Shown: positions 1-64,000 of the stretch, piece after piece
How positions within the stretch are numbered: the first letter of the stretch is position 1
How the letters are laid out: every line of letters begins with the position of its first letter
Origin: Holophagales bacterium UBA5066
GTDB taxonomy: Bacteria > Acidobacteriota > Thermoanaerobaculia > UBA5066
NCBI GenBank assembly: GCA_002414905.1
Contig: DIAY01000014.1
Coordinates: 741-64,740 of the forward strand
Direction: 5' to 3'
DNA length: 64,000 nt
Notes under the pieces: generated by a model
Told to the model about the DNA's origin: nothing
The model's input: only the letters and a program-made list of their open reading frames with translations
Databases searched by the model: none
Program-made: the position numbers and the translations under genes

Positions 1-1
1 C

Positions 2-850
2 CTCGCGCTGAAGCACAAGGTCGCCCATAAGCTCGTCTTCTCGAAGCTCCACACGCTCTTCGGGGGCCGCATCCGCTGCTTCGTTTCAGGAAGCGCCCCC
101 CTCGCGAAACCTCTCGGGGAGTTCTTCCACGCGGCGGGGATCCTCGTCCTCGAGGGGTACGGCCTCACCGAGACGAGCGCGGCCAGCTGCGTGAACACGC
201 CCGAAAAGCTCCGCTTCGGGACGGTCGGCCCGCCCCTGCCGGGAACCCGGATCCGGATCGCCGAGGACGGCGAGATTCTCATCCAGGGTCGCGGCGTCAT
301 GCGCGGCTACCACAACCTTCCCGACCAGACCGCCGAGACGCTCGACGCGGACGGCTGGCTCCACACCGGGGATATCGGCCACGTCGAAGACGGGTTCGTG
401 AAGATCACGGACCGGAAGAAGGACCTCATCAAGACCTCGGCCGGCAAGTACGTCGCGCCGCAGATGCTCGAGAGAAAGCTCGCCGTCGTCTGCCCCTACG
501 TCAGCTACTCGCTGGCCCACGGAGACAACCGGAACTTCGTCTCCATGCTCATCGCCCTCGACCCGGAGGCGATCACGAAGTGGGCCTCTGCCCACGGCCT
601 CGCCGGGAAGAGCTACGCCGAGATCGCCGGCTCGAAGGAGGTCCGGGAGCTGATCGTGCCGTTCATCGACGAGGTCAACAAAGACATCGCGAAATGGGAG
701 CAGGTCAGGAAGTGGACCATCCTGCCCGCCGACCTCACGCTCGAGTCGGGAGATCTGACACCCTCGATGAAGCTCAAGCGGAAGGTCGTCGAGCAAAAGT
801 ACCGCTCACAGCTCGACGGGTTCTACGAGGAGACGACCGTCCGGGTCTGA
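2..850 (+). CDS. Long-chain acyl-CoA synthetase (AMP-forming), C-terminal part; 5' end outside window
   Basis: The frame is open from the window edge (LALKHKVAHKLVFSKL..SGSAPL..EGYGLTETS). AMP-binding motifs are present: GYGLTE, TGDIGHVEDGFVKITDRKKDLIKTSAGKYVAPQ, PSMKLKRK. The listed ORF 191..850 is only the part after an internal Met. Confidence 0.85.
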   Translation, partial: LALKHKVAHKLVFSKLHTLFGGRIRCFVSGSAPLAKPLGEFFHAAGILVLEGYGLTETSAASCVNTPEKLRFGTVGPPLPGTRIRIAEDGEILIQGRGVMRGYHNLPDQTAETLDADGWLHTGDIGHVEDGFVKITDRKKDLIKTSAGKYVAPQMLERKLAVVCPYVSYSLAHGDNRNFVSMLIALDPEAITKWASAHGLAGKSYAEIAGSKEVRELIVPFIDEVNKDIAKWEQVRKWTILPADLTLESGDLTPSMKLKRKVVEQKYRSQLDGFYEETTVRV

Positions 851-936
851 CGACCCTTTTTCCCGTTCCGCGGACGCGACCAGATCATCCGCCTCGTGAA
901 CATCGGCGCCGACATCCGACGCGCTTCAGCTGCCTC

Positions 937-2766
937 TTACCGGGTCTGGACGGCCGTGCGCTTCAGAAGCACGATCCCGAAGCGGTCGTCGACGAAGGGC
1001 TCGGCGTCGACCCGCTCGAACGCCTCGTATTCGTTCTTCAGCCAGCCCATGATCCGGAGACCGTAGAGCGGGTCCTTCCCGAAGAAACCCCGGCCGAACT
1101 CGCTGGTGTCCTTGTGAACCAGGGCTACGAGGTCGGGCGGATGGGCATCGAGCGCCCGGACGACCGCGTCCTCGCCGAAGGCCGCGATCTCCGTCGGCAT
1201 GAGTGTCGTGTACGGCGTCGGATTCCGGCGGCGAGAGAGGTAATTCAGGAGCACGCCCTCGGGGAATACGGCCAGCGTGTCCGTCGACCCGGTTCCCCGC
1301 TCGAGGATTTCGAGCGTCCGGACGACCGCCGGTCCCCGCGGATCCAGGCGCGGATCGTAGGTGACGAGGAGATCACTCCCCTCCCCGACGGGAAAGTTCT
1401 TCTCCCGGTAGTAGGAGTGGCTGACCCGCACGTGGAACAGCACCGCGGCGATGACGAGCGACGATGCCGTCCAGCGAAAGAACACTCCCCCCCCGAAACC
1501 CAGATGGAGGAGGCGGGGCACCGCCCAGACGAGGAGGCAGACGAGGAGAAGGGTGCCGGGAAGCGCAAGGTAGAACCCGTAGTGGTGCAGACGGGCGTTC
1601 AACAGCATCTTCCCGGCGAGGACGAAAGAGAAGATCGCAATCGAAAGGAGCGGTAGCAGGCGGTCGACCGGAACCCGGCGCCCGGTGCGCGTGAAAGCGA
1701 GAACCAGGAGGGCGACGGCGGCAGTCGCTGAGACGAGCGGAAGGATTCGTGCGACCTCGCCCCAGGCGACGAGAGCCGGGAAAGCCGTTGTGGTCACGAC
1801 GACGGCGACCGCCGTCGCAGCACCGGGAACCTTCCCGGTGCCTCCCCGCCGAGTCGCGAGCCAGTCGAGCGTCGCGACGAGAACGAGGAACGCGACGGTC
1901 ACGACGCCGCTCTCGACGAGCCGTTCAAAGTTCGACGCGGGCGCTTCCATTCCCATGCCAACGACGAAAAACGGGTTCCGGCGGACCTCCGTACCGAGGA
2001 GCGTCGACCAGGCGCCCGCTGCTGCCCGGAGGGCCGTACCGGAAGGCATCGCACCCGAAAAGGCGACGGCGGCAACCAGCTGGGGCAAGGCTGCAGCCGC
2101 CCCGAATGCCGCCAGGCGGCGCCCTCTCCAGGAGGGTGCGGTGTCCGGTCTTGCAACGAGGACGACGAGCGCGAATGCGGCCGTCACGAGAGCGGCAAGA
2201 CCGATCTCCGCCCGTGTCAGCAGCGCCAGGCCGAGGCAGCTTCCCGCCAGGACAGCCGGCGCCAGGCCGGTCCCCGACACCCCGCGGGCAAGTCCGGCAA
2301 TCATCGCAAAGGCGAGAAACGTCCCGTGCGTCGCCTCGTGGGAATACGGGGTGACGAAGTTGTAGTTCCCGATCGGAACGAGCTGCGCGAACGCCGACAG
2401 GCCGAGGAATGCCGCCGTGGCAAGGGCCGCGGTCCATTCGTCGCACGCGCGCCTGACGGTGGAACGGACGAGGAGGGCGAAGCCGGCGACGAGGGCGAGG
2501 TTCACCCAGATCAGAGTCGACAGGGAGACGCCGAACAGGGAGAACCAGAGCGCGTTGACGTACTGCGAGAGGGGCCCATAGAGGAAGGCGAGATCCCGGT
2601 AGAGGACGTCTCCCTCGAGGATCCGCCAGGGCACGTAGAGCTCGTGACCGAAGTCCACCAGGACGTCGGGCCAGCGCCGCCATCCGTCGGCAGCGAGAGC
2701 GACCGCGAGGGCTCCGAGGACGATCGACCCGGCCGACGCTCGCCAGCGGGACGAAAATCGGCTCAC
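937..2766 (-). CDS. Polytopic membrane protein, GT-C-like glycosyltransferase (ArnT/PMT family-like) with soluble C-terminal domain
   Basis: 609-aa ORF with about 12 hydrophobic segments, normal composition and GC3-rich codons. The N-terminal loop YRDLAFLYGPLSQY and the overall architecture resemble GT39/GT83-type enzymes. The family call is tentative. Confidence 0.5.
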   Translation of the reverse strand: MSRFSSRWRASAGSIVLGALAVALAADGWRRWPDVLVDFGHELYVPWRILEGDVLYRDLAFLYGPLSQYVNALWFSLFGVSLSTLIWVNLALVAGFALLVRSTVRRACDEWTAALATAAFLGLSAFAQLVPIGNYNFVTPYSHEATHGTFLAFAMIAGLARGVSGTGLAPAVLAGSCLGLALLTRAEIGLAALVTAAFALVVLVARPDTAPSWRGRRLAAFGAAAALPQLVAAVAFSGAMPSGTALRAAAGAWSTLLGTEVRRNPFFVVGMGMEAPASNFERLVESGVVTVAFLVLVATLDWLATRRGGTGKVPGAATAVAVVVTTTAFPALVAWGEVARILPLVSATAAVALLVLAFTRTGRRVPVDRLLPLLSIAIFSFVLAGKMLLNARLHHYGFYLALPGTLLLVCLLVWAVPRLLHLGFGGGVFFRWTASSLVIAAVLFHVRVSHSYYREKNFPVGEGSDLLVTYDPRLDPRGPAVVRTLEILERGTGSTDTLAVFPEGVLLNYLSRRRNPTPYTTLMPTEIAAFGEDAVVRALDAHPPDLVALVHKDTSEFGRGFFGKDPLYGLRIMGWLKNEYEAFERVDAEPFVDDRFGIVLLKRTAVQTR

Positions 2767-2823
2767 GACACGGCGGGGTCGCAGAACTCCTGCTTCACGT
2801 GGCCCTTCCTGAAATCGAGGATA

Positions 2824-5751
2824 TCAGGGGCCCCCGTGCCCTCTGGTGAGCGGACGCTGATCCCGCGTCACGCCTTCCAGCAGGAACATGTACGACCGGT
2901 AGATCTCTCCCGTCGCCCGGGTCATCCCGATCTCGCACGTCCGGCTGCTCGAGAGGTGCTCGGAACACCCTTTCGCTTTCACCTCGGCCGCCTCGTGTCT
3001 CGTTGCCGAGGCGGTCAGCTCCGGGTGGAGGAAGCCGCGGTCCCCGGCGAAGGCACAGCAGCCGGCCGAGAGCGGGATCGTCACGTCGTCGCTGCAGAAC
3101 CGGGCGATCCCCTCGAGCTTCGCACCGAGGCTCATCTTCGTGACGGAGCAGACCGGGTGCAGGGCGACCGGCCCCGCCTTCCGCTTCGTCGCGAGCCCCG
3201 GCAGGAGCGTGTCGTGCGTGAACTCGACGCCATCGAGGATCGTCAGGCCGTCGAACCTCACCTGGTTCTCCGGCGTCAGCTGCGGCCGGCTCTCCTTCAT
3301 GCCGTACGTGCAGGGGCTCGTGTCGACGACGACGGGGAGCTGTCCTCCACCCGACCACTCCCAGAAGCGTTCGATCGCCCGGTTCACGGCAAGGGCATTC
3401 GCGTCGGCATAGCCCTTCGAGGAGAACGGGACACCACAGCAGATCCCCTCGACGTCCTCGGGTATCCATACGGGCGAGCCGGCCCGCCTGGCGACCTCGA
3501 CGAACGCCTCCATGAGCGACGTCTCGTCCGGCTCGCCTGGCAGCGCGCCCATCGTCCTCGAGATGCAGGCCGGGAAGTAGACGGCCACCGCCCCCTCCCG
3601 CATCGTAGCTGGCCGCTCCGCCCTCGCGGCGTGGGGCATCTCGGCGCTCCACTGCGGGAAGGGCTTTCCGAGGACGGCCCGGATGGCCCGGGTGACGCCG
3701 GCCATCGCGCCGGCGCCGAGGAGCGACTGGACGAGGTGCCCGGCCCGAAGTCCCGTCCTCATCGCCGGCTCGAGGGCAGCGAAGCGGCGGGCGAGAGCAA
3801 GGGCGATTCTCTTCGCCCGCGGAGAGTGGCCCGCCCTGCGGAGCCGCTTCGTCAGCTGGCCGGTGTCGATCGAGACGGGGCACGCCGTGGCGCAGAGGCC
3901 GTCCACGGCGCACGTATCGACGGCGTCGTACGGGAAATCCGCCTCGAGAGCGGCCAGGAGCGGTGCGTTCCCGCCCTCCTTCTCCAGGCGGGTCATCTCG
4001 CGCCTCAGGACGATCCGCTGGCGGGGCGTGAGCGTCAGCTCCCGGCTCGGGCATTTCGGCTCGCAGTAGCCGCACTCGATGCACTTGTCGACCTCTTCCT
4101 CGACGGTCGGCATCGGCTTGACGTCCTTCAGGTGACAGCTCGGGTCGGGATTCAGGATGACGCCGGGGTTCAGGATCCCTTCGGGGTCGCAGAGCTCCTT
4201 CAGCCGCTTCATCACGGCATAGGGCCCGGGCCCCCATTCCGTCTCGACGAAGGGCGCCATGTTCCGGCCCGTGCCGTGCTCGGCTTTCAGCGCGCCGTCG
4301 TACTTCTTCACGACGAGCTCGACGACATCCTCGATGAGCCGCGCGTACTGGTCGAGAGCGGCCTGGTCGTTGAACGATTGCGTGACGACGAAATGGAGGT
4401 TCCCGTCCTTGGCGTGGCCGAAGATGATCGCCTCGGGGTAGCCGTGCTTGCCGAACAGCCTCGTCAGGTCCTCGGCGGCGTCGGCAAGGTGCTCGATCGG
4501 AAAGGCGACATCCTCGATGAGGACGGTCGTCCCGCTCTTGCGTGAGGCACCGACCGACGGGAAGGTCCCCTGTCGGACCTTCCAGAGGAGGGCCTGCTCC
4601 GTCGCGTCGTGTGTGAAGCGAGCCGGCTCGAGCAGGGCGAGCGGCGCGACGGCGGTGGCCGCGGCGTCCTCCAGCCCGCTTCGCTCGGACTCCTCCGCCG
4701 CCTGGTACTCGACGAGGAGGGCCGCGGCTCCGTCGGGGACGGAACGGATCGACGCCGGCACGCCCGGTTGGTTCTCGACCGACCGGAGCGAAGCCCGGTC
4801 GAGGAGCTCGAGCGCCTTCGCGCCGGAGTCGCGGAGCGGGACGATCGCCGCGCAGGCGGCGTGCATCGACGAGAAGAGGAGGAGACCGGTGTACTTGACG
4901 GGGAGATCCGGTACGGTGGAAAGGACCGCCTCCGCGATGAACGCGAGCGTTCCCTCCGATCCGACGAGGAGATTGCAGAAGATCTCGACGGGCTTCTCGA
5001 AATCGAGGAAGGCGTTCAGCGAGTAGCCGGTCGTGTTCTTCATCCGATACTTCAGCCGGATGCGCGCCACCAGCGCCGGGTCCGACTCGAGCTTCGCCTT
5101 CAGCTCGAGAATCCCCTGCCAGAGGGCCGGCTCGGCCTCGCGGAAACGGGCGTCCGCGCCGGGAGCGGCCGTATCGATACGCGTCCCTGACGGCAGGAGG
5201 AACGTGAGCGACTCGAGCGTGTGGTAGGCGTTCCGGGTGACGCCGCAGCACATGCCGCTCGAGTTGTTCGAGAGGATGCCGCCCATCGTGCAGGTGTCGA
5301 TGGACGCCGGGTCGGGACCCATCTTGGCGCCGTACGGCCTGAGCGCCGCGTTCACGGAGGCGCCAATGACCCCGGGTTGCGCCCGGACTTTCTTTCCGCC
5401 GTCCTCGACCTTCACGGTCCGCCAGTGGCGGGCGACCTCGACGAGGAGGCCGTCCGTGACGGCCTGTCCGGACAGCGACGTCCCCGCGGCACGGAGCGTC
5501 ATCGGGATCTTCGTCTCGCGGGCGAGGCGGAAGAGCGCGGCGACCTCGTCGACCGTCTGAGTCAGGACGACGGCCTTCGGGATCAGCCTGTAGAAGCTCG
5601 CGTCGGAGGAGAAGGCGATCCGGTCGATCGGCCGGTCGAGGACACGCTCGGGAGCCACGATCCGTTCGAGGGCGGCTCGAAGGGCCGGCTCGTGGAGGAA
5701 CGTACCTTCGGGTCGGGATCCGCGAACGGGCTCGGCACGGGCGGTCGTCAT
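2824..5751 (-). CDS. FAD-linked oxidase fused to 4Fe-4S and CCG (cysteine-rich) domains, YdiJ-like 2-hydroxyacid dehydrogenase
   Basis: 975 aa. N-terminal FAD_binding_4/GlcD-like region (RAAGTSLSGQAV, GHAKDGNLHF). Two ferredoxin-type clusters (CIECGYCEPKCP, CAVDGLCATACP). C-terminal CCG repeats (CCGVPF, CCAFAGDRG). Length and domain order match E. coli YdiJ. Confidence 0.85.
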   Translation of the reverse strand: MTTARAEPVRGSRPEGTFLHEPALRAALERIVAPERVLDRPIDRIAFSSDASFYRLIPKAVVLTQTVDEVAALFRLARETKIPMTLRAAGTSLSGQAVTDGLLVEVARHWRTVKVEDGGKKVRAQPGVIGASVNAALRPYGAKMGPDPASIDTCTMGGILSNNSSGMCCGVTRNAYHTLESLTFLLPSGTRIDTAAPGADARFREAEPALWQGILELKAKLESDPALVARIRLKYRMKNTTGYSLNAFLDFEKPVEIFCNLLVGSEGTLAFIAEAVLSTVPDLPVKYTGLLLFSSMHAACAAIVPLRDSGAKALELLDRASLRSVENQPGVPASIRSVPDGAAALLVEYQAAEESERSGLEDAAATAVAPLALLEPARFTHDATEQALLWKVRQGTFPSVGASRKSGTTVLIEDVAFPIEHLADAAEDLTRLFGKHGYPEAIIFGHAKDGNLHFVVTQSFNDQAALDQYARLIEDVVELVVKKYDGALKAEHGTGRNMAPFVETEWGPGPYAVMKRLKELCDPEGILNPGVILNPDPSCHLKDVKPMPTVEEEVDKCIECGYCEPKCPSRELTLTPRQRIVLRREMTRLEKEGGNAPLLAALEADFPYDAVDTCAVDGLCATACPVSIDTGQLTKRLRRAGHSPRAKRIALALARRFAALEPAMRTGLRAGHLVQSLLGAGAMAGVTRAIRAVLGKPFPQWSAEMPHAARAERPATMREGAVAVYFPACISRTMGALPGEPDETSLMEAFVEVARRAGSPVWIPEDVEGICCGVPFSSKGYADANALAVNRAIERFWEWSGGGQLPVVVDTSPCTYGMKESRPQLTPENQVRFDGLTILDGVEFTHDTLLPGLATKRKAGPVALHPVCSVTKMSLGAKLEGIARFCSDDVTIPLSAGCCAFAGDRGFLHPELTASATRHEAAEVKAKGCSEHLSSSRTCEIGMTRATGEIYRSYMFLLEGVTRDQRPLTRGHGGP

Positions 5752-5808
5752 GAAGGACCCTCCTGAACGACAGGCACCGAAGAGGCGGCAGACACCTGAC
5801 GGAACCGC

Positions 5809-7770
5809 TCAGTCCGGCCGTCTGGCCGCTCCGGACGTACCAGCCGCGGGCCCGGCCGGCGGGCCTGGCGCCGCCGGGGCGGCCGGCGTGAGGACGGGGA
5901 CGACTTCCGGCGACGCAGGGGCCGCTCTCGCCCTGCCATCCCGGGGCGGCTCCGTGGGAGATGGTGCTGGCGGCGCCGGAGGGCCTTCCAGGGATGGTTC
6001 CCCGGGCACCCCGGCCCCGCTCTCGAGCGGTTCTCCTCCCGGGAGCTCGTCCTCTGTCAGGCCCGGTCCTCCGAGCGGCTCGACGAGAGCGTCTGGCGGC
6101 GTCCAGCGAAGGACGAGGGGTGCCGCGAGCTCCGCCGCGAGCTCTTCGTCCGTCAACGCGTCGACCGACCGGAGGCGGCGGAGACAGGCGTTCACGAGCC
6201 TCGCGAATCCGTGCGAGAGGACACCGCTCGCAAACGAGGACTGGTACTTGACCGGCCCAGGAATCAGCGAGACGAGGAACGCGCTCTCTCTCGGCGTCAG
6301 CTCGGAGGGGTTCTTCCCGAAATAGTGGCGCGAGGCGGGGCCGAGGCCGTGAAGGCCCGGTCCCCACTCGATGACGTTGAGGTAGATCTCGAGAATCCGC
6401 CGCTTGCCCAGGATCGGTTCGAGGAGGAGGGCGAGAGCCGCCTCCTGCAGCTTGCGTCGATAGCTGCGTTCCCGCGTGAGGAACAGGTTCTTGGCGAGCT
6501 GCTGGGTGATCGTCGAGGCGCCGCGGGCCCGTTGTCCGCGGACCCAGTTGATCGACATCGCCACCGGGACCTCGCCCAGGTCGAGCCCGCTGTGCCCCCA
6601 GAAGTTCGCGTCCTCGGAGATGAGGAGCGCGCGGATGAAGAGGGGCGGCACCTCTTCGAGAGGGACGAAATCGGGGCTCGCCGGGTCCACCGTGACGAGA
6701 GTCTTCCGGCCGTCGCGCCCGGTCATGAGGCGCCGGAAGGGGCCACGGAACGCCTCGAGCGCCGGGAGCGGCCTTTCGGGCGGGTGGAAGTCGAGATGTT
6801 CCTCGACGACGAACGATTTCGGATCGAGCATCCGTCCTGTCACGCGAGCCTCGAGCGCAGCGCTTCCGAGATCGCCCGCGGTCGCCGGGAGGTCGAGGCC
6901 CGAGGCTGCGAGAACAGGCGCGAGCTCGAGGCGCGGGATCGACGTCGTCAGGTCGAACCAGAGGTCCCGGGGCGCCCACGCCGCGATGACTCGAATTCGG
7001 GCACTCAGGCCGGCAGCCGCTCCCGATGCGCAATCCACGTCGAGGAAGCGCGCGTCTCGAAAGAACGTCGCCGACACCGAGCCCTCGGCGTCGAACGGCT
7101 CGCCGAGGGGAGCCGCTCGGGGCGCGTCCTCGTCGGGAGGCGCCGCGAGCCTCGCACCGGCCGACCGCAGGTTCGCCTCAAGGGCGAGCCCGCCCCCCGG
7201 GACGGGTGTCAGATCGGCGACGCCCGACACCACTCCGAGGTCTCCGACCCAGGCACCGTCCCGGCGAACCCGGACGAGGCGCGTCAGGTCGAGACTCTCG
7301 ACGCGAAGTCGAACGGCACCCGTTTCCGGACGATCGAATTCGAGGCTCCCTTCGCCGGAACGGCCCGCAAGGGCCAGGACTCCTCCCTCAAGCGAGACGT
7401 TCCAGCCGCTCGGCGATGCCAGGAGCGAGAGCCCCTCGGGCAGCTCGGCCCGAAGGCCACCGAGCTCGAGCCGGCGGAGGTGCCCGAGCGCTCCGCGCCC
7501 GCCCGGCCCCAGCCGCACTTCGAGACTTTCGAGCCGCACGCTCGTCCCGCGGCCGTTCACCCGGATACCGTTCAGGTCCACCCGGAACGGGAGTCGCACG
7601 CGGACCCGATCGACCGACAACGTTAGACCCCGTTCCGCTGCCTCTCGAACGACGCGCTCCCGGATCTTTCCCTCCAGGACGGCCTCGATCACCGCGACGC
7701 CCCCCCGGAGCGCCGCACCCGCCGCGAGGGCGGCGATGGCGAGCAGGAGGAGACGGCGCGAGCGGGACAT
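5809..7770 (-). CDS. Peptidoglycan glycosyltransferase (GT51, MtgA-like) with long N-terminal extension and Pro-rich tail
   Basis: GT51 motifs are present in order: ISEDANFWGHSG, GASTITQQLAKN, RKLQEA, KRRILEIYLNVIEWG. N-terminal signal anchor MSRSRRLLLLAIAALAAGAAL. There is no transpeptidase domain. Confidence 0.8.
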   Translation of the reverse strand: MSRSRRLLLLAIAALAAGAALRGGVAVIEAVLEGKIRERVVREAAERGLTLSVDRVRVRLPFRVDLNGIRVNGRGTSVRLESLEVRLGPGGRGALGHLRRLELGGLRAELPEGLSLLASPSGWNVSLEGGVLALAGRSGEGSLEFDRPETGAVRLRVESLDLTRLVRVRRDGAWVGDLGVVSGVADLTPVPGGGLALEANLRSAGARLAAPPDEDAPRAAPLGEPFDAEGSVSATFFRDARFLDVDCASGAAAGLSARIRVIAAWAPRDLWFDLTTSIPRLELAPVLAASGLDLPATAGDLGSAALEARVTGRMLDPKSFVVEEHLDFHPPERPLPALEAFRGPFRRLMTGRDGRKTLVTVDPASPDFVPLEEVPPLFIRALLISEDANFWGHSGLDLGEVPVAMSINWVRGQRARGASTITQQLAKNLFLTRERSYRRKLQEAALALLLEPILGKRRILEIYLNVIEWGPGLHGLGPASRHYFGKNPSELTPRESAFLVSLIPGPVKYQSSFASGVLSHGFARLVNACLRRLRSVDALTDEELAAELAAPLVLRWTPPDALVEPLGGPGLTEDELPGGEPLESGAGVPGEPSLEGPPAPPAPSPTEPPRDGRARAAPASPEVVPVLTPAAPAAPGPPAGPAAGTSGAARRPD

Positions 7771-7827
7771 GCGGATCTTCGGACTTTACCGGGACCCGGC
7801 CGTTCGCGGGACTAACATCCGCCAATA

Positions 7828-8229
7828 TTGGACGATCCCGACCTCCTGCCGTTGTCCCTCGCCGTCGACGACCTGATCCTCGGCCGGGGAGTGAAGCGCG
7901 GCCGCCACCTCCTTTCACAGGACCTGGAACCGCTCTTCCTCGAGCGTCTGCCGGCTCTCGGATTCACCGAGACGACGGTCGGTACGGTTGTGATCGACGT
8001 GGGCGTCCGCGTCCCCGCGTGGCTCCTCAGCCCCGGACGTGCGGATTTCGGGACCGTCTTCTGGGAGATCTTCACCGACCGGTTCCGGCGGCGGCTCTAC
8101 GGATCGGAGGTCCGGAACGCGAAGGGGGACTGGGATGTGCAGATCCCGCCCTCCTCGACCAGGAGGATCTGGGCCGGGCTCCACCTGAGGGAGAGCTACG
8201 ACCCGTCCCGGCCCATCGGAATGTGCTGA
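7828..8229 (+). CDS. Hypothetical protein (133 aa)
   Basis: Non-low-complexity translation with strongly GC3-biased codons, lying in an otherwise empty 540-nt gap. TTG start (7828) with no obvious SD. No family recognised. Confidence 0.4.
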   Translation: MDDPDLLPLSLAVDDLILGRGVKRGRHLLSQDLEPLFLERLPALGFTETTVGTVVIDVGVRVPAWLLSPGRADFGTVFWEIFTDRFRRRLYGSEVRNAKGDWDVQIPPSSTRRIWAGLHLRESYDPSRPIGMC

Positions 8230-8307
8230 GCCTCGTTTCCGTCTCTTCTACGCTCTTGACGCGGCGCGGCTGGCCCCCTACGGTGTTCGTGCGAGGCGTG
8301 ACGACGG

Positions 8308-8973
8308 ATGGACCAGGAAGAGAAGTCGGAACGGAGCCGGGTGCTGATTCTCGAGGCGGCGCTCGACCTCATCTCGCGACAGGGATACCGCGGGACGAGC
8401 ATCCGCGATATCTCAAAGGCGGCCGGAGTTTCGACCGGCAGCGTCTACCACCACTTCAACGACAAGGAAGAGCTCTTCGACACGCTCCTCTCGCAGTACT
8501 GGAGCGCCATCGAGAGCCCGGACTTCCCGTTCAACCGTGCCCTCGCGAACGGGGCTTTCCCTGACCGCCTCGAGGAGCTCGCCGCGGCGGCCGAGGCGAG
8601 CGTGAGGCTCTGGCAGCGGCACGTCGCGCTCATCTACGTCGACGTCGTCGAGATGCAGGGAACCCACATCCAGCGCTTCTACTCGAGCATGGCGGGCCGT
8701 TTCGACGCGTTCATCCGCCGATACCGGGTGAAGGACGACTTCGAGGCACGGCTCGCTCCCGAAGTCGAGCCCCTGTCGGCCGTCATGCTCGCGAGCCGGA
8801 TCTTCCTCCAGTACTACGCCGTCGAGCTGCTCTTCCGGGTTCCCGACCAGTTCGGCAAGCCCTCGAAGGACGCCATCCGCGACATCGCCGAGATCCTGCG
8901 GCGCGGCATGCTGCGTTCCCCTGCCGACGAGCCCGCCGCGGCCACGACGCTCAAAGATCACCGATCGCGCTGA
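8308..8973 (+). CDS. TetR/AcrR family transcriptional regulator
   Basis: N-terminal HTH RVLILEAALDLISRQGYRGTSIRDISKAAGVSTGSVYHHFNDKEELF. ATG at 8308. The 3' end overlaps the convergent gene ending at 8951 by 23 nt. Confidence 0.9.
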   Translation: MDQEEKSERSRVLILEAALDLISRQGYRGTSIRDISKAAGVSTGSVYHHFNDKEELFDTLLSQYWSAIESPDFPFNRALANGAFPDRLEELAAAAEASVRLWQRHVALIYVDVVEMQGTHIQRFYSSMAGRFDAFIRRYRVKDDFEARLAPEVEPLSAVMLASRIFLQYYAVELLFRVPDQFGKPSKDAIRDIAEILRRGMLRSPADEPAAATTLKDHRSR

Positions 8974-10555
8974 CGAGGCGAGTCCAGAGCTCGCCGCCTC
9001 CGAGGCCGTTCGTCAGGATGACGATTCCCGTGCCGCGTCCCGGCGAGAGCTGGGAGAAGCAGCGGAAGCCGGTGCTGTTGGCGCCGCTGTGGTGAACCAG
9101 ATCCCCGCTCGAGGTCGAGTTCAGCGACCAGCCGAGCCCCCAGTAGACCTCGCGGCCTCTCGCCCTCCCGGGCCGTTCCATCGGCTCCCTCACGTCGACG
9201 CGGACCTCGTGCCGGAGCATCGCGGCGACGGATGAGCGGGAGAGCCCGTGCGGCGCAGAGCCTTCCGGGTCGAGGATCGCGACGAGCAGCCGCGCATAGT
9301 CCTTCGCCGTCGTGACGAGCGAGTAGGCGGCGTTCGCATGCGTGTACCGCGCCCGTGCGAGGAACGTTCCGTCGGCCTTGTGCCCGCTCGCGAGCCGGGG
9401 GTCGAGCGCGGCCGTCCAGACATACGACGTGCTCGCCATCCCGAGGGGAGAAAAGAGCGTTCGCCGGGCGTACCCTTCGATCGGCTCGCCCGTCACCTTC
9501 TCCACGGCCCGCTGCAGCTGGTAGATCGCCTCGCCCGAGTAGCCGAAACGCGAGCCCGGCTCGAACAGGACCGGCAGCGGCCCGTCCCTTTCCTCGCCCC
9601 CCTTTCGCCAGTTCGGAAGGCCGGACGTGTGCGACAGGACCATCCGGGGCGTGATTCGCAGGCGCGCCTCCTGTACGGGCACGAACGGCGGTTCCACGTA
9701 GGCCGAAAGCGGACGGTCGAGGTCGATCTTCCCCTCTTCGACGAGCTTCAGGACGGTGTAGGCGAAGACGGGCTTGGTCATCGAAGCCGCCTCGAAGAGC
9801 GTCTCTGCGGTGACGGGCTCCCCCGTCCTGACGTCGGTCACCCCCCACGACTTCGTAAAGGCGACCTTCCGGTCCCGCACGAGGGCGATCGAAACTCCGG
9901 GGACGTGAAGCTCGGCCATCAGGAGCGGTGTCAGTCTCTCGACCGTCGCGACGGTCGACTCGAAGGAGGGAGCGCGGACCCACCCGGAGGGGTCGATCCG
10001 TTCGAGGGCCATCGCGGCGCCCAGGCGGACGTCCTCGTCCCGGTCGTGGAGCGCCTCGCGCAGCGCGGGGACGGACTCGACGGCACCGGCACCGACGGCA
10101 CCGACGGCACCGAGCGCGTTCGCCGCGCACCAGCGGACGTTCTCCTTCGGGTCGGCCAGCGCACGGACGAGGGCCGGCACAGCGTCGCGCCCCTCCCGCC
10201 CCAGCTTTCCGAGCGCGATGGCCGCGCCCCACCGGACGCTTTCCCTCGCGTCTCCGAGGGCCCGCGAAAGCGCGGGGACGGCGGTGGAACCTATCCGGTG
10301 GAGCGCCTCGGCGGCCTCGCCGGCGACGAACGGGTCCGCGTCGGCCAGGGTCTCGACGAGGGCCGCAACCTTCCCGTCCGCCGGGGCCTCCGAGGCGACG
10401 GCGCGGGCGGGCAGGGCGGCCAGTGCGGGCAGAGTGGTAAGAGTGGTCAGAGTCGTCAGAGTTACGAGAGTCGTGATGGTCACGAGCCTCGCGAGGGCCG
10501 CGCAGGCGACGGAAGCGGGAAGCACCGCGGCGCACCGCTTCAACGAGGCTTTCAT
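8951..10555 (-). CDS. Secreted HEAT-repeat + beta-lactamase-fold serine hydrolase (esterase/PBP-like)
   Basis: Trimmed from listed ORF 8951..11209 to the ATG at 10555, which has SD GGAGGTGAG and lies 2 nt after the upstream stop. Signal-like N-terminus and HEAT repeats (VRWGAAIALGKLG, VRWCAANALGAVG, VRLGAAMALERI). Beta-lactamase motifs are SMTK (SxxK), YSG and HSG. Confidence 0.8.
   Translation of the reverse strand: MKASLKRCAAVLPASVACAALARLVTITTLVTLTTLTTLTTLPALAALPARAVASEAPADGKVAALVETLADADPFVAGEAAEALHRIGSTAVPALSRALGDARESVRWGAAIALGKLGREGRDAVPALVRALADPKENVRWCAANALGAVGAVGAGAVESVPALREALHDRDEDVRLGAAMALERIDPSGWVRAPSFESTVATVERLTPLLMAELHVPGVSIALVRDRKVAFTKSWGVTDVRTGEPVTAETLFEAASMTKPVFAYTVLKLVEEGKIDLDRPLSAYVEPPFVPVQEARLRITPRMVLSHTSGLPNWRKGGEERDGPLPVLFEPGSRFGYSGEAIYQLQRAVEKVTGEPIEGYARRTLFSPLGMASTSYVWTAALDPRLASGHKADGTFLARARYTHANAAYSLVTTAKDYARLLVAILDPEGSAPHGLSRSSVAAMLRHEVRVDVREPMERPGRARGREVYWGLGWSLNSTSSGDLVHHSGANSTGFRCFSQLSPGRGTGIVILTNGLGGGELWTRLVSAIGDL
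10431..10475 (-). repeat. Imperfect 9-bp tandem repeat x5 inside the signal-peptide region of the HEAT/beta-lactamase gene
   Basis: Plus-strand units agagtggta/agagtggtc/agagtcgtc/agagttacg/agagtcgtg encode TITTLVTLTTLTTLTTL. Confidence 0.8.
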
Positions 10556-10557
10556 TC

Positions 10558-11634
10558 TCACCTCCGGGAGGAACCGGGTGCGGCAAGCGGAGCCGGCCCG
10601 GACGGTGGGGCGCGAAGCGGAACTCTCGTGACCCGCGCCGGGCCGAAGGTCTCGGCGTCGAACGCGAACAGGATCGGCAGACCGCCCGTGTGGAGGAAGA
10701 CGACCGGGACGCCGGCGTCGAGGCCGCCTCCGCGGGCCAGTGCGAAGAGGCCGGCCATCGACTTGCCCGTATAGATCGGGTCGAGGAGGAGCCCCTCGAG
10801 CCGCGCACAGGCGAGGATCGCCTCCGTCCCCGACTCGGTCGCGACCCCGTACTCCTCGTGAAACCCGTCGTGGCACTCGAGCGCGCCTGCGGGGACGGGC
10901 GAGTCGATGCCGAGGAGACCGGCGCTCTCGGCGATCAGCTCCGCCGTCCGCTGAACGATCCGGCGGGCGGTGCGCGAGACGCTGATCCCTATGATCCTCG
11001 CGCCGGGGAGGAATAGCCGGGCTCCGAGGTTCAGGCCGGCGAACGTCCCGCACGACCCGACGGCCACCACCACCTGGACCGGCCCCGGGCCGAGCTGGGG
11101 GGCGAGCTCGCGCATCGCGCGGACGTAGCCGAGCGCTCCCGCGCCCGTGCTCCCGCCGATCGGCAACGCGTACGGCCGCCGTCCCTCCGCACGCAGCTCT
11201 CCGACCCATCCGTTCATCGCGGCAGCCAGGGAATCGTTGTCGTCGTCGTCGACGAGATAGCGGAGCTCGGCCCCGTAGAGGACGTCGAGGAGAAGGTTGC
11301 CGCGGGGCCGTGCGAAGTCGGGACCGCCGAGGACGAGCTTCACGTCCAGCCCGAGCTTTCGCGCGGCGGCGGCCGTCATCACCGCGTGGTTCGACTGCGC
11401 GCCGCCGACGGTGACGACGACGTCACACCCCTGCTCGAGGATCGGGGCGAAGTCGTACTCCAGCTTGCGCGCCTTGTTGCCACCCATCGCGAGGCCGGTG
11501 GCGTCGTCCCTCTTTACGAAGAGTTTCGAGAGGCCCAGGTGGGTCGCCAGCCGGGGCGCCTCCTGCAGGGGTGTCGGAAGGTCCGCGAGCGGGACCCTCC
11601 GGACGGCGTCGAGGATCTCGCCTGCGGACTTCAC
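10558..11634 (-). CDS. PLP-dependent ACC deaminase / D-cysteine desulfhydrase family enzyme
   Basis: Family motifs TPLQEAPRL..LFVKRDD, GGNKARKLEY (PLP Lys) and GGSTGAGALGY. GTG start at 11634 with strong SD GAGGAGGGAAG. Confidence 0.85.
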   Translation of the reverse strand: MKSAGEILDAVRRVPLADLPTPLQEAPRLATHLGLSKLFVKRDDATGLAMGGNKARKLEYDFAPILEQGCDVVVTVGGAQSNHAVMTAAAARKLGLDVKLVLGGPDFARPRGNLLLDVLYGAELRYLVDDDDNDSLAAAMNGWVGELRAEGRRPYALPIGGSTGAGALGYVRAMRELAPQLGPGPVQVVVAVGSCGTFAGLNLGARLFLPGARIIGISVSRTARRIVQRTAELIAESAGLLGIDSPVPAGALECHDGFHEEYGVATESGTEAILACARLEGLLLDPIYTGKSMAGLFALARGGGLDAGVPVVFLHTGGLPILFAFDAETFGPARVTRVPLRAPPSGPAPLAAPGSSRR

Positions 11635-11647
11635 GTCGCTTCCCTCC

Positions 11648-12505
11648 TCAGAACCGGGTTGACTTCGCCTCCAGGAATCCGAGGAGCGCCCGGAAGAACG
11701 CGTCGGGCTTCTCGAGGTAGACGACGTGTCCGGACCCCTCGATGGGTTCCCAGCGTGTGTCGCGGAAGACGCCGAGGAGCTTCTTCTGTACCCATGGCGG
11801 GATCGTACGGTCTTCCGCCCCCGGTACGACGAGAACCGGCCCCGGGAAGGCCGCGTAGCCGGCGAGATTGCCGTCGAGCGCCGCGAAGAACGGGTCCTGC
11901 GCGAGCGTGAGCCTGATCAGCGCGTGCGTCTGATCTTTGTATCGGTCGTGAAAACGTGCACGGATCACCGGGAGGTTCGCCTTCATCGCCGAGACGAACT
12001 CCTCCCCGAAAATCTTCTCGTACATGTAATGCGTGTAGAGCTCGAAGACCTCCGGTCCGCTCCTGTAGAAGCGGAGGGAGATCTCCTGGTACATCGAGAA
12101 GAGCTCCTCGTGGGAAAGGAAGATCCCCGAGAGCGTCAACGTGTGGAGGCGCTGGGGGAAGAGACGGGCGACCTCCGCGGCGACGAACCCGCCGTAGGAG
12201 ACGCCGACCGCGTGGACCTTCTGGATCCCCAGGATGTCGAGGACTTTCGGCAGATAGCCTGCGAAGTCCGGGATCGAGTACGGCTCGTCGGGGGAGGACG
12301 ACTGTCCCTGCCCGAGGTAGTCGTAGAGAACGACGTCGTAACGGTCGAGGACACGAGGGAGGACGCCGAACCAGGCCCGCGTATGCATCGCGAGGCCGTT
12401 CAGGAGGCAGACCGCCTCCTTGTCCCCCTTGCCGACGTACTCCCAGCGGATCCGGTGATCCCCTTCCTGGAGAAACCCTTCGCGGTCGGGTGTGATGTCT
12501 GCCAT
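11648..12505 (-). CDS. Alpha/beta-fold serine hydrolase
   Basis: Trimmed from ORF 11648..13288 to the ATG at 12505 (SD GAGGAGG). Nucleophile elbow GVSYGG; C-terminal GSGHVVYLEKPD (catalytic His). Confidence 0.8.
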   Translation of the reverse strand: MADITPDREGFLQEGDHRIRWEYVGKGDKEAVCLLNGLAMHTRAWFGVLPRVLDRYDVVLYDYLGQGQSSSPDEPYSIPDFAGYLPKVLDILGIQKVHAVGVSYGGFVAAEVARLFPQRLHTLTLSGIFLSHEELFSMYQEISLRFYRSGPEVFELYTHYMYEKIFGEEFVSAMKANLPVIRARFHDRYKDQTHALIRLTLAQDPFFAALDGNLAGYAAFPGPVLVVPGAEDRTIPPWVQKKLLGVFRDTRWEPIEGSGHVVYLEKPDAFFRALLGFLEAKSTRF

Positions 12506-12564
12506 GTCACGCCCCTCCTCGGGACAGTCCGGGACCGGTCGCCTGCGTCCGGGCGGTGGAGGCT

Positions 12565-13797
12565 TCAGCCCGCCGGCGTCAGCACGGTGCAGACCGACGC
12601 ACAGACCGGCCCGCCGATGTTGAACGTCGCCGCAGCCCTGGCATTCGGCACCTGGAGCGCCTTCGGGACCTTCCCGAGAAGCTGCCACGCGCACCAGCCC
12701 ACCATCGCGATCCCGGTCGCGCCGATCGGGTGCCCCTTGGCGATGAGACCTCCCGAGGTGTTGATCCCGCATTCGCCATCGACGCGCGCCTTCCCGTCGC
12801 GCCAGTAGCGGGCGCCCTTCCCGGTAACGGCCTTTCCGATCACCTCTGTCCCGATCGCCCCCATGACGCTGAAGCAGTCGTGGACCTCGGCGACATTGAC
12901 GTCGGCAGGCGAGAGACCCGCCCGCCGGTAGGCCGCCGCCATCGCGGCGAGCGCCGCCTTGGGGCGGAGGACGTCGCGTCCCTCCTTCTTGAGCGGGTCG
13001 GTCGCCTGGCCCCAGCCCGCGAGGCGCACGCAGTCGGCCTTCGCCACGCCGAGACGCGAGAGACCCTCCTCCGTGGCGAGGAGCATGCCCGCCCAGCCGT
13101 CGGAAATCTGGGAGCAGTCGTAGGTCTTGAGCGGGAGCCCCTCGACGACGTAGCGGTTGATCCCCTCGATCTTCATCGCCGACTCGAGCGTCACCTGATT
13201 CTTCTGCATCTGCGCGAACGGGTTTTCCCGCGCGTTCTCGTACTCGGCGACCGCAATCGACGCGAGGTCTTCCTCGGTCACGCCCCACTCGTCCATGTAG
13301 GCCTTCATCACCTCGGCGAAGAGGTGCGGGAAGACGAAAACCTTGCCGGGCCGTTCGTCGGGGTGCGAGTAGAGGCCGAGGACCTTTCCGATGAGCTTGC
13401 CGTCCATCTTCCCGTCGGCGTCGCGCATCTTCTCGAAGCCGACGGCGAGGCCGACGTCGCCGTCACCGAGCATCAGCTTCTGCGCGACGGCGAGGATCGC
13501 CTGCCCGCCCGTGGCGCAGGCGTTCTCGACGCTCTCGATCGGCTTGGCGTCGAGTCCTGGCGTCATGGCGAGGAGGCCGGAGAGGAGCCCCTGCTCGTTG
13601 AGGGTCAGGTTGCAGACGGCGCCGACCGTGGCGACGTCGACGGCCGAGCAGTCGGCCTTCACCGAGGAGCAGGTCTCCTCGGCGGCACGCCGGAGAATCT
13701 CGGGAACCGTCATCCCGAGGAGCTTTCCGAACTTCGACTGCTGGTAGGCGGCGATGTAGATCGGCTTCACGAGCTTCCTCCGTTCCGCTCGGGTCAC
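12565..13797 (-). CDS. Thiolase, SCP-x/SCP2-type (acetyl-CoA C-acyltransferase-like)
   Basis: Motifs VENACATGG (nucleophilic Cys), EVHDCFS and SGGLIAKGHPIGATG. GTG start overlaps the upstream stop (GTGA, 13794-13797). Confidence 0.85.
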   Translation of the reverse strand: MTRAERRKLVKPIYIAAYQQSKFGKLLGMTVPEILRRAAEETCSSVKADCSAVDVATVGAVCNLTLNEQGLLSGLLAMTPGLDAKPIESVENACATGGQAILAVAQKLMLGDGDVGLAVGFEKMRDADGKMDGKLIGKVLGLYSHPDERPGKVFVFPHLFAEVMKAYMDEWGVTEEDLASIAVAEYENARENPFAQMQKNQVTLESAMKIEGINRYVVEGLPLKTYDCSQISDGWAGMLLATEEGLSRLGVAKADCVRLAGWGQATDPLKKEGRDVLRPKAALAAMAAAYRRAGLSPADVNVAEVHDCFSVMGAIGTEVIGKAVTGKGARYWRDGKARVDGECGINTSGGLIAKGHPIGATGIAMVGWCAWQLLGKVPKALQVPNARAAATFNIGGPVCASVCTVLTPAG

Positions 13798-14612
13798 TGC
13801 GCCCCAAGCTCGCCCTCGAGCGGGTGGCGGGCGAGAAAGGCGAGGAGATGATCGATTGTCTCGCGCGGCTTCTCCACCACGAGAGCGTGGCCGCTCCCGG
13901 GGACGACGGCGAGCTCGCCGCGCGGGAGGGCCCTTGCGAGGGCTTCCCCGCCGTCACGCGGCATCGCCCGGTCGCCTTCGGCCAGGAGGACGAGGGTCGG
14001 ACAGGTGATCTTCGACAGGAGCGGCGTCACGTCGAGCCCCTCGAGCGCGTCGAGGAGCCCGGCGAGCCCCTCGAACCAGGAGTCGGGGAGGTGCGCCACG
14101 AGGGTACGGCGGGCCGCGATCTCCTTCTCGTGCTCCTCGGCCCACTCCTCGGAGAACGCGAAGGCCGAGATCAGGTCATAAACCTTCTCGCGTGGACCGC
14201 CGGCGAGCGCTTCGCGACAGGCCACGGACATCTCGCGGGCTTCGGCCCACATCTCCGCGGAGACGCGGTCGGCAACCGTCATCGCGACCAGGGTCGCGAC
14301 GCGGTCCGGGGCGAGGGCCGCCAGGTGCAGGCCCGCGAAGGCACCGTAGCTCGTCCCGGCCACGTGGCACGTCGCGATGCCGAGGTGATCGAGGAGGCTC
14401 AGGAGGTCCTCGGCGTGGCCCGGGAACGCCGCGCGAGGGATCCCGGGCGAGCGCAGCTGCCCGCGGAAATCGCAGCGGACCACACTGAAGCTTTCGGCGA
14501 GCGCCGGGACGAGGTCATCCCACGCGGTGAAGCTCATCATCCCGCCGTTCAGGAGGAGGAGCGTCGCGCCGCGGCCTTCCACCTGGTGCGCGAGGACGTG
14601 AGGCGTCTTCAA
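13794..14612 (-). CDS. Alpha/beta-fold serine hydrolase
   Basis: Motifs LLLLNGG, nucleophile elbow GTSYGA and GSGHALVVEKP. TTG start overlaps the upstream stop (TTGA, 14609-14612). Confidence 0.8.
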   Translation of the reverse strand: MKTPHVLAHQVEGRGATLLLLNGGMMSFTAWDDLVPALAESFSVVRCDFRGQLRSPGIPRAAFPGHAEDLLSLLDHLGIATCHVAGTSYGAFAGLHLAALAPDRVATLVAMTVADRVSAEMWAEAREMSVACREALAGGPREKVYDLISAFAFSEEWAEEHEKEIAARRTLVAHLPDSWFEGLAGLLDALEGLDVTPLLSKITCPTLVLLAEGDRAMPRDGGEALARALPRGELAVVPGSGHALVVEKPRETIDHLLAFLARHPLEGELGAQ

Positions 14613-16150
14613 GCGCCCCCCCGTTCCGCGAGGTACCCGTCCTTCAGCTCTCCCTTGACGACCTTGCCGTACGCCGTTCTGGGGAGGGCGTCGGTGAACA
14701 CGACCTCCCTCGGGAGCTTGTAGCGGGCGAGCCGCGCCTCGGCAAACGCGAGGAGCCCCTCTTTCGTAAGGACCTCGCCCGGCCGGAGGACGACGAACGC
14801 GACGCCGATCTCGCCCCAGATCGGATCGGGGACTCCGACGACGGCCGCATCCTGGACGGACGGATGGAGCAGGAGCTCTCCCTCGATCTCGGCGGGATAG
14901 ACGTTCACGCCCCCCGAGATGAGCATGTCCTTGCGCCGCCCGGCGATCGTGAAGAAGCCGTCCCCGTCCCTGCGCGCGAGGTCGCCGGTGTGGAAGAAGC
15001 CTTCGTCGTCGAGCGCGGCGGCCGTGGCGGGGCGGTTCTGCCAGTAGCCCTTCGAGACGTGCGGTCCGCGCAGGCAGAGCTCGCCCACCTCTCCCACCGG
15101 CACCTCGTGTCCCGCCTCGTCGACGAGGCGGGCGTCGGTCATCATGAGCGGCCGCCCGATCGAGCCCTTCTTCGCAACCGACTCCTCGACGGACATCGCG
15201 AAGCAGTTCACGCCCACCTCGGTCAGGCCGTATCCCTGCTTGAAGACGATTCCCCGCTTCTGGTACGCGTCGATCAGGTAGAGCGGGAGCGGCGCGCCGC
15301 CGCTGATGAGCCAGCGGATCGAGGAAAGGTCAGCTGTTTCGAACGACGGGTGCTCGAGGAGCAGCTTCCAGATCGTCGGGACGCCGAGGACGACCGTGCA
15401 ACGCTCTTTCGCAACCGTCGCCCAGATCTCGGCCGCGTCGAAGCCGGCGTGGAGGACGATCGTTCCGCCCGCGGCGAGGATCGGCACCAGGAAGGCGCCG
15501 AGCCCGCCCGCGTGATAGAGCGGCGTGAAGACGGGACTCACGTCGGCTTCCGAAAGACCCCAGCAGACGGCCGTGTTCCAGCCGTTCCAGGCCGTCATCC
15601 GGTGGGGGACCATGACGCCCTTCGGCTTTCCCGTCGTCCCGCTGGTGTAGAGGAGCGCGTGGAGGTCCTCCCCGTCGCACCGCGTCCTCTCGAACGGGGC
15701 CTCGGGGAGGGCGGAAAGCTCGGCGACCCAGAAAAGGTCTCCGGCCGTGGCGGGCGTATCGAGGGCGATCCCGAGCGACACCGCCGATTCCGCACGCAGA
15801 GCGTCCGCGATCCCGGTGAACTCTTCCCCGTAGACCAGGGCCGCAAGGCCCGCGTCCCGGGCGATGTAAGCCAGCTCGTGCGGCGTCAGCCTCGTCCCGA
15901 GCGGAACGAGGATGATCCCCGTCTTGGCCGCGGCGAAGAAGAGGTCGACGTACTCGACGCGGTTGTGGGCAAGAAGGCCGATCCGCTCCCCTTTCGCGAG
16001 GCCCAGCCGGTCGCGCAGGAGCGCCGCAGCCCGTTCTGCTCTCGCGTTCAGCTCGCCGTAGGTGAAGCGCTCGCCGGTCGGGACGAAGACGAGCGCCGTC
16101 GTCCCGGGCGAGAGACGGGCGCGCTCCCCGAGGACGTCGGCGTGGATCAC
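14609..16150 (-). CDS. AMP-dependent acyl-CoA synthetase/ligase
   Basis: Trimmed from ORF 14609..16258 to the GTG at 16150, which overlaps the upstream stop (GTGA, 16147-16150). Motifs YTSGTTGKPKGV, GYGLTE, TGDLARRDGDGFFTIAGRRKDMLISGGVNVYPAEIE, PRTAYGKV. Confidence 0.85.
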   Translation of the reverse strand: MIHADVLGERARLSPGTTALVFVPTGERFTYGELNARAERAAALLRDRLGLAKGERIGLLAHNRVEYVDLFFAAAKTGIILVPLGTRLTPHELAYIARDAGLAALVYGEEFTGIADALRAESAVSLGIALDTPATAGDLFWVAELSALPEAPFERTRCDGEDLHALLYTSGTTGKPKGVMVPHRMTAWNGWNTAVCWGLSEADVSPVFTPLYHAGGLGAFLVPILAAGGTIVLHAGFDAAEIWATVAKERCTVVLGVPTIWKLLLEHPSFETADLSSIRWLISGGAPLPLYLIDAYQKRGIVFKQGYGLTEVGVNCFAMSVEESVAKKGSIGRPLMMTDARLVDEAGHEVPVGEVGELCLRGPHVSKGYWQNRPATAAALDDEGFFHTGDLARRDGDGFFTIAGRRKDMLISGGVNVYPAEIEGELLLHPSVQDAAVVGVPDPIWGEIGVAFVVLRPGEVLTKEGLLAFAEARLARYKLPREVVFTDALPRTAYGKVVKGELKDGYLAERGGA

Positions 16151-17115
16151 GGCGCGGCTTCCCCGACGGCGACCGGATTCGGGACGGCCTCGGCCGGCGC
16201 GTCCGGCGCAGGCCCGGCGAGGAGCTTCCCGAGAGCCTCCCCGAAGGCCGCCGGGCACTCCTGCTGGGGAACGTGGCCGCAGCGCGGCAGCTCCGTCAGG
16301 CGGGCGCGGGGCACCACGGCGAGCATCCTCCCGGCGTAGGAGAGGGGCATCATCCGGTCCGAGGTACCCCAGACGACGTCGACCGGCACGGTCAGCTCGG
16401 CGAGGCGCCCTTCCAGGACGTACCTTTCCATCCCCTCGCTCGCGGCGGCGAGCCGGGCGATCGGCCCATTCGCGGCCTCGCGCACGACGTCGTCGAGGAC
16501 GAAATCGGGGACACGGATCGAGCCCGGGTCGCGAAGGGCCTCGATGGTCTTCCGCGCCTCGAACCGGTCCTTCGGCCGGAGCGTCAGCCCTTCCGCTACG
16601 TGCGTCAGCGGGCCACCGTTGACGAGAACGATCCGATCGACCCGTTCCGGGTGCTCCCTCGCCCAGAGGCAGGCGAGCCAGGCGCCGAGGGAATTGCCGA
16701 CGATCGTCACCTTCTCTTTCGGCGCCGTCTCGTCGAGGACGGCCGAGAGCCCCGCGAGGAGCGTTTCGACCGGAAGCGGTCCCTTCTCCGGCGCGCTGTC
16801 GCCGTGGCCCGCGAGGTCGGGGATGACGAGCGTCCTCCCGGGAAGCAGCTTCGGCACGACGAGCGACCAGGACGCCGCCTGGTCCCCCGCGCCGTGGAGA
16901 AGAACGAGAGCGGGTCCGGTCCCTCCGTTGAAGACGGTCTGCGGGCCGACGGGCGACGCGATCACCGACTTCGACAGCCCCGCGGAGCGAAGCGCCCGCC
17001 GGCCCGACGCCGCGTACATGGCGAGGGGCCTCATCCGCGCGATGAGGAAGACGACGATCCCCGCCAGAACGAGAAGAACGGCAGCGGCGAGGAGGAGCTT
17101 CGCGGGTCGATTCAT
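16147..17115 (-). CDS. Membrane-anchored alpha/beta-fold serine hydrolase
   Basis: N-terminal TM LLLAAAVLLVLAGIVVFLIA. Motifs LVLLHGAGD, GNSLGA and CGHVPQQE. ATG at 17115 with SD GGAGGTG. Confidence 0.8.
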   Translation of the reverse strand: MNRPAKLLLAAAVLLVLAGIVVFLIARMRPLAMYAASGRRALRSAGLSKSVIASPVGPQTVFNGGTGPALVLLHGAGDQAASWSLVVPKLLPGRTLVIPDLAGHGDSAPEKGPLPVETLLAGLSAVLDETAPKEKVTIVGNSLGAWLACLWAREHPERVDRIVLVNGGPLTHVAEGLTLRPKDRFEARKTIEALRDPGSIRVPDFVLDDVVREAANGPIARLAAASEGMERYVLEGRLAELTVPVDVVWGTSDRMMPLSYAGRMLAVVPRARLTELPRCGHVPQQECPAAFGEALGKLLAGPAPDAPAEAVPNPVAVGEAAP

Positions 17116-17146
17116 ACGTTCACCTCCACGCCGCGGCTGGCGGACC

Positions 17147-18139
17147 TCAGGTCATCCGGAACGCGACGCCGGCCTGGTTGTACCCGACACCAGAGCCGAT
17201 CATGACGACGAGGTCGCCCTTTTTCACCTTCCCCTGCTCGAGGGCGTCGTCGAGGGCCATCGGGATGCAGGCCGAGCCGGTGTAGCCCCACTTCTCCATG
17301 ATCGTGTGAGCCTTTTCCACGGGAATACCGAGGTCCTCCATGACGAGGTCGATGGAGGGCTTGCGCACCTGGGTGAAGATGATCTGGTCGACGTCGGCGA
17401 AGGTGAAGCCGCCTTCCTTCGCGAGGCGCCTCGCAAGGCGAGGCCACCCTTCGTGGTTGATTTCAGGCGGGTAGCGCTCGGCCATCTTCACCGTCGTCCG
17501 CCCCGCCGCCACGTTCTCGACCGTCGCCGGCTCGGCCGTGCCGCCCGCGAAGATGCCCCAGTGCTTCGCGTACTCTCCGCCCGCCTGCATCGCCGAGTTG
17601 ATGAAGCCCGGCTCGTCGCCCGCCTGGAGGACGGCCGCGCCGGCCCCGTCGCCATAGAAGAAGACCATCGGATCGTTCGGATCGGCCAGCTTGTGCATCA
17701 GGTAGACGCCGACGACGAGGACGTTCTTCAGCGCCGGGTTCGTCGCGAGAAGGCCGGCACCGGTGGCAAGCCCCGTGGGGAACGACGCGCAGGCGCAGCC
17801 GACGTCGAACGTCCCGGCGTTCTTCGCGCCGAGCTTGTGCTGGAGGACGACCGAGGTCGCCGGGGTGACGTAGTCGGGCGAGTCGGTGCCGAGAATGATC
17901 AGGTCGATGTCGGCGGCCGTGAGCCCCGCCCTTTCGATCGCCTGCCTCGCCGCGGGAAGCGCCACGTCGGACGTGGCCCAATCCTCCGGGGCGTAGAAGC
18001 GGGTCCGGATCCCGCTCGAGGCCTCCATCTTGTCGACGAAGTCGGGGAACTGCGGCCATCGCGCCTTCAGGGCGGCGTTCGGGACCTCGATCGGCGGGAC
18101 GAACCGCCCGGTCGAGACGATGCGTGCGTATCGAGCCAT
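17147..18139 (-). CDS. KAS III (FabH)-like thiolase-fold enzyme with non-canonical active site
   Basis: Trimmed from ORF 17147..18688 to the ATG at 18139 (SD GGAAGGAA). FabH-like over its whole length (FDVGCACASF, FYGDGAGAAVL). The positions aligned with FabH His244 and Asn274 are Thr and Tyr. Confidence 0.8.
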   Translation of the reverse strand: MARYARIVSTGRFVPPIEVPNAALKARWPQFPDFVDKMEASSGIRTRFYAPEDWATSDVALPAARQAIERAGLTAADIDLIILGTDSPDYVTPATSVVLQHKLGAKNAGTFDVGCACASFPTGLATGAGLLATNPALKNVLVVGVYLMHKLADPNDPMVFFYGDGAGAAVLQAGDEPGFINSAMQAGGEYAKHWGIFAGGTAEPATVENVAAGRTTVKMAERYPPEINHEGWPRLARRLAKEGGFTFADVDQIIFTQVRKPSIDLVMEDLGIPVEKAHTIMEKWGYTGSACIPMALDDALEQGKVKKGDLVVMIGSGVGYNQAGVAFRMT

Positions 18140-18150
18140 CGCGTTCCTTC

Positions 18151-18933
18151 CTACGTCCCCGTGACGAGGCCGCCGTCGACGGAGAGGACGGTGCCGTGGA
18201 CGAAGGTCGCCTGGTCCGACGCGAGCCAGACGTAGGCGTTTGCAATGTCGCCGGGCTCTCCCATCCGGCCGATCGGCGTGTGGGCGACCATTCCCTCGAG
18301 GACTTTGGCGGGCATCGCCTTGAGGATCTCGGTCGCGACGAAGCCGGGGCAGACCGCGTTCACGCGGATCCGGAACTTGCCCAGCTCGCGTGCCCAGGTC
18401 TTCGTCATGCCGATGACGCCGGCCTTCGTGGCGACGTAGTTCGTCTGCCCGAAGTTGCCGTAGAGACCGACGACCGACGAGGCATTGAGAATCACGCCGC
18501 CGCCGCCCGCGATCATGTGGGGCGTCACGGCGCGGGTGCAGAGAAACACCCCCTTGAGGTTCACGCCGATCACGGCATCCCACTGTTCGTCGGTCATCGT
18601 GGTCTGGACGGCCCCGTCCTTGTACTTGACCAGCTGGGCGTCCCGGACGATCCCGGCGTTGTTGACGAGGACGTCGACGCGCCCCCATTTCGCCACGACG
18701 GCCTCGACGGCCTGCGCGACCGAGGCCGGGTCGGCGACATTCACTTTGGCGGCGAGGGCGTCAGGGGCTCCGGCGGCCTTCAGGTCGTCCACGAGGGCCG
18801 CGGCATCCACGACGTCCCAGGCGGCGACCTTCGCCCCTTCCTTTGCGAACCTCAGGGCCGTGGCCCGACCGATCCCGGCGGCGGCGCCGGTGACGATGAC
18901 GATGCGCCCGGCGAGTCCTGTCTCGATGCTCAT
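18151..18933 (-). CDS. Short-chain dehydrogenase/reductase, 3-oxoacyl reductase (FabG-like)
   Basis: Trimmed from ORF 18151..19512 to the ATG at 18933 (SD GGAAGGAGAG). Motifs TGAAAGIGRA, NNAG, YVATKAG, PGFVAT. Confidence 0.85.
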   Translation of the reverse strand: MSIETGLAGRIVIVTGAAAGIGRATALRFAKEGAKVAAWDVVDAAALVDDLKAAGAPDALAAKVNVADPASVAQAVEAVVAKWGRVDVLVNNAGIVRDAQLVKYKDGAVQTTMTDEQWDAVIGVNLKGVFLCTRAVTPHMIAGGGGVILNASSVVGLYGNFGQTNYVATKAGVIGMTKTWARELGKFRIRVNAVCPGFVATEILKAMPAKVLEGMVAHTPIGRMGEPGDIANAYVWLASDQATFVHGTVLSVDGGLVTGT

Positions 18934-19001
18934 GACGAAGTCTCTCCTTCCGCCGGCCCGGAGGCGGCGGTCGTCGCCCTGCGCGGCGCGGGGCGGGAAG
19001 T

Positions 19002-19028
19002 CCGGCGGGCGGGAGACCCGCCCGCCGG
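19002..19028 (-). terminator. Perfect 12-bp GC hairpin between the TonB-dependent receptor and the downstream operon (terminator/attenuator candidate)
   Basis: ccggcgggcggg-aga-cccgcccgccgg, 25 nt after the receptor stop (19053). No clear U-tract follows on the minus strand. Confidence 0.4.
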
Positions 19029-19052
19029 AGGCGTGACGAGAGGGGACGGGAC

Positions 19053-21845
19053 CTAGAAGGCGAACCTCACGCCGACCTGGATCTCGCGGGACGGAAGCGT
19101 CGCGCTCGGCTTGCCGTAGTTCGTGTTCTTCACGGCCACCGCTGCCGGGTTGGCAATCGTCGGGCCGGAGAGGTATTGCGCCCCGTCGATCGAGGAGACG
19201 TCGTAGTTCGTGGTGTTGAAGAGGTTGAACCCTTCGACGATCAGCTCGAGGTTCCCGGCCGTGCCGATGACAAACGACTTGGCCAGGCGCAGGTCGAAGC
19301 TGCGGTAGAGGGGGCCGTCCACCCCGAAGCGGTCGACGCCGGGCATCCGGTCGCTCGCCTTTCCGTCGCCGTTGTAATCGTAGCCGTAGCGGCTCGTCCA
19401 GGGCTGTCCGGTGCCGTAATTGAAGATGGGCGCGAGCGTCATCGTCCACGGGAGGCGGAAGACGCCGGAGATGACGAACCGCATCCGCTCCGCCGACCGA
19501 CCCCGGCCCCACTCGTTGGCCAGGTTCGCCGGGTCGCTCGGATAACCCGTCGGGAACTCGGGGCTGAAGTCGTCGTTGCGGTTGTACTTGCTCGCGAAGG
19601 TGACCGAGCCCATGACGAGGTGGCCACCCTTGAGGTTTCCGTTCAGGGAGAACGTGAGCGCCTTGTACTCGGACTCGCCGTCGTTGGAGTAGACGTTCAC
19701 CTGGTTGTACTGCTTCATCGGGCGGGTCGGGTTCGCATTCCCGTTCCAGTTGACGTCGTGGACGATGAGCTCCTTCTCGCCCTTCACCCAGACGCCCTCG
19801 ACGTCGAGGTAGAGGCCGGTGTGCCAGAGCCGGGAGGTCAGGCCCGCGCTGAACTGGCTCGCCTCGGGGGCGACGACCGTCTTGTCGAGGAGGGTGATGT
19901 CGATCGGGAGCGGGAGGCCCGTGGTCGTCGGGTTCTTCGGGTCGAGGGCGAAGGCGGGGAGGCCGTAGAGGAGGCCATTCACACGGGTGTAGAGCTTGCG
20001 ACCGGTGACACCGTTCTGCTGGAGCTCGGTGAAGGAGGGGACGAGGAGGTTGCGGCCGACGAAGAGGCCCCAGCCGGCCCGCCCGACGAACTGCCCGGTC
20101 TTCGTGACGTCCCAGGAGAGACCGATGCGCGGCTGGAAGTTGTTCGTGTCTCTCTCGCGGGGCTCGGGGACGAGCGGGTGGGTGAAGCCGGTGTTATTGC
20201 CGTTCGTGTCGATGTCGTAGCGAAGGCCGAGGCTCACCGTCAGGTTCGGCATCGGCCGCCAGTCGTCCTGGACGAATGCCGCAATCCGGTTGGTCGTGAC
20301 GGTGACGTCGCTCGAGCCGACGCCATAGCCGTAGGCGATCGGGAAAGCCTTCGTGTCGGTTGCCCAGAGGAAGAGGCCCGTGGCGTAGGTGTCGATGATC
20401 GAGCGGTCCTTGATGTGCTGCCAGCCCGCGCCGACCTTCACGTCGTGCGTGCCGCTGCTGCCGGGCAGGTGAAAGTAGAGCGTGTCGCGGATCTCGAACT
20501 GGTCCCCCTCGCCGAGGAGATCGCCGAGGATGTTGCCGCCGGTCTTGAGAGTGATGCCGTTGGAGTACCAGTCGGCGACGGCGTCGGAGTTCGTCGGCTC
20601 GAAGTACTTCCGGCTCCCGTACTGGGCGCGGAGCTCGTTGGTGGTGGAGGCCCCGAGGACCGCGGTGTGGCCCCCTGTGAAGTTGTAGTTGTCGCGCTGG
20701 AGCTCCTGCCCGTAGGAGGCGTCCTGGACGCCGCCGACACGGAAGTTCTCGAGGCGGTAGCGCTCGTAGTCGGCCTTGAAGAGGAGCGACTGCGAGTCGG
20801 TGAGGCTGTGCGTGATCGAGCCGAAGGCAAGGAGCTGCTTCGTCGGCACCTCGAGGTCGGCCGCCTGCGACACGAAGGCGCCCTGGGGCCGGAAGAGCGA
20901 CGGCCGTACCTCGTCGACGTACTCGCCCGAGAGGAAGAAGTGGGTCTTGTCCTTGACGATCGGGCCACCGAGCGAAACACCGTACTGGCCGCGGCGGAAG
21001 TCGACGCTGGAATCCTTCTCGAGGGCGCCCTTCGCACGCATGGACGCGTCCCGGTAGTACGCGAAGAGGGAGCCTTTGATCTCGTTCGTACCGGTCTTCG
21101 TGAGGACCGTCAGAGCTCCGCCAGCCGATCCGCCGACCTCGGCGTCGAACCGGGAATTCACGACGCGGAACTCGGAGATGGCGTCCTGGGAGACGCGCGT
21201 CTTGGCGAGGCCGAGGGCGGGGTCCGTATAGTCGACGCCGTCGACGAGGATGGTCGACTGGCTTGCGTTGCCCCCCGAGCCGATGACCGGACCGCCCGTG
21301 ACGAAGCGGAACTCGCCCCGCTCACGCTGCACTCCCGGCGCGATAAAGGCGAGCTTCTCGAACTCCCGGTTGGCGACCGGCAGCGCCTTGATCTGCTCCG
21401 GGATGATGTTCGTGGAGGAGTCGATCTTGTAGACGTCGACGAGAGGCGCCTCGCCGATGACCGTCACCGCCTCAGCGATCGCCTTTGCGCGGAGGACGAC
21501 CCTGACCCTGGCCGTCTGGCCGATCCTGAGCGTCAGCGCCTGCTCGACCGGCTCGAAGCCCTGGAGGGCGACCCTGGCCAGGTAGCCCGCCGCCGGCGGG
21601 AGGGCCGGGAAGCGTGCCGTCCCGGCGGCCGAGGTCACGGAGGTGCGGGTGAAGCCGGTTTCGGCTCGCTTGAGCTCGACCGAAACGCCGGGAAGGGCGA
21701 CGCCCGTCTCGTCGACGACGTCGATCTCCACCGTGGCGTCGGCGGTCTGGGCCACGGCGGGCGCGGCCCATGGCAGCGCAGGCAGAAGCAGGGCCCCGAA
21801 GAGGGCTACGGCACGCAGGAAGGGGGTTCGGGTCGGCCTCGTCAT
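19053..21845 (-). CDS. TonB-dependent outer-membrane receptor with carboxypeptidase-regulatory-like N-terminal domain
   Basis: Signal peptide ..ALPWAAPAVAQ. CarboxypepD_reg-like domain VEIDVVDETGVALPGVSVELKRAETGFTRTSVTSAAGTARF. Plug/barrel-type sequence and a C-terminal aromatic residue (..VGVRFAF). SD GGGAGGAA. Confidence 0.85.
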   Translation of the reverse strand: MTRPTRTPFLRAVALFGALLLPALPWAAPAVAQTADATVEIDVVDETGVALPGVSVELKRAETGFTRTSVTSAAGTARFPALPPAAGYLARVALQGFEPVEQALTLRIGQTARVRVVLRAKAIAEAVTVIGEAPLVDVYKIDSSTNIIPEQIKALPVANREFEKLAFIAPGVQRERGEFRFVTGGPVIGSGGNASQSTILVDGVDYTDPALGLAKTRVSQDAISEFRVVNSRFDAEVGGSAGGALTVLTKTGTNEIKGSLFAYYRDASMRAKGALEKDSSVDFRRGQYGVSLGGPIVKDKTHFFLSGEYVDEVRPSLFRPQGAFVSQAADLEVPTKQLLAFGSITHSLTDSQSLLFKADYERYRLENFRVGGVQDASYGQELQRDNYNFTGGHTAVLGASTTNELRAQYGSRKYFEPTNSDAVADWYSNGITLKTGGNILGDLLGEGDQFEIRDTLYFHLPGSSGTHDVKVGAGWQHIKDRSIIDTYATGLFLWATDTKAFPIAYGYGVGSSDVTVTTNRIAAFVQDDWRPMPNLTVSLGLRYDIDTNGNNTGFTHPLVPEPRERDTNNFQPRIGLSWDVTKTGQFVGRAGWGLFVGRNLLVPSFTELQQNGVTGRKLYTRVNGLLYGLPAFALDPKNPTTTGLPLPIDITLLDKTVVAPEASQFSAGLTSRLWHTGLYLDVEGVWVKGEKELIVHDVNWNGNANPTRPMKQYNQVNVYSNDGESEYKALTFSLNGNLKGGHLVMGSVTFASKYNRNDDFSPEFPTGYPSDPANLANEWGRGRSAERMRFVISGVFRLPWTMTLAPIFNYGTGQPWTSRYGYDYNGDGKASDRMPGVDRFGVDGPLYRSFDLRLAKSFVIGTAGNLELIVEGFNLFNTTNYDVSSIDGAQYLSGPTIANPAAVAVKNTNYGKPSATLPSREIQVGVRFAF

Positions 21846-21961
21846 CTCGTTCCTCCCGGGCGACTCAGCGCCCTAAGTACAGAAAGCCTCGATTCGCAGA
21901 TCGAGAAAGACGGCCGGCACAGGCCTCCGCCGGATCCCGTCCGCGAGTCCTGCGCATCACA

Positions 21962-21979
21962 ATACCGAACACTCGGTAT
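21962..21979. promoter_or_regulatory. Palindrome ATACCGA-ACAC-TCGGTAT upstream of the TonB-dependent receptor (operator candidate)
   Basis: 7-bp perfect arms with a 4-nt spacer, in a locally AT-richer stretch about 117 nt upstream of the receptor ATG (21845). Confidence 0.25.
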
Positions 21980-22111
21980 GTTTTCCACAAAGGGATTCTG
22001 AGAACGCCGGACGGGACCTGTCAAGGGAAATCGGAGCGGCAATCGAAACGGCCGAGCCGGTCGTTTCCGGCCCTGGCTTCGCTGGTCTCCTCCGCCCGTC
22101 CTCGGATTCCT

Positions 22112-23974
22112 TCAGCCTATGCGGCTCTTCCGGCGTCCCGGGCGGCTCGAAACCCTCTCGGTCAGCTGGAGATTCCGCCGGATCTGCTCGAGCATCCGGG
22201 CTTCCAGCCCGCCGAGCCGCTCGATCGATCGCCCGCCCCGGCGCTTGGCCCGGTCGAGGGCTTTTCGCGCCGCCTTCGCATCCCCGACCGCCAGATAGGC
22301 AAGGCCGAGGTGCGCCAGGCCGGTCGGAGTCTCCCCCAGTTCGGCGGCCCGGGAGAGGCACTCCACCGCGCGGGCGAACTCCTTACGCTTGTAATGGACC
22401 CAGCCCTTTGCTGCCAGCGGGAACTGCCTCATGTCGCGGGGAGAGAGGCGCAGCGCCCTCTCGGCGTCTTCGAGCGCCTCGTCGAGCTGCTCCCCCATCT
22501 CGGCCCGGGCTGCGGCCCTCTGGAAGTAGCCGATGGACCGCGCGTAATTCGACGTGACGGTGTCGAGCATCTCCCCCGCCACCTGCGTCCCCTCGCGGAA
22601 CTTGCCCTCCGCGCGAAGCGCTTCGAGGAGCGTGGCCCATGCGGCCGCAGCGATCGGCTCCTCGGGCTTGAGCGCGAGGATCCGGCGCGTCGTCGCCACC
22701 GCCTCGACCGTCCTTCCGACAGCCGAGCAGACGAGGGCGTAGGCGATCTGGAGAGTGGGGTTCTCGGGGTCCGCTTTCAGCGCCCGCCGGCAGAGGACGA
22801 GCGCCTTCTGCGGGTCCCTCGCAGCCACCGCCGCGGCCCGTCCGGCCCTGTCGGCGGCCGGGCCCTTCAGCCCGGGCAGCATCCCGGCCCCGGCGGGACC
22901 AAGGAGCTTGCTGGCCTCCTGCAGCTCGATCCGGTTCGGGTTCAGCTCGAGAGCCGCCTGAAACCGCTCGGCCGCCTTCTGCGTCCACCCCCGGTCGAGG
23001 TAGCAGAGGCCGAGCTGGAACAGCCCGTCCTCATCGTCGGGGTCGAGCTTGACCGCCCGCTGGAGCGCGTCGATGGCGTCCCGCAGGCGTCCGCGCTCGT
23101 AGGCGATCGTCCCGAGGAGGGAGAGCGCCTGCGCGTTCTCCTCGATCTGGACCGCTCGCTTCAGGAGCACCTCGGCCTTCGCGAGCTGCCCGGCGCCGGC
23201 GTGGATCGCCCCGAGCGCAAAGGCCGGCAGAAAAGCGTCCGGCCGCAGGGCGAGCGCCCTCTTGAGAAAGTCGACGGCCCTCTCCGGGCGTCCCAGGTCG
23301 TTCTCGAGAACGCCGGAGTAGACGAGGGCCTCGAAGTGCTGCGGTCTCCGCTCGAGGACGTGCTTCAGGGCCGGCGCCGCCTTGCCCGCCTCGCCGTCGT
23401 TGAACCAGCTCTCGCCGAGGAAGAACGCCAGCTCCGCATTCCTGCGGTCGAGCTTCCACGCCTCCTCCAGTATCCCCATAGCCTTCTCGGGATCGAGGGC
23501 GAAGAAGGCGAGCTCGGCGTCGCCGAGGAGCCCGACGAGCCTCTCGCGCCCGGCCCCCTTGTGCTCGGCGAGGATCCGCTCCTTCCGCTCGAGGAAGCGC
23601 TCCCGCTTCTCGAGCACCGTCATGTGCTGATCGACGCGCCCTTCCCAGAGCTCGACGAATTCCTGCTCGACGAGGAGTCCTTTCCGCTCGAGGAGATCCT
23701 TGAGCGCGAGGAGGCCGGTCTGGATGACGAATCCGTTCTTCTCCTGCCGGTGGAACCCCTCGAGGAGTGCCTTCAGCGTCTCGGCGCTTCGCTTGACGAT
23801 CTCCTCGAGGACGGAAACCCTCTCGAGGAGGTGCTCGTCGAGGGAGATCCCTTCTCCCGACGGTCCCTCGTCGTACGTCTCGCTCGAGCCGGAGACGACG
23901 AGGAGCTTGTTCTGGCACTTCCGGCAGAACTCCTGGTCGAGGTCGTTCGCCGCTCCGCAGACCTGGCAGATCAA
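22112..23974 (-). CDS. Zinc-ribbon + TPR repeat protein
   Basis: Trimmed from ORF 22112..24310 to the TTG at 23974, which overlaps the hbd stop (TTGA, 23971-23974). N-terminal [22 protein letters not shown], followed by multiple TPR units (AL..P....A...LG). Confidence 0.7.
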
Positions 23975-24849
23975 GTCGGGACCTTCTCCCCGCCTGGCCC
24001 CGAGTAGCGGTAGAAGCCGCGCCCGGCCTTCTTCCCCATCCACCCGGCGTCGACCATCTGGACGAGGAGGGGGCAGGGACGGTATTTGTCGTCCCCGAGA
24101 CCGTGGTGAAGCACCCTCAGGATGGCGAGGCAGGTGTCGAGGCCGATGAAATCGGCGAGGGTGAGCGGACCCATCGGGTGGTTCATCCCGAGCTTCATGA
24201 TCGTGTCGACCGCGTCGGGCGTGGCGACGCCCTCGTACACGGCGAAGACCGCCTCGTTGATCATCGGCATCAGCACCCGGTTCGATACGAAACCGGGAAA
24301 ATCGCGGCATTCGACCGGGACTTTTCCCATCTCCTTCGCAGCGGCGACGACGGCTGCAGCCGTCTCGTCCGACGTCGCTATGCCGCGGATCACCTCGACG
24401 AGCTGCATGACCGGGACGGGATTCATGAAGTGCATCCCGATGACTTTTCCGGGGCGCTTCGTCGCCGCACCGAGGCGCGTGATCGAGATCGAGGAGGTGT
24501 TCGAAGCGAGGATGGCCTCCGGCTTCAGGATCGCGTCGAGGCGAACGTAGAGCGCGCTCTTGACCGCTTCGTCCTCGACGATCGCCTCCACGACGAGGTC
24601 AGCCCCGGCGAGGGCGGTCAGGTCGGCTGACGGGAAGATCCGGGCGAGAGCGGTCTCCGCGGCTTCCGCGGTCACTTTTCCCTTCTCGACCTGGCGAGCG
24701 AGGTTCTTCCGGACGACGGCGAGACCCTTGCCCGCGAGGTCCACAGAGACGTCCGCCAGGACGACGTCCCTACCCGCGAGCGCGGCAACATGGGCGATTC
24801 CCGCCCCCATCTGACCCGCTCCGATGATCCCGATGCGCGTTATCGGCAT
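23971..24849 (-). CDS. hbd: 3-hydroxybutyryl-CoA / 3-hydroxyacyl-CoA dehydrogenase
   Basis: Motifs [46 protein letters not shown] and [17 protein letters not shown]. Confidence 0.9.
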
Positions 24850-24918
24850 GTCGACTCCATTCGGTCCGCGTCCAAAGCGGCGCCGGGTCGCAAAGCGTAT
24901 CAGGGGGATGCGAGCCCC

Positions 24919-25821
24919 TCAAAAGGCCGGTCGGAGCTCGTTCCTGCGCGAAACCACGACGAGTGTGGCGCCGATACCCAGGAGCGACGCGACCGCCCAC
25001 ACCAGCGGTCCGGCAACCGGAATGAGGGACGCGACGCCGAGAAGGGCGAGGCCGACGGCAAGAGCCGCCGGGTCGCCGAAGAACGGACTCCCTCTCTTCG
25101 CTCCGCGCGTGACGCGCCGACCGATGGCCACGAAGACCGCCGCGAGGCCGAAGACCTTGGCCGCCATAAGGATCGTCAGCAGGAGGGCGGTGAAGAGGAG
25201 CCCCGCCATGGCCGGCAGCACGAGAAGGAGAAACGCCGAGACCAGCAGGGACGAAAGGACCCCTGCCGCGCCGATGGCCGCGACCGTCGCGAGGCTCTGC
25301 GGAAGGGACCCGGCAGCGGCCGAGACGGGGCGGGGGCCAAGGCGAAGGAGGAGAAGGCCGACGGCGAGCCACAGAGCGAGGAGGAGAAGCCGGAAAGCCA
25401 GGAGGAGACCGCTCACTGGTCTGGCCGCCAGCGGTGAGGTCTGGAGCTCGGCAGCGAAAGCGGCCTCGAGCTCTCCCACGCTCAGGACTCGACCGCCGAC
25501 GGCCTGACGGGAGCCACCGTCGAATCGAACAACTCCCCCCACGACGAGGACATTGCCACGGACTTCTGCACCATCGTCGAGGATGACGTTCCCTCCGAAG
25601 GCGATGACGTCCTTATCGACCCGGCCTGCCACGCGAACGCTCCCGCCGACGGCGACGACGGTCCCGGCGAGGACACCCTCCACGACCGCGCCGCGGCCGA
25701 GGACGACGAGGTCGCCCGCCCGCAGCTCCCCGGCCCGGACCACGGAGCCCTGCTGCGCCCAGGCCAACCTCGGGACGGCGAGCAGGACGATGCTGGCGAG
25801 GAGAAGGAGCCGGCGGGCCAT
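24919..25821 (-). CDS. Membrane protein with N-terminal bactofilin-like (beta-helical, polymer-forming-type) repeats
   Basis: Trimmed from ORF 24919..25986 to the ATG at 25821. Signal peptide, then G-x-V/I repeats (VLGRGAVVEGVLAGTVVAVGGSVRVAGRVDKDVIAFGGNVILDDGAEVRGNVLVVGG) and about 5 TM segments. Confidence 0.6.
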   Translation of the reverse strand: MARRLLLLASIVLLAVPRLAWAQQGSVVRAGELRAGDLVVLGRGAVVEGVLAGTVVAVGGSVRVAGRVDKDVIAFGGNVILDDGAEVRGNVLVVGGVVRFDGGSRQAVGGRVLSVGELEAAFAAELQTSPLAARPVSGLLLAFRLLLLALWLAVGLLLLRLGPRPVSAAAGSLPQSLATVAAIGAAGVLSSLLVSAFLLLVLPAMAGLLFTALLLTILMAAKVFGLAAVFVAIGRRVTRGAKRGSPFFGDPAALAVGLALLGVASLIPVAGPLVWAVASLLGIGATLVVVSRRNELRPAF

Positions 25822-25834
25822 CGCTGGCCCCGTC

Positions 25835-26344
25835 TCAGCCCTGACGAGGGACGACGGCAACCGCCGGCCGCCGAAGCCGGACGAGGGCCACTCCGAGCGA
25901 GGAGGCCGCCACAACCGCCGCGGAGCCGAGGAGGGCGATCGCACCCCGGGGCATCTGTTGCGCGGCGCGACCGGTACCCTCGGCAAGGAGGGGCAGGGCC
26001 GTCATCAGGGTTGCGACAGGCCGGCCGAACGCAACGGCGACGAGCTCGATCCAGACGGTGACCGCCGTCGAGGGGCCGAGGCTCCAAAGGGGCGTCAGCG
26101 CAAGGCCGAGGCTTCCGGTCAGGAGGCCGAGACCGAGTCCAGCCGGCAGCCTCCAGTGCGAGGCGCGGCACACCTCCCAGGGTGCGAAAGGCCGGCGATC
26201 CAGGATCCGTCGGGCGAAATCGGCCGGGAGCCCGTCCCCTTGTGGAACCGCAACCAACTCGTCCAGAAGGACTTCCAGTCTCCGGTCGCGTTCGAGATCG
26301 CCCGGAGCCGGGGCGGAATCGGTGGTCAGCGCGTTCGTCGTCAT
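25835..26344 (-). CDS. Membrane protein, candidate anti-sigma factor (by position only)
   Basis: 169 aa starting 12 nt after the ECF sigma stop. Cytoplasmic N-terminus plus about 3 TM segments. No zf-HC2 motif seen. Confidence 0.5.
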   Translation of the reverse strand: MTTNALTTDSAPAPGDLERDRRLEVLLDELVAVPQGDGLPADFARRILDRRPFAPWEVCRASHWRLPAGLGLGLLTGSLGLALTPLWSLGPSTAVTVWIELVAVAFGRPVATLMTALPLLAEGTGRAAQQMPRGAIALLGSAAVVAASSLGVALVRLRRPAVAVVPRQG

Positions 26345-26356
26345 CGTCCCGTCTCT

Positions 26357-26971
26357 CTATACGGTGCCTTTCGGCAAAAGATCTCGAAGGGCCTGCCGGG
26401 CCCGGAAGAGCTTGTTCTTGACCGTTCCCAGGGGCATCCCTTTCAGCTCGGCGATCTCCTCGTACGCCAGCTGGCCGTGGTGCCGGAGGCTGATGAGTTC
26501 CCGGTAGTCGTCCGGGAGGCGCTCGATGGCCAGATCGAGCGCCTCTCTCAGGCGGGTCCGGGAGAGCTCCTCCAGCGGGTCGGGCTTGCCGTCCACGGGA
26601 TCGATCCTTCTCCCCTCCGATTCTTCGTCCGCCGGAAGCTGGAGGGGAATCGCACGAATTCGCCGCCGGCGAAGGTGATCGATCGAGGCGTTTCCCGCGA
26701 TCCGGAAGGCCCATGTAGAGAACCGGTACCGCGGGTCGTACGAATCGAGGGCCGAGTAGATCTTGAAGAAAACCTCCTGCGTCACGTCGCGGGCATCCTC
26801 GGGGTCACCGAGGTAGCGCGACACGAACCGGAAGAGGCGCAGCTTGTACCGGTCGACGAGGACCGTAAACAGCTCTTCCTCCCCCGCGAGGATTCGGGCG
26901 ACGAGATCGCCGTCGGAGAGCGCGCCCCCGGAGTCCACCTTGCGATCCTGCCACAGCGCGGGGTGCGCCAC
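26357..26971 (-). CDS. ECF-type RNA polymerase sigma-70 family factor
   Basis: Region 2 (YRFVSRYLGDPEDARDVTQEVFFKIY, FSTWAFRIAGNASIDHLRRR) and region 4 (LSLRHHGQLAYEEIAELKGMPLGTVKNKLFRARQAL). The start is uncertain: GTG 26971 has no SD; the alternative is GTG 26938. Confidence 0.9.
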   Translation of the reverse strand: MAHPALWQDRKVDSGGALSDGDLVARILAGEEELFTVLVDRYKLRLFRFVSRYLGDPEDARDVTQEVFFKIYSALDSYDPRYRFSTWAFRIAGNASIDHLRRRRIRAIPLQLPADEESEGRRIDPVDGKPDPLEELSRTRLREALDLAIERLPDDYRELISLRHHGQLAYEEIAELKGMPLGTVKNKLFRARQALRDLLPKGTV

Positions 26972-27069
26972 CGATTTAAGGAAATGGCGCGATGCGCCCC
27001 GATCCCACGCGGGACAATCCTGCGTGAGGCGCGCCCGGGATCGAGCACTTCGAACCGGAAGGTGATTGC

Positions 27070-28206
27070 ATGAAACGACACATGGTCCTCCCGATCCTCC
27101 TCCTCTCCCTCATCGCGACCTTCGCCGTGCCGGTGTCCGCACAGTCGCTGCCGACTGTGATCGTGGCGACGTCGCCCACCGCCCCGGCGCCGGGCGATGT
27201 GGTCATCCTGAAGCTCTCGGGCCAGTGGCCGGACGGGTGCGTCCCCGAGGCTTCGCGGACGTCTCTGACGCAGGAGAGCTCTCTACTGCGCGTCACGTTC
27301 AACTACTCGGGCTTCTCCGCCAGCTGCACCGCCGTCGTCACGCCCTGGAGCCTCGACGTCTCCGCCGGCATGCTCGCCGCCGGAAGCTACACCGTCGAGG
27401 TCGTACGCACGCGGACCCTCATGCCGGCCGAGACGATCGGCACGGGCGCCTTCACGGTGACCCCGATTCCCGAGTCGACGGTCTGGCTTCCGGGCTTCTC
27501 CGCCACCGGCTCGACCTATGCTCTCACGAGCACGCTGACGGCCTTCAACAACACGGAGAACGCGGCGACGGTCTCGTACCTCGGAGCGTGGGACGCGCTC
27601 GGGGCATATACGTCACCGGCCCCGGTCGAGCTCGACGCTCACGCCGCCGGCATCCTCGACTCGCATTCGCTGCGGGAGGGCCAGGCCGTCCAGATGCTCT
27701 CCCTGCGCGCCCCGCGCCGCGTCGCGCTGCGTGCCACGCTCGAGAGGCTCCAGGCTGGTCCCGAGGCGTCCCCGAACGCTCCCGAGTCGCTGGGCCGGGT
27801 CGAGCTGCCCGTCTTCACCGAGCTCTTCCCGGCCGGTTCGACGGCCGTCGCGGGCGACGTCTCCCTCTCGGCGCTCGAGTGCGCGAGCGGACCCGAGGCA
27901 CGCCGCCGGGTGAACCTCACCCTCTTCAACGCAGGAACCGTGGCGGCGAAGTTCCGCGTCTGGGCGGTCTCTCCCACCGCCGGCCCCGGGGGGAGCAGTC
28001 CGGAGCAGGAGTATTCCGTTCCGGCAACTTCCCTCGTCCAGTTCAACGCGCTCCCGCTCGAGGACCTTCCCGTCTGCCAGGTCGGTGGCGCCTGGTTCCG
28101 AATCACCGGCGACCAGCCGTTCCTGGCCTACGTCTCCACCGTTCGCCCCGAGAACCTGCCCGGCGTCCTGCCGTACGAGATCTTCCCGGCGCGTTCGGAT
28201 CGCTGA
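27070..28206 (+). CDS. Secreted hypothetical protein (378 aa)
   Basis: SD GGAAGGTG plus ATG. Signal peptide MKRHMVLPILLLSLIATFAVPVSAQ. Normal composition and GC3 bias. Divergent from the ECF sigma gene. No family recognised. Confidence 0.65.
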   Translation: MKRHMVLPILLLSLIATFAVPVSAQSLPTVIVATSPTAPAPGDVVILKLSGQWPDGCVPEASRTSLTQESSLLRVTFNYSGFSASCTAVVTPWSLDVSAGMLAAGSYTVEVVRTRTLMPAETIGTGAFTVTPIPESTVWLPGFSATGSTYALTSTLTAFNNTENAATVSYLGAWDALGAYTSPAPVELDAHAAGILDSHSLREGQAVQMLSLRAPRRVALRATLERLQAGPEASPNAPESLGRVELPVFTELFPAGSTAVAGDVSLSALECASGPEARRRVNLTLFNAGTVAAKFRVWAVSPTAGPGGSSPEQEYSVPATSLVQFNALPLEDLPVCQVGGAWFRITGDQPFLAYVSTVRPENLPGVLPYEIFPARSDR

Positions 28207-28228
28207 TCCGTTCCCTTCGTGGACGTGG

Positions 28229-28265
28229 ATCGGGGCGCCCTCACGGGCGCCCCGATTCGTTTCGG
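28229..28265 (+). terminator. Intrinsic terminator-like hairpin after the secreted protein gene
   Basis: atcggggcgccc-tcac-gggcgccccgat (perfect 12-bp stem, 4-nt loop) followed by tcgtttcgg. Confidence 0.55.
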
Positions 28266-28307
28266 AGCCCGGGCGAACCGCGGCCCGGTCCGCCGCGGAC
28301 GTTCCCG

Positions 28308-30362
28308 CTACCAGATGCCCGGCCGGTCGGCCTCGGGCATCACCATCGGGCCGGTGTCCGCGCAGCCGAAGGCGGCGTGGAACTCGGGGAGCGCAGACAG
28401 CGGCCCCAGGACGCGGAAGCGGCCGGGGCTGTGCGGATCGGTGTTGAGGCGCACCCGAAGCGCCTCGTCACGGATGTTGTTCCGCCAGACCGCCGCGTAG
28501 TTGAGGAAGAAGCGCTGGGCAGGGGTGTATCCGTCGATCTTTCCCGCCGTATTCGGGTCCTTGCCAAGCGCCTTGCCAAGCGCCTCATAGGAGACCTTCA
28601 GGCCGCCGAGGTCCGACACGTTCTCGCCGACGGTCAGCTTGCCGTTGATGGACTGATCGGCCAGAGGCCTGTAGCCGTCGAACTGCTTCACGACGAGGGC
28701 CGTCCGCGCGTCGTACGCCTTCCGGTCCTCGTCGGTCCACCAGTTCTTCAGGTTTCCGTCGGCGTCGTAGCGGCTGCCGGAGTCGTCGAAGCCGTGCGTC
28801 ATCTCGTGCCCGATGACGACGCCGATGCCACCATAGTTGACGGCGTCGTCACCGTCGGCCCAGAAGAACGGGGGCTGCAGGATCCCGGCCGGGAAGACGA
28901 TCTCGTTCATCGTCGGGCTGTAGTACGCGTTGACGGTGGGAGGCGTCATCCCCCACTCGGTCCGGTCGATCGGCTTGCCGAGCTTTCCGAGGTTGCGCTT
29001 CACCTCGAAGGCGTTGGCGGCGATCACGTTGTCGAACCAGGACCCGCGGGAAACCTCGAGGTTCGAGTAGTCACGCCACTTGTCGGGGTAGCCGATCTTG
29101 ACCCCGAAGGCCGCGAGCTTCTTCTGCGCAGCCTTCTTCGTCCCGGCGCCCATCCAGGGGGCGGCCTCGATGCGGTCCTTCAGGGAGGCCCGGAGATTCT
29201 CGACGAGAACCTTCATCCGCTCCTTGGACTTCGGAGAGAAGGCCTTCTCGACGTAGATCTGGCCGAGCGCCTCCCCGAGGGCGCTGTCGGTGGCCGCCTG
29301 GACCCGCTTCCAGCGTTCCTCCTGCTCGGGGATGCCATTCAGCGTACGGCCGTAGAAGGCGAACGCCTCCTCGTCGAACCGCTTCGGGAGGTAGGCGGCC
29401 GAAGCGCGCACGAGGTGCCAGCGAAAGTAGGCCTTCCAGGAATCGAGCGGCTCGGAGCCGGCCATCGCGGCGAAGGCGGATGCGAACTCGGGCTGGCGGA
29501 CGTTCAGCTCCTGGCTCTCGGGGACTCCCATCGCGGCGAGGTAGGCCTTCCAGTCGTAGCCCGGGGCGCTTTCGACGAGCCGGGCGACCGTCTGCTTGTT
29601 GTAGTTCTTCTCGGGGTCACGCAGCTCGACGCGGGTGCGCGAGGCCTTCGCGAGCTTCGTTTCGAGGTCCATCACGACGGCGGCTTTCGCCTTCGCGGCG
29701 TCGGCCGGCTCGCCGAGGAGACCCAGCATCTTCGCCACGTGGGAGAGGTACTTCTCGCGGATCTCCTTCGACTTCGCGTCGTCCTTCAGGTAGTAGTCCC
29801 GGTCGGGAAGGCCCAGCCCGCCCTGACTGAGCATCGGGATGTACCGGGTCGTCTCCTTCTGGTCCTGGGCGACGAAAAAGCCGTAGCCGGCCATGAGGCG
29901 CCGGCCGTGCAGCTCGGCAACGAGCTTCGGCAGGCCGGTATTCGACTTCACCCCGTCGATCCTCGCGAGCCAGGGCTCGAGCGGTTTCGTTCCCGCCTTC
30001 TCGATGGCGGCCTCGTCCATACCCGAGGCGAAGAAGTCACCGACTTTCTGCTTCACGCTCCCCTTGGGCCAGTCCGTCTTCGCGGAGGTCTCCTCGAGGA
30101 TCGTCCTCAGGACCGCCCGATTCCGGTCGGCCAGCTCCTCGAAGGAGCCCCAGCGCGACTTGTCGGCCGGAATCGGGTTCGCCTTCAGCCAGCCTCCGAC
30201 GGCGTACTGGTAGAAGTCCTCGCAGGGCTTCACGGACGGATCGAAGGCCGCCGGATCGACGGGCTTCAGGACCGGGCTGGCCGCCAGGGCGGACGGTCCG
30301 GCCGCCGAGGCGACGAGGGAAAAGGTGAGAACGGGGATCACGAGGGCACACTTCGAGCGCAT
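28308..30362 (-). CDS. M13 family zinc metallopeptidase (PepO / endothelin-converting-enzyme-like)
   Basis: Signal peptide. Motifs NAYY, VIGHEMTHGFD (HExxH) and GENVSDLGG. Confidence 0.9.
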   Translation of the reverse strand: MRSKCALVIPVLTFSLVASAAGPSALAASPVLKPVDPAAFDPSVKPCEDFYQYAVGGWLKANPIPADKSRWGSFEELADRNRAVLRTILEETSAKTDWPKGSVKQKVGDFFASGMDEAAIEKAGTKPLEPWLARIDGVKSNTGLPKLVAELHGRRLMAGYGFFVAQDQKETTRYIPMLSQGGLGLPDRDYYLKDDAKSKEIREKYLSHVAKMLGLLGEPADAAKAKAAVVMDLETKLAKASRTRVELRDPEKNYNKQTVARLVESAPGYDWKAYLAAMGVPESQELNVRQPEFASAFAAMAGSEPLDSWKAYFRWHLVRASAAYLPKRFDEEAFAFYGRTLNGIPEQEERWKRVQAATDSALGEALGQIYVEKAFSPKSKERMKVLVENLRASLKDRIEAAPWMGAGTKKAAQKKLAAFGVKIGYPDKWRDYSNLEVSRGSWFDNVIAANAFEVKRNLGKLGKPIDRTEWGMTPPTVNAYYSPTMNEIVFPAGILQPPFFWADGDDAVNYGGIGVVIGHEMTHGFDDSGSRYDADGNLKNWWTDEDRKAYDARTALVVKQFDGYRPLADQSINGKLTVGENVSDLGGLKVSYEALGKALGKDPNTAGKIDGYTPAQRFFLNYAAVWRNNIRDEALRVRLNTDPHSPGRFRVLGPLSALPEFHAAFGCADTGPMVMPEADRPGIW

Positions 30363-30457
30363 CGCTCCTCCTTGCTGGCCGGACTCTACGCGCGAGCGCG
30401 GTGCGGGGGTTCATCTCGTGTGCGACGGGCACCGCCCCGCTCCCGTACGATGAGTCC

Positions 30458-31204
30458 ATGCCCGACGGACCCTCCGCCCTCGCATTCGCGGCGGCCACGA
30501 AGAGCTACGGTCACGTTCTCGCCCTCTCCGGGCTGACGCTCGAGGTCCCGCCCGGAGTCGTCTTCGCGCTCGTCGGGCCGAACGGCGCCGGGAAGACGAC
30601 CGCGATCGGGCTCCTCACCGGGCTCCTCGCCCCGACCTCGGGAACGACGGCCGTCTTCGGCGTCGACGTCGCGACGCGCCCGGTCGACGCCAAGCGGCTC
30701 CTCGGCTTCGTCCCCGACCGTCCCTGGCTCTGGCCCCGCTGGACCCCGCGCGAGTCGCTCCGGTTCGTGGGAGCGGTCTTCGAGGGGCGCGGCCGGGCGC
30801 TCGAGGAGAGGATCGACCGCGAGCTGACGGCTTTCGATCTCGAAGCCGCCGCGGATCTCACGAACGAGACGCTCTCCCACGGTACGCGGCAGAAGGTCGC
30901 GCTCGCGCAGGCGTTCCTCCACGACCCGAGGCTCTTCGTCCTCGACGAGCCGATGGTGGGCCTCGACCCGCTGGCCCAGAGAGTCCTCGTCGGAAGGCTG
31001 CGTGAGCGGACCGCCGGGGGTGCGGCCGTGCTCCTGACGACGCACCAGCTCTCCCTCGCCGAGGAGGTCGCCGACGACGCCGGGGTCCTCGTGAAGGGAA
31101 GTCTCGTGGCCCGCGGACAGCCGCTCGCGATGACGGCCCGCGGCCGGACGGGCCGCCTGTCCGAGCTCTTCTTCGATCTGACGTCGGACGACGGCAGGTC
31201 GTGA
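30458..31204 (+). CDS. ABC transporter ATP-binding protein
   Basis: Trimmed to the ATG at 30458. Walker A GPNGAGKTT, signature LSHGTRQKV, Walker B LFVLDEP. Confidence 0.85.
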   Translation: MPDGPSALAFAAATKSYGHVLALSGLTLEVPPGVVFALVGPNGAGKTTAIGLLTGLLAPTSGTTAVFGVDVATRPVDAKRLLGFVPDRPWLWPRWTPRESLRFVGAVFEGRGRALEERIDRELTAFDLEAAADLTNETLSHGTRQKVALAQAFLHDPRLFVLDEPMVGLDPLAQRVLVGRLRERTAGGAAVLLTTHQLSLAEEVADDAGVLVKGSLVARGQPLAMTARGRTGRLSELFFDLTSDDGRS

Positions 31205-32856
31205 GCGCCGCGCCGACGGCCCTCGCAAGCTCGTTGAAGGCCCTCGCACGCGGTCTGTCGCCCCGCTCGACGTGGGAGGCCGCCGGAGCGCTCTGCGTCG
31301 CCGCCACGGCGCTCGCCCTCGTCCTCGCCGAATACGCCGGCCTGACGTTTCTCCTCCGGATCTCCGAGCGCGGGTTCGTCGAGCTGCCGTCGCTCGTCCC
31401 GTCGATCCTCCTGGAGCGGCTCCTCGCCGGGGCGCTTTCCGGAACGGCCGTCCTCCTCCTCCTCGGCTCGCTCACCACGGCCGTGTCGACGCTGTTCCTT
31501 TCCGAGGAGCTCGTCTTCCGGATGACCCTCCCGATCCCGCATGCGCGGCTCCTCCTCCGGCAGACGGCCGTGACGATCGCACTCTCCTCCGGCCCGGCGC
31601 TCCTCCTCGTCCTGCCCGCGCTGGTCCTGGCCGCACGGCGCGCACCCTCCGCCCTCGCGGGCGCCGGCGCTCTGGCAGCCTCATTCCTCTTCGTCGTCCT
31701 GCTCGCGGGGACTCTGGGCTCGGCGCTCTCCCTCGGCGTCGTCGCGCTCTTCCCGCCTCGTCGCGCCCGGCTCCTCGCGGCATTCCTCTCGACCGCGGGC
31801 CTCGCCGTCGCGCTCGTCGGCGTGCGGAGCGCACGCCCCGAACGCCTCCTCGACCCCGGAGACGCTCTCGAGCTCCTCCTCCGCGTCGGGACGTCGCCCG
31901 TGGACGCCCCGGGATGGAACCCGCTCGCCCTCGCCGCGAACGCGGCGACCCGGGGTCTCGCGGGGGACTACGCGGGCCTCCGGATCGCGCTCGTGCTGCT
32001 CGCGTCGGCCGTCGTTCTCCTCGTGATCCTCTCCACAGTCCTCGCGCCACTCCACCTGCGACTCCTCCGCCAGAGCCGCGAGGAGGGCGAGGCCCCTGCC
32101 GGCCGCCGAACCGTCCGTCTCGCCGCCTCCGCGACGGCCGAGCTCCTCCGGGCCGAGATGCGAACGCTCCTGCGGGACGCGGCGACCCCCGCGCAGCTCG
32201 GCACGCTCACGGCGGTCTTCGTCCTCGACCTCCTGAACCTGCGGCTGCTCCCCTCCGGCGACGCCGCGTCCCGTGACATCGTCCACGGCTTCCAGACAGG
32301 CCTGGGCCTTTTCCTCGTCTCGGCCCTCTCGCTGCGCTTCGCCTACCCCGCCGTGTCGACGGACGGCCGGGCCGCGCTGCTCCTGCGGACGCTTCCCCAC
32401 TCCCCCGTAAGCCATCTCGTCGCCCGGTGGGTCGTCCGGGCCGTGCCCTCGCTCTCGGCCGCGCTCCTGCTCGCGATCGCGTCGGCGGTCGTCCTCAAGG
32501 CCTCGGGTTTCGCCCTCGCCGCGGCCCTCGCCGCCGCCGCCGTCGGCGGCCTCGCGATCCCCGCCCTCCAGCTCGGTCTCGGGGCTCTCTTCCCGCGCTA
32601 CGACGCCCCGAATCCCGTCTCGGTCGCCCTCGGTCCCGGCGGCCTCTTTGCGATGGCCCTCTCGACTCTGCTGGCGGTGGTGCCGGTCCTCTTCGTGAGT
32701 GAAGGTCTCCGGAGCCTCCTCGAGATGCTCCTCGGCGTCCGGCTGGACTCGCGCCTGCTGCTGGCAGCATGGAGCACCCTGGCGGCTGCTCTCGCGGCCG
32801 GGGCGCTGTTCGCCGCCGCGAGGCGCCTGCCCCGCGCCGACCTCCCGGCCAGCTGA
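31201..32856 (+). CDS. Polytopic membrane protein coupled to the ABC ATPase (putative permease/exporter component)
   Basis: GTG start overlaps the ATPase stop (GTGA, 31201-31204). About 10-12 hydrophobic segments. No specific family recognised. Confidence 0.65.
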   Translation: MSAAPTALASSLKALARGLSPRSTWEAAGALCVAATALALVLAEYAGLTFLLRISERGFVELPSLVPSILLERLLAGALSGTAVLLLLGSLTTAVSTLFLSEELVFRMTLPIPHARLLLRQTAVTIALSSGPALLLVLPALVLAARRAPSALAGAGALAASFLFVVLLAGTLGSALSLGVVALFPPRRARLLAAFLSTAGLAVALVGVRSARPERLLDPGDALELLLRVGTSPVDAPGWNPLALAANAATRGLAGDYAGLRIALVLLASAVVLLVILSTVLAPLHLRLLRQSREEGEAPAGRRTVRLAASATAELLRAEMRTLLRDAATPAQLGTLTAVFVLDLLNLRLLPSGDAASRDIVHGFQTGLGLFLVSALSLRFAYPAVSTDGRAALLLRTLPHSPVSHLVARWVVRAVPSLSAALLLAIASAVVLKASGFALAAALAAAAVGGLAIPALQLGLGALFPRYDAPNPVSVALGPGGLFAMALSTLLAVVPVLFVSEGLRSLLEMLLGVRLDSRLLLAAWSTLAAALAAGALFAAARRLPRADLPAS

Positions 32857-32859
32857 CGA

Positions 32860-33774
32860 TCAGGCGACGCGGTGCCGCGGCGCCTCTCCGCCCAGCACCC
32901 GGACGACCTCTTCGCACGCCGTCCGGGCCATTGCGAGGCGGGTCTGGAGGGTCGAGGAGCCGAGATGCGGCAGGAGGACGACGTTCGCGAACGTCAGGAG
33001 GGCCTGGTGGACCGCCGGCTCCCTCTCGAAGACGTCGAGCCCCGCGCCGCCGAGGTGGCCCGAGGCGAGGGCGGCGGCGAGCGCGGCCTCGTCGACGATC
33101 GGCCCGCGCGCCGTGTTGACGAGGATCGCACCCTCCTTCATCCGCGCCAGCTCGTCCGCGCCGAATCGGCCGCGCGTTTCCGGCGTGAGTGGCGCATGGA
33201 TCGTCAGGACGTCCGACTCCGCGAGCAGGCGCTCGAAGGCCTCGGGCGGGTCGTCTCCCGCAAGGGAGATGACCTTCATCCGGAACGCCTCGGCGCGACG
33301 GGCCACAGCCCGTCCGATCCGGCCCAGCCCGTAGACACCGAGCGTCCTTCCCTCGAGCGAGAGTCCCATCAGCTCGAGCGGCTTCCATCCATCCCAGCTC
33401 CCGGAGCGGATCAGCGCGTCCCCTTCGCGGAAACGCCGGGCGACGGCGAGGATGAGGAGCCACGTGAGGTCGGCGGTCGCCTCGGTCAGGACTCCGGGCG
33501 TGTTCGTCACGACCACGCCCAGCCTCCGACACGCGTCGAGATCGACGTTGTCGGTCCCGACGGCGCAGTTGGAGACGATCTTCAGGTGCGGCGCGAGCGA
33601 CAGAAGGGCCTCTGTCACTTTCTCCCGGGGGGTCGGAATGACTGCGAAAGAGTCGGGAAAGTACAAGGGCGCTTCGGCGTCCCAGGCGCCGGGGCGCCCG
33701 ACGACGACCTCGAAGCCCGCGAGGATCTCGGTCGTGGAGGGCTCGGGGAGGGGCTGCGACACGAAGACCTTCAC
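32860..33774 (-). CDS. D-isomer-specific 2-hydroxyacid dehydrogenase (glyoxylate/hydroxypyruvate reductase-like)
   Basis: Motifs GVYGLGRIGRAVARRA, LVNTARG and LPHLGSST. GTG start at 33774. Confidence 0.9.
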   Translation of the reverse strand: MKVFVSQPLPEPSTTEILAGFEVVVGRPGAWDAEAPLYFPDSFAVIPTPREKVTEALLSLAPHLKIVSNCAVGTDNVDLDACRRLGVVVTNTPGVLTEATADLTWLLILAVARRFREGDALIRSGSWDGWKPLELMGLSLEGRTLGVYGLGRIGRAVARRAEAFRMKVISLAGDDPPEAFERLLAESDVLTIHAPLTPETRGRFGADELARMKEGAILVNTARGPIVDEAALAAALASGHLGGAGLDVFEREPAVHQALLTFANVVLLPHLGSSTLQTRLAMARTACEEVVRVLGGEAPRHRVA

Positions 33775-33868
33775 CCGGACAGGTTACCGCCACCAGAAGG
33801 TACGATCCGGCCCTGCATGGAGCACCACTGGCGAACTTTTGCCGCTCCCCGTCCGTAGATAGCGGGAC

Positions 33869-36298
33869 ATGAAGGCGACACGCGCCCTCGCCCTCGGCGC
33901 ACTCGGCGCTTCACTGATCGCGATGGCCCTGCCTCGCTTCGAGGCGGCGCAGCCGCGGGGCCTCTCCATCACCCGGCCTCAGGCCGTCCGGATCGCCGAC
34001 GTCGAAGCCCGCCGCCTCGGCATTCCGGTGGACAGGGCGTTCCGGACGGAGACCTGGGAAGAGAACCCCCTGCTCGAGCAGGAGCTCTCGAAGGACACTG
34101 CCGCCCGGCGGCGTCTCGCGACCGACGCCGTCGTCGGTCCCCGGCTCGGCGGCTTCCGCGTCACCTACTTCCGGCCGGGCCTCGAGAAGTTCCCGGAGTT
34201 CGGTTACGTCGTCGTCGGACTCCACGGCGGGATCCTCGGGGCGCGGACCCGGGCCCGCGCCGAGGAGAAAGGGGCGCAGCCTGCCATAGCCGACCTGCGC
34301 CTCGCCGCCGACCGCTTCGCCGCGTCCAGGGCCTTTCCGGGAGCACCCCGCCCCGAGTTCGACAGCGCGCGGCCCACCGTCCTCAGGGAGAGGACCGACC
34401 ACATCTTCCGGTACCGCGTTCCTCACGCTGGCCCGCCCGAGACCGTTTCGTTCTTCCTGAACGTCTACTTCGTCGGCGAACGTCTGTCCGGGTGGGACCT
34501 GTACGAGGAGTACCGCGACGGGCGTGCGTTCCGGTACGAGCTGGGCGGCAGCATCGTCACCACGCTGCTGCGGTTCGTCTCCGTCTTCGGTCTCCTCTTT
34601 CTCCTCCTGGGGATCTTCCTGAAGAAGTACCACGCCGGAGAGGTAGGGGTCGGGACCGGCGCCTGGCTCTTCGGTGGCCAGCTCCTCCTCCTGCTGCTCG
34701 TCGACGTTTCGCTCTATCGAGCCCAGGGCTACGGGGTCGGCTTCGGCGGCACGGACGCCTTCCAGACGGCGGCAGCGCAGGCCGCGTTCCGGTTCCTCTT
34801 CTTCGACGTGCCGCTGGCGACACTGGTCTTCCTCTCGTGGTCGGTGGGCGAGAGCTACGCCCGCGAGCGTTGGGGCGACCGCCTCGCATCGTTCGACGCG
34901 CTCCTGCGGAGAGACCCGTTCAACGCGACGGTCGGAGGTTCGCTTCTCACCGGCCTCCTCGTCTCGCCCGCGGTCGCCGCGGCGGCGCTCGTCCCGTTCC
35001 TACCGTCGATCGCCCTCGGGAAGGCGGTTCCCGTTCTCGGCGACCTCTCGACTCTCGTCCTCTCGTCCGAGGCGGGTCCGGCGACGGCGGTCCTGGTGGC
35101 GCTGGGAAGCGCGATTCCCGTCGCCGTCGTGGCAATCCTCTTCGCCCTTTCGGCGTTCCACCGCCGCCGGTTTCTCGTGCTCGGCTTCGTCGCGTCCGCC
35201 GTCATCGGCTCGGTCCTCGCGATCGGCCTCGCTCCCGTCGGTCCCGAGGTTCCCAGGTTCCTCCTCGGATTCGGAGCGCCGCTGGCGGCCGCAGGCGTCT
35301 TCATCGCTTCCGACCTCCTCGCCTCGGCCGTGTCGCTGTTCGGGGCGACGCTCCTTCTCGGGCTCCTTCCCCTCCTGCGCTCTTTCGAGGGGCCGGCGCT
35401 CCACGGCACGGCCGCGGCTCTCCTCGCACCCTTGCTCGTCCTTCTCGTCCTCGCGGTGGCGGGACTCGCCACGAAGCGGACCGTCCAGTACCGCTACGAG
35501 GACCTCGCGCCACACGTGAGGCGGATCGCCGAGCGCGAGCGGGTCAAGGCCGAGATCGACGCCGCGAACCGCATCCAGGCGGCGCTCCTCCCGCCGAGCG
35601 ACCCCAAGCTGCCGGGTGTCGTCGTCGCGTCCCACTACCGCGCCGCCACCGAGATCGGGGGCGACTACTTCGACTTCCTCCCGCTCTCCGAAGGTCGGCT
35701 CGGCCTCGCGTTCGGCGACGTCGCGGGCCACGGCCTCACGAGCGGTATCGTGATGGCGATGGCGAAGTCGGCCCTCCTCGTCCAGACCGGGCACGACCCC
35801 TCGCCCGTCCGCGTCATGGAGGTGCTGAACGAGACGGTGAGGAAGACGGCGCCGAAGCGGATGCTGATGACGTTCTTCTTCGGCGTCCTCGACCCACCCA
35901 CCGGGACGCTCCGCTACTGCTCCGCCGGGCACCTCGACCCGTACGTCGTCCGCGCGGGAGGCGGGGCGGTCGAGCCCCTCTCCGCCTGGGGCTTCCCGCT
36001 CGGCGTGAAGCGGCGCGAGCCGTTCGTCGAGCACGTGTCGCAGCTCCACCCCGGCGACCGGCTCGTCCTCTACAGCGACGGTCTCATCGAGGCGCTCGAC
36101 GACGACGGCGAGCCGTTCGGCTTCACGCGCTTCGAGGACGTCCTGCGCGACGCGGCGCGCGACGGCGCAAGCGAGATCCGCCACTCGCTCCTGGCGGCCG
36201 TGAAGCGGTTCACGCGCAACCGCCCGCCGGAGGACGACCAGACCCTCGTCGTCCTGTCGCTCAGCGCCGGACTGGCCACAGGCGAAGCGGCGGCCTGA
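33869..36298 (+). CDS. Membrane-bound PP2C-family (SpoIIE/RsbU-type) serine phosphatase with large multi-TM N-terminal region
   Basis: About 10 TM segments followed by the SpoIIE domain: ANRIQAALLP, ATEIGGDYFDF, FGDVAGHGLTSG, LVLYSDGLIEA, EDDQTLVVL. Confidence 0.85.
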   Translation: MKATRALALGALGASLIAMALPRFEAAQPRGLSITRPQAVRIADVEARRLGIPVDRAFRTETWEENPLLEQELSKDTAARRRLATDAVVGPRLGGFRVTYFRPGLEKFPEFGYVVVGLHGGILGARTRARAEEKGAQPAIADLRLAADRFAASRAFPGAPRPEFDSARPTVLRERTDHIFRYRVPHAGPPETVSFFLNVYFVGERLSGWDLYEEYRDGRAFRYELGGSIVTTLLRFVSVFGLLFLLLGIFLKKYHAGEVGVGTGAWLFGGQLLLLLLVDVSLYRAQGYGVGFGGTDAFQTAAAQAAFRFLFFDVPLATLVFLSWSVGESYARERWGDRLASFDALLRRDPFNATVGGSLLTGLLVSPAVAAAALVPFLPSIALGKAVPVLGDLSTLVLSSEAGPATAVLVALGSAIPVAVVAILFALSAFHRRRFLVLGFVASAVIGSVLAIGLAPVGPEVPRFLLGFGAPLAAAGVFIASDLLASAVSLFGATLLLGLLPLLRSFEGPALHGTAAALLAPLLVLLVLAVAGLATKRTVQYRYEDLAPHVRRIAERERVKAEIDAANRIQAALLPPSDPKLPGVVVASHYRAATEIGGDYFDFLPLSEGRLGLAFGDVAGHGLTSGIVMAMAKSALLVQTGHDPSPVRVMEVLNETVRKTAPKRMLMTFFFGVLDPPTGTLRYCSAGHLDPYVVRAGGGAVEPLSAWGFPLGVKRREPFVEHVSQLHPGDRLVLYSDGLIEALDDDGEPFGFTRFEDVLRDAARDGASEIRHSLLAAVKRFTRNRPPEDDQTLVVLSLSAGLATGEAAA

Positions 36299-36332
36299 GG
36301 ACCGCGAGCACCCCGCCCGCCGGGGCCCGCCG

Positions 36333-37247
36333 TCAGGGCTCGCGCCGGGCCGCCCTGGCTTCCTCGAGCTCTTCGAGCGTCTTCGGCCAGTCGTCCTTCA
36401 GAAGGCGCGAGAGCGCACGGTCGGCCAGGAGTCTGCCGCCGGTCTGGCAGGTGGCGCAGTAGTTCGCCTCGTTGTCGGCGTAGACGAGGCGCTGCACCAG
36501 GTCGCCGCACGCGGGGCACGGCTTGCCGAACCTGCCGTGGACGGCGAAATCCGCGCGGAAGGCGGTCACCTTTTCGGGAAAGCGCTCCCCCGCCTCGGCG
36601 CGGAGGCGCGCGAGCCACGAGGCGAGCGTCGTCCGCGTCGCCGCGTGGAGGCAGGCCACGTCTTCATCCGCGAGCTTTCGCGTGAGCGCGAAGGGCGACA
36701 TTCGCGCTGCATGGAGGATCTCGTCGGAATACGCGTTCCCGATGCCGCTGAAGAGGCGCGGGTCCGTCAGCGCGCGCTTGACGGTGTGGCTCTCGGATCG
36801 GAGGGCCGCGGCGAACACGGCGACGCCAGCCTCGAGCGGCTCGACTCCGCCGCGCGAGAGGGCCGCGAGCTCGTCCTGGGTCGCGACGACGTGGAGGGCC
36901 GCCTTCTTCTTCGGGCTCGCCTCGGTCAGCAGGAGCGTCGCACCCGGGACGTCAAAGGCGGCGAGGCCGACCTTCTTCGGCACCGGCGCACGCGCCGCGT
37001 CCTTCCAGTGGAAGCGCCCCGCGATCATCAGGTGGACGACGAGGAACGGCCCGCCGTCGAGCTCGAAGACGACTCTCTTCCCGAGCCTCCGGAACCCGCG
37101 GATCGTCTTCCCTTCGGCGGCCGAAAGCGGCGGAACAACCGTCCGGAGGAGGAACGGCGAGACGACGCGGACCTTCTCGAGCGTCCGCCCCGCGAGCTTC
37201 CGGGTCAGGTGCTCGACGTAGAGCGCGACGTCGGGGAGCTCGGGCAC
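36333..37247 (-). CDS. Fpg/Nei family DNA glycosylase / AP lyase
   Basis: N-terminal MPELPDV (catalytic Pro2), an H2TH region and a C-terminal zinc finger CPACG..x..CATCQ. The start is 1 nt after the stop of the upstream gene. Confidence 0.85.
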   Translation of the reverse strand: MPELPDVALYVEHLTRKLAGRTLEKVRVVSPFLLRTVVPPLSAAEGKTIRGFRRLGKRVVFELDGGPFLVVHLMIAGRFHWKDAARAPVPKKVGLAAFDVPGATLLLTEASPKKKAALHVVATQDELAALSRGGVEPLEAGVAVFAAALRSESHTVKRALTDPRLFSGIGNAYSDEILHAARMSPFALTRKLADEDVACLHAATRTTLASWLARLRAEAGERFPEKVTAFRADFAVHGRFGKPCPACGDLVQRLVYADNEANYCATCQTGGRLLADRALSRLLKDDWPKTLEELEEARAARREP

Positions 37248-37248
37248 G

Positions 37249-38160
37249 TCACTTCGGTGCCTTCGTCAGGACGAACCAGATGATCGCGTGCGCGAAGCCT
37301 GCCCACACGAGGGCAAATGCGAGAACTCCCCACGGCCTCTTCTCGGAATGCGCCACCATCGCCGCCCCGCCCCCGGGGAGGAGCCGGACAATGACCGACT
37401 TCCCGCGGAGCTTCGGCACCAGGCCCCCCTTCGCGGCGTCCCAGAGCCCGATCGCGGTGACCGTCTCGCCCGGGGCGATCACCTTCTCCGTCAGGGTGCA
37501 CGCCGCGAGGTCCGACGCGGTGGCCGCTTTCGTCCGCATGTCCTTCCGGACCGTTCCGTCGTCGTCGGACATGGCGTCGTCCATCAACGAGAGCATCGCG
37601 CCGAGCTTCGCGAGCCCCATCTGGGTGAACTCGGTCGACCCGACGTACCGGATCGCGCGCTCGGCGTCCTCGAGGTCTTTCATCTCCTTCTCGGGGAACT
37701 CTTCCAGGAGGCTGAAGCCGAGGAGGTGGACGTCGCCCCGGTTCGAGCGGATGACCGAAGGGCTGAGGGCGAAGCCGGCGACCGTCGAGCCGCCGGGACG
37801 TTCGTGGCCCCTGGAATCGACCGTGGCCGGGTTCTTCGCGTTGTACTCGTAGGCGACACAGGGCCGTCCGCTGAAGGGCGCTTCCAGCGTTGCCCCGAGC
37901 GGCTCGATCGGCCCCCAGACCGCCTCCTCCTTCCCGTCCTCGAGGGGAAGGCCCTGCTCGGCGCGCTTCAGCGCCCCCGAGTCACCCGAGCCGAACATCA
38001 CCGCCTTCACCTGGGAGACGACCATGACGAGGCCGAGCGAGCCGAAGCCGGCGAGGATCAGCGCCGGAAGGGTCTCGATCTTTCCCCAGAGGAGGTAGAG
38101 ATAGCCTCCGAAGAGGCCGAGGAGGACGACTGTGGCGATTGTGCAGCCCTTCTTGATCAT
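37249..38160 (-). CDS. Membrane protein, GIDE-like architecture (paralog A)
   Basis: SD AAGGAGA plus ATG. Two N-terminal TM segments, a soluble domain with APFSGRPCVAYEY, and a C-terminal TM. Clearly paralogous to 38207..39100. Confidence 0.65.
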   Translation of the reverse strand: MIKKGCTIATVVLLGLFGGYLYLLWGKIETLPALILAGFGSLGLVMVVSQVKAVMFGSGDSGALKRAEQGLPLEDGKEEAVWGPIEPLGATLEAPFSGRPCVAYEYNAKNPATVDSRGHERPGGSTVAGFALSPSVIRSNRGDVHLLGFSLLEEFPEKEMKDLEDAERAIRYVGSTEFTQMGLAKLGAMLSLMDDAMSDDDGTVRKDMRTKAATASDLAACTLTEKVIAPGETVTAIGLWDAAKGGLVPKLRGKSVIVRLLPGGGAAMVAHSEKRPWGVLAFALVWAGFAHAIIWFVLTKAPK

Positions 38161-38206
38161 GGGGATGTCTCCTTGGCGCGTTCCAGTGCGCGCTCCATCG
38201 ACGGCT

Positions 38207-39100
38207 TCACCCTCGTATGGCCCGGTAGAGGACCAGGCCGATCCCCGGCACGTTCAGGAGGAAGGCGACCGGGATCGCCTTCGCGAGCTTCCGCTGCCAG
38301 TTGGAGGTCACGAAGTGCCCGAGGGCGAGCCCGTGACCCGGGATCAGCCGGACGTGCTTCGCGTCGAGCCATCGCGCCGAGAGGAGACCCTGACGCGTCG
38401 CCGACCAGGTCCCAACCGCTGCCACCTCGGTGCCCGGAGGAACGATCCACTCGTTTGCCTTCAGGGACTGGAGGTCGGGCGTCTCCCTCTCGTCGACGAA
38501 GACGGTCTCGAGGGCCGCCGAGCCGTCCGGCTCCCTCCGGTCCTTCGGGAGTGGCCCCAGTCCGCTCTCTCGAGCGACCTCCTTCAGCCTCTGCCAGACC
38601 TCGGGACCGCGCACGAGCCGCAGGCCGAACGCTTCCAGCCCTGGCCACCCGAAGAGAGCGACGTCGCCGCGTGCCGACCGGATCGCGACGTGGGCCAGCC
38701 CCTTTCCCGACGCGACGACCACCCGTCGCGTCTCCTCTTCCTCGTCCTCGCCCTTCCCGACGACCTTCGCGAACGACGCCTCGAATGCCCAGGCGACACA
38801 GGGCCTCCCCGTCAGCGGCGCCTTGAGCGTCGGCCCGCGCAGAACGAGAGGCCCGCTTGCGGCCTCGAGGGACCCGTCCCGTGGCGACAGTCCCTTCGCC
38901 TCGCGATCGAGCGCGGCCGCGTGCGCACGCTCCGTCCTTCTCAGGACGATCGCCCCTACGAACAGAGTGGCCCCGGCCGCTCCGGCAAAAGCCGCGATCG
39001 GCGCGACGTCTCCGAAAGCGGATCCCCACAGGAGGACCAACCAGGCGCCTAAGACCGTCACGAAGACCGCCGTCAGGAGAGCGGTGAACCTCGATTTCAT
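38207..39100 (-). CDS. Membrane protein, GIDE-like architecture (paralog B)
   Basis: Same architecture as paralog A. Shared motifs: APLTGRPCVAWAF; IRSARGDVALFGW vs IRSNRGDVHLLGF; PGTEVAAVGTW vs PGETVTAIGLW. Confidence 0.65.
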   Translation of the reverse strand: MKSRFTALLTAVFVTVLGAWLVLLWGSAFGDVAPIAAFAGAAGATLFVGAIVLRRTERAHAAALDREAKGLSPRDGSLEAASGPLVLRGPTLKAPLTGRPCVAWAFEASFAKVVGKGEDEEEETRRVVVASGKGLAHVAIRSARGDVALFGWPGLEAFGLRLVRGPEVWQRLKEVARESGLGPLPKDRREPDGSAALETVFVDERETPDLQSLKANEWIVPPGTEVAAVGTWSATRQGLLSARWLDAKHVRLIPGHGLALGHFVTSNWQRKLAKAIPVAFLLNVPGIGLVLYRAIRG

Positions 39101-39170
39101 GGTTGTTGGCGGCGGAGTCTACCCGCTCGGCATACTCTTTCGCAGGCGGCCGCGGCCGCGGGAGGACGCC

Positions 39171-40175
39171 ATGGAATATCGAAACCTCGGACGCTCGGGT
39201 CTGAAAGTCTCGCCGCTCTGCCTTGGAACGATGATGCTCGGCCGCTGGGGGAACACGGACGAAGCCGAGTGCGTGAGGATGATCCACCGCGCGCTCGACG
39301 CGGGGATCACGTTCATCGACACGTCGAACAACTACGGCGAGGGCTCGTCGGAGGAGATCGTCGGCAAGGCGCTCGCGGGGCGGCGAAGTCAGGCCGTCCT
39401 CGCGACGAAGGTCTGGGCGCCGATGGGTCCCGGGCCGAACGAGAAGGGGCTCTCGAGGAAGGCGATCCAGGAGCAGGTGGAGGCGAGCCTGAGGCGTCTC
39501 GGCACCGACGTCATCGACCTCTACCAGATCCATCGCCCTGACCGGACGACGCCGTGGGACGAGACGCTCTCGACGCTGACCGACCTCGTGAGGCAGGGGA
39601 AGGTCCGCTACGTCGGCTGCTCGACGAGCCACGCGACCGACACTTCAGTCAGCCCCTGGACTCTCCGCCTCGAGGCCTGGGAGATCGTCGAAACGCTCTG
39701 GCTCTCCGAGAAGCATGGCTTCGAGCGGTGGACCTCGCTCCAGCCTCCGTACTCGATCCTCCGCCGGACGATGGAAGCCGAGCACTTCCCGATGACGCAG
39801 CGCTTCGGCATCGGGAACATGGTCTGGAGCCCGCTCGAGGGCGGCTGGCTCGCCGGCAAGTACCGGAAAGGGCACGAAAACCCTCTCGACACGCCTCGTG
39901 CCGTCAAGTGGGTCGGAGACCTCGACAACCCGAAATTCGCGCACCGCCTGGACGTCGTCGAGGAGCTGCTGAAGCTGGCGGAAGGGAAAGGGACGACCCT
40001 CGCCTGCTTCGCCCTGAAGTGGACTCTGCGGCACCCCGCCGTGACCGCGACGATCATCGGGCCGCGGACGATGGAGCAGCTCGAAGACGCGATCGCCTCG
40101 CTCGAGATCCAGGTTTCGGACGAGGAAGCCGCCCGTGTAGATGCGCTCGTCCCTCCGGGGACGAGCGCGCTGTAA
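39171..40175 (+). CDS. Aldo/keto reductase
   Basis: Trimmed from ORF 38430..40175 to the ATG at 39171 (SD GGAGGA). Motifs MEYRNLGRSGLKVSPLCLGTM, FIDTSNNYGEG, DLYQIHRPD and WSPLEGGWLAGKY. Confidence 0.9.
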   Translation: MEYRNLGRSGLKVSPLCLGTMMLGRWGNTDEAECVRMIHRALDAGITFIDTSNNYGEGSSEEIVGKALAGRRSQAVLATKVWAPMGPGPNEKGLSRKAIQEQVEASLRRLGTDVIDLYQIHRPDRTTPWDETLSTLTDLVRQGKVRYVGCSTSHATDTSVSPWTLRLEAWEIVETLWLSEKHGFERWTSLQPPYSILRRTMEAEHFPMTQRFGIGNMVWSPLEGGWLAGKYRKGHENPLDTPRAVKWVGDLDNPKFAHRLDVVEELLKLAEGKGTTLACFALKWTLRHPAVTATIIGPRTMEQLEDAIASLEIQVSDEEAARVDALVPPGTSAL

Positions 40176-40216
40176 CGGGCGTCACAGACGTTACAGTCGA
40201 CGGCGGCTCGCGACCT

Positions 40217-41287
40217 CTAACCGGATGCGGGAGGAGTCCCTCCGGGCGCCCCGCCCGGCCCGGAACCGCCAGCGGGGCGGCTTCCCCCGCGCCCGCGGCG
40301 GCGGCGCCTCCTGCTGCCACCGTCGCGAACGGCGCCCCCGTTCGCCGCGCCGGCAGCCACGTCGCCGCGCGGCGGCGACATCTGGGGGCGCGGTGCCTGG
40401 GGACTCTGTTCGATGGGGCGAGGCGCACTCCCGGCTCCCCCGTCTCCCTCGGTGCGGGGACGCTCCGGTTGGGGACGGTCGCCGTGGGGGCGTTCGCCAC
40501 GGGGCCGTTGGTTCCTCGGGCGTTCGCCGCGTGGACGTTGTGCGCCCGGCCCCGGACCCGCCTGCCGGGGACCGTCCTGCCGGGGTCCAGCCTGCGAGGC
40601 GGCCGCTGGTGCCGGAATCGCGGCTTCTCCGCGCGGAGCCCCCTGGAGCGCACCCTCGGCTTTCCCGCCCCGGCCTCGGCCCCGGCGCCTCTTCTTTGCG
40701 CGTCCGTCCGCCTCTGCAGCGCCGCTCCTTGGCGGCTGGGCGGGTGGATGGACCTCGCCGCCGCGCGGGCGCGCCTTCTCCCTTTGAGCCCTGCGGCGGG
40801 CTTCGTCGACTTCCCGCTGGCGGCGCTTTTCCGCCTGTCGTTTTTCTTCTTCGGCCCGCCGGGCCGCCTCGCGGGCGGCCTCTTCCACTTTCCAGGCGGC
40901 GTCGATCTCGTCCGCCTCGGCCCTCTCCTCGTCCGAGAGGACGGACCGGAATGCGATGACGATCTCGGCATTTCCCGCCTGGGCGCGGATTGCCTCGACG
41001 AGCCGATCCCTCACCGGCGTGTGCGCCTCGCCGGCGACGAGCGGCACGGCGGCGCGTTCCGCCAGGACCATACGGGTGAAGAAGACCTGCTTCTCCTCGT
41101 CCGGCTCCGAACCCTTCACGGTGAGGACGTAGAAGTCGCGGTCGTGGTCGAAGTCGTTCCCGACCATCCGGAAACGGGGCAGCGCCTCGTGCACGAGCTC
41201 GGCAAGGATCTCGAGGTACTTTTCTCCGAGCTCCCAGGTCTGCTCCATGGAGACGACCCGGTCCCGAAACATCTTCGGCATCGCCAT
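40217..41287 (-). CDS. Hypothetical protein: about 130-aa folded N-terminal domain, charged helix, long Arg/Gly/Pro-rich disordered tail
   Basis: Trimmed from ORF 40217..41794 to the ATG at 41287; the upstream extension overlaps the GT4 gene. The tail contains repeats QRPRGERPRNQRPRGERPHGDRPQPERPR and ends RRRRRRGRGG. Confidence 0.55.
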   Translation of the reverse strand: MAMPKMFRDRVVSMEQTWELGEKYLEILAELVHEALPRFRMVGNDFDHDRDFYVLTVKGSEPDEEKQVFFTRMVLAERAAVPLVAGEAHTPVRDRLVEAIRAQAGNAEIVIAFRSVLSDEERAEADEIDAAWKVEEAAREAARRAEEEKRQAEKRRQREVDEARRRAQREKARPRGGEVHPPAQPPRSGAAEADGRAKKRRRGRGRGGKAEGALQGAPRGEAAIPAPAAASQAGPRQDGPRQAGPGPGAQRPRGERPRNQRPRGERPHGDRPQPERPRTEGDGGAGSAPRPIEQSPQAPRPQMSPPRGDVAAGAANGGAVRDGGSRRRRRRGRGGSRPAGGSGPGGAPGGTPPASG

Positions 41288-41360
41288 TCGCGGTGGTCCT
41301 CGTCCGCGCGCGTCGGGCGCGCGGGGTCGGCAGGAGTCTAGCCGGTCCCTCCGGAAGCCG

Positions 41361-42485
41361 TCAGGACCCGATCCCGCCGAGCGAGAGGATGGCCCGCGCG
41401 TGCGCCTCCGGACTGAACCGGGCTCCGAGCGCGGCGGCTCCCGCCGTGAGGCGGTCCGCCAGTCCCTCGCGGACGAAGCGGAGCAGGGCCGCGGTGAGGG
41501 CGCCGGCGTCGCCGGGAGGAACGAGAAGACCGGATACCCCTTCTTCGACGACGACCGCGAGTCCCGGGACGTCCGACCCGATGACGGGCCTCTGGTGGGC
41601 CACGGCGTCCGCGGCGATCCCGGAGCCGGTCGCGTGGCGGTAGGGGCAGACAACGGCATCGCAGGCGTCGAAGAGGAGGCCGCGCTCTTCGGCCGCGAGG
41701 AACCGGAGGAAAAGGCGGACCCCGGGTGGAGCGGGGCGGGAGGCGAGGAGCTTCGCCTCGCCCCACGGCTCTCCCGCGAGGAGGAGCACCGCATCGCGTT
41801 GAGCGCGCCTCACCCCTTCGAACGCCTCGAGAAGGACGTCCCACCCCTTGTAGGGGCGCAGGAGGCCGCTGAAAAGGAAGACTGGTGCGTCCGGCGGGAG
41901 GTCGAGGCGCGCGCGCGCCTCGCCTCTCGGAACGATCAGGGCCGGTTCCGACGGGTGGGGCACGAGGGCGGCTCGCGCCTCGGGCACCTCGCGCCGCGCC
42001 GTCGCGAGGTCGCCGGCGTTCTGGACCGCGAGGACGTCGGCCCGCCGGAGCGCGAGGCGGGCGAGCGCCCTGCGGGGCGCCCCCGCCTCGTGGTCCGCGA
42101 GGTTGTGGCAGAGAAGGAGGCGGACGGCGTCCGGCGCCTCGGCCCGGTGCGAGGAGAGGAAGACGGAGAGGTGGGGCGCAAAGACCGAGGTCCAGAAGGC
42201 CGCCGCCGCGAGCCGTGCTCCCCGCTGGGCTGCGAGCTCGGCTGCGCGCCGGAACGAGAGCGGGTTGAAGCCGTCGAGGAGCGCGGCGACCTCGAGGTCG
42301 GCAGGAAACGCACCCTCGCCGCGGTCCGCCACGCCCGGGTAGAGCGATCGCGGGTACATCCTCGCGAAGGTGATCACGAGCGGCGGCACGCCGAGGCTCG
42401 CCATTGCGCGCGCGAGCCTCACGGTCTGGTCGGCGATGCCGCTTCGCCAGGGAGGCACCGGGCCGAGAAGGACGACCCTCGTCAT
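41361..42485 (-). CDS. Glycosyltransferase family 4 (GT-B, RfaB-like)
   Basis: 374 aa. C-terminal half is typical of glycos_transf_1: FLFSGLLRPYKGWDVLLEAF, VVCPYRHATGSGIAADAVAHQRPVIGSDVPG. Confidence 0.8.
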   Translation of the reverse strand: MTRVVLLGPVPPWRSGIADQTVRLARAMASLGVPPLVITFARMYPRSLYPGVADRGEGAFPADLEVAALLDGFNPLSFRRAAELAAQRGARLAAAAFWTSVFAPHLSVFLSSHRAEAPDAVRLLLCHNLADHEAGAPRRALARLALRRADVLAVQNAGDLATARREVPEARAALVPHPSEPALIVPRGEARARLDLPPDAPVFLFSGLLRPYKGWDVLLEAFEGVRRAQRDAVLLLAGEPWGEAKLLASRPAPPGVRLFLRFLAAEERGLLFDACDAVVCPYRHATGSGIAADAVAHQRPVIGSDVPGLAVVVEEGVSGLLVPPGDAGALTAALLRFVREGLADRLTAGAAALGARFSPEAHARAILSLGGIGS

Positions 42486-42498
42486 TTCGCGTCCCGCT

Positions 42499-43674
42499 TC
42501 ACCGCGAGAGGAGGAACGCCTTCAGGTACTCGGTCTCAGGACAGTCGATCGAGACCGGGTGATCGGGTCCGGCGCCGCGCCGCTCGAGGATGCGTACCGG
42601 AACGCCCGCGTCGAGGGAGGCGGCGAAGAGGACCTTCTGGAAGAGATCGGTGGAGATCGGGCCCGAGCAGGAGCAGGCGAGGAGGAGGCCGCCCGGCGAC
42701 AGGAGCTTCAGCGCGAGCCGGTTCACGTCCTTGTAGCCGCGGCAGGCGCGGTCGACGTCGGGCGTCTTCTTCGCGAAGGCGGGTGGGTCCGTGACGACGA
42801 CGTCCCACGTCTCGCCACGGGCCACGCGGGCGCGGAGGTCCTCGAAAACGTCGGCGGCGACCGTCTCGACTCTCGCGAGGTCCTGTTCGTTTGCGAGGTG
42901 GTTCTCCCGGGCGAGGGCGAGGGCCGGCTCGGAGGTATCCACGTGCGTCACCCGCGAAGCGCCCCCGGCCAGGGCGGCGACGCCGAAGGCACCCGAGTAG
43001 GAGAAAAGGTTCAGGACGCTCCGCGAGACGGCGAGGCCCCGGACGAGGTGCCGGTTCTCACGCTGGTCGAGAAAGAACCCGGTTTTCTGACCGCCCGCGA
43101 GGTCCGCGAGGAACCTCATTCCCCGCTCGCGGAACGGCACGCGTCCTGGCGGCGGGTCGCCCGCGAGGAGCTCGTCTTCGAGCGCAAGCCCTTCACCGTG
43201 GCGGCTCGCGAGGTCGTTGCGCTGGAGGATCGACGCCCCCGGCAACAGCTCCCGGAGGGCCGGCAGCCAGAGGGGACGCGCCGCGTCCGTCCCTGCCGTC
43301 GTCGCCTGGACGACGAGGACGTCTCCATATCGATCGACAACGAGACCGGGGAGGCCGTCCCCCTCGGCGTGGACGACACGGTAGCCATCCGTCTCCGCCG
43401 GCACGAGACGATCGCGAAGCGCCCGAGCCGACGCCACGCGCCCTTTCACGAAGCCCGCATCGAGAGGCCCGTCGTCGAACCTCCAGAGGCGCGCGGCGAT
43501 GGAGGAGCGGGGTGAGGCGAACCCGCGGCCGAGGAGCGCGCCCGATGCCGCGCGGACCTCGACCTCGGCTGCGTCCGGGGCCGGACTCCCAGAGAGGGCG
43601 CGCGAGAAGACCCAGGGGTGGCGGCGACGGGCAGCGTCGTCGCGTCCCGGCCTGAGGAAAAGCGGCTTCGACAT
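42499..43674 (-). CDS. rlmI: 23S rRNA (cytosine-C5) methyltransferase RlmI-like, class I SAM-dependent
   Basis: N-terminal PUA-like region (HPWVF..), then GLPGLVVDRYGDVLVVQ, NLFSYSGAFGVAA and VVTDPPAF. Confidence 0.8.
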   Translation of the reverse strand: MSKPLFLRPGRDDAARRRHPWVFSRALSGSPAPDAAEVEVRAASGALLGRGFASPRSSIAARLWRFDDGPLDAGFVKGRVASARALRDRLVPAETDGYRVVHAEGDGLPGLVVDRYGDVLVVQATTAGTDAARPLWLPALRELLPGASILQRNDLASRHGEGLALEDELLAGDPPPGRVPFRERGMRFLADLAGGQKTGFFLDQRENRHLVRGLAVSRSVLNLFSYSGAFGVAALAGGASRVTHVDTSEPALALARENHLANEQDLARVETVAADVFEDLRARVARGETWDVVVTDPPAFAKKTPDVDRACRGYKDVNRLALKLLSPGGLLLACSCSGPISTDLFQKVLFAASLDAGVPVRILERRGAGPDHPVSIDCPETEYLKAFLLSR

Positions 43675-43700
43675 TCGAATCGTGAGTTTAGGCGGGAGGG

Positions 43701-44879
43701 GTGGCGCGGTGTACGCTTTCGGAGCCGATGGAGCTCGTCCTCGCCCTCTTGCTCGCGGTGGCCCTCGTCGCGCTCGCCTCCACCTGGAGCGCGTTGGGCA
43801 CGGAGAGAGCCCGCGCGCGAAGGATCGAGACCCGGTCGACCGGCACCCGCACGGACTCCGGTTCGACGCTGGCGTCGGCCTTTCCCGAAGCGGCCCCTCC
43901 GGAGCCGTGCGTCGTCACCGAGCCACGCGCCCCTCGCCCCGAGCCCGTGTCACCCCGGGCCCTGTCGATGCCGGGGGCCGTCTCACTCGAGCGTCTGGCG
44001 GCGGCCCTCGAACCTCCGGCCGCGCGCCTCGCGACCTGCATCGAAGGATCGGAGGCGACCCTCGCGGCCGCCGCGGAGCGGCTCCGGACGCCGATGCCGC
44101 CTTCTGCTCCCGCTTCCGAGCCGTGGCAGACCCCGGCTCCCGGGCTCGGCGCGGAGGGGCTCGAGGGGGCGCTCACGACCGCGGAGCGGATCTCGGATGA
44201 ACGCGCCCACCTCGCCGACGAGGTCCGAAGCCTGAGGTCCGCCCTCGACCGGGTGGTCGCTCTCGACGGAGGACTGGCCCGCGGCCTGACGGAGCTCTCG
44301 CGCAACGCCGAGACCCTCCTGCCCTTTGCTTCGTCTCTGGCCGGCCTGGCCGACCGGGCCAACCTCCTCGGCCTGAACGTCTCGCTCCTGGCTGTCCGCG
44401 CCGGCGACGCCGGGACCCCCTTCGAGGAAGCGGCGGCCGAGCTGCGCGGGCTGTTCGAGGAATCGCGGCGCCTTTCCCGCGAGCTCTCCGAGGCCGCCCG
44501 CCGGACCAACGGCGGCATCCGCAAGATGGCGACGTCCGTCGAGGAGTCGGCCAGCGCCGCCGCCGCGGGCCTGGAACGCGGGGTCCAGGCGTCGGAACGG
44601 CTCGGAATGCTCGACGGCCTCTCCGAACAGCTCGAACGGGCGCTCGCCGAGTCCATCCGCTCAACCCGGACCGCCACCGACGAGGCCGCCGTCCTCGCGC
44701 GACGGCTCGAGAACGCCCGGATTTCGCTCGAGATTCGTGCCTCCGAGTCGGCCCGCCTGCGGGCCGACTCGGAGGCCGCACGAGCCGTGCTCCGGTCGGC
44801 CACCGAGCGGATCGAGGCCCTGCGCCTCGACGGCGGGGCGCTTCGAGCCGCCGTCGTGCGCGTCACGTCGACGGCTTGA
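43701..44879 (+). CDS. Membrane-anchored coiled-coil protein with a degenerate MCP signalling-domain-like core
   Basis: One TM (LVLALLLAVALVALA) and a Pro/Ala-rich linker. The core DRANLLGLNVSLLAVRAGDAGTPFEEAAAELRGLFEES resembles the MCP hairpin consensus. Start is ambiguous (GTG 43701 or ATG 43728). Confidence 0.55.
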   Translation: MARCTLSEPMELVLALLLAVALVALASTWSALGTERARARRIETRSTGTRTDSGSTLASAFPEAAPPEPCVVTEPRAPRPEPVSPRALSMPGAVSLERLAAALEPPAARLATCIEGSEATLAAAAERLRTPMPPSAPASEPWQTPAPGLGAEGLEGALTTAERISDERAHLADEVRSLRSALDRVVALDGGLARGLTELSRNAETLLPFASSLAGLADRANLLGLNVSLLAVRAGDAGTPFEEAAAELRGLFEESRRLSRELSEAARRTNGGIRKMATSVEESASAAAAGLERGVQASERLGMLDGLSEQLERALAESIRSTRTATDEAAVLARRLENARISLEIRASESARLRADSEAARAVLRSATERIEALRLDGGALRAAVVRVTSTA

Positions 44880-44914
44880 CACCGCGAGCCCTCGTTCCCA
44901 GACTCGGAAGACCG

Positions 44915-45460
44915 ATGTCGACCGATACGCTCTCCACAGAAGAAGTCCTCTCCGAGTGGCGCAGCGGCAATCTCGAGGATCTCGTCGAGCTGGGGATCTC
45001 GGCGGCGAAGGCGGCCCAGTTCGAGCGGGGGCTGATCTTCCTCGCGGAGGCTTACCGTCACGTGGGGCGGGACCAGCATCGCCTCTCGGGGCCGCTCCTC
45101 TCCTTCTACGGCCTCTGCCTCGCGCTCCACCGCGGCCGCATCAAGGAAGCCGCCGAGTTCTGCTGGCTCGGCGTCGAGAAGGACCACTTCAACCCCGACG
45201 TCTACCACAACATGGCGCGCGTCTGGATGGCGGGGCGGAGCCGGCGCAAGGCCGTGGAAGCCCTCGAGAAGGGGCTCGCGCTCGACCCGAAACACCCGGG
45301 GCTGAAGCGCCTGATGGCCGAGATGGGGATGCGCAAAGCGCCCGTTATCCCGTTTCTCCACCGCGACAACCCGCTCAACGTGTCGCTCGGCAAGATGCGC
45401 AAGCGCAGCGGCGAAGCGAAGTCGCCCGCCGGTCCCGGCTCGCCTCGGACCACGCGCTGA
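44915..45460 (+). CDS. Small TPR-like protein
   Basis: Trimmed to the ATG at 44915. Helical repeat pattern (AEAY...G...EA...LGV..D..NPDVYHNMARVWMAGRSRRKAVEALEKGLALDPKHP). Confidence 0.55.
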   Translation: MSTDTLSTEEVLSEWRSGNLEDLVELGISAAKAAQFERGLIFLAEAYRHVGRDQHRLSGPLLSFYGLCLALHRGRIKEAAEFCWLGVEKDHFNPDVYHNMARVWMAGRSRRKAVEALEKGLALDPKHPGLKRLMAEMGMRKAPVIPFLHRDNPLNVSLGKMRKRSGEAKSPAGPGSPRTTR

Positions 45461-45472
45461 GGCCCTCGCCGC

Positions 45473-46108
45473 TCAGCGGAGACGGCGTGCGACCGACACC
45501 CCGTCGCGCAGGGGAATGATCGTCGTCTCCAGGTCGGGGTGGGCGTAGCAGAGCCGGTTGAACTCCCGGATCGCCGCGGTCTCCGCGTCGTCCTCGCACG
45601 GCGGGAGCCTGAGCCGGCCGTCCCAGAGGACGTTGTCCGTAACGAGGAGCCCTCCGACGCGCAGCCGTGGAACCGCGCGCCGCAGGACATCGGGGTACCC
45701 CTCCTTGTCGACGTCGTTGAAGATCAGATCGAACTCCCCATCCGTCTCGTCGAGGCGCGTGAGCGCATCGCCGACGAGGATCGTGACGCGGTCCGCGACA
45801 CCGGCCTCCTCGACATTCCTCCTCGCCTCGGCCGCGTTCTCCTCGGAGCCGTCCGTGTAGAAGACATGCCCGTCGGGTCCGGCGGCCCGCGCCAGCCAGA
45901 TCGTCGAGTAGCCGATGGCGCTCCCGAGCTCGAAGACGCGGCGTGCGCCGATCAGCCGCGCGTACTGCGCGAGCAGCCGGCCCACCGCGGGTCCGACGAT
46001 CGGGATCCGGCGGCGCGCGGCCTCGGCCTCCATGCGTGAGAGGACCGCGTCGCGAGGCGGGAGGGACGAGAGGAGATAGTCGTCGAGGCCGGTCAGGAGG
46101 AGCGACAT
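45473..46108 (-). CDS. Class I SAM-dependent O-methyltransferase (caffeoyl-CoA OMT-like, family 3)
   Basis: Motifs VFELGSAIGYST, FNDVDKEGY and GGLLVTDNVLW. Confidence 0.85.
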   Translation of the reverse strand: MSLLLTGLDDYLLSSLPPRDAVLSRMEAEAARRRIPIVGPAVGRLLAQYARLIGARRVFELGSAIGYSTIWLARAAGPDGHVFYTDGSEENAAEARRNVEEAGVADRVTILVGDALTRLDETDGEFDLIFNDVDKEGYPDVLRRAVPRLRVGGLLVTDNVLWDGRLRLPPCEDDAETAAIREFNRLCYAHPDLETTIIPLRDGVSVARRLR

Positions 46109-46188
46109 GCCGGCGAGTGTAGCCGCCGGCGTCCCGGCTGGACCCCCGCTGGGGGAAGCGCCAGACTCCCTTCGTTCGGAGGCGAATC

Positions 46189-47409
46189 ATGAAGCTCGTC
46201 CCTCTCGTCGTTCTGGCGGTAACACTTCTCTCTGCACCTGCGACCCGGGCCGAGGATCGCCGCGACGGGGTCGTCTTCGCCGAGGAGAAAGACGCAAAGC
46301 TCGAGGCGATCAAGACCGAGGTGAGGAAGAAGGAGAAGCCTCCCGCAAAGGTTGCGATGTGGGTCGATTTCGCCGCGGTCGACCCGCCGAAGGCCGTCTC
46401 GGAGTTCACGAAGGTCTGGCATCAGTCTCCCGTCTGCCAGGGGCTCTCCGGCATGTGCTGGTGCTTCGCGACGACGTCGTTTCTCGAGTCGGAGGTCTAC
46501 CGCCTCACGAAGCGGGAGCTGAGGCTCTCGTCGCTTCACACCGTCTACTGGGAGCACGTCGAGAAGGCCCGGGGCTGGGTGCGGTCGCGCGGGACATCCG
46601 TCTACGGCGAAGGCTCGCAGCCCGCGGCCGTTCTCCGCACCCTCCGGAACCACGGTGCCGTCCCCGCCGACGCTTACACCGCTCTGCCCGAGGGCCGAAA
46701 GGACCACGACCACCAGTCGACCGTCTACGCCGAGATCAGGGCCTACCTCGACGGCGTGAAGACCGCGGGCGCCTGGAACGAAGAGGTCGTCGCCTCGACC
46801 GTCCGCGCGATCCTCGACCACCATCTCGGCGCTCCGCCCGAGACGGTCGTCGTGAACACAGAGACGCTGACGCCGCAGGAGTACCTCGCGAAAGTCGTGC
46901 GCCTGAATCCGGACGACTACGTCAGCTTCGTCTCCACGATGGCGAATCCGTACGGGGAGAGGGTCGAATATGCGGTCCCCGACAACTGGTGGCACGGCAA
47001 GGAGTACGTCAACGTGCCGCTCGACGTCTTCCTCCCGGCGATCAAGGGGGCCATCCGGAACGGCTACTCGGTCGTGATCGCGACCGACATGTCGGAGCCG
47101 GGCTACTCGATCGGCCCTCCCGGAATCGCCGTCGTCCCGTCCTGGGACATCCCCTCTGCGTACATCGACGAGGCGGCCCGGCAGTTCCGCTTCAGCAACG
47201 GCAGCACGACGGACGACCACGACCTCCACGTCGTCGGGATCACGAAGAGGAACGGCAAGGACTGGTTCCTCGTGAAGGATTCCTGGTCGAGCTCGTGGAA
47301 CAACGACCACCCCGGCACCTACTTCTTCCACGAGGACTACGTGAAGCTGAAGGTCCTCGCCTTCCTCGTCCACAAGGACGCCGTCAAGGGAGTAAAGGGA
47401 GTCAACTAA
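46189..47409 (+). CDS. Secreted C1 (papain-like) cysteine peptidase, aminopeptidase C/bleomycin-hydrolase-like
   Basis: SD GGAGG plus ATG. Signal peptide MKLVPLVVLAVTLLSAPATRA. Motifs QGLSGMCWCFATTSF (Gln/Cys), DHDLHVVG (His) and VKDSWSSSW. Confidence 0.85.
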   Translation: MKLVPLVVLAVTLLSAPATRAEDRRDGVVFAEEKDAKLEAIKTEVRKKEKPPAKVAMWVDFAAVDPPKAVSEFTKVWHQSPVCQGLSGMCWCFATTSFLESEVYRLTKRELRLSSLHTVYWEHVEKARGWVRSRGTSVYGEGSQPAAVLRTLRNHGAVPADAYTALPEGRKDHDHQSTVYAEIRAYLDGVKTAGAWNEEVVASTVRAILDHHLGAPPETVVVNTETLTPQEYLAKVVRLNPDDYVSFVSTMANPYGERVEYAVPDNWWHGKEYVNVPLDVFLPAIKGAIRNGYSVVIATDMSEPGYSIGPPGIAVVPSWDIPSAYIDEAARQFRFSNGSTTDDHDLHVVGITKRNGKDWFLVKDSWSSSWNNDHPGTYFFHEDYVKLKVLAFLVHKDAVKGVKGVN

Positions 47410-47426
47410 AAGAGGTCAAACCAAAA

Positions 47427-47550
47427 CGGGGTCAGGTCTTGATTTTCTAATATACGAAGCCGCTCCCCGGCAGCCGCCAGACAGCGACGTCGTCCGCCTG
47501 AGTCCCTCCGGGAGGACCGCCCTAGAGTAGAGAATCAAGACCTGACCCCG
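47427..47550. repeat. 23-bp inverted repeat (1 mismatch) flanking a 78-nt spacer
   Basis: Left arm cggggtcaggtcttgattttcta (47427-47449). Right arm tagagaatcaagacctgaccccg (47528-47550). The right arm contains the stop codon of the M50B-like gene. On the minus strand the structure is followed by ttttggtttgacctctttt. Confidence 0.8.
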
Positions 47551-48227
47551 ATCCGGCGGACCCCGATCTGGCGGAGGGATGTGATGGCGACGAGGACCGA
47601 GGCGGCGAGCCAGAGGACGCCCCAGGCGATCGCTGGGATGCCGGTCATCCGCGCCAGGGTGCTTGCGTCGCTCGCGGGGACGGAGCGGAGGATCAGGTCC
47701 GAAACGATGTCCCACGGGGCGTAGAGGAGGCTCGTGACGCCGAGGAGGCGCAGAACGAAGCTCGACGCGCCCTCGGGGAGCCAGCGGGCCACGGCGAGGA
47801 GGAGCGCGCCCGCTATGAGGCCGTAGGCGAAGCCAAAGGCGCTCCTCACGTAGACGAGAGACAGCAGGACCAGCGCGCCGCCGAGGAGACCCGTCACCGC
47901 CCGGTGGGTACGCGGCTTTCCGCTCACGCCGAGGACGAGGAAGAGCGCGCCGAACAGGGCGCTTCCGAGGTAGCCCGCCGAGGAGATGACGAAGCGCCAG
48001 CCGCCGGCAGTCGTGCAGAACCCTCCCTCCCGCGGCGAGAGCTCGATCGAGACGATGCGCCCGCCGGTCAGGACCGCCGCGAGACCGTGCGAGACCTCGT
48101 GGAGGAGGACGACGAAGATCCGGAGCGGCCAGACGAAGATCGTCGACCAGAAGGCGTAGACGAGAAGCGCGAGCAGAAGCGGCACGAGGAGCCGCTTCCA
48201 CCCGCCTTTCGACGCCGCCGCCGCCAC
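47535..48227 (-). CDS. Peptidase M50B-like integral membrane protein
   Basis: Trimmed from ORF 47535..49679 to the GTG at 48227, 2 nt after the upstream stop. HEVSHG (HExxH) lies within a TM segment; about 6 TM segments in total. Confidence 0.7.
   Translation of the reverse strand: MAAAASKGGWKRLLVPLLLALLVYAFWSTIFVWPLRIFVVLLHEVSHGLAAVLTGGRIVSIELSPREGGFCTTAGGWRFVISSAGYLGSALFGALFLVLGVSGKPRTHRAVTGLLGGALVLLSLVYVRSAFGFAYGLIAGALLLAVARWLPEGASSFVLRLLGVTSLLYAPWDIVSDLILRSVPASDASTLARMTGIPAIAWGVLWLAASVLVAITSLRQIGVRRIGVRS
47544..47573. repeat. 15-bp direct tandem duplication at the 3' end of the M50B-like gene
   Basis: gaccccgatccggcg / gaccccgatctggcg, encoding ..IGVRRIGVRS-stop. The first copy overlaps the right arm of the inverted repeat. 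Confidence 0.8.
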
Positions 48228-48229
48228 GC

Positions 48230-50005
48230 TCAGGCCGCGTACTTCTCGAGGACTCCCGAAACGACGCGACGCGAGAGGCCGTGGTACGTCGGGCTGGCCG
48301 CCGCGAAGATGTCGCGTGCGAGGGCCCGCGTCCGCTCCGTCGCACCAAGCGCCGTGTAAAGAGGCCGGAGGTACTTCATCCGGCCGACCCTCGTGAGGAC
48401 CTCGCGGATCTTTTCGAAGGCGGGTTCGTAGTCGCTCCCGGAGGCGATCACCAGCCACTCGACGAGGAGCTCGTAGTTGCCCTTGCCCATGAGGCCGAAG
48501 GCGGCATCGAGAGCCGCGCAGTCTCCCGTGTTCATCTTCCGCGGGAGCCTCTGGAGGTAGAGAAGTGTCTCGGACGCGTTCCACCCCGCGATCTGCTCGC
48601 TCGCCGGCCGGACGCCCTTCTCCCACCCTTCCGCCAGCGCCGCCAGCGCCTCGAGCTTCTCCGACCGGAAGACGGGGGCGTTGGCCGGCAGCCCGGGTTC
48701 GTCGAGCCACGCGCCGGCATTCACCTTCTCCGCGGTGCCGGGCAGCTTCTGCTCGAGGAACGCGAAGAACTCCTCGGTCGTGATCGACTGGAACCGGAAC
48801 GTCTTCATGTAGTCGGCGAGGAAGGCATCCCACGAGGCGCGCCCGACCGTCCGCTCGAGGAGGACGACGAGGCGCGCCCCCTTCTCGTACGGTACGGAGG
48901 AGAAGGCGTCGTCGGGGTCGACCCCTTGCAGATGCGTCCGGAGTTTCGTGAGCGGCGAGTCGGCGCCGAAGCGGGCAATCGAGTCCTCGAGCGCCTTCTG
49001 CCCGATCGCCCAGGCGATCGTTGCAGCCTCCTCGCCGTGGAGCGCCTCGAGGATCCGCCGTTCGGCCCACACGGTGAATCCTTCGTTCAGCCAGAAGTGC
49101 TCGGCAGTCGCGTTCGTGACGAGGTTCCCCGTCCACGAATGCGCGAGCTCGTGCGCGACGACGTCGACGAGCGAGCGGTCGCCGGCCAGGAGCGTCGGCG
49201 TCAGGAACGTCATCCGCGGGTTCTCCATCCCGCCGTAGGGAAACGACGGCGGCAGGACGAGCATGTCGTAGCGATCCCAGTCGTACGGACCGAAGAGCCC
49301 CTCGGCCTTCACGATCATCTCCTCCACGCCCGCGAACTCCCACGCCGCCTTCTCGACCGTCGCCGGCTCGGCCCAGACGCGGGCCCGCGGCGAGAGGTCG
49401 CGCGATGCGAGGTCGCCGACGGCGAGGGCGAGGAGGTAAGGCGGGATCGCCTGCGGCATGTCGAAGAGGAACGTCCGCGTCCCCTTCCCCGGGAGCACTC
49501 CCGAAGGCCCGGCCGACATGACGGCCGAAAGCGCCTCGGGAACCGTCACCTCCGCGTGATAGGTCACGCGGAAACGCGGAGTGTCCTGGCACGGGACCAT
49601 GGAGCGTGCGTGAATCGCCTGGCACTGGCTGAAGAGGTAGGGGTGCATCTTCCCCTCGGTCTGCGCGGGGTCGAGCCACTGGAGGGCCACGGCGTCCGGG
49701 GCCGTATGGTACTTGACGAGGACCTCGGTCGTGCCGGCAGGAAGCGTCAGTCGCAGACGCCGACCGAGGATCGGGTCATCGGGGCCGGTCTCGAAGGGAA
49801 CGTCCCCGCCCCCCGACCCCGTGACGACGCTGACCGTCAGCCCTTTCGTGTCGAGGTCCATCGGCCCACCGGCCGGCGAGGCCAGCTCGAGAACGGCTCG
49901 CCCGTCGATCCGTTTCCGCTCGAAGTCGACCGCGAGGTGGAGGCGAAGGTGCTTCGTCCGGGGCTGGGCGTCGTCGGCGCAAGAGTGGGGGTCAACGAGG
50001 GCCAT
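48230..50005 (-). CDS. M1 family aminopeptidase (leukotriene A4 hydrolase-like)
   Basis: Trimmed to the ATG at 50005 (SD AAAGGGGAG). Motifs GGMENP and HELAHSWTGNLVT..x..WLNEGFTVWAE (HExxH-x18-E). C-terminal LTA4H-type helical domain. Confidence 0.9.
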   Translation of the reverse strand: MALVDPHSCADDAQPRTKHLRLHLAVDFERKRIDGRAVLELASPAGGPMDLDTKGLTVSVVTGSGGGDVPFETGPDDPILGRRLRLTLPAGTTEVLVKYHTAPDAVALQWLDPAQTEGKMHPYLFSQCQAIHARSMVPCQDTPRFRVTYHAEVTVPEALSAVMSAGPSGVLPGKGTRTFLFDMPQAIPPYLLALAVGDLASRDLSPRARVWAEPATVEKAAWEFAGVEEMIVKAEGLFGPYDWDRYDMLVLPPSFPYGGMENPRMTFLTPTLLAGDRSLVDVVAHELAHSWTGNLVTNATAEHFWLNEGFTVWAERRILEALHGEEAATIAWAIGQKALEDSIARFGADSPLTKLRTHLQGVDPDDAFSSVPYEKGARLVVLLERTVGRASWDAFLADYMKTFRFQSITTEEFFAFLEQKLPGTAEKVNAGAWLDEPGLPANAPVFRSEKLEALAALAEGWEKGVRPASEQIAGWNASETLLYLQRLPRKMNTGDCAALDAAFGLMGKGNYELLVEWLVIASGSDYEPAFEKIREVLTRVGRMKYLRPLYTALGATERTRALARDIFAAASPTYHGLSRRVVSGVLEKYAA

Positions 50006-50097
50006 GTGGCTCCCCTTTCGCTCCCGGCCGGGAACGCGTTCCGGTCCGGGACCACGATTCTGCCCCAACTCGGACTCTCGCTTCGCCGGCCTCCTTC

Positions 50098-52275
50098 TCA
50101 GGGAATGTCCGACAGCGGAATCGAGAAGACGATCTCGTCCTCAACCGGCAGCACGCGCGTCACCGAGAGCTCGGGATTGCGGTCGGGTGCGACGACGAGG
50201 ACTCCGATCGCCGGGAAGCCCGCGAGTCGCATCGTCCCGTCTCTTCGGGCCTGGAGATCGCTTCCAGCCAGTCGGCCCTGATCGCTCGGTCCTGAAAACG
50301 GAATCCCGTCGACCGACACCGCCGGCGCCCAGTCCGTAACGGGACGACCGTCCGGCCTCACGGCCCTCAGCCGAACTGGAGGCCCGGCTGGTGGGAAACG
50401 GACCGTCTGGTCACGAGCTTCAACGAGCCGGAAGAAGACGAGGCGACCGCTCCGATCCCAGGCAAAGAGGCCTGCTCCGTCCGGGACCCGATTCGGCAGG
50501 ACCGCTACCCCGTCCTCGCCTGCGCGAGCATCCCTGAAGCCGGGAATGGATACGGTCGCGCCCGCGGCCGGGGCACCGGAAAGCTCGAAAAGAGAGAGAC
50601 GCCTCCCATCGGCTCGGGTCATGCGGATCTCCGCCAGCTGCTCACGGGTCTCCGAATCCACGGTGATGACGACCGGGTCTGAGGGCTCGTAGCCTTCCGC
50701 GGTTGCCTCCAGCCGGAGGACGCCGTTCGGTAGAGGCGGAAGTGCAGCCTCACCGTCCGCCGAAGCCACGGCGATCCACGTCGAGTTCCCATCTCCGACG
50801 AGCATCGTCCCCGTGACCCTCGCGCCTGGGACAGGACTGCCTCCCGTCAGCTCGACGACCCTGGCTCGCAGATCGTTCTGAGGAATCAGGAATTCCAGGT
50901 CCGTTCCCATCTTCACGGAGGCCACCGTCTCGAGCACGCGACCCTTCGGCGTCTCGATTCGCACCTCGTACTGACCGGGGCGCGGCAGCTCGACCTCGAA
51001 AGCGCCATCCTCGTCCGTCTCGGCCGTAGTCTCCGAGCCCACAGTTGCAGACGCGAACGACAGGCGGACGCCCCCGACCGGGTCGGCTCCTCTCCAGACC
51101 TTCCCTCGCACTTCGACGGGCTTGATTCGAATCGTCCGGTTCAATGGCGCGGCCTTTCGAATGTCCACGCGAAGGACATCCGAAAGCCCCGCACACCTCC
51201 ACTTCAAGGCATAGGTCGTGAGCGCCAGCCGCTCGAAGCGAAAAGAGTCGCTCGCAAGACCGCGGCGCGTCGAGACGGGCGTGCATCGGGAAAGGTCCGG
51301 GGAACCCGTGGAATCCTCGACCTCACGGCAGTCCAGAAGATCCAGCGAAACGGCCTGACCTGCGAATCGCTCCGCCGCATCGAAAGTAACGGTCAGCGGC
51401 GGACGCCGCGCGAGCGGCATGCTCGCCAGACCCAGGGCGGCACGATCGGGAACCCTCACCTTCACGACGTCCGCGGTCGTCCAGGCCAGCGACTCGAGAT
51501 AGACCAACCCCTCCGTGGCCGGAGTGTCGAACCAGAACGCCTCCAGGGACGCGCCCCGCTCGACGACGGTGTCGGCTGGAAAGCGACCTCGGTCCGTGAT
51601 CAGGATCGGGGACAGGGTCCTCCCCTTTTCCTCGAAATCCTCCGGGTATCTGAAGCCAACGTGTAGCTGTCCGAAGTCTCGGCGGAGCCTCGGGAGCGCC
51701 GGGAGCTCGACGAGCTCACTCGCAGCCGGATCAATCTTCATGAAACCAATCAGGCGGCGAGCAGGGTCGAGAACGCCAGCGACCGAAGGCTCCGCAGGCA
51801 CCGAGACGATCGAGGCCTCCCGCCCCATGCGGCGTTGATAGAGCATTCCGGTCTTCGTCGACAAGACATCGATGCGCGAGCCGGCCGGATAGGAGCCCGA
51901 GGGAATATGCAGGAGGCCCGCCCTCACGACCTGAATGCGGAGCTCCTGGATCACGGCGGACGGCTTCCCGTCCGACGTCACGACGGGCCGCGAGGAGGAA
52001 ACGACGTCGTCCGACTTCACATCGAGACGGAACGTCCCGTTTGGAACGACCGTCCTTACCCCCGCCTTGCATCTGAAGGCCGGTGGCGCGTTCTTCGGCA
52101 ACGACACGTCGAAGAAGCCGACCTCCGCATCGAACGCTCCTGTCACGTCCCGGCCCTCCAGGGCAAGTCTGATATCCAACGTCTCCGCAGATGCCGTCGT
52201 CGCCGTCGCGGCGACGAGCCACGCTCCCACGACCGTCGCCATTCCGGCCGCTGTCAGAAGGCGAGTGTGGTTCAT
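50098..52275 (-). CDS. Large secreted protein with repeated carboxypeptidase-regulatory-like/Ig-like beta-sandwich modules
   Basis: Signal peptide ..ATATTASAE. Modules such as VRGKVWRGADPVGGVRLSFAS..TDEDGAFEVELPRPGQYEVRI and ARVVELTGGSPVPGARVTGT..ADGEAALPPLPNGVLRLEATAEGYEP. Confidence 0.65.
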   Translation of the reverse strand: MNHTRLLTAAGMATVVGAWLVAATATTASAETLDIRLALEGRDVTGAFDAEVGFFDVSLPKNAPPAFRCKAGVRTVVPNGTFRLDVKSDDVVSSSRPVVTSDGKPSAVIQELRIQVVRAGLLHIPSGSYPAGSRIDVLSTKTGMLYQRRMGREASIVSVPAEPSVAGVLDPARRLIGFMKIDPAASELVELPALPRLRRDFGQLHVGFRYPEDFEEKGRTLSPILITDRGRFPADTVVERGASLEAFWFDTPATEGLVYLESLAWTTADVVKVRVPDRAALGLASMPLARRPPLTVTFDAAERFAGQAVSLDLLDCREVEDSTGSPDLSRCTPVSTRRGLASDSFRFERLALTTYALKWRCAGLSDVLRVDIRKAAPLNRTIRIKPVEVRGKVWRGADPVGGVRLSFASATVGSETTAETDEDGAFEVELPRPGQYEVRIETPKGRVLETVASVKMGTDLEFLIPQNDLRARVVELTGGSPVPGARVTGTMLVGDGNSTWIAVASADGEAALPPLPNGVLRLEATAEGYEPSDPVVITVDSETREQLAEIRMTRADGRRLSLFELSGAPAAGATVSIPGFRDARAGEDGVAVLPNRVPDGAGLFAWDRSGRLVFFRLVEARDQTVRFPPAGPPVRLRAVRPDGRPVTDWAPAVSVDGIPFSGPSDQGRLAGSDLQARRDGTMRLAGFPAIGVLVVAPDRNPELSVTRVLPVEDEIVFSIPLSDIP

Positions 52276-52539
52276 CGGACACCCCCCGAAGGTCCTCTAT
52301 TGGTCATCCACTCCCTCCATGGAGCTCCACTGGACCCCGGACTCCCGATCGGACGTTCCGTGAGCTCTTCTCGATCGCGTCACGATTGTCGTCCTGGAAG
52401 GGCGGGAGCAGCTCCGAAAGGGAATGCATTTCGCCCGAGCAGAGCGGAGTCTCGCGCACCCGGCTTCGCCGTTTTCAAGTTCGCGGAAGACGTCTTAGAG
52501 AGCCTTGCCGTCCTGCCAATTCTGCCCGGACTCGCCGTT

Positions 52540-52579
52540 GAGGCATCATGAAGCGCTATGCGTGATGCTAAGATGCCTC
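52540..52579 (+). promoter_or_regulatory. Nested palindromes immediately upstream of vapB (operator candidate)
   Basis: gaggcatc (52540-47) pairs with gatgcctc (52572-79). The inner pair is gcatca (52543-48) / tgatgc (52563-68). The structure ends 2 nt before the vapB ATG. Confidence 0.4.
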
Positions 52580-52580
52580 T

Positions 52581-52847
52581 ATGCGAACCACCATGACGCT
52601 CGAATCCGACGTGGCCCGTGCCCTGCGCGAGGAGGTCGCCCGGAGCGGGCGCCCCCTGAAGGCCGTGGTGAACGAGGCGCTCCGGGCCGGGCTCGCCTCC
52701 GGGAAGGCGCGTCCGGCGCGACGGTACAGGCTGAAGCCCGTGTCGCTCGGTGGCGTCCTGCCCGGAGTCGACCTCGACAAGGCCCTGGCGCTCGCCGAGG
52801 TCCTCGAAGACCGCGAGATCGCCCGGAAGCTGGAGATGAGAAAGTGA
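52581..52847 (+). CDS. vapB: Type II antitoxin, VapB-type (ribbon-helix-helix-like N-terminus)
   Basis: 88 aa. MRTTMTLESDVARALREEVARSGRPLKAVVNEALRAGL is typical of VapB partners of PIN toxins. The stop overlaps the vapC start. Confidence 0.75.
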   Translation: MRTTMTLESDVARALREEVARSGRPLKAVVNEALRAGLASGKARPARRYRLKPVSLGGVLPGVDLDKALALAEVLEDREIARKLEMRK

Positions 52848-53269
52848 TCCTCGTCGACGCGAACGTCCTCGTCTACGCGGTCGACTCCGACTCCCACCAC
52901 CACCACGCGGCGCGCCGCTGGCTCGAGGCCGCACTCTCCGGGTCGGCTCCCGTCGGGTTCGCCTGGGTCGTCCTCCTGGCGTTCCTCAGGCTCACGACCC
53001 GTCCGGGAATCCTGCGCAAACCGCTGCCGCCGGAGCGCGCCATGGCCTTCGTCGACGAGTGGCTCGCCCAGCCGAACACCCGGGCCGTCGGACCCGGCGA
53101 GGGGCACTGGGCCGTTCTTCGCGCGCTGCTGAAGTCGGCCGGAACCGCCGGGAACCTCACCTCGGACGCCCACCTCGCCGCGATGGCGCTCGAGCAGGGG
53201 GCGTCGGTCTGCTCCACGGACCGGGACTTCGAACGCTTCCCCGGCGTCGAGCGTGTCGACCCGCTCTGA
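52844..53269 (+). CDS. vapC: Type II toxin VapC, PIN-domain ribonuclease
   Basis: GTG start overlaps the vapB stop (GTGA, 52844-52847). PIN acidic residues lie in ILVDANVLVYA and TSDAHLAAMALEQGASVCSTDRDFERF. Confidence 0.85.
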   Translation: MILVDANVLVYAVDSDSHHHHAARRWLEAALSGSAPVGFAWVVLLAFLRLTTRPGILRKPLPPERAMAFVDEWLAQPNTRAVGPGEGHWAVLRALLKSAGTAGNLTSDAHLAAMALEQGASVCSTDRDFERFPGVERVDPL

Positions 53270-53348
53270 AGCCCGGGCTCGCGCCGCCTCATCCGCGGGC
53301 GTACTCGTGTCCTCGGCCGCCGCCCCTTCCCGTCTATCATCCCTCCCC

Positions 53349-54833
53349 ATGAGCGAAGCCAGGCCGGCCGGCCTCCTGCGGTCCTTCCCGAAGGTCTTCT
53401 GGGTCTCCAACGTCATGGAGCTCTTCGAGCGGGCGGCCTACTACGGCCTCAACTCGGTTCTCGCCGTCTACCTCACGGCGGACGTGGCGAAGGGGGGCCT
53501 CGGCTTCGGCGAGAGCTCGGTCGGGTTCTTGCAGAGCCTCATCTACGCCTGCACCTACGTCGTGCCGATCCTGGGCGGGGCGCTGGCCGACCGCTACGGC
53601 TACCGCCGGATGCTCCTCATCTGCTTCGCCCTTCTCTCGACCGGCTATTTCGCTGCCGGGTACATGTCGTCCTACGCCGCGGTCTTCGCGGCCCTCCTCG
53701 TGATGGCCACGGGGGGCGGGCTCTTCAAGCCGATCATCTCCGGGACGATCGCCCGCTCGACGAACGAGTCGAACTCGGGCTTCGGCTTCGGCATCTACTA
53801 CTGGATGATCAACCTCGGCGCGTTCCTCGCGCCGCTCGTCGTTTCCATCCTGAAGGGATTCTCCTGGCGGTACGTCTTCCTCGCCTCGTCCGCCTACGTC
53901 GCCCTGATGTTCCTGCCGACGATCTTCATCTATCAGGACCCGCCGCTCCCGGAGAACCGCAAGACGATCCGCGAGGTTGCGCAGGGGGCCGCGATGGTTC
54001 TCGGCGACGCGCGCTTCATGCTGATGATCGTCGTCTACTCGCTCTTCTGGATCCTCTACTTCCAGAACTTCGGGTCGGTGCTCTGGTTCCTGCGCGACTT
54101 CATCGACCCCGCGCCGATGAACGCGGTCTTCGCCTCGCTCGGCCTGCCGTTCACGTTCGACGCCGAGTTCGTCACGGTCATCAACGCCGGGACGATCATC
54201 CTGCTCCAGGTCTTCGTGAGCCGCATCGTGAAAGACCTCAAGCCCCTCCCGACGATGCTCGGCGGCGTCGCCATCGGCGCTCTCGGCTTCCTGTGCCTGG
54301 CCTTCGCGCAGAACGTCTGGCTCTTCATTGCCGGCATCGCGGTCTTCTCCGTCGGCGAGATGACGGCCCACCCGAAGTACTACAGCTACGTCGGCCTCGT
54401 CGCCCCGCAGGACAAGAAGGCCGTCTACATGGGCTACGCCTTCCTCTACGGCGTCTTCGGCAGCCTCATCGGCTCCTCGCTCGGCGGCGAGCTCTACGGC
54501 GCCTGGCTGAAGCCCCTCGTCGGGACGCCCGCAGGCCTCATCGCCTCGCGGAACTTCTGGCTCCTCTTCGTCCTTCTCGACATTCTCGCCGTCGTCGGCC
54601 TCTTCTTCTACAACCGCTCGTTCGCCCACGACACCCCCGAGGCGAACGCGAAGGCGCGGCTCGTCATGATCGGCATCTACGGGCTCTTCATCGTCGTCGG
54701 CGTCTTCTTCCTCTGGAAGGCGCTCTTCGGAGGAGCGGAGATCTCCTATAAGACCCTCGTGCAGGCGCTCATCCTGACGCTCCTCGGCGTGGGCGGCGCT
54801 CTGATCAGCCGGGAGAAGCCGGCGACGGCGTAG
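53349..54833 (+). CDS. POT/PTR2 family di-/tripeptide:proton symporter (MFS)
   Basis: Trimmed to the ATG at 53349. Motifs ELFERAAYYG, GGALADRYGYRR and GGGLFKPIISG. About 14 TM segments. Confidence 0.9.
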   Translation: MSEARPAGLLRSFPKVFWVSNVMELFERAAYYGLNSVLAVYLTADVAKGGLGFGESSVGFLQSLIYACTYVVPILGGALADRYGYRRMLLICFALLSTGYFAAGYMSSYAAVFAALLVMATGGGLFKPIISGTIARSTNESNSGFGFGIYYWMINLGAFLAPLVVSILKGFSWRYVFLASSAYVALMFLPTIFIYQDPPLPENRKTIREVAQGAAMVLGDARFMLMIVVYSLFWILYFQNFGSVLWFLRDFIDPAPMNAVFASLGLPFTFDAEFVTVINAGTIILLQVFVSRIVKDLKPLPTMLGGVAIGALGFLCLAFAQNVWLFIAGIAVFSVGEMTAHPKYYSYVGLVAPQDKKAVYMGYAFLYGVFGSLIGSSLGGELYGAWLKPLVGTPAGLIASRNFWLLFVLLDILAVVGLFFYNRSFAHDTPEANAKARLVMIGIYGLFIVVGVFFLWKALFGGAEISYKTLVQALILTLLGVGGALISREKPATA

Positions 54834-54976
54834 GCGGCGAGGCCCCGTTCGAGGCCGTGCCCGGCGTCACGGCACTGGCGGTTCATCCCGGTCGATCCGG
54901 GTGGAAGAAGTGCACGCCGCGCCCGTTCATGGCATGTTCCGGTCGCGGCGGGCCAGACCCGCCAAGGAGAGACTCG

Positions 54977-55711
54977 ATGAAGCGGATTTTTGTCCTCGCG
55001 GCCGTCCTTGCCCTCGCCGTCGGCTCGTCGGCCCCCGCAGCCGACCTCACGACGTTACAGAAGGCCTATTTCACTTCCACCAGGCCCGGCAGCTGGGTGA
55101 AGTACGAGCAGACGACGACCGACCCGAAGGGAAAGGTTCAGAAGACCGAAGTGACCATGTCCCGGTTCGGCGGCGGGGGCGACAGCATCTGGTTCGAGAT
55201 GCGGTCGGTCCCGAAGGAAGGGGCCAAGGGCAAGCCGACCACGATGAAGTACCTCCTGAACCCCGACTTCAAGGTCGAAAAGAACGCGCTCGACTACATG
55301 AAGTACATCGAGAAGATGATCATGCAGGAGGACGGCAAGGAAGCGATGGAGTACCCGGTCGACATGATGAGCCAGATGGGCGCCTCGTTCGCGACGAACG
55401 TCGATTACGGCGCCAACGTCACGTCGCTCGGCCCCTGCGAGGCCGACGGGAAGATCGGTGAGAAGGTCCGGATCCAGGGTTCGTTCGACGTCAAGGTCCT
55501 GATCGTGAGGATGAAGGGGACGACCGACTCCGAGCTCTGCATGAGCGACTCGATCCCGTTCGGAAGGCTCTGGGAGAAGACCGTTACGACGAACGACAAG
55601 GGCAAGCTGGTGAGCACGGTCGAGATGCGGGTCCTCGATTCCGGGTCGGGCGCCGTCTCGGCGATCAAGGGACCCGTGAAGAAAATCGAGATGCCGAAGA
55701 TGCCCTGGTAG
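54977..55711 (+). CDS. Secreted hypothetical protein (Lys-rich, about 244 aa)
   Basis: Trimmed to the ATG at 54977 (SD AAGGAGAG). Signal peptide MKRIFVLAAVLALAVGSSAPAAD. No family recognised. Confidence 0.65.
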   Translation: MKRIFVLAAVLALAVGSSAPAADLTTLQKAYFTSTRPGSWVKYEQTTTDPKGKVQKTEVTMSRFGGGGDSIWFEMRSVPKEGAKGKPTTMKYLLNPDFKVEKNALDYMKYIEKMIMQEDGKEAMEYPVDMMSQMGASFATNVDYGANVTSLGPCEADGKIGEKVRIQGSFDVKVLIVRMKGTTDSELCMSDSIPFGRLWEKTVTTNDKGKLVSTVEMRVLDSGSGAVSAIKGPVKKIEMPKMPW

Positions 55712-55783
55712 GTCCTGGTCGTAAGGAGGCGGGCCTGCGGGGGACAGGCAGCACGGCCCGCCGTCCTCCCGGCCCCCTCCCCC

Positions 55784-56710
55784 TCAGGGCTTTCCGAACC
55801 CCACGAGCAGGACGATTCCTGTCGTCACGACGGCGATCCCCGCGAGAACGCGCGGTCGGAGGCGCTCCCCGCCGATGGCGAGGGCGAACGGAACGGAGAG
55901 GACGGGAGCGAGCGACGTGAGCGCCGCCGCCACGGCCAGCGGCGAGTGCGTGAGGCCCACGACGAAAAGCGCCGTCCCGCCGACGCTCTCGAGGAGAAAG
56001 AAGGGCCAGGAGCGGCGGATCTCGGCAGCCGGGACGACGAGGGTCGTCCCGCGGCCGCGGAGAAGCAGGCGGGCGAGCGGCAGGAGCGCGACCGCGAAGC
56101 CCATCCGGAACGTGTTCACGGCCGCGACCGGCAGGTCCGCTCCGCCCCGGGCGATGGCGAACGTGTTCAGCGCCCAGAAGAACGACGTCGCTCCCGCGAG
56201 AAGGACACCTCGCGTGTATCCGAGCCGGTTCCGGAACCCGTCGGCCGGCCCCTCGGTCTCCACGTCCTCGCCCCGGCGCCTCACGACGGTGACGACGCCC
56301 GCCACGACGAGGAGAACACCCAGGAGGCCCGCCACGCCGACGTTCTGCCCCATGAAGACCCAGCCGGCGAGGGCGGACCAGATCGGGTAGATCGATGAGA
56401 TGGCAAGGGCGGCCGGCACGCCGAGGACCTGTGCGCTCGCCAGGAAGAGCGCATCACCGACGACGTAGCTCCCGACGACGCTGAGCAGGAGCCAGCCCGC
56501 CCGGCCCGCCGTCACCTGGCCGAGCCCGCCCGCCGGGCCCATCACGAGCGCCGCCGCGAGAAAGCAGGGCAACGAGAGGCTCGCGCGCAGCAGGTTGACC
56601 GCCATCGGGCTCGAGACGCGGGCCGCGCGGGCGTAGACGTTCGCCGACAGAGCCCAGAGCGCGGCCGAGCCGAGACAGGCGGCGGGACCGAGGAGAGAGG
56701 CGGCGTTCAA
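55784..56710 (-). CDS. EamA/DMT superfamily transporter
   Basis: 308 aa with about 10 TM segments forming two EamA-like halves. TTG start at 56710. Confidence 0.8.
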   Translation of the reverse strand: MNAASLLGPAACLGSAALWALSANVYARAARVSSPMAVNLLRASLSLPCFLAAALVMGPAGGLGQVTAGRAGWLLLSVVGSYVVGDALFLASAQVLGVPAALAISSIYPIWSALAGWVFMGQNVGVAGLLGVLLVVAGVVTVVRRRGEDVETEGPADGFRNRLGYTRGVLLAGATSFFWALNTFAIARGGADLPVAAVNTFRMGFAVALLPLARLLLRGRGTTLVVPAAEIRRSWPFFLLESVGGTALFVVGLTHSPLAVAAALTSLAPVLSVPFALAIGGERLRPRVLAGIAVVTTGIVLLVGFGKP

Positions 56711-56744
56711 ATGAAGGGACTCGGTCGCGAGGCGGAGGGAGACC

Positions 56745-56906
56745 CTACCGGCGCTCCGGCCGGCCGCAGACGACGAGCGCGCCGATGACGCCCGGCACCC
56801 AGCCGGCGAGCGTCAGGAGGGCGACGAGGAGAATCGTTCCGCACCCCTTGTCGAGAACGGCGAGAGGCGGGAGAAAGATGCAGAGAAGCGCACGGCCGAG
56901 GCCCAT
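56745..56906 (-). CDS. Pmp3/YqaE family small hydrophobic protein (53 aa), not in the ORF track
   Basis: My own translation: MGLGRALLCIFLPPLAVLDKGCGTILLVALLTLAGWVPGVIGALVVCGRPERR. It matches the family pattern (..FLPPLAV..KG....L.N..LT..G..PG.IHA..V). SD GGAGAG lies 9 nt upstream. Stop TAG at 56745-47. Confidence 0.7.
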   Translation of the reverse strand: MGLGRALLCIFLPPLAVLDKGCGTILLVALLTLAGWVPGVIGALVVCGRPERR

Positions 56907-57010
56907 TCCCGTATTCTCTCCGAAGATCGCCCGAGGCCCAGGGACGCGTACGCCCGTCGAACCGCCCCCGCCTGTCGCTCCCGTCCGACCTCCCTGAAAA
57001 GGAGACTGAT

Positions 57011-58150
57011 TTGATCAACGAAACGCTCACCATGATCCCGGGACCGACGCCGGTCCACTCCCGCATCCTCGGCGCCCTCGCCCGGCCGACGACGTCGCAC
57101 GTGGCGCCGTCCTTCGTAGAAGAGTTCCAACAGGGCCTCGCCGGCTTCCGCGCGCTCGGGCAGAGTGAAACGGCGCAACCGTTCATCGTCGCAGGGGGGG
57201 GGACCCTCGCGATGGAGATGGCTCTGGTGAACGTCGTCTTCCCCGGTGAAAAGCTCCTCGTCGTCTCCCACGGCTACTTCGGCGACCGCTTCGGCGACCT
57301 CGCGGCCTCCTTCGGGATCGAAGCCGAGGTCCTGAAGTCCGAGTGGGGCCGCGCCGTTTCTCCCGGGGAGGTCGCGAGCCGCCTCGAGGCCGGCTCCTAC
57401 GCGGCCGTGACGGTCAGCCACGTCGACACCTCCACCGGCACGTGTGCGGCGGTCGAGGCGTACGTCGAGGTCCTTCGCGGGCGCCCGGAGCTCTTCATTC
57501 TCGATGGCGTCTGCGCGACGGGTGGCATCGACGAGCGGTTCGACGAGTGGGGGGTCGACGTCCTCCTCACCGGTCCCCAGAAGGCCATCGGCGCCCCTCC
57601 GGGGCTCGCCCTCTGCCTCTTCTCGGAGCGTGCCCTGGCACGCCGGAAGAGCCGCAGCCGTGTTCCGGCCTATTACGCCGACGTGATGCGCTGGCTCCCC
57701 GTCATGCTGGACCCCGGGAAGTACTTCTCGACCCCCTGCGTGAACGAGATCGTCGCGCTCGCCGAGGCGCTCCGCCTGCTCCACGCCGAGGGGCTTCCGG
57801 CCCGGTTCGCGCGCCACAGGCGAATCGCCCTCGCCGTACGGGCGGGGCTCGACGCGCTCGGCCTGAAGCTCTTCACGGCGGAGGACTGCCGGGCCGACAC
57901 GCTCTCGGTCGTCCTGCTCCCTGAGGGAATCGCCGACGCTGCTTTCCGGAAGGAAGTCGCCTCCCGGGGCGTCGTCGTCGCAGGCGGGCTCGGGCCGATC
58001 GCGGGAAAAGCCTTCCGCCTCGGCCACATGGGGAATATCAACGCCGCCGAAATCGTCGAGGCTCTCGGGGCGATCGAGGGCGGGCTGGTCGCGCTCGGCG
58101 TTCCCGTCACTCCCGGAGCAGCCGTCGCAGCCGCCGCACCGCTCCTCTGA
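57011..58150 (+). CDS. Class V aminotransferase (alanine-glyoxylate / serine-pyruvate aminotransferase-like)
   Basis: Motifs MIPGPTP, GGGTLAMEMA, SHVDTSTG and LLTGPQKAIGAPPGL (PLP Lys). TTG 57011 has SD GGAG; the alternative start is ATG 57032. Confidence 0.85.
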   Translation: MINETLTMIPGPTPVHSRILGALARPTTSHVAPSFVEEFQQGLAGFRALGQSETAQPFIVAGGGTLAMEMALVNVVFPGEKLLVVSHGYFGDRFGDLAASFGIEAEVLKSEWGRAVSPGEVASRLEAGSYAAVTVSHVDTSTGTCAAVEAYVEVLRGRPELFILDGVCATGGIDERFDEWGVDVLLTGPQKAIGAPPGLALCLFSERALARRKSRSRVPAYYADVMRWLPVMLDPGKYFSTPCVNEIVALAEALRLLHAEGLPARFARHRRIALAVRAGLDALGLKLFTAEDCRADTLSVVLLPEGIADAAFRKEVASRGVVVAGGLGPIAGKAFRLGHMGNINAAEIVEALGAIEGGLVALGVPVTPGAAVAAAAPLL

Positions 58151-58174
58151 TTCCGGCGTACGGGTGGCGTGACA

Positions 58175-58200
58175 ACGGCCGCCCCCGAGGGGGCGGCCGT
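58175..58200. terminator. GC-rich hairpin between convergent genes (bidirectional terminator candidate)
   Basis: acggccgccccc-ga-gggggcggccgt (12-nt perfectly complementary arms). No U-tract on either side. Confidence 0.4.
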
Positions 58201-58226
58201 CGCAGTCGTAGGGGTTGATTTCGGGG

Positions 58227-59651
58227 CTATTCGATCTCGAAAAGCATCAACTCGACCGGTAGCGTTGCGAACCAGCCGATGTCGCGCATCAGCTCGAGGG
58301 TCGCGTCGAGCGTGCCGTTGAGGTCGCTGTTGATAGACGGCTCCATAAGCAGGTTCGGAGTCGCCGACGTGTCCCAGTGCGACACCGACGAGCCGACCTG
58401 GATCGGGTTCGGCGCGTACATCAGCATGCGCCCGACGATGTTCATACCGGACTTCCGGAGGTTGGTCGTGCTGAGGTTCCCGGTCGCTGGAAGGTTGGCC
58501 TTGATCAGCGTGCCGTCCGAGAGGGTGACGCGCACCGCCGGGATCGTGATCGTCCCATCGGTGCCGGTCAGGCCCGGCGGGGGCGGGACGCCGGCCACGT
58601 TGTCGACGACGATCATCCCGACGGCGCCGGCAGCCTGGCAGAACCCAACCTTGGTGACGAATGTACACGCCCCGCGATCGACGACACAGATGTTGCCAGC
58701 AGTGAATCCGACGAGGGCTTGACACCCGTCGTTGAGAGGTGCGGTCGCGTCTTCGCCGACCTGCATCGGGGCGGTCACCCCGGGGCTCGACAGCGCGGGC
58801 CCGAACGACGCGGTGCCGACATAGTAGGAGGCATTGACCCCGGCGTTGGCGCTCCCCGTGACGACGAGCTGAGCGGCGTCGGCCATGTTCGCCATGCCAT
58901 ACGCGTTGGAGTTGGCCCCGGTCCAGGTCAGCCCGAGGCCGGTGATCGCCGACGCCACACGCTGTGGGTCGGTCTCTGTCGGGTCGGACCAGAGGAGGCC
59001 CGTCGTGTCGTCCCGAAGGAAGTGGTCTTTGGCGGACGGAAAGCTGTTGAAGTATGCGCCGGTGCTTCCGCTCGTAAACGTCTGGAATCCGAGGCCGTGC
59101 CCCATCTCGTGCAGCAGAACAGTGAGGAAGTCCGTCTGGGAGCCTTCGTTGTGGTCGAATCCGTAGTACCACCCGGCGCCAGTCAGACAACCCGCGTTCC
59201 CGAGGTTGATGTTGAACCTGGCCCTGATGTCGTTTTGGGCGAGATCGAGATCTTCCTGTGCCAGCCTGTTGGCGAGGGCGATGTGATACCAGGTCGCCGG
59301 AAACGGAGCGAGGGTGAAGTCCCTATTGACAGAGAGGGCGCCCGCCGAGCCGAGGACCGCCGAGGTCGCGGTGCAGGTCAGGGGCTCCCAGGTCGCGAGG
59401 ACGTTGATCGGGACGCTCGAGTCGAGGGCCGCGCCCCAGATCGACGCCGCCTGGGTGAAGACGTTGAGACGCTGCTGACCAATCGTCGTACCGGCGTTGC
59501 CGCCCACGGGCGCGACGACGGTCGGGTCGTTGAAACCGACTCCAGCGCCATCGCCGTTGATGATGGTGATCACGGCGGCACCCGACGCTGGGGCCGCGGC
59601 GAGGCCCAGGACGAGGGCCACGAGGACGAGGCAGGACTTCGTGCGAGCCAT
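58227..59651 (-). CDS. Secreted zinc metalloprotease with protease-associated (PA) domain
   Basis: Signal peptide ..GLAAAPASGAA. Zinc motif LLHEMGHGLGF. PA-like segment CVVDRGACTFVTKVGFCQAAGAVGMIVVDN. Confidence 0.8.
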   Translation of the reverse strand: MARTKSCLVLVALVLGLAAAPASGAAVITIINGDGAGVGFNDPTVVAPVGGNAGTTIGQQRLNVFTQAASIWGAALDSSVPINVLATWEPLTCTATSAVLGSAGALSVNRDFTLAPFPATWYHIALANRLAQEDLDLAQNDIRARFNINLGNAGCLTGAGWYYGFDHNEGSQTDFLTVLLHEMGHGLGFQTFTSGSTGAYFNSFPSAKDHFLRDDTTGLLWSDPTETDPQRVASAITGLGLTWTGANSNAYGMANMADAAQLVVTGSANAGVNASYYVGTASFGPALSSPGVTAPMQVGEDATAPLNDGCQALVGFTAGNICVVDRGACTFVTKVGFCQAAGAVGMIVVDNVAGVPPPPGLTGTDGTITIPAVRVTLSDGTLIKANLPATGNLSTTNLRKSGMNIVGRMLMYAPNPIQVGSSVSHWDTSATPNLLMEPSINSDLNGTLDATLELMRDIGWFATLPVELMLFEIE

Positions 59652-59654
59652 GGC

Positions 59655-60122
59655 CTACTTCTCCTCTGCCTTCACGGTCGCAGGAGCCACTGGGGCACCC
59701 TCGAGACCGAGGAACCTCTTCGCCGGGCCCGATTCGTCAAAGCACCCGGTCTCGATCTTTCCTTCCGCGTTGCGGCGAGCGAGGGCCCAGCTCCCGAAGT
59801 TGCCGCTCACCATGTACGCCGTCGAGCCGTTCGCCATTTTCACAGTCTTTTCGACTCCGGGCCCGCGATCGAGCAGCCGGTCGATCTCGGCGGCAAGAGC
59901 CGTGACCTCCTGCGCCGAGGCGGAACGGAGCTGGCCGGTCCTGGCGTCCCTTACGACAACCGTGAACGGCGCAGCCTGGGTCGGGGTTTGTGCCGAGACC
60001 TGCGGGCTGGCGGAGGGAGCCGCCTGCCCGCCCTTGGGTTCCGCTGCGGAGGCCGACAGTGCCAAGCCGAGGACAGACGCAGCCACGGCGGCGCCGCGGA
60101 TGTGCCTCCAGTAATTCAACAT
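59655..60122 (-). CDS. Small secreted hypothetical protein (155 aa), coupled to the metalloprotease
   Basis: SD AAGGAGA plus ATG. Signal peptide ..LGLALSASAAEP. The stop lies 3 nt before the protease ATG. Confidence 0.6.
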   Translation of the reverse strand: MLNYWRHIRGAAVAASVLGLALSASAAEPKGGQAAPSASPQVSAQTPTQAAPFTVVVRDARTGQLRSASAQEVTALAAEIDRLLDRGPGVEKTVKMANGSTAYMVSGNFGSWALARRNAEGKIETGCFDESGPAKRFLGLEGAPVAPATVKAEEK

Positions 60123-60439
60123 ACTTGTCTCCTTCGGACGAGCCGCAGTGCCTCGCCGTGACCATCGTTTCGGTTCCGGGCTGATTCTCTGATCGCCATG
60201 ATTCGGGAAATCCAGCGAATACTACCCCCTATACCGAAATCCATACCCGTCCCCTGCCGTACCTGGCAGTCTTTCGTTCTTCCTGGGATCTGCATGCCCC
60301 CGGGACCTGCTTTCGACGAACCCGACTCGATTCCCAGACCCCGTTTCAGGCACACTGGCGCCGCACCGCAGAGGGGTCCGACGAACGGGAGAGGGCCGGC
60401 CCCCCGCGCCGCGTGGAGACGCCCTCGGAGGATCAGGCC

Positions 60440-63400
60440 TTGAAGGATGACGGACCGACGACGACGCTCGAACCCGCCGGAGAATCCGTGAGCGGCCTCT
60501 CCCGGCGCGCGCTCGCAACACCCGAACCTTTCGTCCGCCTCTTCTCCCGGCGCGTCCAGCAGGAAGGGGCGCTCGACCTGACGCAGGGGGACTACAAGAA
60601 CGCAGATTTCGCGCCCCATCCGGAAGTCGTTCGCGCCGCGCAGCGGATCACCCGGAATACGGTCCACAGCTACGGGCCGGCGGTGGGCCGGATGGACGTG
60701 CGGAGCGAAGTGGCCGACTTCTTCAACCGCGACGGCCTCCTCGACTACCCCGCGTCCCAGGTGCGGTTCCTCCCGGACGAGGTCCTCTTCACGCCCGGCA
60801 CCCGCTCGGGTCTGGCGATGGTCCTCGAGGTCCTGGGCGCCGACGGCTCCGGCGTCGTCGTCCCGCGGCCCAGCTGGGAGTACGACTGGTACGTCGAGCG
60901 CGCGGGCAAGAAGCTCGTCGAGCTCCCGACCTCGGCTCCCGGGTTTCTTCCCGATCCGAAGGACCTCGACCGGCTCCTCGAGAAGGGGGGCATCTCTTCG
61001 GTCATCCTCAACAACCCGCACAACCCGACCGGTCGCGTCTACCCCCGCGCCCTCGTCGAGGAGCTCGTCCGCGTCGCGGTCGAGCACCGCGTCTACGTCC
61101 TCTACGACTCGGTCTACCAGAGACTCGATTATGTCGGCTGGTTCGTGAACCCGGCCTTCGCTGACCCCGAATGGCGCGACTGGGTCGTCTCGCTCTCGGG
61201 TCTCTCCAAGATGGACATGTTCGGAGCGTCGACCGGCACCCGCGCCTGCTGGATGATGATCTCCGACCAGATCCGTTCGAACGGCGTGCGGGCCCGGGAG
61301 ATCCTGGCGAACCTCTCGGCCTGGCTCGTCGCGACCCCCTCCACCCTCGCCCAGGACTGGGCACTCGCCGCCCTGCAGAGTCCGCTCGCCGCCCTCCGGC
61401 GCCCTTCGCCCTACATGCGCGAGCGGCGTGACTTCATGGCTCGGGCTGCCGACGAGCTGGCCTCGCTCGGTGTCGAGCGGACCGACTTCGGCGGGACCTT
61501 CTACGCCCCCCTCGCTTTTCCCGGCCTCGTTGGCGAGCCGTTCGACCGGCTGCGCGGCGGCATCCACGAAAAGGCCGTCGTGAAGGACTCCGTCGACGCC
61601 TTCGAGCTCCTCCTCTCCGGCGGCGTCGGAGGCATCCCGTTCGTCGCCTTCGCCGGCTCCGACCCGGCGCGCTACGGGACCTGGCAGCGCCTTTCCTACG
61701 GCTCGAAGGACGTGAAGGAGCTGTCGGTCTTCATCGACCGGGTCCGCGCGCGCATCACGCAGCAGGGGCGCCTCGGCTCGAGCGCACCCGCCACCTGCGC
61801 CCCGACCGCGAGATCACCCATCGACGCCGTCTGGGAGAGTGTCTGCACCGCCGAAGGCTACGACGCCCTCGACGGATTCGACCCGAAGACCTTCGCCGTC
61901 GCGCGCAAGGCGTTCCTCGAGAGCCCCCGGCACGAGACGCTCCGCCTGACCGGGACCAAGCATCCCGACTCGACGACGCACCGTGCCGGCCAGCTGGGCC
62001 GGGCCCTGGCCGCGGCCCCGGCCGGATCGCCCGACCGCGCGCGGCTCTGCCTGACGTATCTCGAGTGGAACCCCCTGGTGGATGCGCGGCCGGAATACGA
62101 GGAAACCATCGCCGACCTGCTCGGGCCTTGCAGCGAGGTGCTTCTGGACTTCGAGGGACGCCAGATCAGCCCCGAGTGGCTCGACCTGCCCGAGAAGGTG
62201 GTCCTCGCTCTTCTGCGCCACGGGATCGTCGCGGGCGAGGACCGCCACCTCCTCTTCCGCGTTCCGAACCCCTTCATCGAGCAGGACGAGGAGAAGATCG
62301 TCCGGATCCTCGGCGCCGTCGCTCGCGCGAACGTCCTCTTCCAGCTCGCCTGCGAGAAGCTCGGCATCAAACCCGTCCGCAACGCGCTCCCCGAGATCTC
62401 GGTCCCGCAGGTGAACTCGATCGCCGAGATCGGCGCCGTCGTGAAGATCGGGACGCTCTACCAGGCGGCGATCGCGGAGCTCTTCGAGGGAGCCGAAGGA
62501 CGCGCCGACGTCTTCCTGCGCGAGAGAGTCCCCGCGGCGCGCCGGATCGCGCTCATCGAGAAGGTCTCCCGGGTCCGCCTCGTCCCGCTCTGCGAGAACG
62601 TCGGCGCCCTCGCGCATCTTCCCGACTTCCTGGAGGCGTTCTATCTCGCGCTCGAGCGGGGACGCGGCCTGCCCGGTCTCCCGACGGCGGCGGTCTTCCG
62701 GACCAGCTTCGACCACGAGGAAGCCGTCGTCCGCGTCTTCGTAGCGATGTCCGACACGGCGGAGCAGAGCGGCAAGATCGCGACGGACGCCGCCTGCACG
62801 CTCGCCCTCGCCGGGCGGCAGGAGGCCGAGCGCCGCCTCGCCGCGCTCGCTCAAAAGGCCGGAGAGCCGGCACCGCGGGTCACGTTCCTGATCGGCGCCG
62901 GCCGCGCGGGCTTCCGCGGCGGATTCGACCCGGGGCACCCGGGTGTCCTCCGTCAGTTCTCCCGCGCCGACGGCGTCACGATGCAGGGGATTCGCGCCGA
63001 CTCACCCACCGAGGCCGAGCGCCTCGCCGCGGCGTTCCGCACTGAAATTGCCTCCGGGGTCCCTTTGCCCGCCGTCTCCGCCGCGGACCGCGAAGCGCTG
63101 ATGAGGCTTCTGGAGACCGGCGTGAAGGCGCATACCGAAACGCTCCTGAGGATCGCGCCGCTCCTGTCGCCCTTCGGCAGGCTCGTCCCCCAGACGCGCG
63201 TGCGGATCCGGGCGACCGGCTCGGTGAATTACGGCCGGTCGATCCCGACGTATCCCGAAGAGTGGGGCGGCGGCACGACCCTCCCCGGCAACCGTGTCCT
63301 GCGGGACGCCTGGCCCGAAGGGGTCACCCTGCCACGCGCCATCGTCTACAACCTCGCCTGCACCACGCTCGGCCTCCCCGCGGTCACGAGCGACCTCGTC

Positions 63401-64000
63401 GCCCTCGACCGCCGGGCGGCGGTCCTCCTCGAGCGGCACGTCCCGGGCTACCGGGAGATCATCTCGAGCGAGCTGCCGGCCTTCGTGAAGGAGTCGACGG
63501 CGCTCGTCTTCGGCAAGAAGCTGGCAGAGTCGACGGCGCGCCGCTGCCTCCGTGCTTCGGCCGCGCTCTGGGTCGACGCCCGTACGCGCGAGGACCTCAT
63601 CCTGCCGACATGCCTCTTCGCCATGGAGTACCTCCGCTACCTCGCGGAGGATTCGGAAAGCTGGGACGAGACGAAAGAGCACGAAAGCCGGACGACGCGC
63701 GAGGAGGAGCTGATCCGCGAGACCTCGAGCGGCGCTTTCGGGGCGCTCTGCGCCGAGCGTCCGGGCGGCCGGTGGCCGACTCTCCAGTCGCTCGTCGACA
63801 CGGAGGACGCCACCCGGCTCCTCCTCGCGCGAGAGCTGACGATCGAGGAGAAGCGGGAGTTCGTCGACCTGCGGATCGAAGGGTGGCTGCGCCTTCTTCC
63901 CGACGCCTTCTCCCGCGGGCTGCGGCGCGAATGGGCACGCCTCAGGGAGCTCGCCAAGGATGACCTGACGCTCGACGCGATCGAGCGCCTCGTCGCACTG
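60440..64000 (+). CDS. Fusion protein: class I/II (aspartate-type) aminotransferase + archaeal-type PEP-carboxylase-like domain; 3' end outside window
   Basis: My own translation. The frame is open from the stop at 60182-84 to the window edge and is absent from the track. Start is TTG 60440 (SD GGAGGA, 7-nt spacer) or GTG 60488 (SD GGAG). Aminotransferase motifs: NNPHNPTG (61010-33), SLSGLSK (Lys codon 61208-10), WQRLSYG. PEPcase_2-like motifs: TKHPDS (61955-72), DFEG (62147-58), MSDTA (62747-61), GAGRAGFRGG (62894-923). Confidence 0.8.
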   Translation, partial: MKDDGPTTTLEPAGESVSGLSRRALATPEPFVRLFSRRVQQEGALDLTQGDYKNADFAPHPEVVRAAQRITRNTVHSYGPAVGRMDVRSEVADFFNRDGLLDYPASQVRFLPDEVLFTPGTRSGLAMVLEVLGADGSGVVVPRPSWEYDWYVERAGKKLVELPTSAPGFLPDPKDLDRLLEKGGISSVILNNPHNPTGRVYPRALVEELVRVAVEHRVYVLYDSVYQRLDYVGWFVNPAFADPEWRDWVVSLSGLSKMDMFGASTGTRACWMMISDQIRSNGVRAREILANLSAWLVATPSTLAQDWALAALQSPLAALRRPSPYMRERRDFMARAADELASLGVERTDFGGTFYAPLAFPGLVGEPFDRLRGGIHEKAVVKDSVDAFELLLSGGVGGIPFVAFAGSDPARYGTWQRLSYGSKDVKELSVFIDRVRARITQQGRLGSSAPATCAPTARSPIDAVWESVCTAEGYDALDGFDPKTFAVARKAFLESPRHETLRLTGTKHPDSTTHRAGQLGRALAAAPAGSPDRARLCLTYLEWNPLVDARPEYEETIADLLGPCSEVLLDFEGRQISPEWLDLPEKVVLALLRHGIVAGEDRHLLFRVPNPFIEQDEEKIVRILGAVARANVLFQLACEKLGIKPVRNALPEISVPQVNSIAEIGAVVKIGTLYQAAIAELFEGAEGRADVFLRERVPAARRIALIEKVSRVRLVPLCENVGALAHLPDFLEAFYLALERGRGLPGLPTAAVFRTSFDHEEAVVRVFVAMSDTAEQSGKIATDAACTLALAGRQEAERRLAALAQKAGEPAPRVTFLIGAGRAGFRGGFDPGHPGVLRQFSRADGVTMQGIRADSPTEAERLAAAFRTEIASGVPLPAVSAADREALMRLLETGVKAHTETLLRIAPLLSPFGRLVPQTRVRIRATGSVNYGRSIPTYPEEWGGGTTLPGNRVLRDAWPEGVTLPRAIVYNLACTTLGLPAVTSDLVALDRRAAVLLERHVPGYREIISSELPAFVKESTALVFGKKLAESTARRCLRASAALWVDARTREDLILPTCLFAMEYLRYLAEDSESWDETKEHESRTTREEELIRETSSGAFGALCAERPGGRWPTLQSLVDTEDATRLLLARELTIEEKREFVDLRIEGWLRLLPDAFSRGLRREWARLRELAKDDLTLDAIERLVAL

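What the first reader, a model, noticed from the sequence alone, without database searches (positions are those of the whole stretch)
8951..18933. Tightly coupled 9-gene CoA-type lipid operon of unclear pathway, next to a TonB-dependent receptor and a TetR gene
Nine minus-strand genes run from 18933 down to 8951 with spacings from -4 to +59 nt. The overlaps are GTGA at 16147-50 and 13794-97 and TTGA at 14609-12, with a 2-nt gap at 10555/10558.

Gene order:
- FabG-like SDR
- KAS III-like enzyme
- TM-anchored Ser hydrolase
- AMP-dependent ligase
- Ser hydrolase
- SCP-x-type thiolase
- Ser hydrolase
- ACC-deaminase/D-Cys-desulfhydrase-family PLP enzyme
- secreted HEAT + beta-lactamase-fold hydrolase

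The operon has no ACP, acyl-CoA dehydrogenase or enoyl-CoA hydratase, so it is neither a standard FAS/PKS cluster nor a standard beta-oxidation set. The sub-order KAS III-like, alpha/beta hydrolase, AMP-ligase plus an SDR recalls oleABCD (olefin/beta-lactone synthesis). However, all three hydrolases have GxSxG Ser nucleophiles, whereas OleB uses an Asp nucleophile, and the KAS III-like protein lacks the His/Asn. I therefore do not call it Ole.

The position directly downstream of a TonB-dependent receptor (19053..21845), with a convergent TetR gene overlapping its 3' end by 23 nt, would also fit import and catabolism of an esterified or lipidic substrate.
Basis: partly seen in the sequence, partly recalled or inferred. 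Interest (0 to 1): 0.65.

Follow-up and report, generated by a model that had tools for sequence, protein, structure and literature searches.

The report
Conserved ester-uptake operon with odd ketosynthase
This is a real, repressor-controlled gene cluster that most likely imports ester-linked hydroxy-acid compounds and breaks them down. It is built around an unstudied relative of a fatty-acid-synthesis enzyme, and the same module recurs from archaea to many bacterial phyla.

Summary
The nine minus-strand genes, their spacings and all domain calls are confirmed. Comparative genomics splits the unit:

- **Conserved core:** SDR, KAS III-like, membrane-anchored hydrolase, CoA ligase, hydrolase, SCP2-type thiolase and hydrolase, plus the TonB-dependent receptor and a TetR gene. 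It is conserved across Acidobacteriota (at least 572 matches in species-representative genomes).
- **Add-on:** the PLP enzyme and the HEAT/beta-lactamase gene occur only in close relatives, sometimes inverted.

The KAS III-like protein keeps Cys117 but has Thr and Tyr where FabH has His and Asn. It belongs to an uncharacterised subfamily also found in ACP-less archaea and in Thermotogae, Caldisericia, Myxococcota and Gemmatimonadota.

In all these lineages it sits beside alpha/beta hydrolases, a CoA ligase or CoA transferase, an SDR or MaoC hydratase, and an importer (TonB receptor, LIV-type ABC, MFS). Some clusters add a bona fide extracellular PHA depolymerase or a PETase-like polyesterase.

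This argues for uptake and catabolism of esterified (R)-3-hydroxy acids, and against an Ole-type or biosynthetic role.

A conserved promoter and palindromic operator lie upstream of the receptor.

The chemistry of the KAS-like enzyme and the substrate remain unknown.

The parts
21995..22024 (-). Sigma-70-like promoter, TTGACA-N18-CAGAAT, upstream of the receptor gene
   Evidence: It is the only promoter-like hit in 7500-24500. Both hexamers are conserved in 10 of 11 aligned relatives while the flanks vary.
21962..21979 (.). Palindrome ATACCGA-N4-TCGGTAT, the probable TetR operator, 16-33 nt downstream of the -10 element
   Evidence: It occurs once in the 64 kb window, against 0.04 expected by chance. 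The surrounding GAAAACATACCGAG(T/C)GTTCGGTAT is invariant in 11 relatives. The same ACCGA-N4(-8)-TCGGT motif lies directly upstream of the TetR gene in loci where TetR leads the cluster. TetR binding is inferred, not shown.
19053..21845 (-). TonB-dependent outer-membrane receptor (CarboxypepD_reg N-domain plus barrel)
   Evidence: Pfam. It lies next to the enzyme genes in 31 of 44 distant acidobacterial loci. Other phyla have different TonB receptors or ABC/MFS/SSF importers in its place.
19001..19029 (-). Perfect 13-bp GC hairpin directly after the receptor stop codon, with no T-run
   Evidence: An equivalent strong hairpin, different in sequence in each clade, is present in all 17 relatives folded. 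Its role (attenuator, processing site or mRNA stabiliser) is inferred.
18151..18933 (-). Classical SDR, FabG-like and probably NAD-dependent; proposed (R)-3-hydroxyacyl(-CoA) dehydrogenase
   Evidence: Best solved relatives are 4nbw (3.8e-93) and the MFE-2 (3R)-hydroxyacyl-CoA dehydrogenase 2et6 (6e-67). An Asp ends beta-2 (VAAWDVVD), read from the sequence. Present in 37 of 44 distant loci.
17147..18139 (-). KAS III-fold protein of the Cys/Thr/Tyr ('FTQ...GYTGSAC') subfamily; the signature gene of the module
   Evidence: AlphaFold model pLDDT 95, TM about 0.9 to FabH, BioZ and PqsD. It is 70-95% identical across Acidobacteriota.
16147..17115 (-). Alpha/beta hydrolase with an N-terminal membrane anchor (Ser-Asp-His), translationally coupled to the ligase
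   Evidence: Its best solved relative is the full-length P. aeruginosa PlaF 6i8w (6.6e-16). It stays paired with the ligase even where the pair is transcribed divergently.
14609..16150 (-). AMP-forming acyl-CoA ligase
   Evidence: Best solved relatives are 8weu/8wev (about 1e-108) and FadD13. CoA-transferases take its place in Geothrix, Caldisericia, Fervidobacterium and Sulfolobales.
13794..14612 (-). Soluble alpha/beta hydrolase (GTSYG)
   Evidence: Present in 29 of 44 distant loci.
12565..13797 (-). SCP2-type thiolase with Cys93, the HDCF motif and the GHP motif
   Evidence: motifs read from the translation. Present in 31 of 44 distant loci.
11648..12505 (-). Soluble alpha/beta hydrolase (GVSYG); carboxylesterase or polyesterase-like
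   Evidence: Best solved relatives are Est1, MGS-M2, the RPA1511 polyesterase and a PHB depolymerase. Present in 33 of 44 distant loci.
10558..11634 (-). PLP enzyme of the D-cysteine desulfhydrase/ACC deaminase family; a lineage-specific add-on, not part of the conserved module
   Evidence: Present in 0 of 44 distant loci, and inverted together with Bla in L009, L014, L015 and L037.
8951..10555 (-). Secreted HEAT-repeat plus beta-lactamase-fold serine hydrolase (SMTK); a lineage-specific add-on
   Evidence: Present in 0 of 44 distant loci.
8308..8973 (+). TetR-family regulator, convergent with the operon here and leading it in other lineages
   Evidence: A TetR gene lies within 10 kb in 34 of 44 distant loci.

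Best explanation
The region is a TetR-repressed uptake-and-catabolism unit for carboxylic esters of hydroxy acids. The most likely substrates are (R)-3-hydroxyalkanoate esters or oligomers, such as fragments of polyhydroxyalkanoates or other 3-hydroxyacyl esters.

**Proposed sequence of events**
1. The TonB-dependent receptor brings the ester or oligomer across the outer membrane.
2. The membrane-anchored hydrolase Hyd1 and the soluble hydrolases Hyd2 and Hyd3 cleave the ester bonds.
3. The ligase, translationally coupled to Hyd1, traps the released acid as a CoA thioester.
4. The NAD-type SDR oxidises the (R)-3-hydroxyacyl-CoA to the 3-ketoacyl-CoA.
5. The SCP2-type thiolase cleaves it to acetyl-CoA plus a shorter acyl-CoA.

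No acyl-CoA dehydrogenase or crotonase is needed, because the substrate already carries the 3-hydroxyl.

**The KAS III-like protein**
It keeps the acyl-accepting Cys but not the His/Asn pair needed for malonyl decarboxylation. It therefore most likely forms an acyl-S-enzyme from a CoA thioester or an oxo-ester. From there it would carry out a non-decarboxylative acyl transfer or thiolytic step, independent of ACP. Its exact reaction is unknown.

**Shown**
- Gene content, residues and fold.
- Conservation of the neighbourhood.
- The conserved promoter and palindrome.

**Inferred**
- The direction of the pathway (catabolic).
- Stereochemistry and substrate class.
- TetR binding to the palindrome.
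- The role of the KAS-like enzyme.

The PLP enzyme and the HEAT/beta-lactamase hydrolase are a separate neighbouring pair found only in this lineage.
For: **1. Conserved neighbourhood in Acidobacteriota**
- At least 572 KAS relatives were confirmed in species-representative genomes; the 80 best are 70-95% identical.
- In 44 distant loci with full flanks: SDR 37, Lig 38, Hyd1 34, TetR 34, Hyd3 33, Thl 31, receptor 31, Hyd2 29.

**2. The same module in other phyla, with an interchangeable importer**
- Archangium: TetR-KAS-ligase-hydrolase.
- Caldisericia: hydrolase x2, KAS, SDR, LIV-type ABC, double TetR, CoA-transferase, thiolase.
- Gemmatimonadaceae: TonB receptor, ligase, hydrolase, KAS, SSF, MaoC, PHB-type esterase.
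- Thermofilaceae, Fervidobacterium and Sulfolobales: ABC importer plus KAS plus hydrolases plus ligase or CoA-transferase plus SDR/thiolase.
- In 23 metagenome loci with at least 4 kb on each side: hydrolase 22, CoA activation 21, importer 21, SDR or MaoC 18.
- An MFS transporter ends the Gemmatimonadota-type clusters.

**3. The ligase can be replaced by CoA-transferases**
Its job is therefore CoA-thioester formation.

**4. Evidence pointing to (R)-3-hydroxyacyl-CoA**
- The SDR and the (R)-specific MaoC hydratase both recur in these clusters, and some clusters carry only one of them.
- The SDR resembles FabG-type enzymes and the MFE-2 (3R)-dehydrogenase.
- It has the acidic residue typical of NAD-dependent SDRs (read from the sequence; established SDR cofactor rule).

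**5. Links to polyesters**
- L103:1951-3024 scores 294.5 bits against the NCBIfam model for the extracellular short-chain PHA depolymerase catalytic domain (cut-off 150), inside a KAS cluster. L090, L105 and L121 have homologues.
- A secreted PETase-like polyesterase follows the L098 cluster.
- Hyd3's nearest solved relatives include polyesterases and a PHB depolymerase.

**6. KAS-like enzyme**
- Cys117, Gln257 and Tyr286 are invariant and Thr256 is at least 90% conserved in 86 diverse family members.
- The family occurs in archaea, which lack ACP (PMC3533463).

**7. Regulation**
A single promoter and a palindrome footprint lie upstream of the receptor. The same palindrome lies upstream of tetR in other lineages.
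Against: - No PHA depolymerase, MaoC or inner-membrane transporter was found in the window or in the acidobacterial flanks.
- The PHA link rests on about three independent non-acidobacterial clusters.
- All hydrolases score only as generic alpha/beta hydrolases. Their matches (PcaD, AcoC-like, HsaD, intracellular PHA depolymerase) are all below curated cut-offs.
- The ligase's best solved relatives include a feruloyl-CoA synthetase, and LIV-type binding proteins also bind aromatic acids. An aromatic ester substrate is therefore not excluded.
- SDR stereospecificity and cofactor preference are inferred, not measured.
- The pathway as written does not need the KAS-like enzyme, yet that gene is the most conserved one. 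An essential part of the chemistry is therefore missing from the model.
- TonB-dependent proteins of this architecture are reported, from my own knowledge, to act in export in Myxococcus (Oar).
- The strong hairpin after the receptor gene could be a terminator. In that case the receptor and the enzyme genes may be separate transcripts.
Confidence: 0.5

Rival explanations
1. The module catabolises aromatic esters such as hydroxycinnamates. Esterases would release ferulate- or coumarate-type acids. The ligase would make the enoyl-CoA, a hydratase and the SDR would convert it to the beta-ketoacyl-CoA, and the thiolase or the KAS-like enzyme would split off acetyl-CoA.
For: - The ligase's best solved relatives are 8weu/8wev, a fatty-acyl-CoA synthase and a feruloyl-CoA synthetase, at about 1e-108.
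- MaoC hydratases occur in many sister clusters.
- LIV-type binding proteins in sister clusters also resemble aromatic-acid binders.
- The esterase in the Sulfolobales cluster hits the BD-FAE family.
Against: - The acidobacterial cluster has no hydratase, so an enoyl acid could not be processed by the cluster alone.
- Family-I acetyl-CoA-type CoA-transferases replace the ligase in anaerobes.
- A bona fide PHA depolymerase sits in sister clusters.
- No aromatic ring-processing genes are nearby.
- No paper linking KAS III-like genes to hydroxycinnamate clusters was found.
Confidence: 0.13
2. The module scavenges or remodels membrane lipid. The PlaF-like anchored hydrolase would strip acyl chains from imported or endogenous lipids. 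The ligase would activate them, and the Cys-only KAS-like enzyme would act as an acyl-CoA transacylase that passes them on for re-use.
For: - Hyd1's best solved relative is the membrane-anchored phospholipase A1 PlaF, aligned over its full length including the anchor (PMC9132575).
- The Hyd1-ligase pair is invariant.
- The ligase resembles the long-chain FadD13.
- FabH needs only its Cys for acyl-CoA transacylation (established FabH mechanism).
Against: - The PlaF match is weak (6.6e-16), and C-C hydrolases score almost as well.
- Short-chain-type CoA-transferases and LIV/MFS/SSF importers in sister clusters fit small soluble acids better.
- The family occurs in archaea with isoprenoid ether lipids and no ACP.
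- The SDR and thiolase point to degradation rather than re-use.
Confidence: 0.12
3. The cluster makes a product in an Ole-like or beta-lactone-type pathway. The KAS would condense two acyl chains, the SDR would reduce the product, the ligase would close a beta-lactone and a hydrolase would decarboxylate it. The receptor would export the product.
For: - The four protein families match OleA/B/C/D, and the KAS-hydrolase-ligase order recalls oleABC.
- Four loci carry tandem KAS copies, as in lipstatin-type pairs.
Against: - The KAS lacks His and Asn. It matches OleA structures only at about 1e-18, against 1e-46 for FabH.
- The SDR is a 260-aa classical type.
- CoA-transferases substitute for the ligase, which is impossible for a lactone synthetase.
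- The module is always next to importers, including ABC systems with binding proteins.
Confidence: 0.03
4. The module degrades lactone or acyl-homoserine-lactone-type signals or other small lactones. The hydrolases would act as lactonases, followed by CoA activation and cleavage of the opened 3-oxo or 3-hydroxy acid, analogous to the 3-oxoadipate branch.
For: - The hydrolases' best family matches are 3-oxoadipate enol-lactonases, below cut-off.
- The logic hydrolase, then CoA activation, then thiolase mirrors PcaD-PcaIJ-PcaF (established pathway).
Against: - The scores are well below the equivalog cut-offs.
- TonB-dependent uptake and extracellular polyesterases are not expected for small diffusible lactones.
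- No amidase or ring-cleavage genes are nearby.
Confidence: 0.06

Closest known systems
FabH / KAS III (also BioZ, PqsD)
   Same: Same fold: model TM about 0.9, E 1e-46 to FabH. The nucleophilic Cys sits in the same FDV..C.A motif.
   Different: - His244 and Asn274 are replaced by Thr and Tyr throughout the subfamily.
- It scores below the NCBIfam FabH cut-off (194.9 against 249).
- It occurs in ACP-less archaea.
- Its genomic context is catabolic and importer-linked, not a fab cluster.
Peroxisome-type D-specific beta-oxidation (MFE-2 dehydrogenase/hydratase-2 plus SCPx thiolase)
   Same: An SDR-type dehydrogenase related to the MFE-2 (3R)-dehydrogenase, an SCP2-type thiolase with the HDCF motif, and MaoC hydratases in sister clusters.
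   Different: - There is no acyl-CoA oxidase or dehydrogenase.
- The proteins are separate, not fused.
- The set is combined with esterases, importers and a KAS-like enzyme.
Polyhydroxyalkanoate utilisation systems (extracellular depolymerase, oligomer hydrolase, 3-hydroxybutyrate dehydrogenase, CoA activation, thiolase)
   Same: The same enzyme logic. A depolymerase above its curated cut-off sits in sister clusters, and the hydrolases give weak matches to PHA depolymerases.
   Different: - The window itself has no depolymerase.
- No known PHA system includes a KAS III-like gene or a dedicated TonB receptor, according to the literature searches, which found none.
OleABCD / beta-lactone pathways
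   Same: The same four protein superfamilies in a similar order.
   Different: The catalytic residues, SDR type, ligase replaceability and importer association all disagree (see the membership test).
Archaeal thiolase/HMG-CoA synthase/DUF35 complex and PhlACB
   Same: A KAS III-fold protein is encoded in the same cluster as an SCP2-type thiolase. The thiolase matches 6esq_A at 2.5e-42 and PhlC at 6e-13.
   Different: - There is no DUF35 gene.
- The KAS and the thiolase are not adjacent.
- The thiolase is present in only 4 of 23 clusters of the wider family.
- The KAS matches HMGCS only at 8e-10.
P. aeruginosa PlaF (membrane-bound phospholipase A1)
   Same: Hyd1 has the same length, a single N-terminal anchor and the alpha/beta fold. 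PlaF is its best solved match (PMC9132575).
   Different: - Similarity is low.
- The more positively charged flank lies after the Hyd1 anchor, so its topology may be the reverse of PlaF's (read from the sequence).
- The genomic context is different.

Membership tests
OleABCD olefin/beta-lactone system | OleA-type condensing enzyme with the Cys-His-Asn triad | tested here: not met
   Cys is present, but His is replaced by Thr256 and Asn by Tyr286. OleA structures match only at about 1e-18.
OleABCD olefin/beta-lactone system | OleB-type hydrolase with an Asp nucleophile (haloalkane-dehalogenase-like) | tested here: not met
   All three hydrolases carry G-x-S-x-G (GNSLG, GTSYG, GVSYG), read from the translations.
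OleABCD olefin/beta-lactone system | The ANL enzyme acts as a beta-lactone synthetase, so it cannot be replaced by a CoA-transferase | tested here: not met
   Sister clusters carry family-I or family-III CoA-transferases in place of the ligase.
FabH (KAS III) of type II fatty-acid synthesis | Cys-His-Asn catalytic triad | tested here: not met
FabH (KAS III) of type II fatty-acid synthesis | Score above the curated family cut-off | tested here: not met
   NF006829 scores 194.9 against a cut-off of 249; TIGR00747 scores 171.3 against 292.1.
FabH (KAS III) of type II fatty-acid synthesis | Works with ACP and lies in a fab context | tested here: not met
   There is no ACP or fab gene in the cluster. 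Family members occur in archaea that lack ACP. Biochemical use of ACP cannot be tested here.
Standard beta-oxidation set (FadD/E/B/A) | Acyl-CoA dehydrogenase and crotonase-type hydratase present | tested here: not met
   Neither is among the nine genes or the conserved core.
SCP2-type thiolase (the Thl protein) | Nucleophilic Cys, HDCF acid/base motif, GHP motif | tested here: met
   Cys93 (ENACATGG), HDCF and KGHPIGATG are read from the translation. The protein matches Pfam Thiolase_C_1 and SCP2-thiolase structures.
Thiolase/HMGCS/DUF35 or PhlACB complexes | A DUF35 scaffold protein encoded alongside | tested here: not met
   There is no DUF35 domain in the window cluster or in the examined loci.
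TetR-controlled regulon | TetR HTH protein plus a palindromic operator at the regulated promoter | tested here: met
   TetR_N domain. A unique palindrome lies downstream of the -10 element, is invariant in 11 relatives, and recurs upstream of tetR in other clades. Binding itself cannot be tested here.
Polyhydroxyalkanoate utilisation locus | Extracellular PHA depolymerase encoded in the cluster | tested here: not met
   None was found in the window or in acidobacterial loci. It is met only in Gemmatimonadota-type sister clusters (L103 at 294.5 bits against a cut-off of 150).
Polyhydroxyalkanoate utilisation locus | Enzymes active on 3-hydroxyalkanoate oligomers, monomers and CoA esters | not testable with these tools
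   This needs enzyme assays.
TonB-dependent transporter | Beta-barrel domain with an N-terminal extension | tested here: met
   CarboxypepD_reg, OMP_b-brl_4 and TonB_dep_Rec_b-barrel. The TonB box and the direction of transport were not tested.

The most novel reading that the evidence does not exclude
The Cys/Thr/Tyr KAS III-like proteins would be a new functional class of thiolase-fold enzymes.
- They would cleave the oxo-ester bonds of CoA-activated (R)-3-hydroxyalkanoate oligomers by thiolysis, through an acyl-S-Cys intermediate.
- The products would be 3-hydroxyacyl-CoA units, formed without spending ATP or a CoA transfer on each monomer.
- The module would then be an energy-conserving oligo-ester catabolic pathway, independent of ACP and shared by Archaea and at least eight bacterial phyla.
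Probability: 0.12. Interest if true: 0.85.

Novelty: new variant of a known kind. Interest (0 to 1): 0.62.

Why it matters
- **An unassigned, widespread module.** It is present in at least 572 acidobacterial matches in species-representative genomes. It also occurs in Gemmatimonadota, Myxococcota, Caldisericia, Thermotogae, Chloroflexi-type lineages and several archaeal orders.
- **Misleading annotation.** Its signature enzyme is uniformly annotated 'ketoacyl-ACP synthase III', although it cannot be one. Assigning its function would correct a large annotation error.
- **Carbon turnover.** It would probably add a missing step to how environmental and wastewater bacteria consume polyester-derived or other esterified hydroxy acids. 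That bears on carbon turnover in activated sludge and soils, and on bioplastic degradation.
- **Enzymology.** It would enlarge the known chemistry of the thiolase superfamily.
- **Testability.** Cultured carriers exist (Geothrix fermentans, Archangium violaceum, Fervidobacterium riparium), and there is a well-defined operator and repressor pair.

Tried and rejected
- **Ole or beta-lactone reading:** rejected on residues, SDR type, ligase replaceability and importer context.
- **Genuine FabH or BioZ:** rejected on the catalytic triad, the curated cut-offs and the archaeal distribution.
- **Thiolase/HMGCS/DUF35-type complex:** there is no DUF35 gene, and the thiolase is not a constant partner (4 of 23 loci).
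- **Upstream sigma factor, 3-hydroxyacyl-CoA dehydrogenase and TPR genes as part of the unit:** they are conserved only in close relatives.
- **Solved-structure searches:** the TetR search gave only HTH-level similarity. The search with an ABC binding protein gave no ligand clue.
- **Family scan of 92 cluster hydrolases:** only generic matches, none above a cut-off.
- **Fold search of the KAS model:** nothing closer than FabH, BioZ or PqsD.
- **Longer proteins as possible domain fusions:**
  - P0124 looks like a KAS fused to half a hydrolase, probably through a deletion or frameshift.
  - P0210 is a true FabH fused to a lipoyl domain.
  - Neither is informative.
- **Rfam:** no RNA family in the window or in the leader.
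- **Literature searches:** seven searches found no characterisation of this subfamily or cluster (one further search failed on syntax). The library covers open-access papers only, so absence is not proof.
- **4nbw as an NADH-dependent FabG homologue:** this rests on my own recollection. The paper could not be retrieved.

Full report
**1. Observation**

The window has about 69% G+C. Re-deriving the genes from the minus-strand ORFs gives nine genes:

| Gene | Coordinates |
|---|---|
| SDR | 18151-18933 |
| KAS | 17147-18139 |
| Hyd1 | 16147-17115 |
| Lig | 14609-16150 |
| Hyd2 | 13794-14612 |
| Thl | 12565-13797 |
| Hyd3 | 11648-12505 |
| PLP | 10558-11634 |
| Bla | 8951-10555 |

- Gaps between successive genes are 11, 31, -4, -4, -4, 59, 13 and 2 nt. 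Most starts have purine-rich tracts just upstream.
- An independent gene call on an identical public contig gives the same genes. The one difference is a thiolase start 27 nt further in.
No protein reaches an equivalog cut-off.
- The TonB-dependent receptor is at 19053-21845. The convergent TetR gene at 8308-8973 overlaps Bla by 23 nt.

**2. Source**

- Identical KAS proteins occur on wastewater and activated-sludge contigs.
- The closest genomes are acidobacterial MAGs labelled Holophagales or Thermoanaerobaculia (95% KAS identity).

**3. What is conserved**

A scan of one genome per species confirmed at least 572 KAS relatives. The 80 best are 70-95% identical and almost all come from Acidobacteriota. 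The groups include Holophagales, Thermoanaerobaculia, Vicinamibacterales, Bryobacterales, Solibacteraceae and the cultured Geothrix fermentans.

I mapped all window proteins onto the 80 fetched loci and counted the 44 distant loci that have full flanks.

| Gene | Present in (of 44) |
|---|---|
| Lig | 38 |
| SDR | 37 |
| Hyd1 | 34 |
| TetR | 34 |
| Hyd3 | 33 |
| Thl | 31 |
| Receptor | 31 |
| Hyd2 | 29 |
| PLP | 0 |
| Bla | 0 |

- KAS, Thl and SDR are the most conserved proteins (median 71-73% identity). The hydrolases and the receptor are at 44-58%.
- Hyd1 and Lig always travel together. In Vicinamibacterales they form a divergent pair.
- PLP and Bla occur only in relatives whose KAS is at least 85% identical. 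In L009, L014, L015 and L037 the pair lies in the opposite orientation, and in L013 Bla alone was detected on that strand. They are therefore a neighbouring module, not part of the core.
- The sigma-factor, 3-hydroxyacyl-CoA-dehydrogenase and TPR genes upstream of the receptor are only locally syntenic.

**4. The KAS III-like protein**

- It aligns to FabH over its whole length at about 30-35% identity. Cys117 is in register with FabH Cys112.
- FabH's PHQAN motif is FTQVR here, and GNTSAAS is GYTGSAC. His244 becomes Thr256 and Asn274 becomes Tyr286.
- An exhaustive representative search shows the acidobacterial proteins are a tight group within a larger subfamily (32-57% identity) that shares these motifs. 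True FabH sequences in the same alignment keep H and N.
- In 86 diverse members, Cys117, Tyr146, Asp164, Asn228, Trp232, Gln257 and Tyr286 are invariant. Thr256 and Cys291 are at least 90% conserved.
- The AlphaFold model is confident (pLDDT 95.3). It superposes on FabH, BioZ and PqsD with TM about 0.9, and there is no closer solved relative.
- Sources name the family only 'ketoacyl-ACP synthase III'.
- Members occur in Thermofilaceae, Sulfolobales, Njordarchaeia, Odinarchaeota and Thaumarchaeota. Archaea are held to lack ACP (PMC3533463).
- From the established FabH mechanism, loss of His and Asn removes malonyl decarboxylation but not acyl-Cys formation.
- I therefore infer an ACP-independent, non-decarboxylative acyl-transfer or thiolytic role.

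**5. Neighbourhoods outside Acidobacteriota**

| Lineage (locus) | Gene order |
|---|---|
| Archangium violaceum (L088) | SDR, then divergently TetR-KAS-ligase...hydrolase |
| Caldisericia (L089) | hydrolase, hydrolase, KAS, SDR, five-gene LIV-type ABC importer, double TetR, acetyl-CoA-type CoA-transferase, thiolase |
| Gemmatimonadaceae (L090) | TonB receptor, ligase, hydrolase, LacI, KAS, SSF symporter, MaoC, PHB-type esterase, ligase, thioesterase |
| Thermofilaceae (L091) | ligase, two hydrolases, ABC importer with the KAS embedded in it; an SDR upstream |
| Fervidobacterium (L092) | KAS, double TetR, CoA-transferase, ABC importer whose last permease is fused to a hydrolase |
| Sulfolobales (L093) | esterase, ABC importer, KAS, family-III CoA-transferase, hydrolase, regulator, SCP2-type thiolase, SDR |

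- Geothrix-type acidobacterial loci also use the ABC plus CoA-transferase version.
- I tagged 80 further metagenome loci with family seeds. Of the 23 with at least 4 kb on each side of the KAS:
  - 22 have a hydrolase
  - 21 have CoA activation
  - 21 have an importer (8 TonB, 13 ABC)
  - 18 have an SDR or MaoC
  - 11 have a TetR gene
  - 4 have a thiolase
- Gemmatimonadota-type clusters end in an MFS transporter.

Three conclusions follow.
- A module that always sits beside an importer, of whatever class suits the cell envelope, is catabolic.
- Because CoA-transferases replace the ligase, that step is thioester formation.
- An (R)-type dehydrogenase and an (R)-specific hydratase both recur in these clusters, and some clusters carry only one of them. 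Both are ways of feeding an (R)-3-hydroxyacyl-CoA into general metabolism.

**6. Substrate clues**

- In L103 the cluster is TetR, hydrolase, depolymerase, ligase, SDR, TonB receptor, hydrolase, KAS, ligase, MaoC. The depolymerase scores 294.5 bits on the NCBIfam model for the extracellular short-chain PHA depolymerase catalytic domain, against a cut-off of 150.
- L090, L105 and L121 carry homologues.
- A secreted PETase-like polyesterase with Ig domains follows the L098 cluster.
- Hyd3's nearest solved relatives are carboxylesterases, the RPA1511 polyesterase and a PHB depolymerase.
- Hyd1's nearest is the membrane-anchored phospholipase PlaF (PMC9132575).
- The SDR is closest to 4nbw (3.8e-93), to other FabG-type enzymes and to the (3R)-hydroxyacyl-CoA dehydrogenase of MFE-2.
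- The SDR also has an Asp at the end of beta-2. Under the established SDR cofactor rule this indicates NAD and hence an oxidative role.
- The thiolase has the full SCP2-thiolase motif set.

These lines together favour esters or oligomers of (R)-3-hydroxy acids. They explain why no acyl-CoA dehydrogenase or crotonase is present.

The weaknesses are as follows.
- There is no depolymerase in the window or in acidobacterial flanks.
- The hydrolases give only generic scores.
- The ligase resembles a feruloyl-CoA synthetase.
- The model gives the most conserved gene, the KAS, no necessary job.

**7. Regulation**

- The only sigma-70-like match in 7500-24500 is TTGACA-N18-CAGAAT at 22024-21995, upstream of the receptor.
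- Sixteen nucleotides downstream of the -10 element lies ATACCGAACACTCGGTAT (21962-21979). It is unique in the window, against 0.04 expected.
- In an alignment of 11 relatives the -35 and -10 hexamers are conserved in 10. A 24-nt block containing the palindrome is invariant in all 11, while the flanks drift.
- Where tetR leads the cluster, the same ACCGA-N4(-8)-TCGGT motif sits just upstream of tetR.
- This is a classical repressor-operator footprint. It ties the receptor to the TetR gene.
- No second copy of the palindrome precedes the SDR gene. The enzyme genes are therefore probably read through from the receptor promoter.
- Between the receptor and the SDR gene there is a perfect 13-bp GC hairpin without a T-run. 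An equivalent hairpin, different in sequence in each clade, exists in all 17 relatives folded.
- The hairpin may attenuate transcription or stabilise the receptor message. Whether it terminates is open.
- No Rfam family matches.

**8. Comparison with known systems**

- The module is not Ole (residues, SDR type, ligase replaceability, importers).
- It is not FabH, BioZ or PqsD (triad, cut-offs, context).
- It is not standard beta-oxidation.
- It is not a thiolase/HMGCS/DUF35 complex.
- It works most like a combination of a polyester or oligo-ester utilisation locus with the D-specific, peroxisome-type half of beta-oxidation, placed under TetR control.
- The new elements are the Cys/Thr/Tyr KAS III-like subfamily and the very wide conservation of its association with esterases, CoA activation and importers.
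- Seven literature searches found no description of either. The library covers only open-access papers.

**9. Verdict**

- I rate the catabolic, importer-linked ester-to-CoA reading as likely (about 0.75).
- The (R)-3-hydroxyalkanoate substrate class is plausible (about 0.4-0.5).
- A PHA-oligomer substrate for this particular acidobacterial version is weaker (about 0.3).
- The role of the KAS-like enzyme is unresolved.
- Novelty: a new variant of a known kind of system, with an uncharacterised enzyme subfamily at its centre.

Noticed in passing
window 8951-11634; L009, L013-L015, L037: In the window the PLP/beta-lactamase pair is appended to the operon, with gaps of 13 nt and 2 nt. In L009, L014, L015 and L037 the same pair lies inverted, on the strand of the TetR gene; in L013 only Bla was detected there. 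A local inversion has therefore moved it between transcription units.
   Followed up: partly
window 10430-10462 and 10087-10113: Two 9-nt tandem repeats lie inside the Bla gene. One encodes the TLTTLTTLTTL run in the unusually long N-terminal signal region. The other encodes a GAVGAVGAGAV linker between HEAT repeats.
   Followed up: no
window 21858-21873: A short stem, GGGCG...CGCCC, lies immediately 5' of the receptor's Shine-Dalgarno sequence (GGGAGGA). It is conserved in all 11 aligned relatives. It may modulate translation initiation.
   Followed up: no
window 21887-21933: Two terminator-like hairpins with T-rich tails lie inside the roughly 140-nt leader of the receptor gene. They are poorly conserved in relatives, and no Rfam family matches.
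   Followed up: partly
L019, L021, L024, L043: These acidobacterial loci carry two tandem copies of the KAS-like gene, 73% and 76-78% identical to the window protein.
   Followed up: no
L092:15186-16892: In Fervidobacterium the last LIV-type permease of the cluster is fused to an alpha/beta hydrolase. This suggests that hydrolysis is physically coupled to transport, and it echoes the membrane anchor of Hyd1.
   Followed up: no
L067:7428-8609, L089:15659-16894, L092:9027-10214: The versions of the module that use an ABC importer and a CoA-transferase have a double-length TetR protein of about 395-411 aa. Two TetR_N stretches were scored in L067. The window's single TetR best matches the double-domain Mce3R structure, but only over its N-terminal third.
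   Followed up: no
window 22112-24849: A 3-hydroxyacyl-CoA dehydrogenase gene (3HCDH type, 23971-24849) overlaps by 4 nt a TPR/zinc-ribbon-like gene (22112-23974), directly upstream of the receptor promoter. They are conserved only in close relatives.
   Followed up: partly
window 60185-64000: One open reading frame that runs off the window end carries both an aminotransferase class I/II domain and an archaeal-type PEP carboxylase (PEPcase_2) domain. It is either a fusion or two genes in the same frame.
   Followed up: no
window 2824-5808: A 994-aa protein combines FAD-linked oxidase domains with a 4Fe-4S dicluster domain, resembling a glycolate or D-lactate dehydrogenase fusion.
   Followed up: no
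window 28308-30410, 46123-47409, 48230-50140, 53133-54833: The window holds several peptidases (M13, C1-like, M1) and an MFS/POT-type transporter. This suggests a proteolytic lifestyle for the organism.
   Followed up: no
P0124 (metagenome protein): This 412-aa protein joins the first 255 residues of a KAS family member to the C-terminal half of an alpha/beta hydrolase. It is probably a deletion or frameshift across the adjacent KAS and hydrolase genes, not a true fusion.
   Followed up: partly
L100, L151, L169, L172: Some clusters of the wider family are preceded by regulators of about 1070 aa with TPR and BTAD domains (scanned in L100, L151 and L169) instead of TetR.
   Followed up: no

Follow-up and report, generated by a model that had tools for sequence, protein, structure and literature searches.

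The window, a 64,000-nucleotide stretch of contig DIAY01000014.1 from Holophagales bacterium UBA5066, ends in a gene for one polypeptide that joins a fold-type I aminotransferase to a divergent archaeal-type PEP carboxylase (PEPC) domain. Alignments indicate that catalytic-type residues are kept in both halves of this single-ORF protein, and it is probably a self-contained bifunctional enzyme that makes aspartate from PEP, HCO3- and glutamate. No description of an aminotransferase-PEPC fusion was found in the literature searched, and a 2020 review of the PEP-pyruvate-oxaloacetate node gives four PEPC types, a fused form not being among them. This agrees with a sequence-only reading of the window, which knew of no characterised fusion of this kind. 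The fusion is already in public databases, under automatic names only.

The plus-strand frame is open from a TGA at 60182-60184, the nearest in-frame stop upstream, to the window edge, as that reading had claimed. Direct translation of 60185-64000 gave 1,272 codons and no stops. The reading had named the frame by position 60488, a GTG, and had begun its entry at 60440; gene callers agree with the latter and use TTG 60440, which has a GGAGGA 7 nt upstream; GGAGG is kept at this place in six related loci. GC3 of the frame is 0.87-0.94 from 60485 on, versus 0.66 in 60185-60484. On the parent contig the ORF extends to a stop at 64028-64030 (9 codons and the stop beyond the window), and its translation is 100% identical to a 1,196-aa database protein, P0001. 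Features of the gene and its surroundings are as follows.

60343-60374, plus strand: conserved upstream block GTTTCAGGCACACTGGCGCCGCACCGCAGAGG, 66-97 nt before the fusion start
60427-60432, plus strand: Shine-Dalgarno-like GGAGGA, read from the sequence
60440-64000, plus strand: aminotransferase/PEPC-like fusion coding sequence, residues 1-1187 of 1,196 in the window
60116-61567, minus strand: antisense shadow ORF, no gene, GC1 mirrors plus-strand GC3
61814-62938, minus strand: antisense shadow ORF, no gene, GC1 mirrors plus-strand GC3
63002-63682, minus strand: antisense shadow ORF, no gene, GC1 mirrors plus-strand GC3

The three minus-strand ORFs have a GC1 of 0.84-0.91, which mirrors the plus-strand GC3 of 0.90. 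Therefore, they are antisense shadows. The plus-strand frame opposite them has hundreds of homologues in a protein database search. The sequence-only reading had listed these ORFs correctly and had called them Arg/Gly/Pro-rich shadows; Arg and Gly are indeed abundant in them, whereas Pro is outside their six commonest residues. The upstream block is kept in the window and in six Holophagales/Thermoanaerobaculia-type loci. A comparison of the window with six related loci supported no RNA structure in the block, and its region had no Rfam match. It may be a promoter or operator. No neighbouring gene is conserved, each neighbour family occurring in at most about 12 of 81 loci, which fits a self-contained fusion unit.

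Two adjacent genes can be joined artificially by a missed stop or a frameshift during assembly or gene calling, and frameshifted copies of the fusion do exist in public databases (P0132, P0179, P0123, and P0127). However, two assemblies made independently (ENA contig k127_40616; Logan SRR5324735_55) each yielded the identical 1,196-aa protein. The fusion is encoded in 113 species genomes. We examined 80, all MAGs from many projects and sequencing technologies, and in 65 a single tblastn match spans the whole protein, with no stop or frameshift in the linker. Of the remaining 15 loci, most run into a contig end, and a few give a match broken into several pieces. A database search also returned more than 120 clusters of proteins with both domains, about 1,190-1,200 aa long, and a standalone version of the fusion's PEPC clade was absent among 1.84 billion representative proteins. 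An artefact is scarcely credible and, with 65 of 80 loci intact and two independent assemblies, is refuted as far as sequence data reach.

The fusion is kept across several bacterial phyla. Its hosts belong to the Acidobacteriota, Gammaproteobacteria, Myxococcota and Eisenbacteria, with one Actinomycetes MAG and one Chloroflexia MAG. Over some 1,190 residues, sampled pairs from six phylum-level groups are at least 64% identical. When the gene is compared with Vicinamibacterales, Chloroflexia, Actinomycetes, and Myxococcota loci, four-fold degenerate sites are at the base-composition expectation, and the most distant fusion lineages have reached saturation at synonymous sites. These comparisons indicate that the fusion protein is under strong purifying selection. 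The GC content of the fusion gene follows that of its flanks (r = 0.88).

The two-domain architecture proposed from the sequence was borne out by Pfam (PF00155 and PF14010), by a family profile compared with the solved structure 3odm, and by Foldseek. The layout of the protein is as follows.

60494-61774, plus strand: fold-type I, class I aminotransferase domain, residues about 19-445 (Pfam core 60572-61462)
60797-60811, plus strand: GTRSG with Arg122, aligned with the Lys of the T. thermophilus AspAT GGKQ
61208-61210, plus strand: codon of Lys257 in SLSGLSK, the predicted PLP Schiff-base lysine, aligned with the T. thermophilus AspAT AAK motif
61775-61939, plus strand: Ser/Ala/Pro-rich linker, residues about 446-500, the least conserved stretch
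61940-64000, plus strand: divergent archaeal-type PEPC domain, residues about 501-1196 (501-1187 in the window)
61955-61972, plus strand: TKHPDS with presumed catalytic His508 (canonical TQHPD, bacterial TAHPT)
62579-62611, plus strand: LVPLCENVGAL with Glu719, presumed metal ligand (canonical IPLxE)
62741-62773, plus strand: VAMSDTAEQSG with Asp772, presumed metal ligand (canonical RSDxA, E. coli GYSDSAKDAG)
62888-62923, plus strand: LIGAGRAGFRGG, glycine-rich loop with Arg826 (canonical GxGxxPFRG, E. coli GRGGSIGRGG)
63329-63379, plus strand: LPRAIVYNLACTTLGLP, motif with Arg966 (canonical LPRAI, E. coli LRAIPW)

Mean column conservation is 0.60 in the linker versus 0.81-0.95 on its flanks. 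In the AlphaFold model, pLDDT of the aminotransferase half is 25-50 and no inter-domain contacts are reliable.

The aminotransferase half matches Pfam PF00155 (Aminotran_1_2) with an E value of 2.2e-32 and 113.1 bits, versus a gathering score of 19.7, over profile positions 4-287 of 361. The motifs NNPHNPTG, YDSVY, SLSGLSK, and WQRLSYG are all present as first read, with the PLP lysine codon at 61208-61210. Across 60 homologues, there is no variation at N195, D223, Y226, K257, R268, R417, or R122; K257, N195, D223, and R268 were aligned to T. thermophilus AspAT, and R417 was assigned by motif alone. Thus, the PLP Schiff-base Lys, the cofactor-holding Asn, Asp, Tyr, and Arg, and the alpha-carboxylate Arg are all retained. 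The aminotransferase half is also the most conserved part of the protein (mean conservation, 0.84-0.95 in 66 family members).

This conservation bears on whether one half might be noncatalytic, for example, with the aminotransferase fold as a MocR-like, amino-acid-sensing regulator of the carboxylase. Aminotransferase folds do serve as sensors elsewhere, a MocR-like model is among the weak NCBIfam matches, and PEPC is under aspartate regulation in many organisms. However, a sensor would not obviously need the full PLP-binding and catalytic residue set, which is invariant here in the most conserved half and points to a working aminotransferase. We consider a noncatalytic half very unlikely.

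The best sequence and fold match of the aminotransferase half is T. thermophilus AspAT (subgroup Ib; 1bjw and 1bkg), the closest solved relative by phmmer (E = 5e-27), at about 28% identity. The two share the NPxNPTG, YD..Y, and S..K PLP motifs. At the presumed distal-carboxylate site, the fusion has the invariant Arg122 where AspAT has the GGKQ Lys, so the charge is kept and the residue changed. We take that Lys (Lys109 in pig numbering) to be the distal-carboxylate binder of subgroup Ib. Relative to the T. thermophilus AspAT sequence, the fusion presumably carries about 18 extra residues ahead of its C-terminal RLSY motif. Only the fusion's domain is joined to a second enzyme, and it is under all the NCBIfam AspAT cutoffs.

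Those scores leave room for another specificity. The PEPC half might work beside an aminotransferase that uses alanine, aromatic, prephenate, or another 2-oxo acid substrate, or a donor other than glutamate; anaplerosis would then be coupled to another nitrogen transaction, or the two activities would merely be coregulated. The best NCBIfam matches include an alanine aminotransferase and GntC besides AspAT, and the half is far under all NCBIfam equivalog cutoffs, including those for AspAT (NF041091, 74.6 bits versus 550; NF004769, 57.9 versus 617). Prephenate, aromatic, and alanine aminotransferases are also among its solved relatives by phmmer and Foldseek. However, T. thermophilus AspAT is nearest by sequence and is the first aminotransferase by Foldseek, and the invariant Arg122 is at the presumed distal-carboxylate position. 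In addition, the sole product of the partner domain would be oxaloacetate, and enzyme fusions usually join consecutive steps. We therefore judge another specificity unlikely and favor aspartate formation.

The PEPC half has a significant match to Pfam PF14010 (PEPcase_2) beyond residue 450 or so, where the sequence-only reading had placed it (E = 2e-31, 109.5 bits versus a gathering score of 25, profile positions 23-432 of 493). The family profile matched 3odm, the sole solved archaeal-type PEPC, from Clostridium perfringens (E = 1.8e-19). In Foldseek, 3odm was the top hit (target-normalised TM, 0.62-0.66), and T. thermophilus AspAT was the next distinct protein. Therefore, the domain has the archaeal-type PEPC fold. 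Archaeal-type PEPC is described as a free-standing enzyme with 55-60 kDa subunits, assembled as a homotetramer (PMC8100219). The canonical PepcA proteins are 500-545 aa, whereas the fused domain is about 700 aa and stands behind an aminotransferase. The PEPC part had been put at about 730 aa and unfinished, but it is about 700 aa and near complete, because no more than 9 of the protein's 1,196 codons fall outside the window. The extra length had been ascribed to inserts or a further domain. In a MAFFT alignment with 12 canonical PepcA sequences, the half aligned end to end, including the C-terminal RGxxG, which upholds the inserts (about 160-200 residues) but not a further domain.

All of the PEPC motifs first read, among them TKHPDS, LLDFEGRQ, FRVPNP, ISVPQVNS, LVPLCENVGAL, and VAMSDTAEQSG, are present. 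The TxHPD, DxEG, RxP, PLxE, SDxA, GxGxxxFRG, TxQ, RxR, PRAI, and C-terminal RGxxG motifs are invariant in the fusion family and follow the canonical order. Positions were counted as canonically conserved if the same in at least 11 of the 12 canonical sequences. The fusion keeps 46 of 64 such positions, and no conserved His, Arg, Asp, or Glu is lost (H508, D510, E572, R607, E719, D772, R826, Q849, R920, R922, R966, and R1191 are among those kept). The loss of catalytic His or Arg positions, which would have spoken against carboxylase activity, was thus not seen. We assume catalytic roles for these motifs by carrying them over from E. coli PEPC, to which an hhalign mapping was not significant; that of Glu719 as a metal ligand is presumed by analogy with E. 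coli Glu506. In TKHPDS, the T, H, P, and D are invariant, and the Q-to-K change is clade specific. Q507K, which adjoins the catalytic His, K574R, and Y898H are clade-specific changes at otherwise invariant positions and set the domain apart from the canonical enzymes.

The nearest outside relatives of the fused PEPC domain are long, uncharacterised PEPcase_2 proteins, namely P0161 (905 aa), P0169 (930 aa), and P0209 (1,037 aa, named PEPC in the database and from a Micrarchaeota archaeon). They lack the aminotransferase domain, are 29-32% identical to the fused domain, and have other insertions. P0161 and P0169 share TKHPD, EGR, and some insertions with it. They also share Q507K, K574R, and Y898H, in an alignment that took in these two proteins and left out P0209.

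The fused PEPC domain might have changed chemistry, acting on another phosphoenol, enolate, or electrophile, or having lost carboxylation, so that the product is not aspartate. The half scores 102.7 bits in TIGR02751, under the NCBI equivalog cutoff of 146.05, is about 30% identical to canonical PepcA, and has large insertions besides the three substitutions that it shares with the small clade of P0161 and P0169. However, all conserved His, Arg, Asp, and Glu residues are kept, the motifs run in order to the C terminus, and the substitutions are conservative or outside motifs that have essential E. coli equivalents. Changed chemistry appears distinctly improbable to us.

In the aspartate-forming reading that we prefer, both activities are predicted from sequence. 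The PEPC half would use a divalent metal to carboxylate PEP irreversibly with bicarbonate, yielding oxaloacetate and phosphate. The aminotransferase half, as a PLP-dependent class I enzyme of the Thermus AspAT type (subgroup Ib), would transaminate oxaloacetate with glutamate. The net reaction would be PEP + HCO3- + glutamate -> aspartate + 2-oxoglutarate + Pi. PEPC followed by AspAT is established biochemistry for making aspartate from PEP and bicarbonate, and the same consecutive reactions occur in anaplerosis and in aspartate-forming C4 photosynthesis. There, two separate proteins act, with an unrelated-looking bacterial/plant PEPC (PF00311), whereas the fusion is one polypeptide with an archaeal-type PEPC. 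Covalent linkage would keep the activities at a 1:1 ratio and would hold labile, scarce oxaloacetate beside the enzyme that consumes it, and exergonic carboxylation would pull transamination forward. Archaeal-type PEPC is reported to be inhibited competitively by aspartate (PMC8100219); therefore, feedback may be built into the fusion. Aspartate/glutamate specificity, true channelling, and the oligomeric state are likewise inferred. A bolder proposal, possible but doubtful, is that the fusion is a fifth structural PEPC class, a covalently coupled aspartate synthase. Oxaloacetate from a remodelled archaeal-type PEPC would pass directly to the fused transaminase, bypassing the cellular pool; aspartate would feed back on the PEPC site; and the clade-specific insertions and substitutions would form a domain interface or tunnel.

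PEPC is a central anaplerotic, CO2-fixing enzyme, and fusions joining consecutive enzymes are common. Both halves come from well-known families, and automatic annotations already show the architecture. If our reading is true, the fusion would be a new architecture for the PEP-pyruvate-oxaloacetate node, a natural, conserved fusion with an oxaloacetate-consuming enzyme, and a candidate example of an unstable intermediate being channelled. As a single compact gene that leads from PEP and bicarbonate to aspartate, it might also find use in metabolic engineering. A coupled aspartate synthase would be a natural single-gene module by which uncultured high-GC bacteria build CO2 into an amino acid, and one that very strong selection maintains. 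The finding would bear on C4 amino acid synthesis in the Holophagales, Thermoanaerobaculia, Vicinamibacteria, Steroidobacteraceae, and related uncultured soil and wastewater bacteria.

After a TGA at 60182-60184, the plus-strand frame containing 60488 stays open for 1,272 codons, from 60185 up to the window edge. This is the open frame proposed by the sequence-only reading. Its third-position G+C (GC3) is 0.66 in 60185-60484 and 0.87-0.94 from 60485 on, which places the start of coding near 60440-60488. P0001, a 1,196-residue database protein, was 100% identical to the fusion protein across its entire in-window part. It had been called on the parent contig (ENA wastewater metagenome k127_40616, 65,935 bp) and also on an independent Logan assembly, and residue numbers here follow it. 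The landmarks of the gene are as follows.

60440, plus strand: TTG start codon of the fusion gene (gene call)
7 nt upstream of the TTG at 60440, plus strand: GGAGGA (sequence inspection)
64028-64030, plus strand: stop codon of the fusion gene, beyond the window edge (nine codons are missing from the window)

All of the motifs quoted by the sequence-only reading were found, with the SLSGLSK lysine codon at 61208-61210 as claimed. However, the PEPC-like part had been described as 730 residues long and unfinished. Because the stop lies nine codons past the window, it is instead about 700 residues and essentially complete. The three minus-strand ORFs opposite the gene have 84 to 91% G+C at their first codon positions, mirroring the third positions of the plus strand. 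Therefore, they are antisense shadows, as had been suggested. They are also Arg/Gly rich, but the notable proline richness attributed to them was not seen.

Pfam matched Aminotran_1_2 at residues ∼45 to 341 (113 bits) and PEPcase_2 at residues ∼546 to 1021 (109.5 bits; gathering score, 25), the N- and C-terminal domains that had been expected. The closest solved structure to the N-terminal half is Thermus thermophilus aspartate aminotransferase (E = 5e-27). For the C-terminal half, a profile made from 18 diverse PEPC halves had a sole match among solved structures, the archaeal-type PEPC of Clostridium perfringens (3odm; E = 1.8e-19). We also built a full-length AlphaFold2 model with 60 close homologues (mean pLDDT, 61). 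The PEPC barrel was good, but the aminotransferase half was poor and unreliable, so the model is no guide to domain contacts. When this model was used with Foldseek, 3odm ranked first (E = 1e-14; target-normalized TM, 0.62 to 0.66; entire target covered). The next distinct protein was the T. thermophilus aminotransferase, and plant PEPC was also among the matches.

Homologues of the aminotransferase half are invariant at the PLP-binding residues N195, D223, Y226, S254, K257, and R268 and at R417 in the RLSY motif. Another invariant residue, Arg122, aligned to the lysine of the GGKQ motif in the T. thermophilus enzyme, which we take to bind the distal carboxylate of aspartate and glutamate. The half scored far below the cutoff of every NCBIfam equivalog model, with an alanine aminotransferase and GntC as the best. 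Therefore, specificity for aspartate and glutamate is no more than suggested.

The PEPC half aligned by MAFFT with 12 canonical free-standing archaeal-type PEPCs (PepcA) from TxHPD to the C-terminal RGxxG. Its extra 160 to 200 residues, which had been ascribed to inserts or a further domain, are insertions and not an added domain. They lie after TKHPD, near 680-705, 740-760, and 805, and, the large one, at ∼1040-1170. In 11 or more of the 12 PepcA proteins, 64 positions are conserved; the PEPC half keeps 46 of them, including all conserved His, Arg, Asp, and Glu. Loss of catalytic His or Arg, which had been named as an outcome that would refute carboxylase activity, was therefore not observed. 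The kept positions include H508, D510, E572, R607, E719, D772, R826, Q849, R920, R922, R966, and R1191. The half scored 102.7 bits, below the NCBI equivalog cutoff of 146. An hhalign comparison with E. coli Ppc was not significant (probability, 0.6) and serves as a lead only; it paired TAHPT, GYSDSAKDAG, GRGGSIGRGG, VTEQG, and LRAIPW with counterparts and left PLFET unpaired. The catalytic roles that we assign to the PEPC-half motifs are assumed from the E. coli and maize enzymes.

When the PEPC half was searched against 1.84 billion representative proteins, only 123 matched, and these form four groups: a single full-length fusion cluster; numerous fragments and copies with frameshifts; three long nonfused relatives of 905 to 1,037 residues (P0161, P0169, and P0209); and canonical PepcA proteins of 500 to 545 residues (∼30% identity; E = 1e-10 to 1e-3). 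No standalone version of the fused PEPC clade was found among them. P0161 and P0169 have the TKHPD and EGR signature and some insertions in common with the fused half, together with the clade-specific changes Q507K, K574R, and Y898H. With P0209 they make up a small clade of long uncharacterized PEPcase_2 proteins, one of which is from a Micrarchaeota archaeon and is named PEPC. Four other entries (P0132, P0179, P0123, and P0127) were considered as divergent fusion lineages and rejected, being frameshifted copies and not distant relatives. Their long out-of-frame stretches are rich in Arg, Pro, and Ala and mimic separate divergent families at 50% clustering.

More than 120 protein clusters of ∼1,180 to 1,240 residues have the two Pfam domains, with identity of at least 79%. 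When one genome per species was scanned, 113 loci with the fusion were found. We examined 80 of these, all from metagenome-assembled genomes. Their labels were Holophagales, Thermoanaerobaculia, Vicinamibacteria, Steroidobacteraceae, Nevskiaceae, Lysobacterales, Acidithiobacillales, Myxococcota, and Eisenbacteria, with one genome each from Actinomycetes and Chloroflexia. A single tblastn match spanned the whole protein in 65 of the 80 loci; the others were mostly cut by contig ends, and a few had matches in several pieces. The linker (residues ∼446 to 500) is the least conserved part of the protein (0.60), but no interruption of it was found in those 65 loci. Judged by these sequences, the aminotransferase-PEPC fusion is real and conserved. 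No copy was found on a plasmid.

Across six phylum-level groups, the members sampled showed 64% identity or more over ∼1,190 residues. Recent horizontal transfer could produce such identity. However, the G+C content of the fusion gene tracks that of its flanks (r = 0.88), and at four-fold degenerate sites the window matches Vicinamibacterales, Chloroflexia, Actinomycetes, and Myxococcota loci at no higher frequency than expected from base composition. This rules out recent transfer as the cause in comparisons of the most distant lineages. Instead, high protein identity with saturated synonymous sites and host-like G+C indicates that both halves are under strong purifying selection. The aminotransferase half is more conserved (0.85 to 0.95) than the PEPC half. 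Identities were also out of step with taxonomy: the two Eisenbacteria loci, the Myxococcota loci, and two Thermoanaerobaculia groups are each no closer mutually than to other phyla. Therefore, older horizontal transfers of the gene are likely.

Genes around the fusion gene (L001 is a locus with the fusion, in which 13572 corresponds to about window 64011)
Upstream, opposite strand: 155-residue protein with no family match
Upstream, opposite strand: PA-domain protein
Further upstream: EamA transporter and MFS/PTR2 transporter
57011-58150, further upstream: class V aminotransferase
L001 13572-14675, downstream, beyond the window edge: DUF5924 gene (367 residues)
L001 14708-16147, minus strand, after DUF5924, beyond the window: convergent group II PLP-dependent decarboxylase

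A 20-nt overlap of the DUF5924 gene with the fusion-gene stop suggests translational coupling. Only 12 of 80 loci have this gene directly downstream, all of them from close Holophagales/Thermoanaerobaculia-type relatives, and our literature search found no paper that mentions DUF5924. The decarboxylase is near the fusion gene in six loci only. Its best NCBIfam models, L-2,4-diaminobutyrate decarboxylase and aspartate 1-decarboxylase PanP, are both far below cutoff; either activity would use an aspartate-family compound. The class V aminotransferase, found nearby in only eight loci, was closest to the L-aspartate-glyoxylate aminotransferase BhcA (237 bits; cutoff, 650). By tblastn of the neighbors and all-against-all ORF clustering, no family was common to more than ∼12 of 81 loci. 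Therefore, the fusion gene behaves as a self-contained unit, and its context offers no clue to function. Elsewhere in the window, an 84-residue ORF overlapping a PIN-domain gene (52593-53269) looks like a toxin-antitoxin pair.

The window and six related loci share a conserved block of ∼32 nt (60343-60374 in the window), 66 to 97 nt before the start codon. The block has no support from RNA structure or Rfam and may therefore serve as a promoter or operator. A leader RNA was rejected: RNAalifold of seven upstream regions gave −5.3 kcal/mol without covariation support, and 59900-60700 contained no Rfam family beyond an Acido-1 small RNA match at 59965-60032, within the upstream minus-strand ORF, that is probably due to chance (19 bits; gathering score, 50; E = 0.37). 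The intergenic region upstream of the fusion gene also has a terminator-like hairpin (CTGCCGTACCTGGCAG, 60254-60279) followed by a T-rich tail. One such hairpin was observed against 0.1 expected by chance, and it is not kept in the aligned related loci. In four other loci (L006, L008, L018, and L076), a near-perfect palindrome with ∼29-nt arms (CGCAGAGTGTAGAAGGTAGACCTGACCCC ... GGGGTCAGGTCTACCTTCTACACTCTGCG) lies ∼150 to 250 nt upstream of the fusion gene, in the gap between that gene and its upstream neighbor, and may represent a REP-like or terminator element.

The sequence-only reading knew of no characterized fusion of this kind, and an aminotransferase-PEPC fusion was not described in any paper that our literature search found. 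A 2020 review of the PEP-pyruvate-oxaloacetate node describes four PEPC types and no fusion (PMC8100219). Public databases already contain fusion proteins, with automatically assigned names such as "phosphoenolpyruvate carboxylase." The architecture can therefore be seen there yet, as far as we checked, is unstudied.

On balance, we favor a bifunctional aspartate-forming enzyme, inferring both activities, the substrate pair, and any channeling from sequence. The C-terminal half would carboxylate PEP to oxaloacetate, and the N-terminal half would transaminate this to aspartate, with glutamate as the donor. Covalent fusion would fix the ratio of the two activities and bring them together around a labile intermediate. 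Because archaeal-type PEPC is inhibited by aspartate in competition with PEP (PMC8100219), product feedback by aspartate may be intrinsic to the fusion protein.
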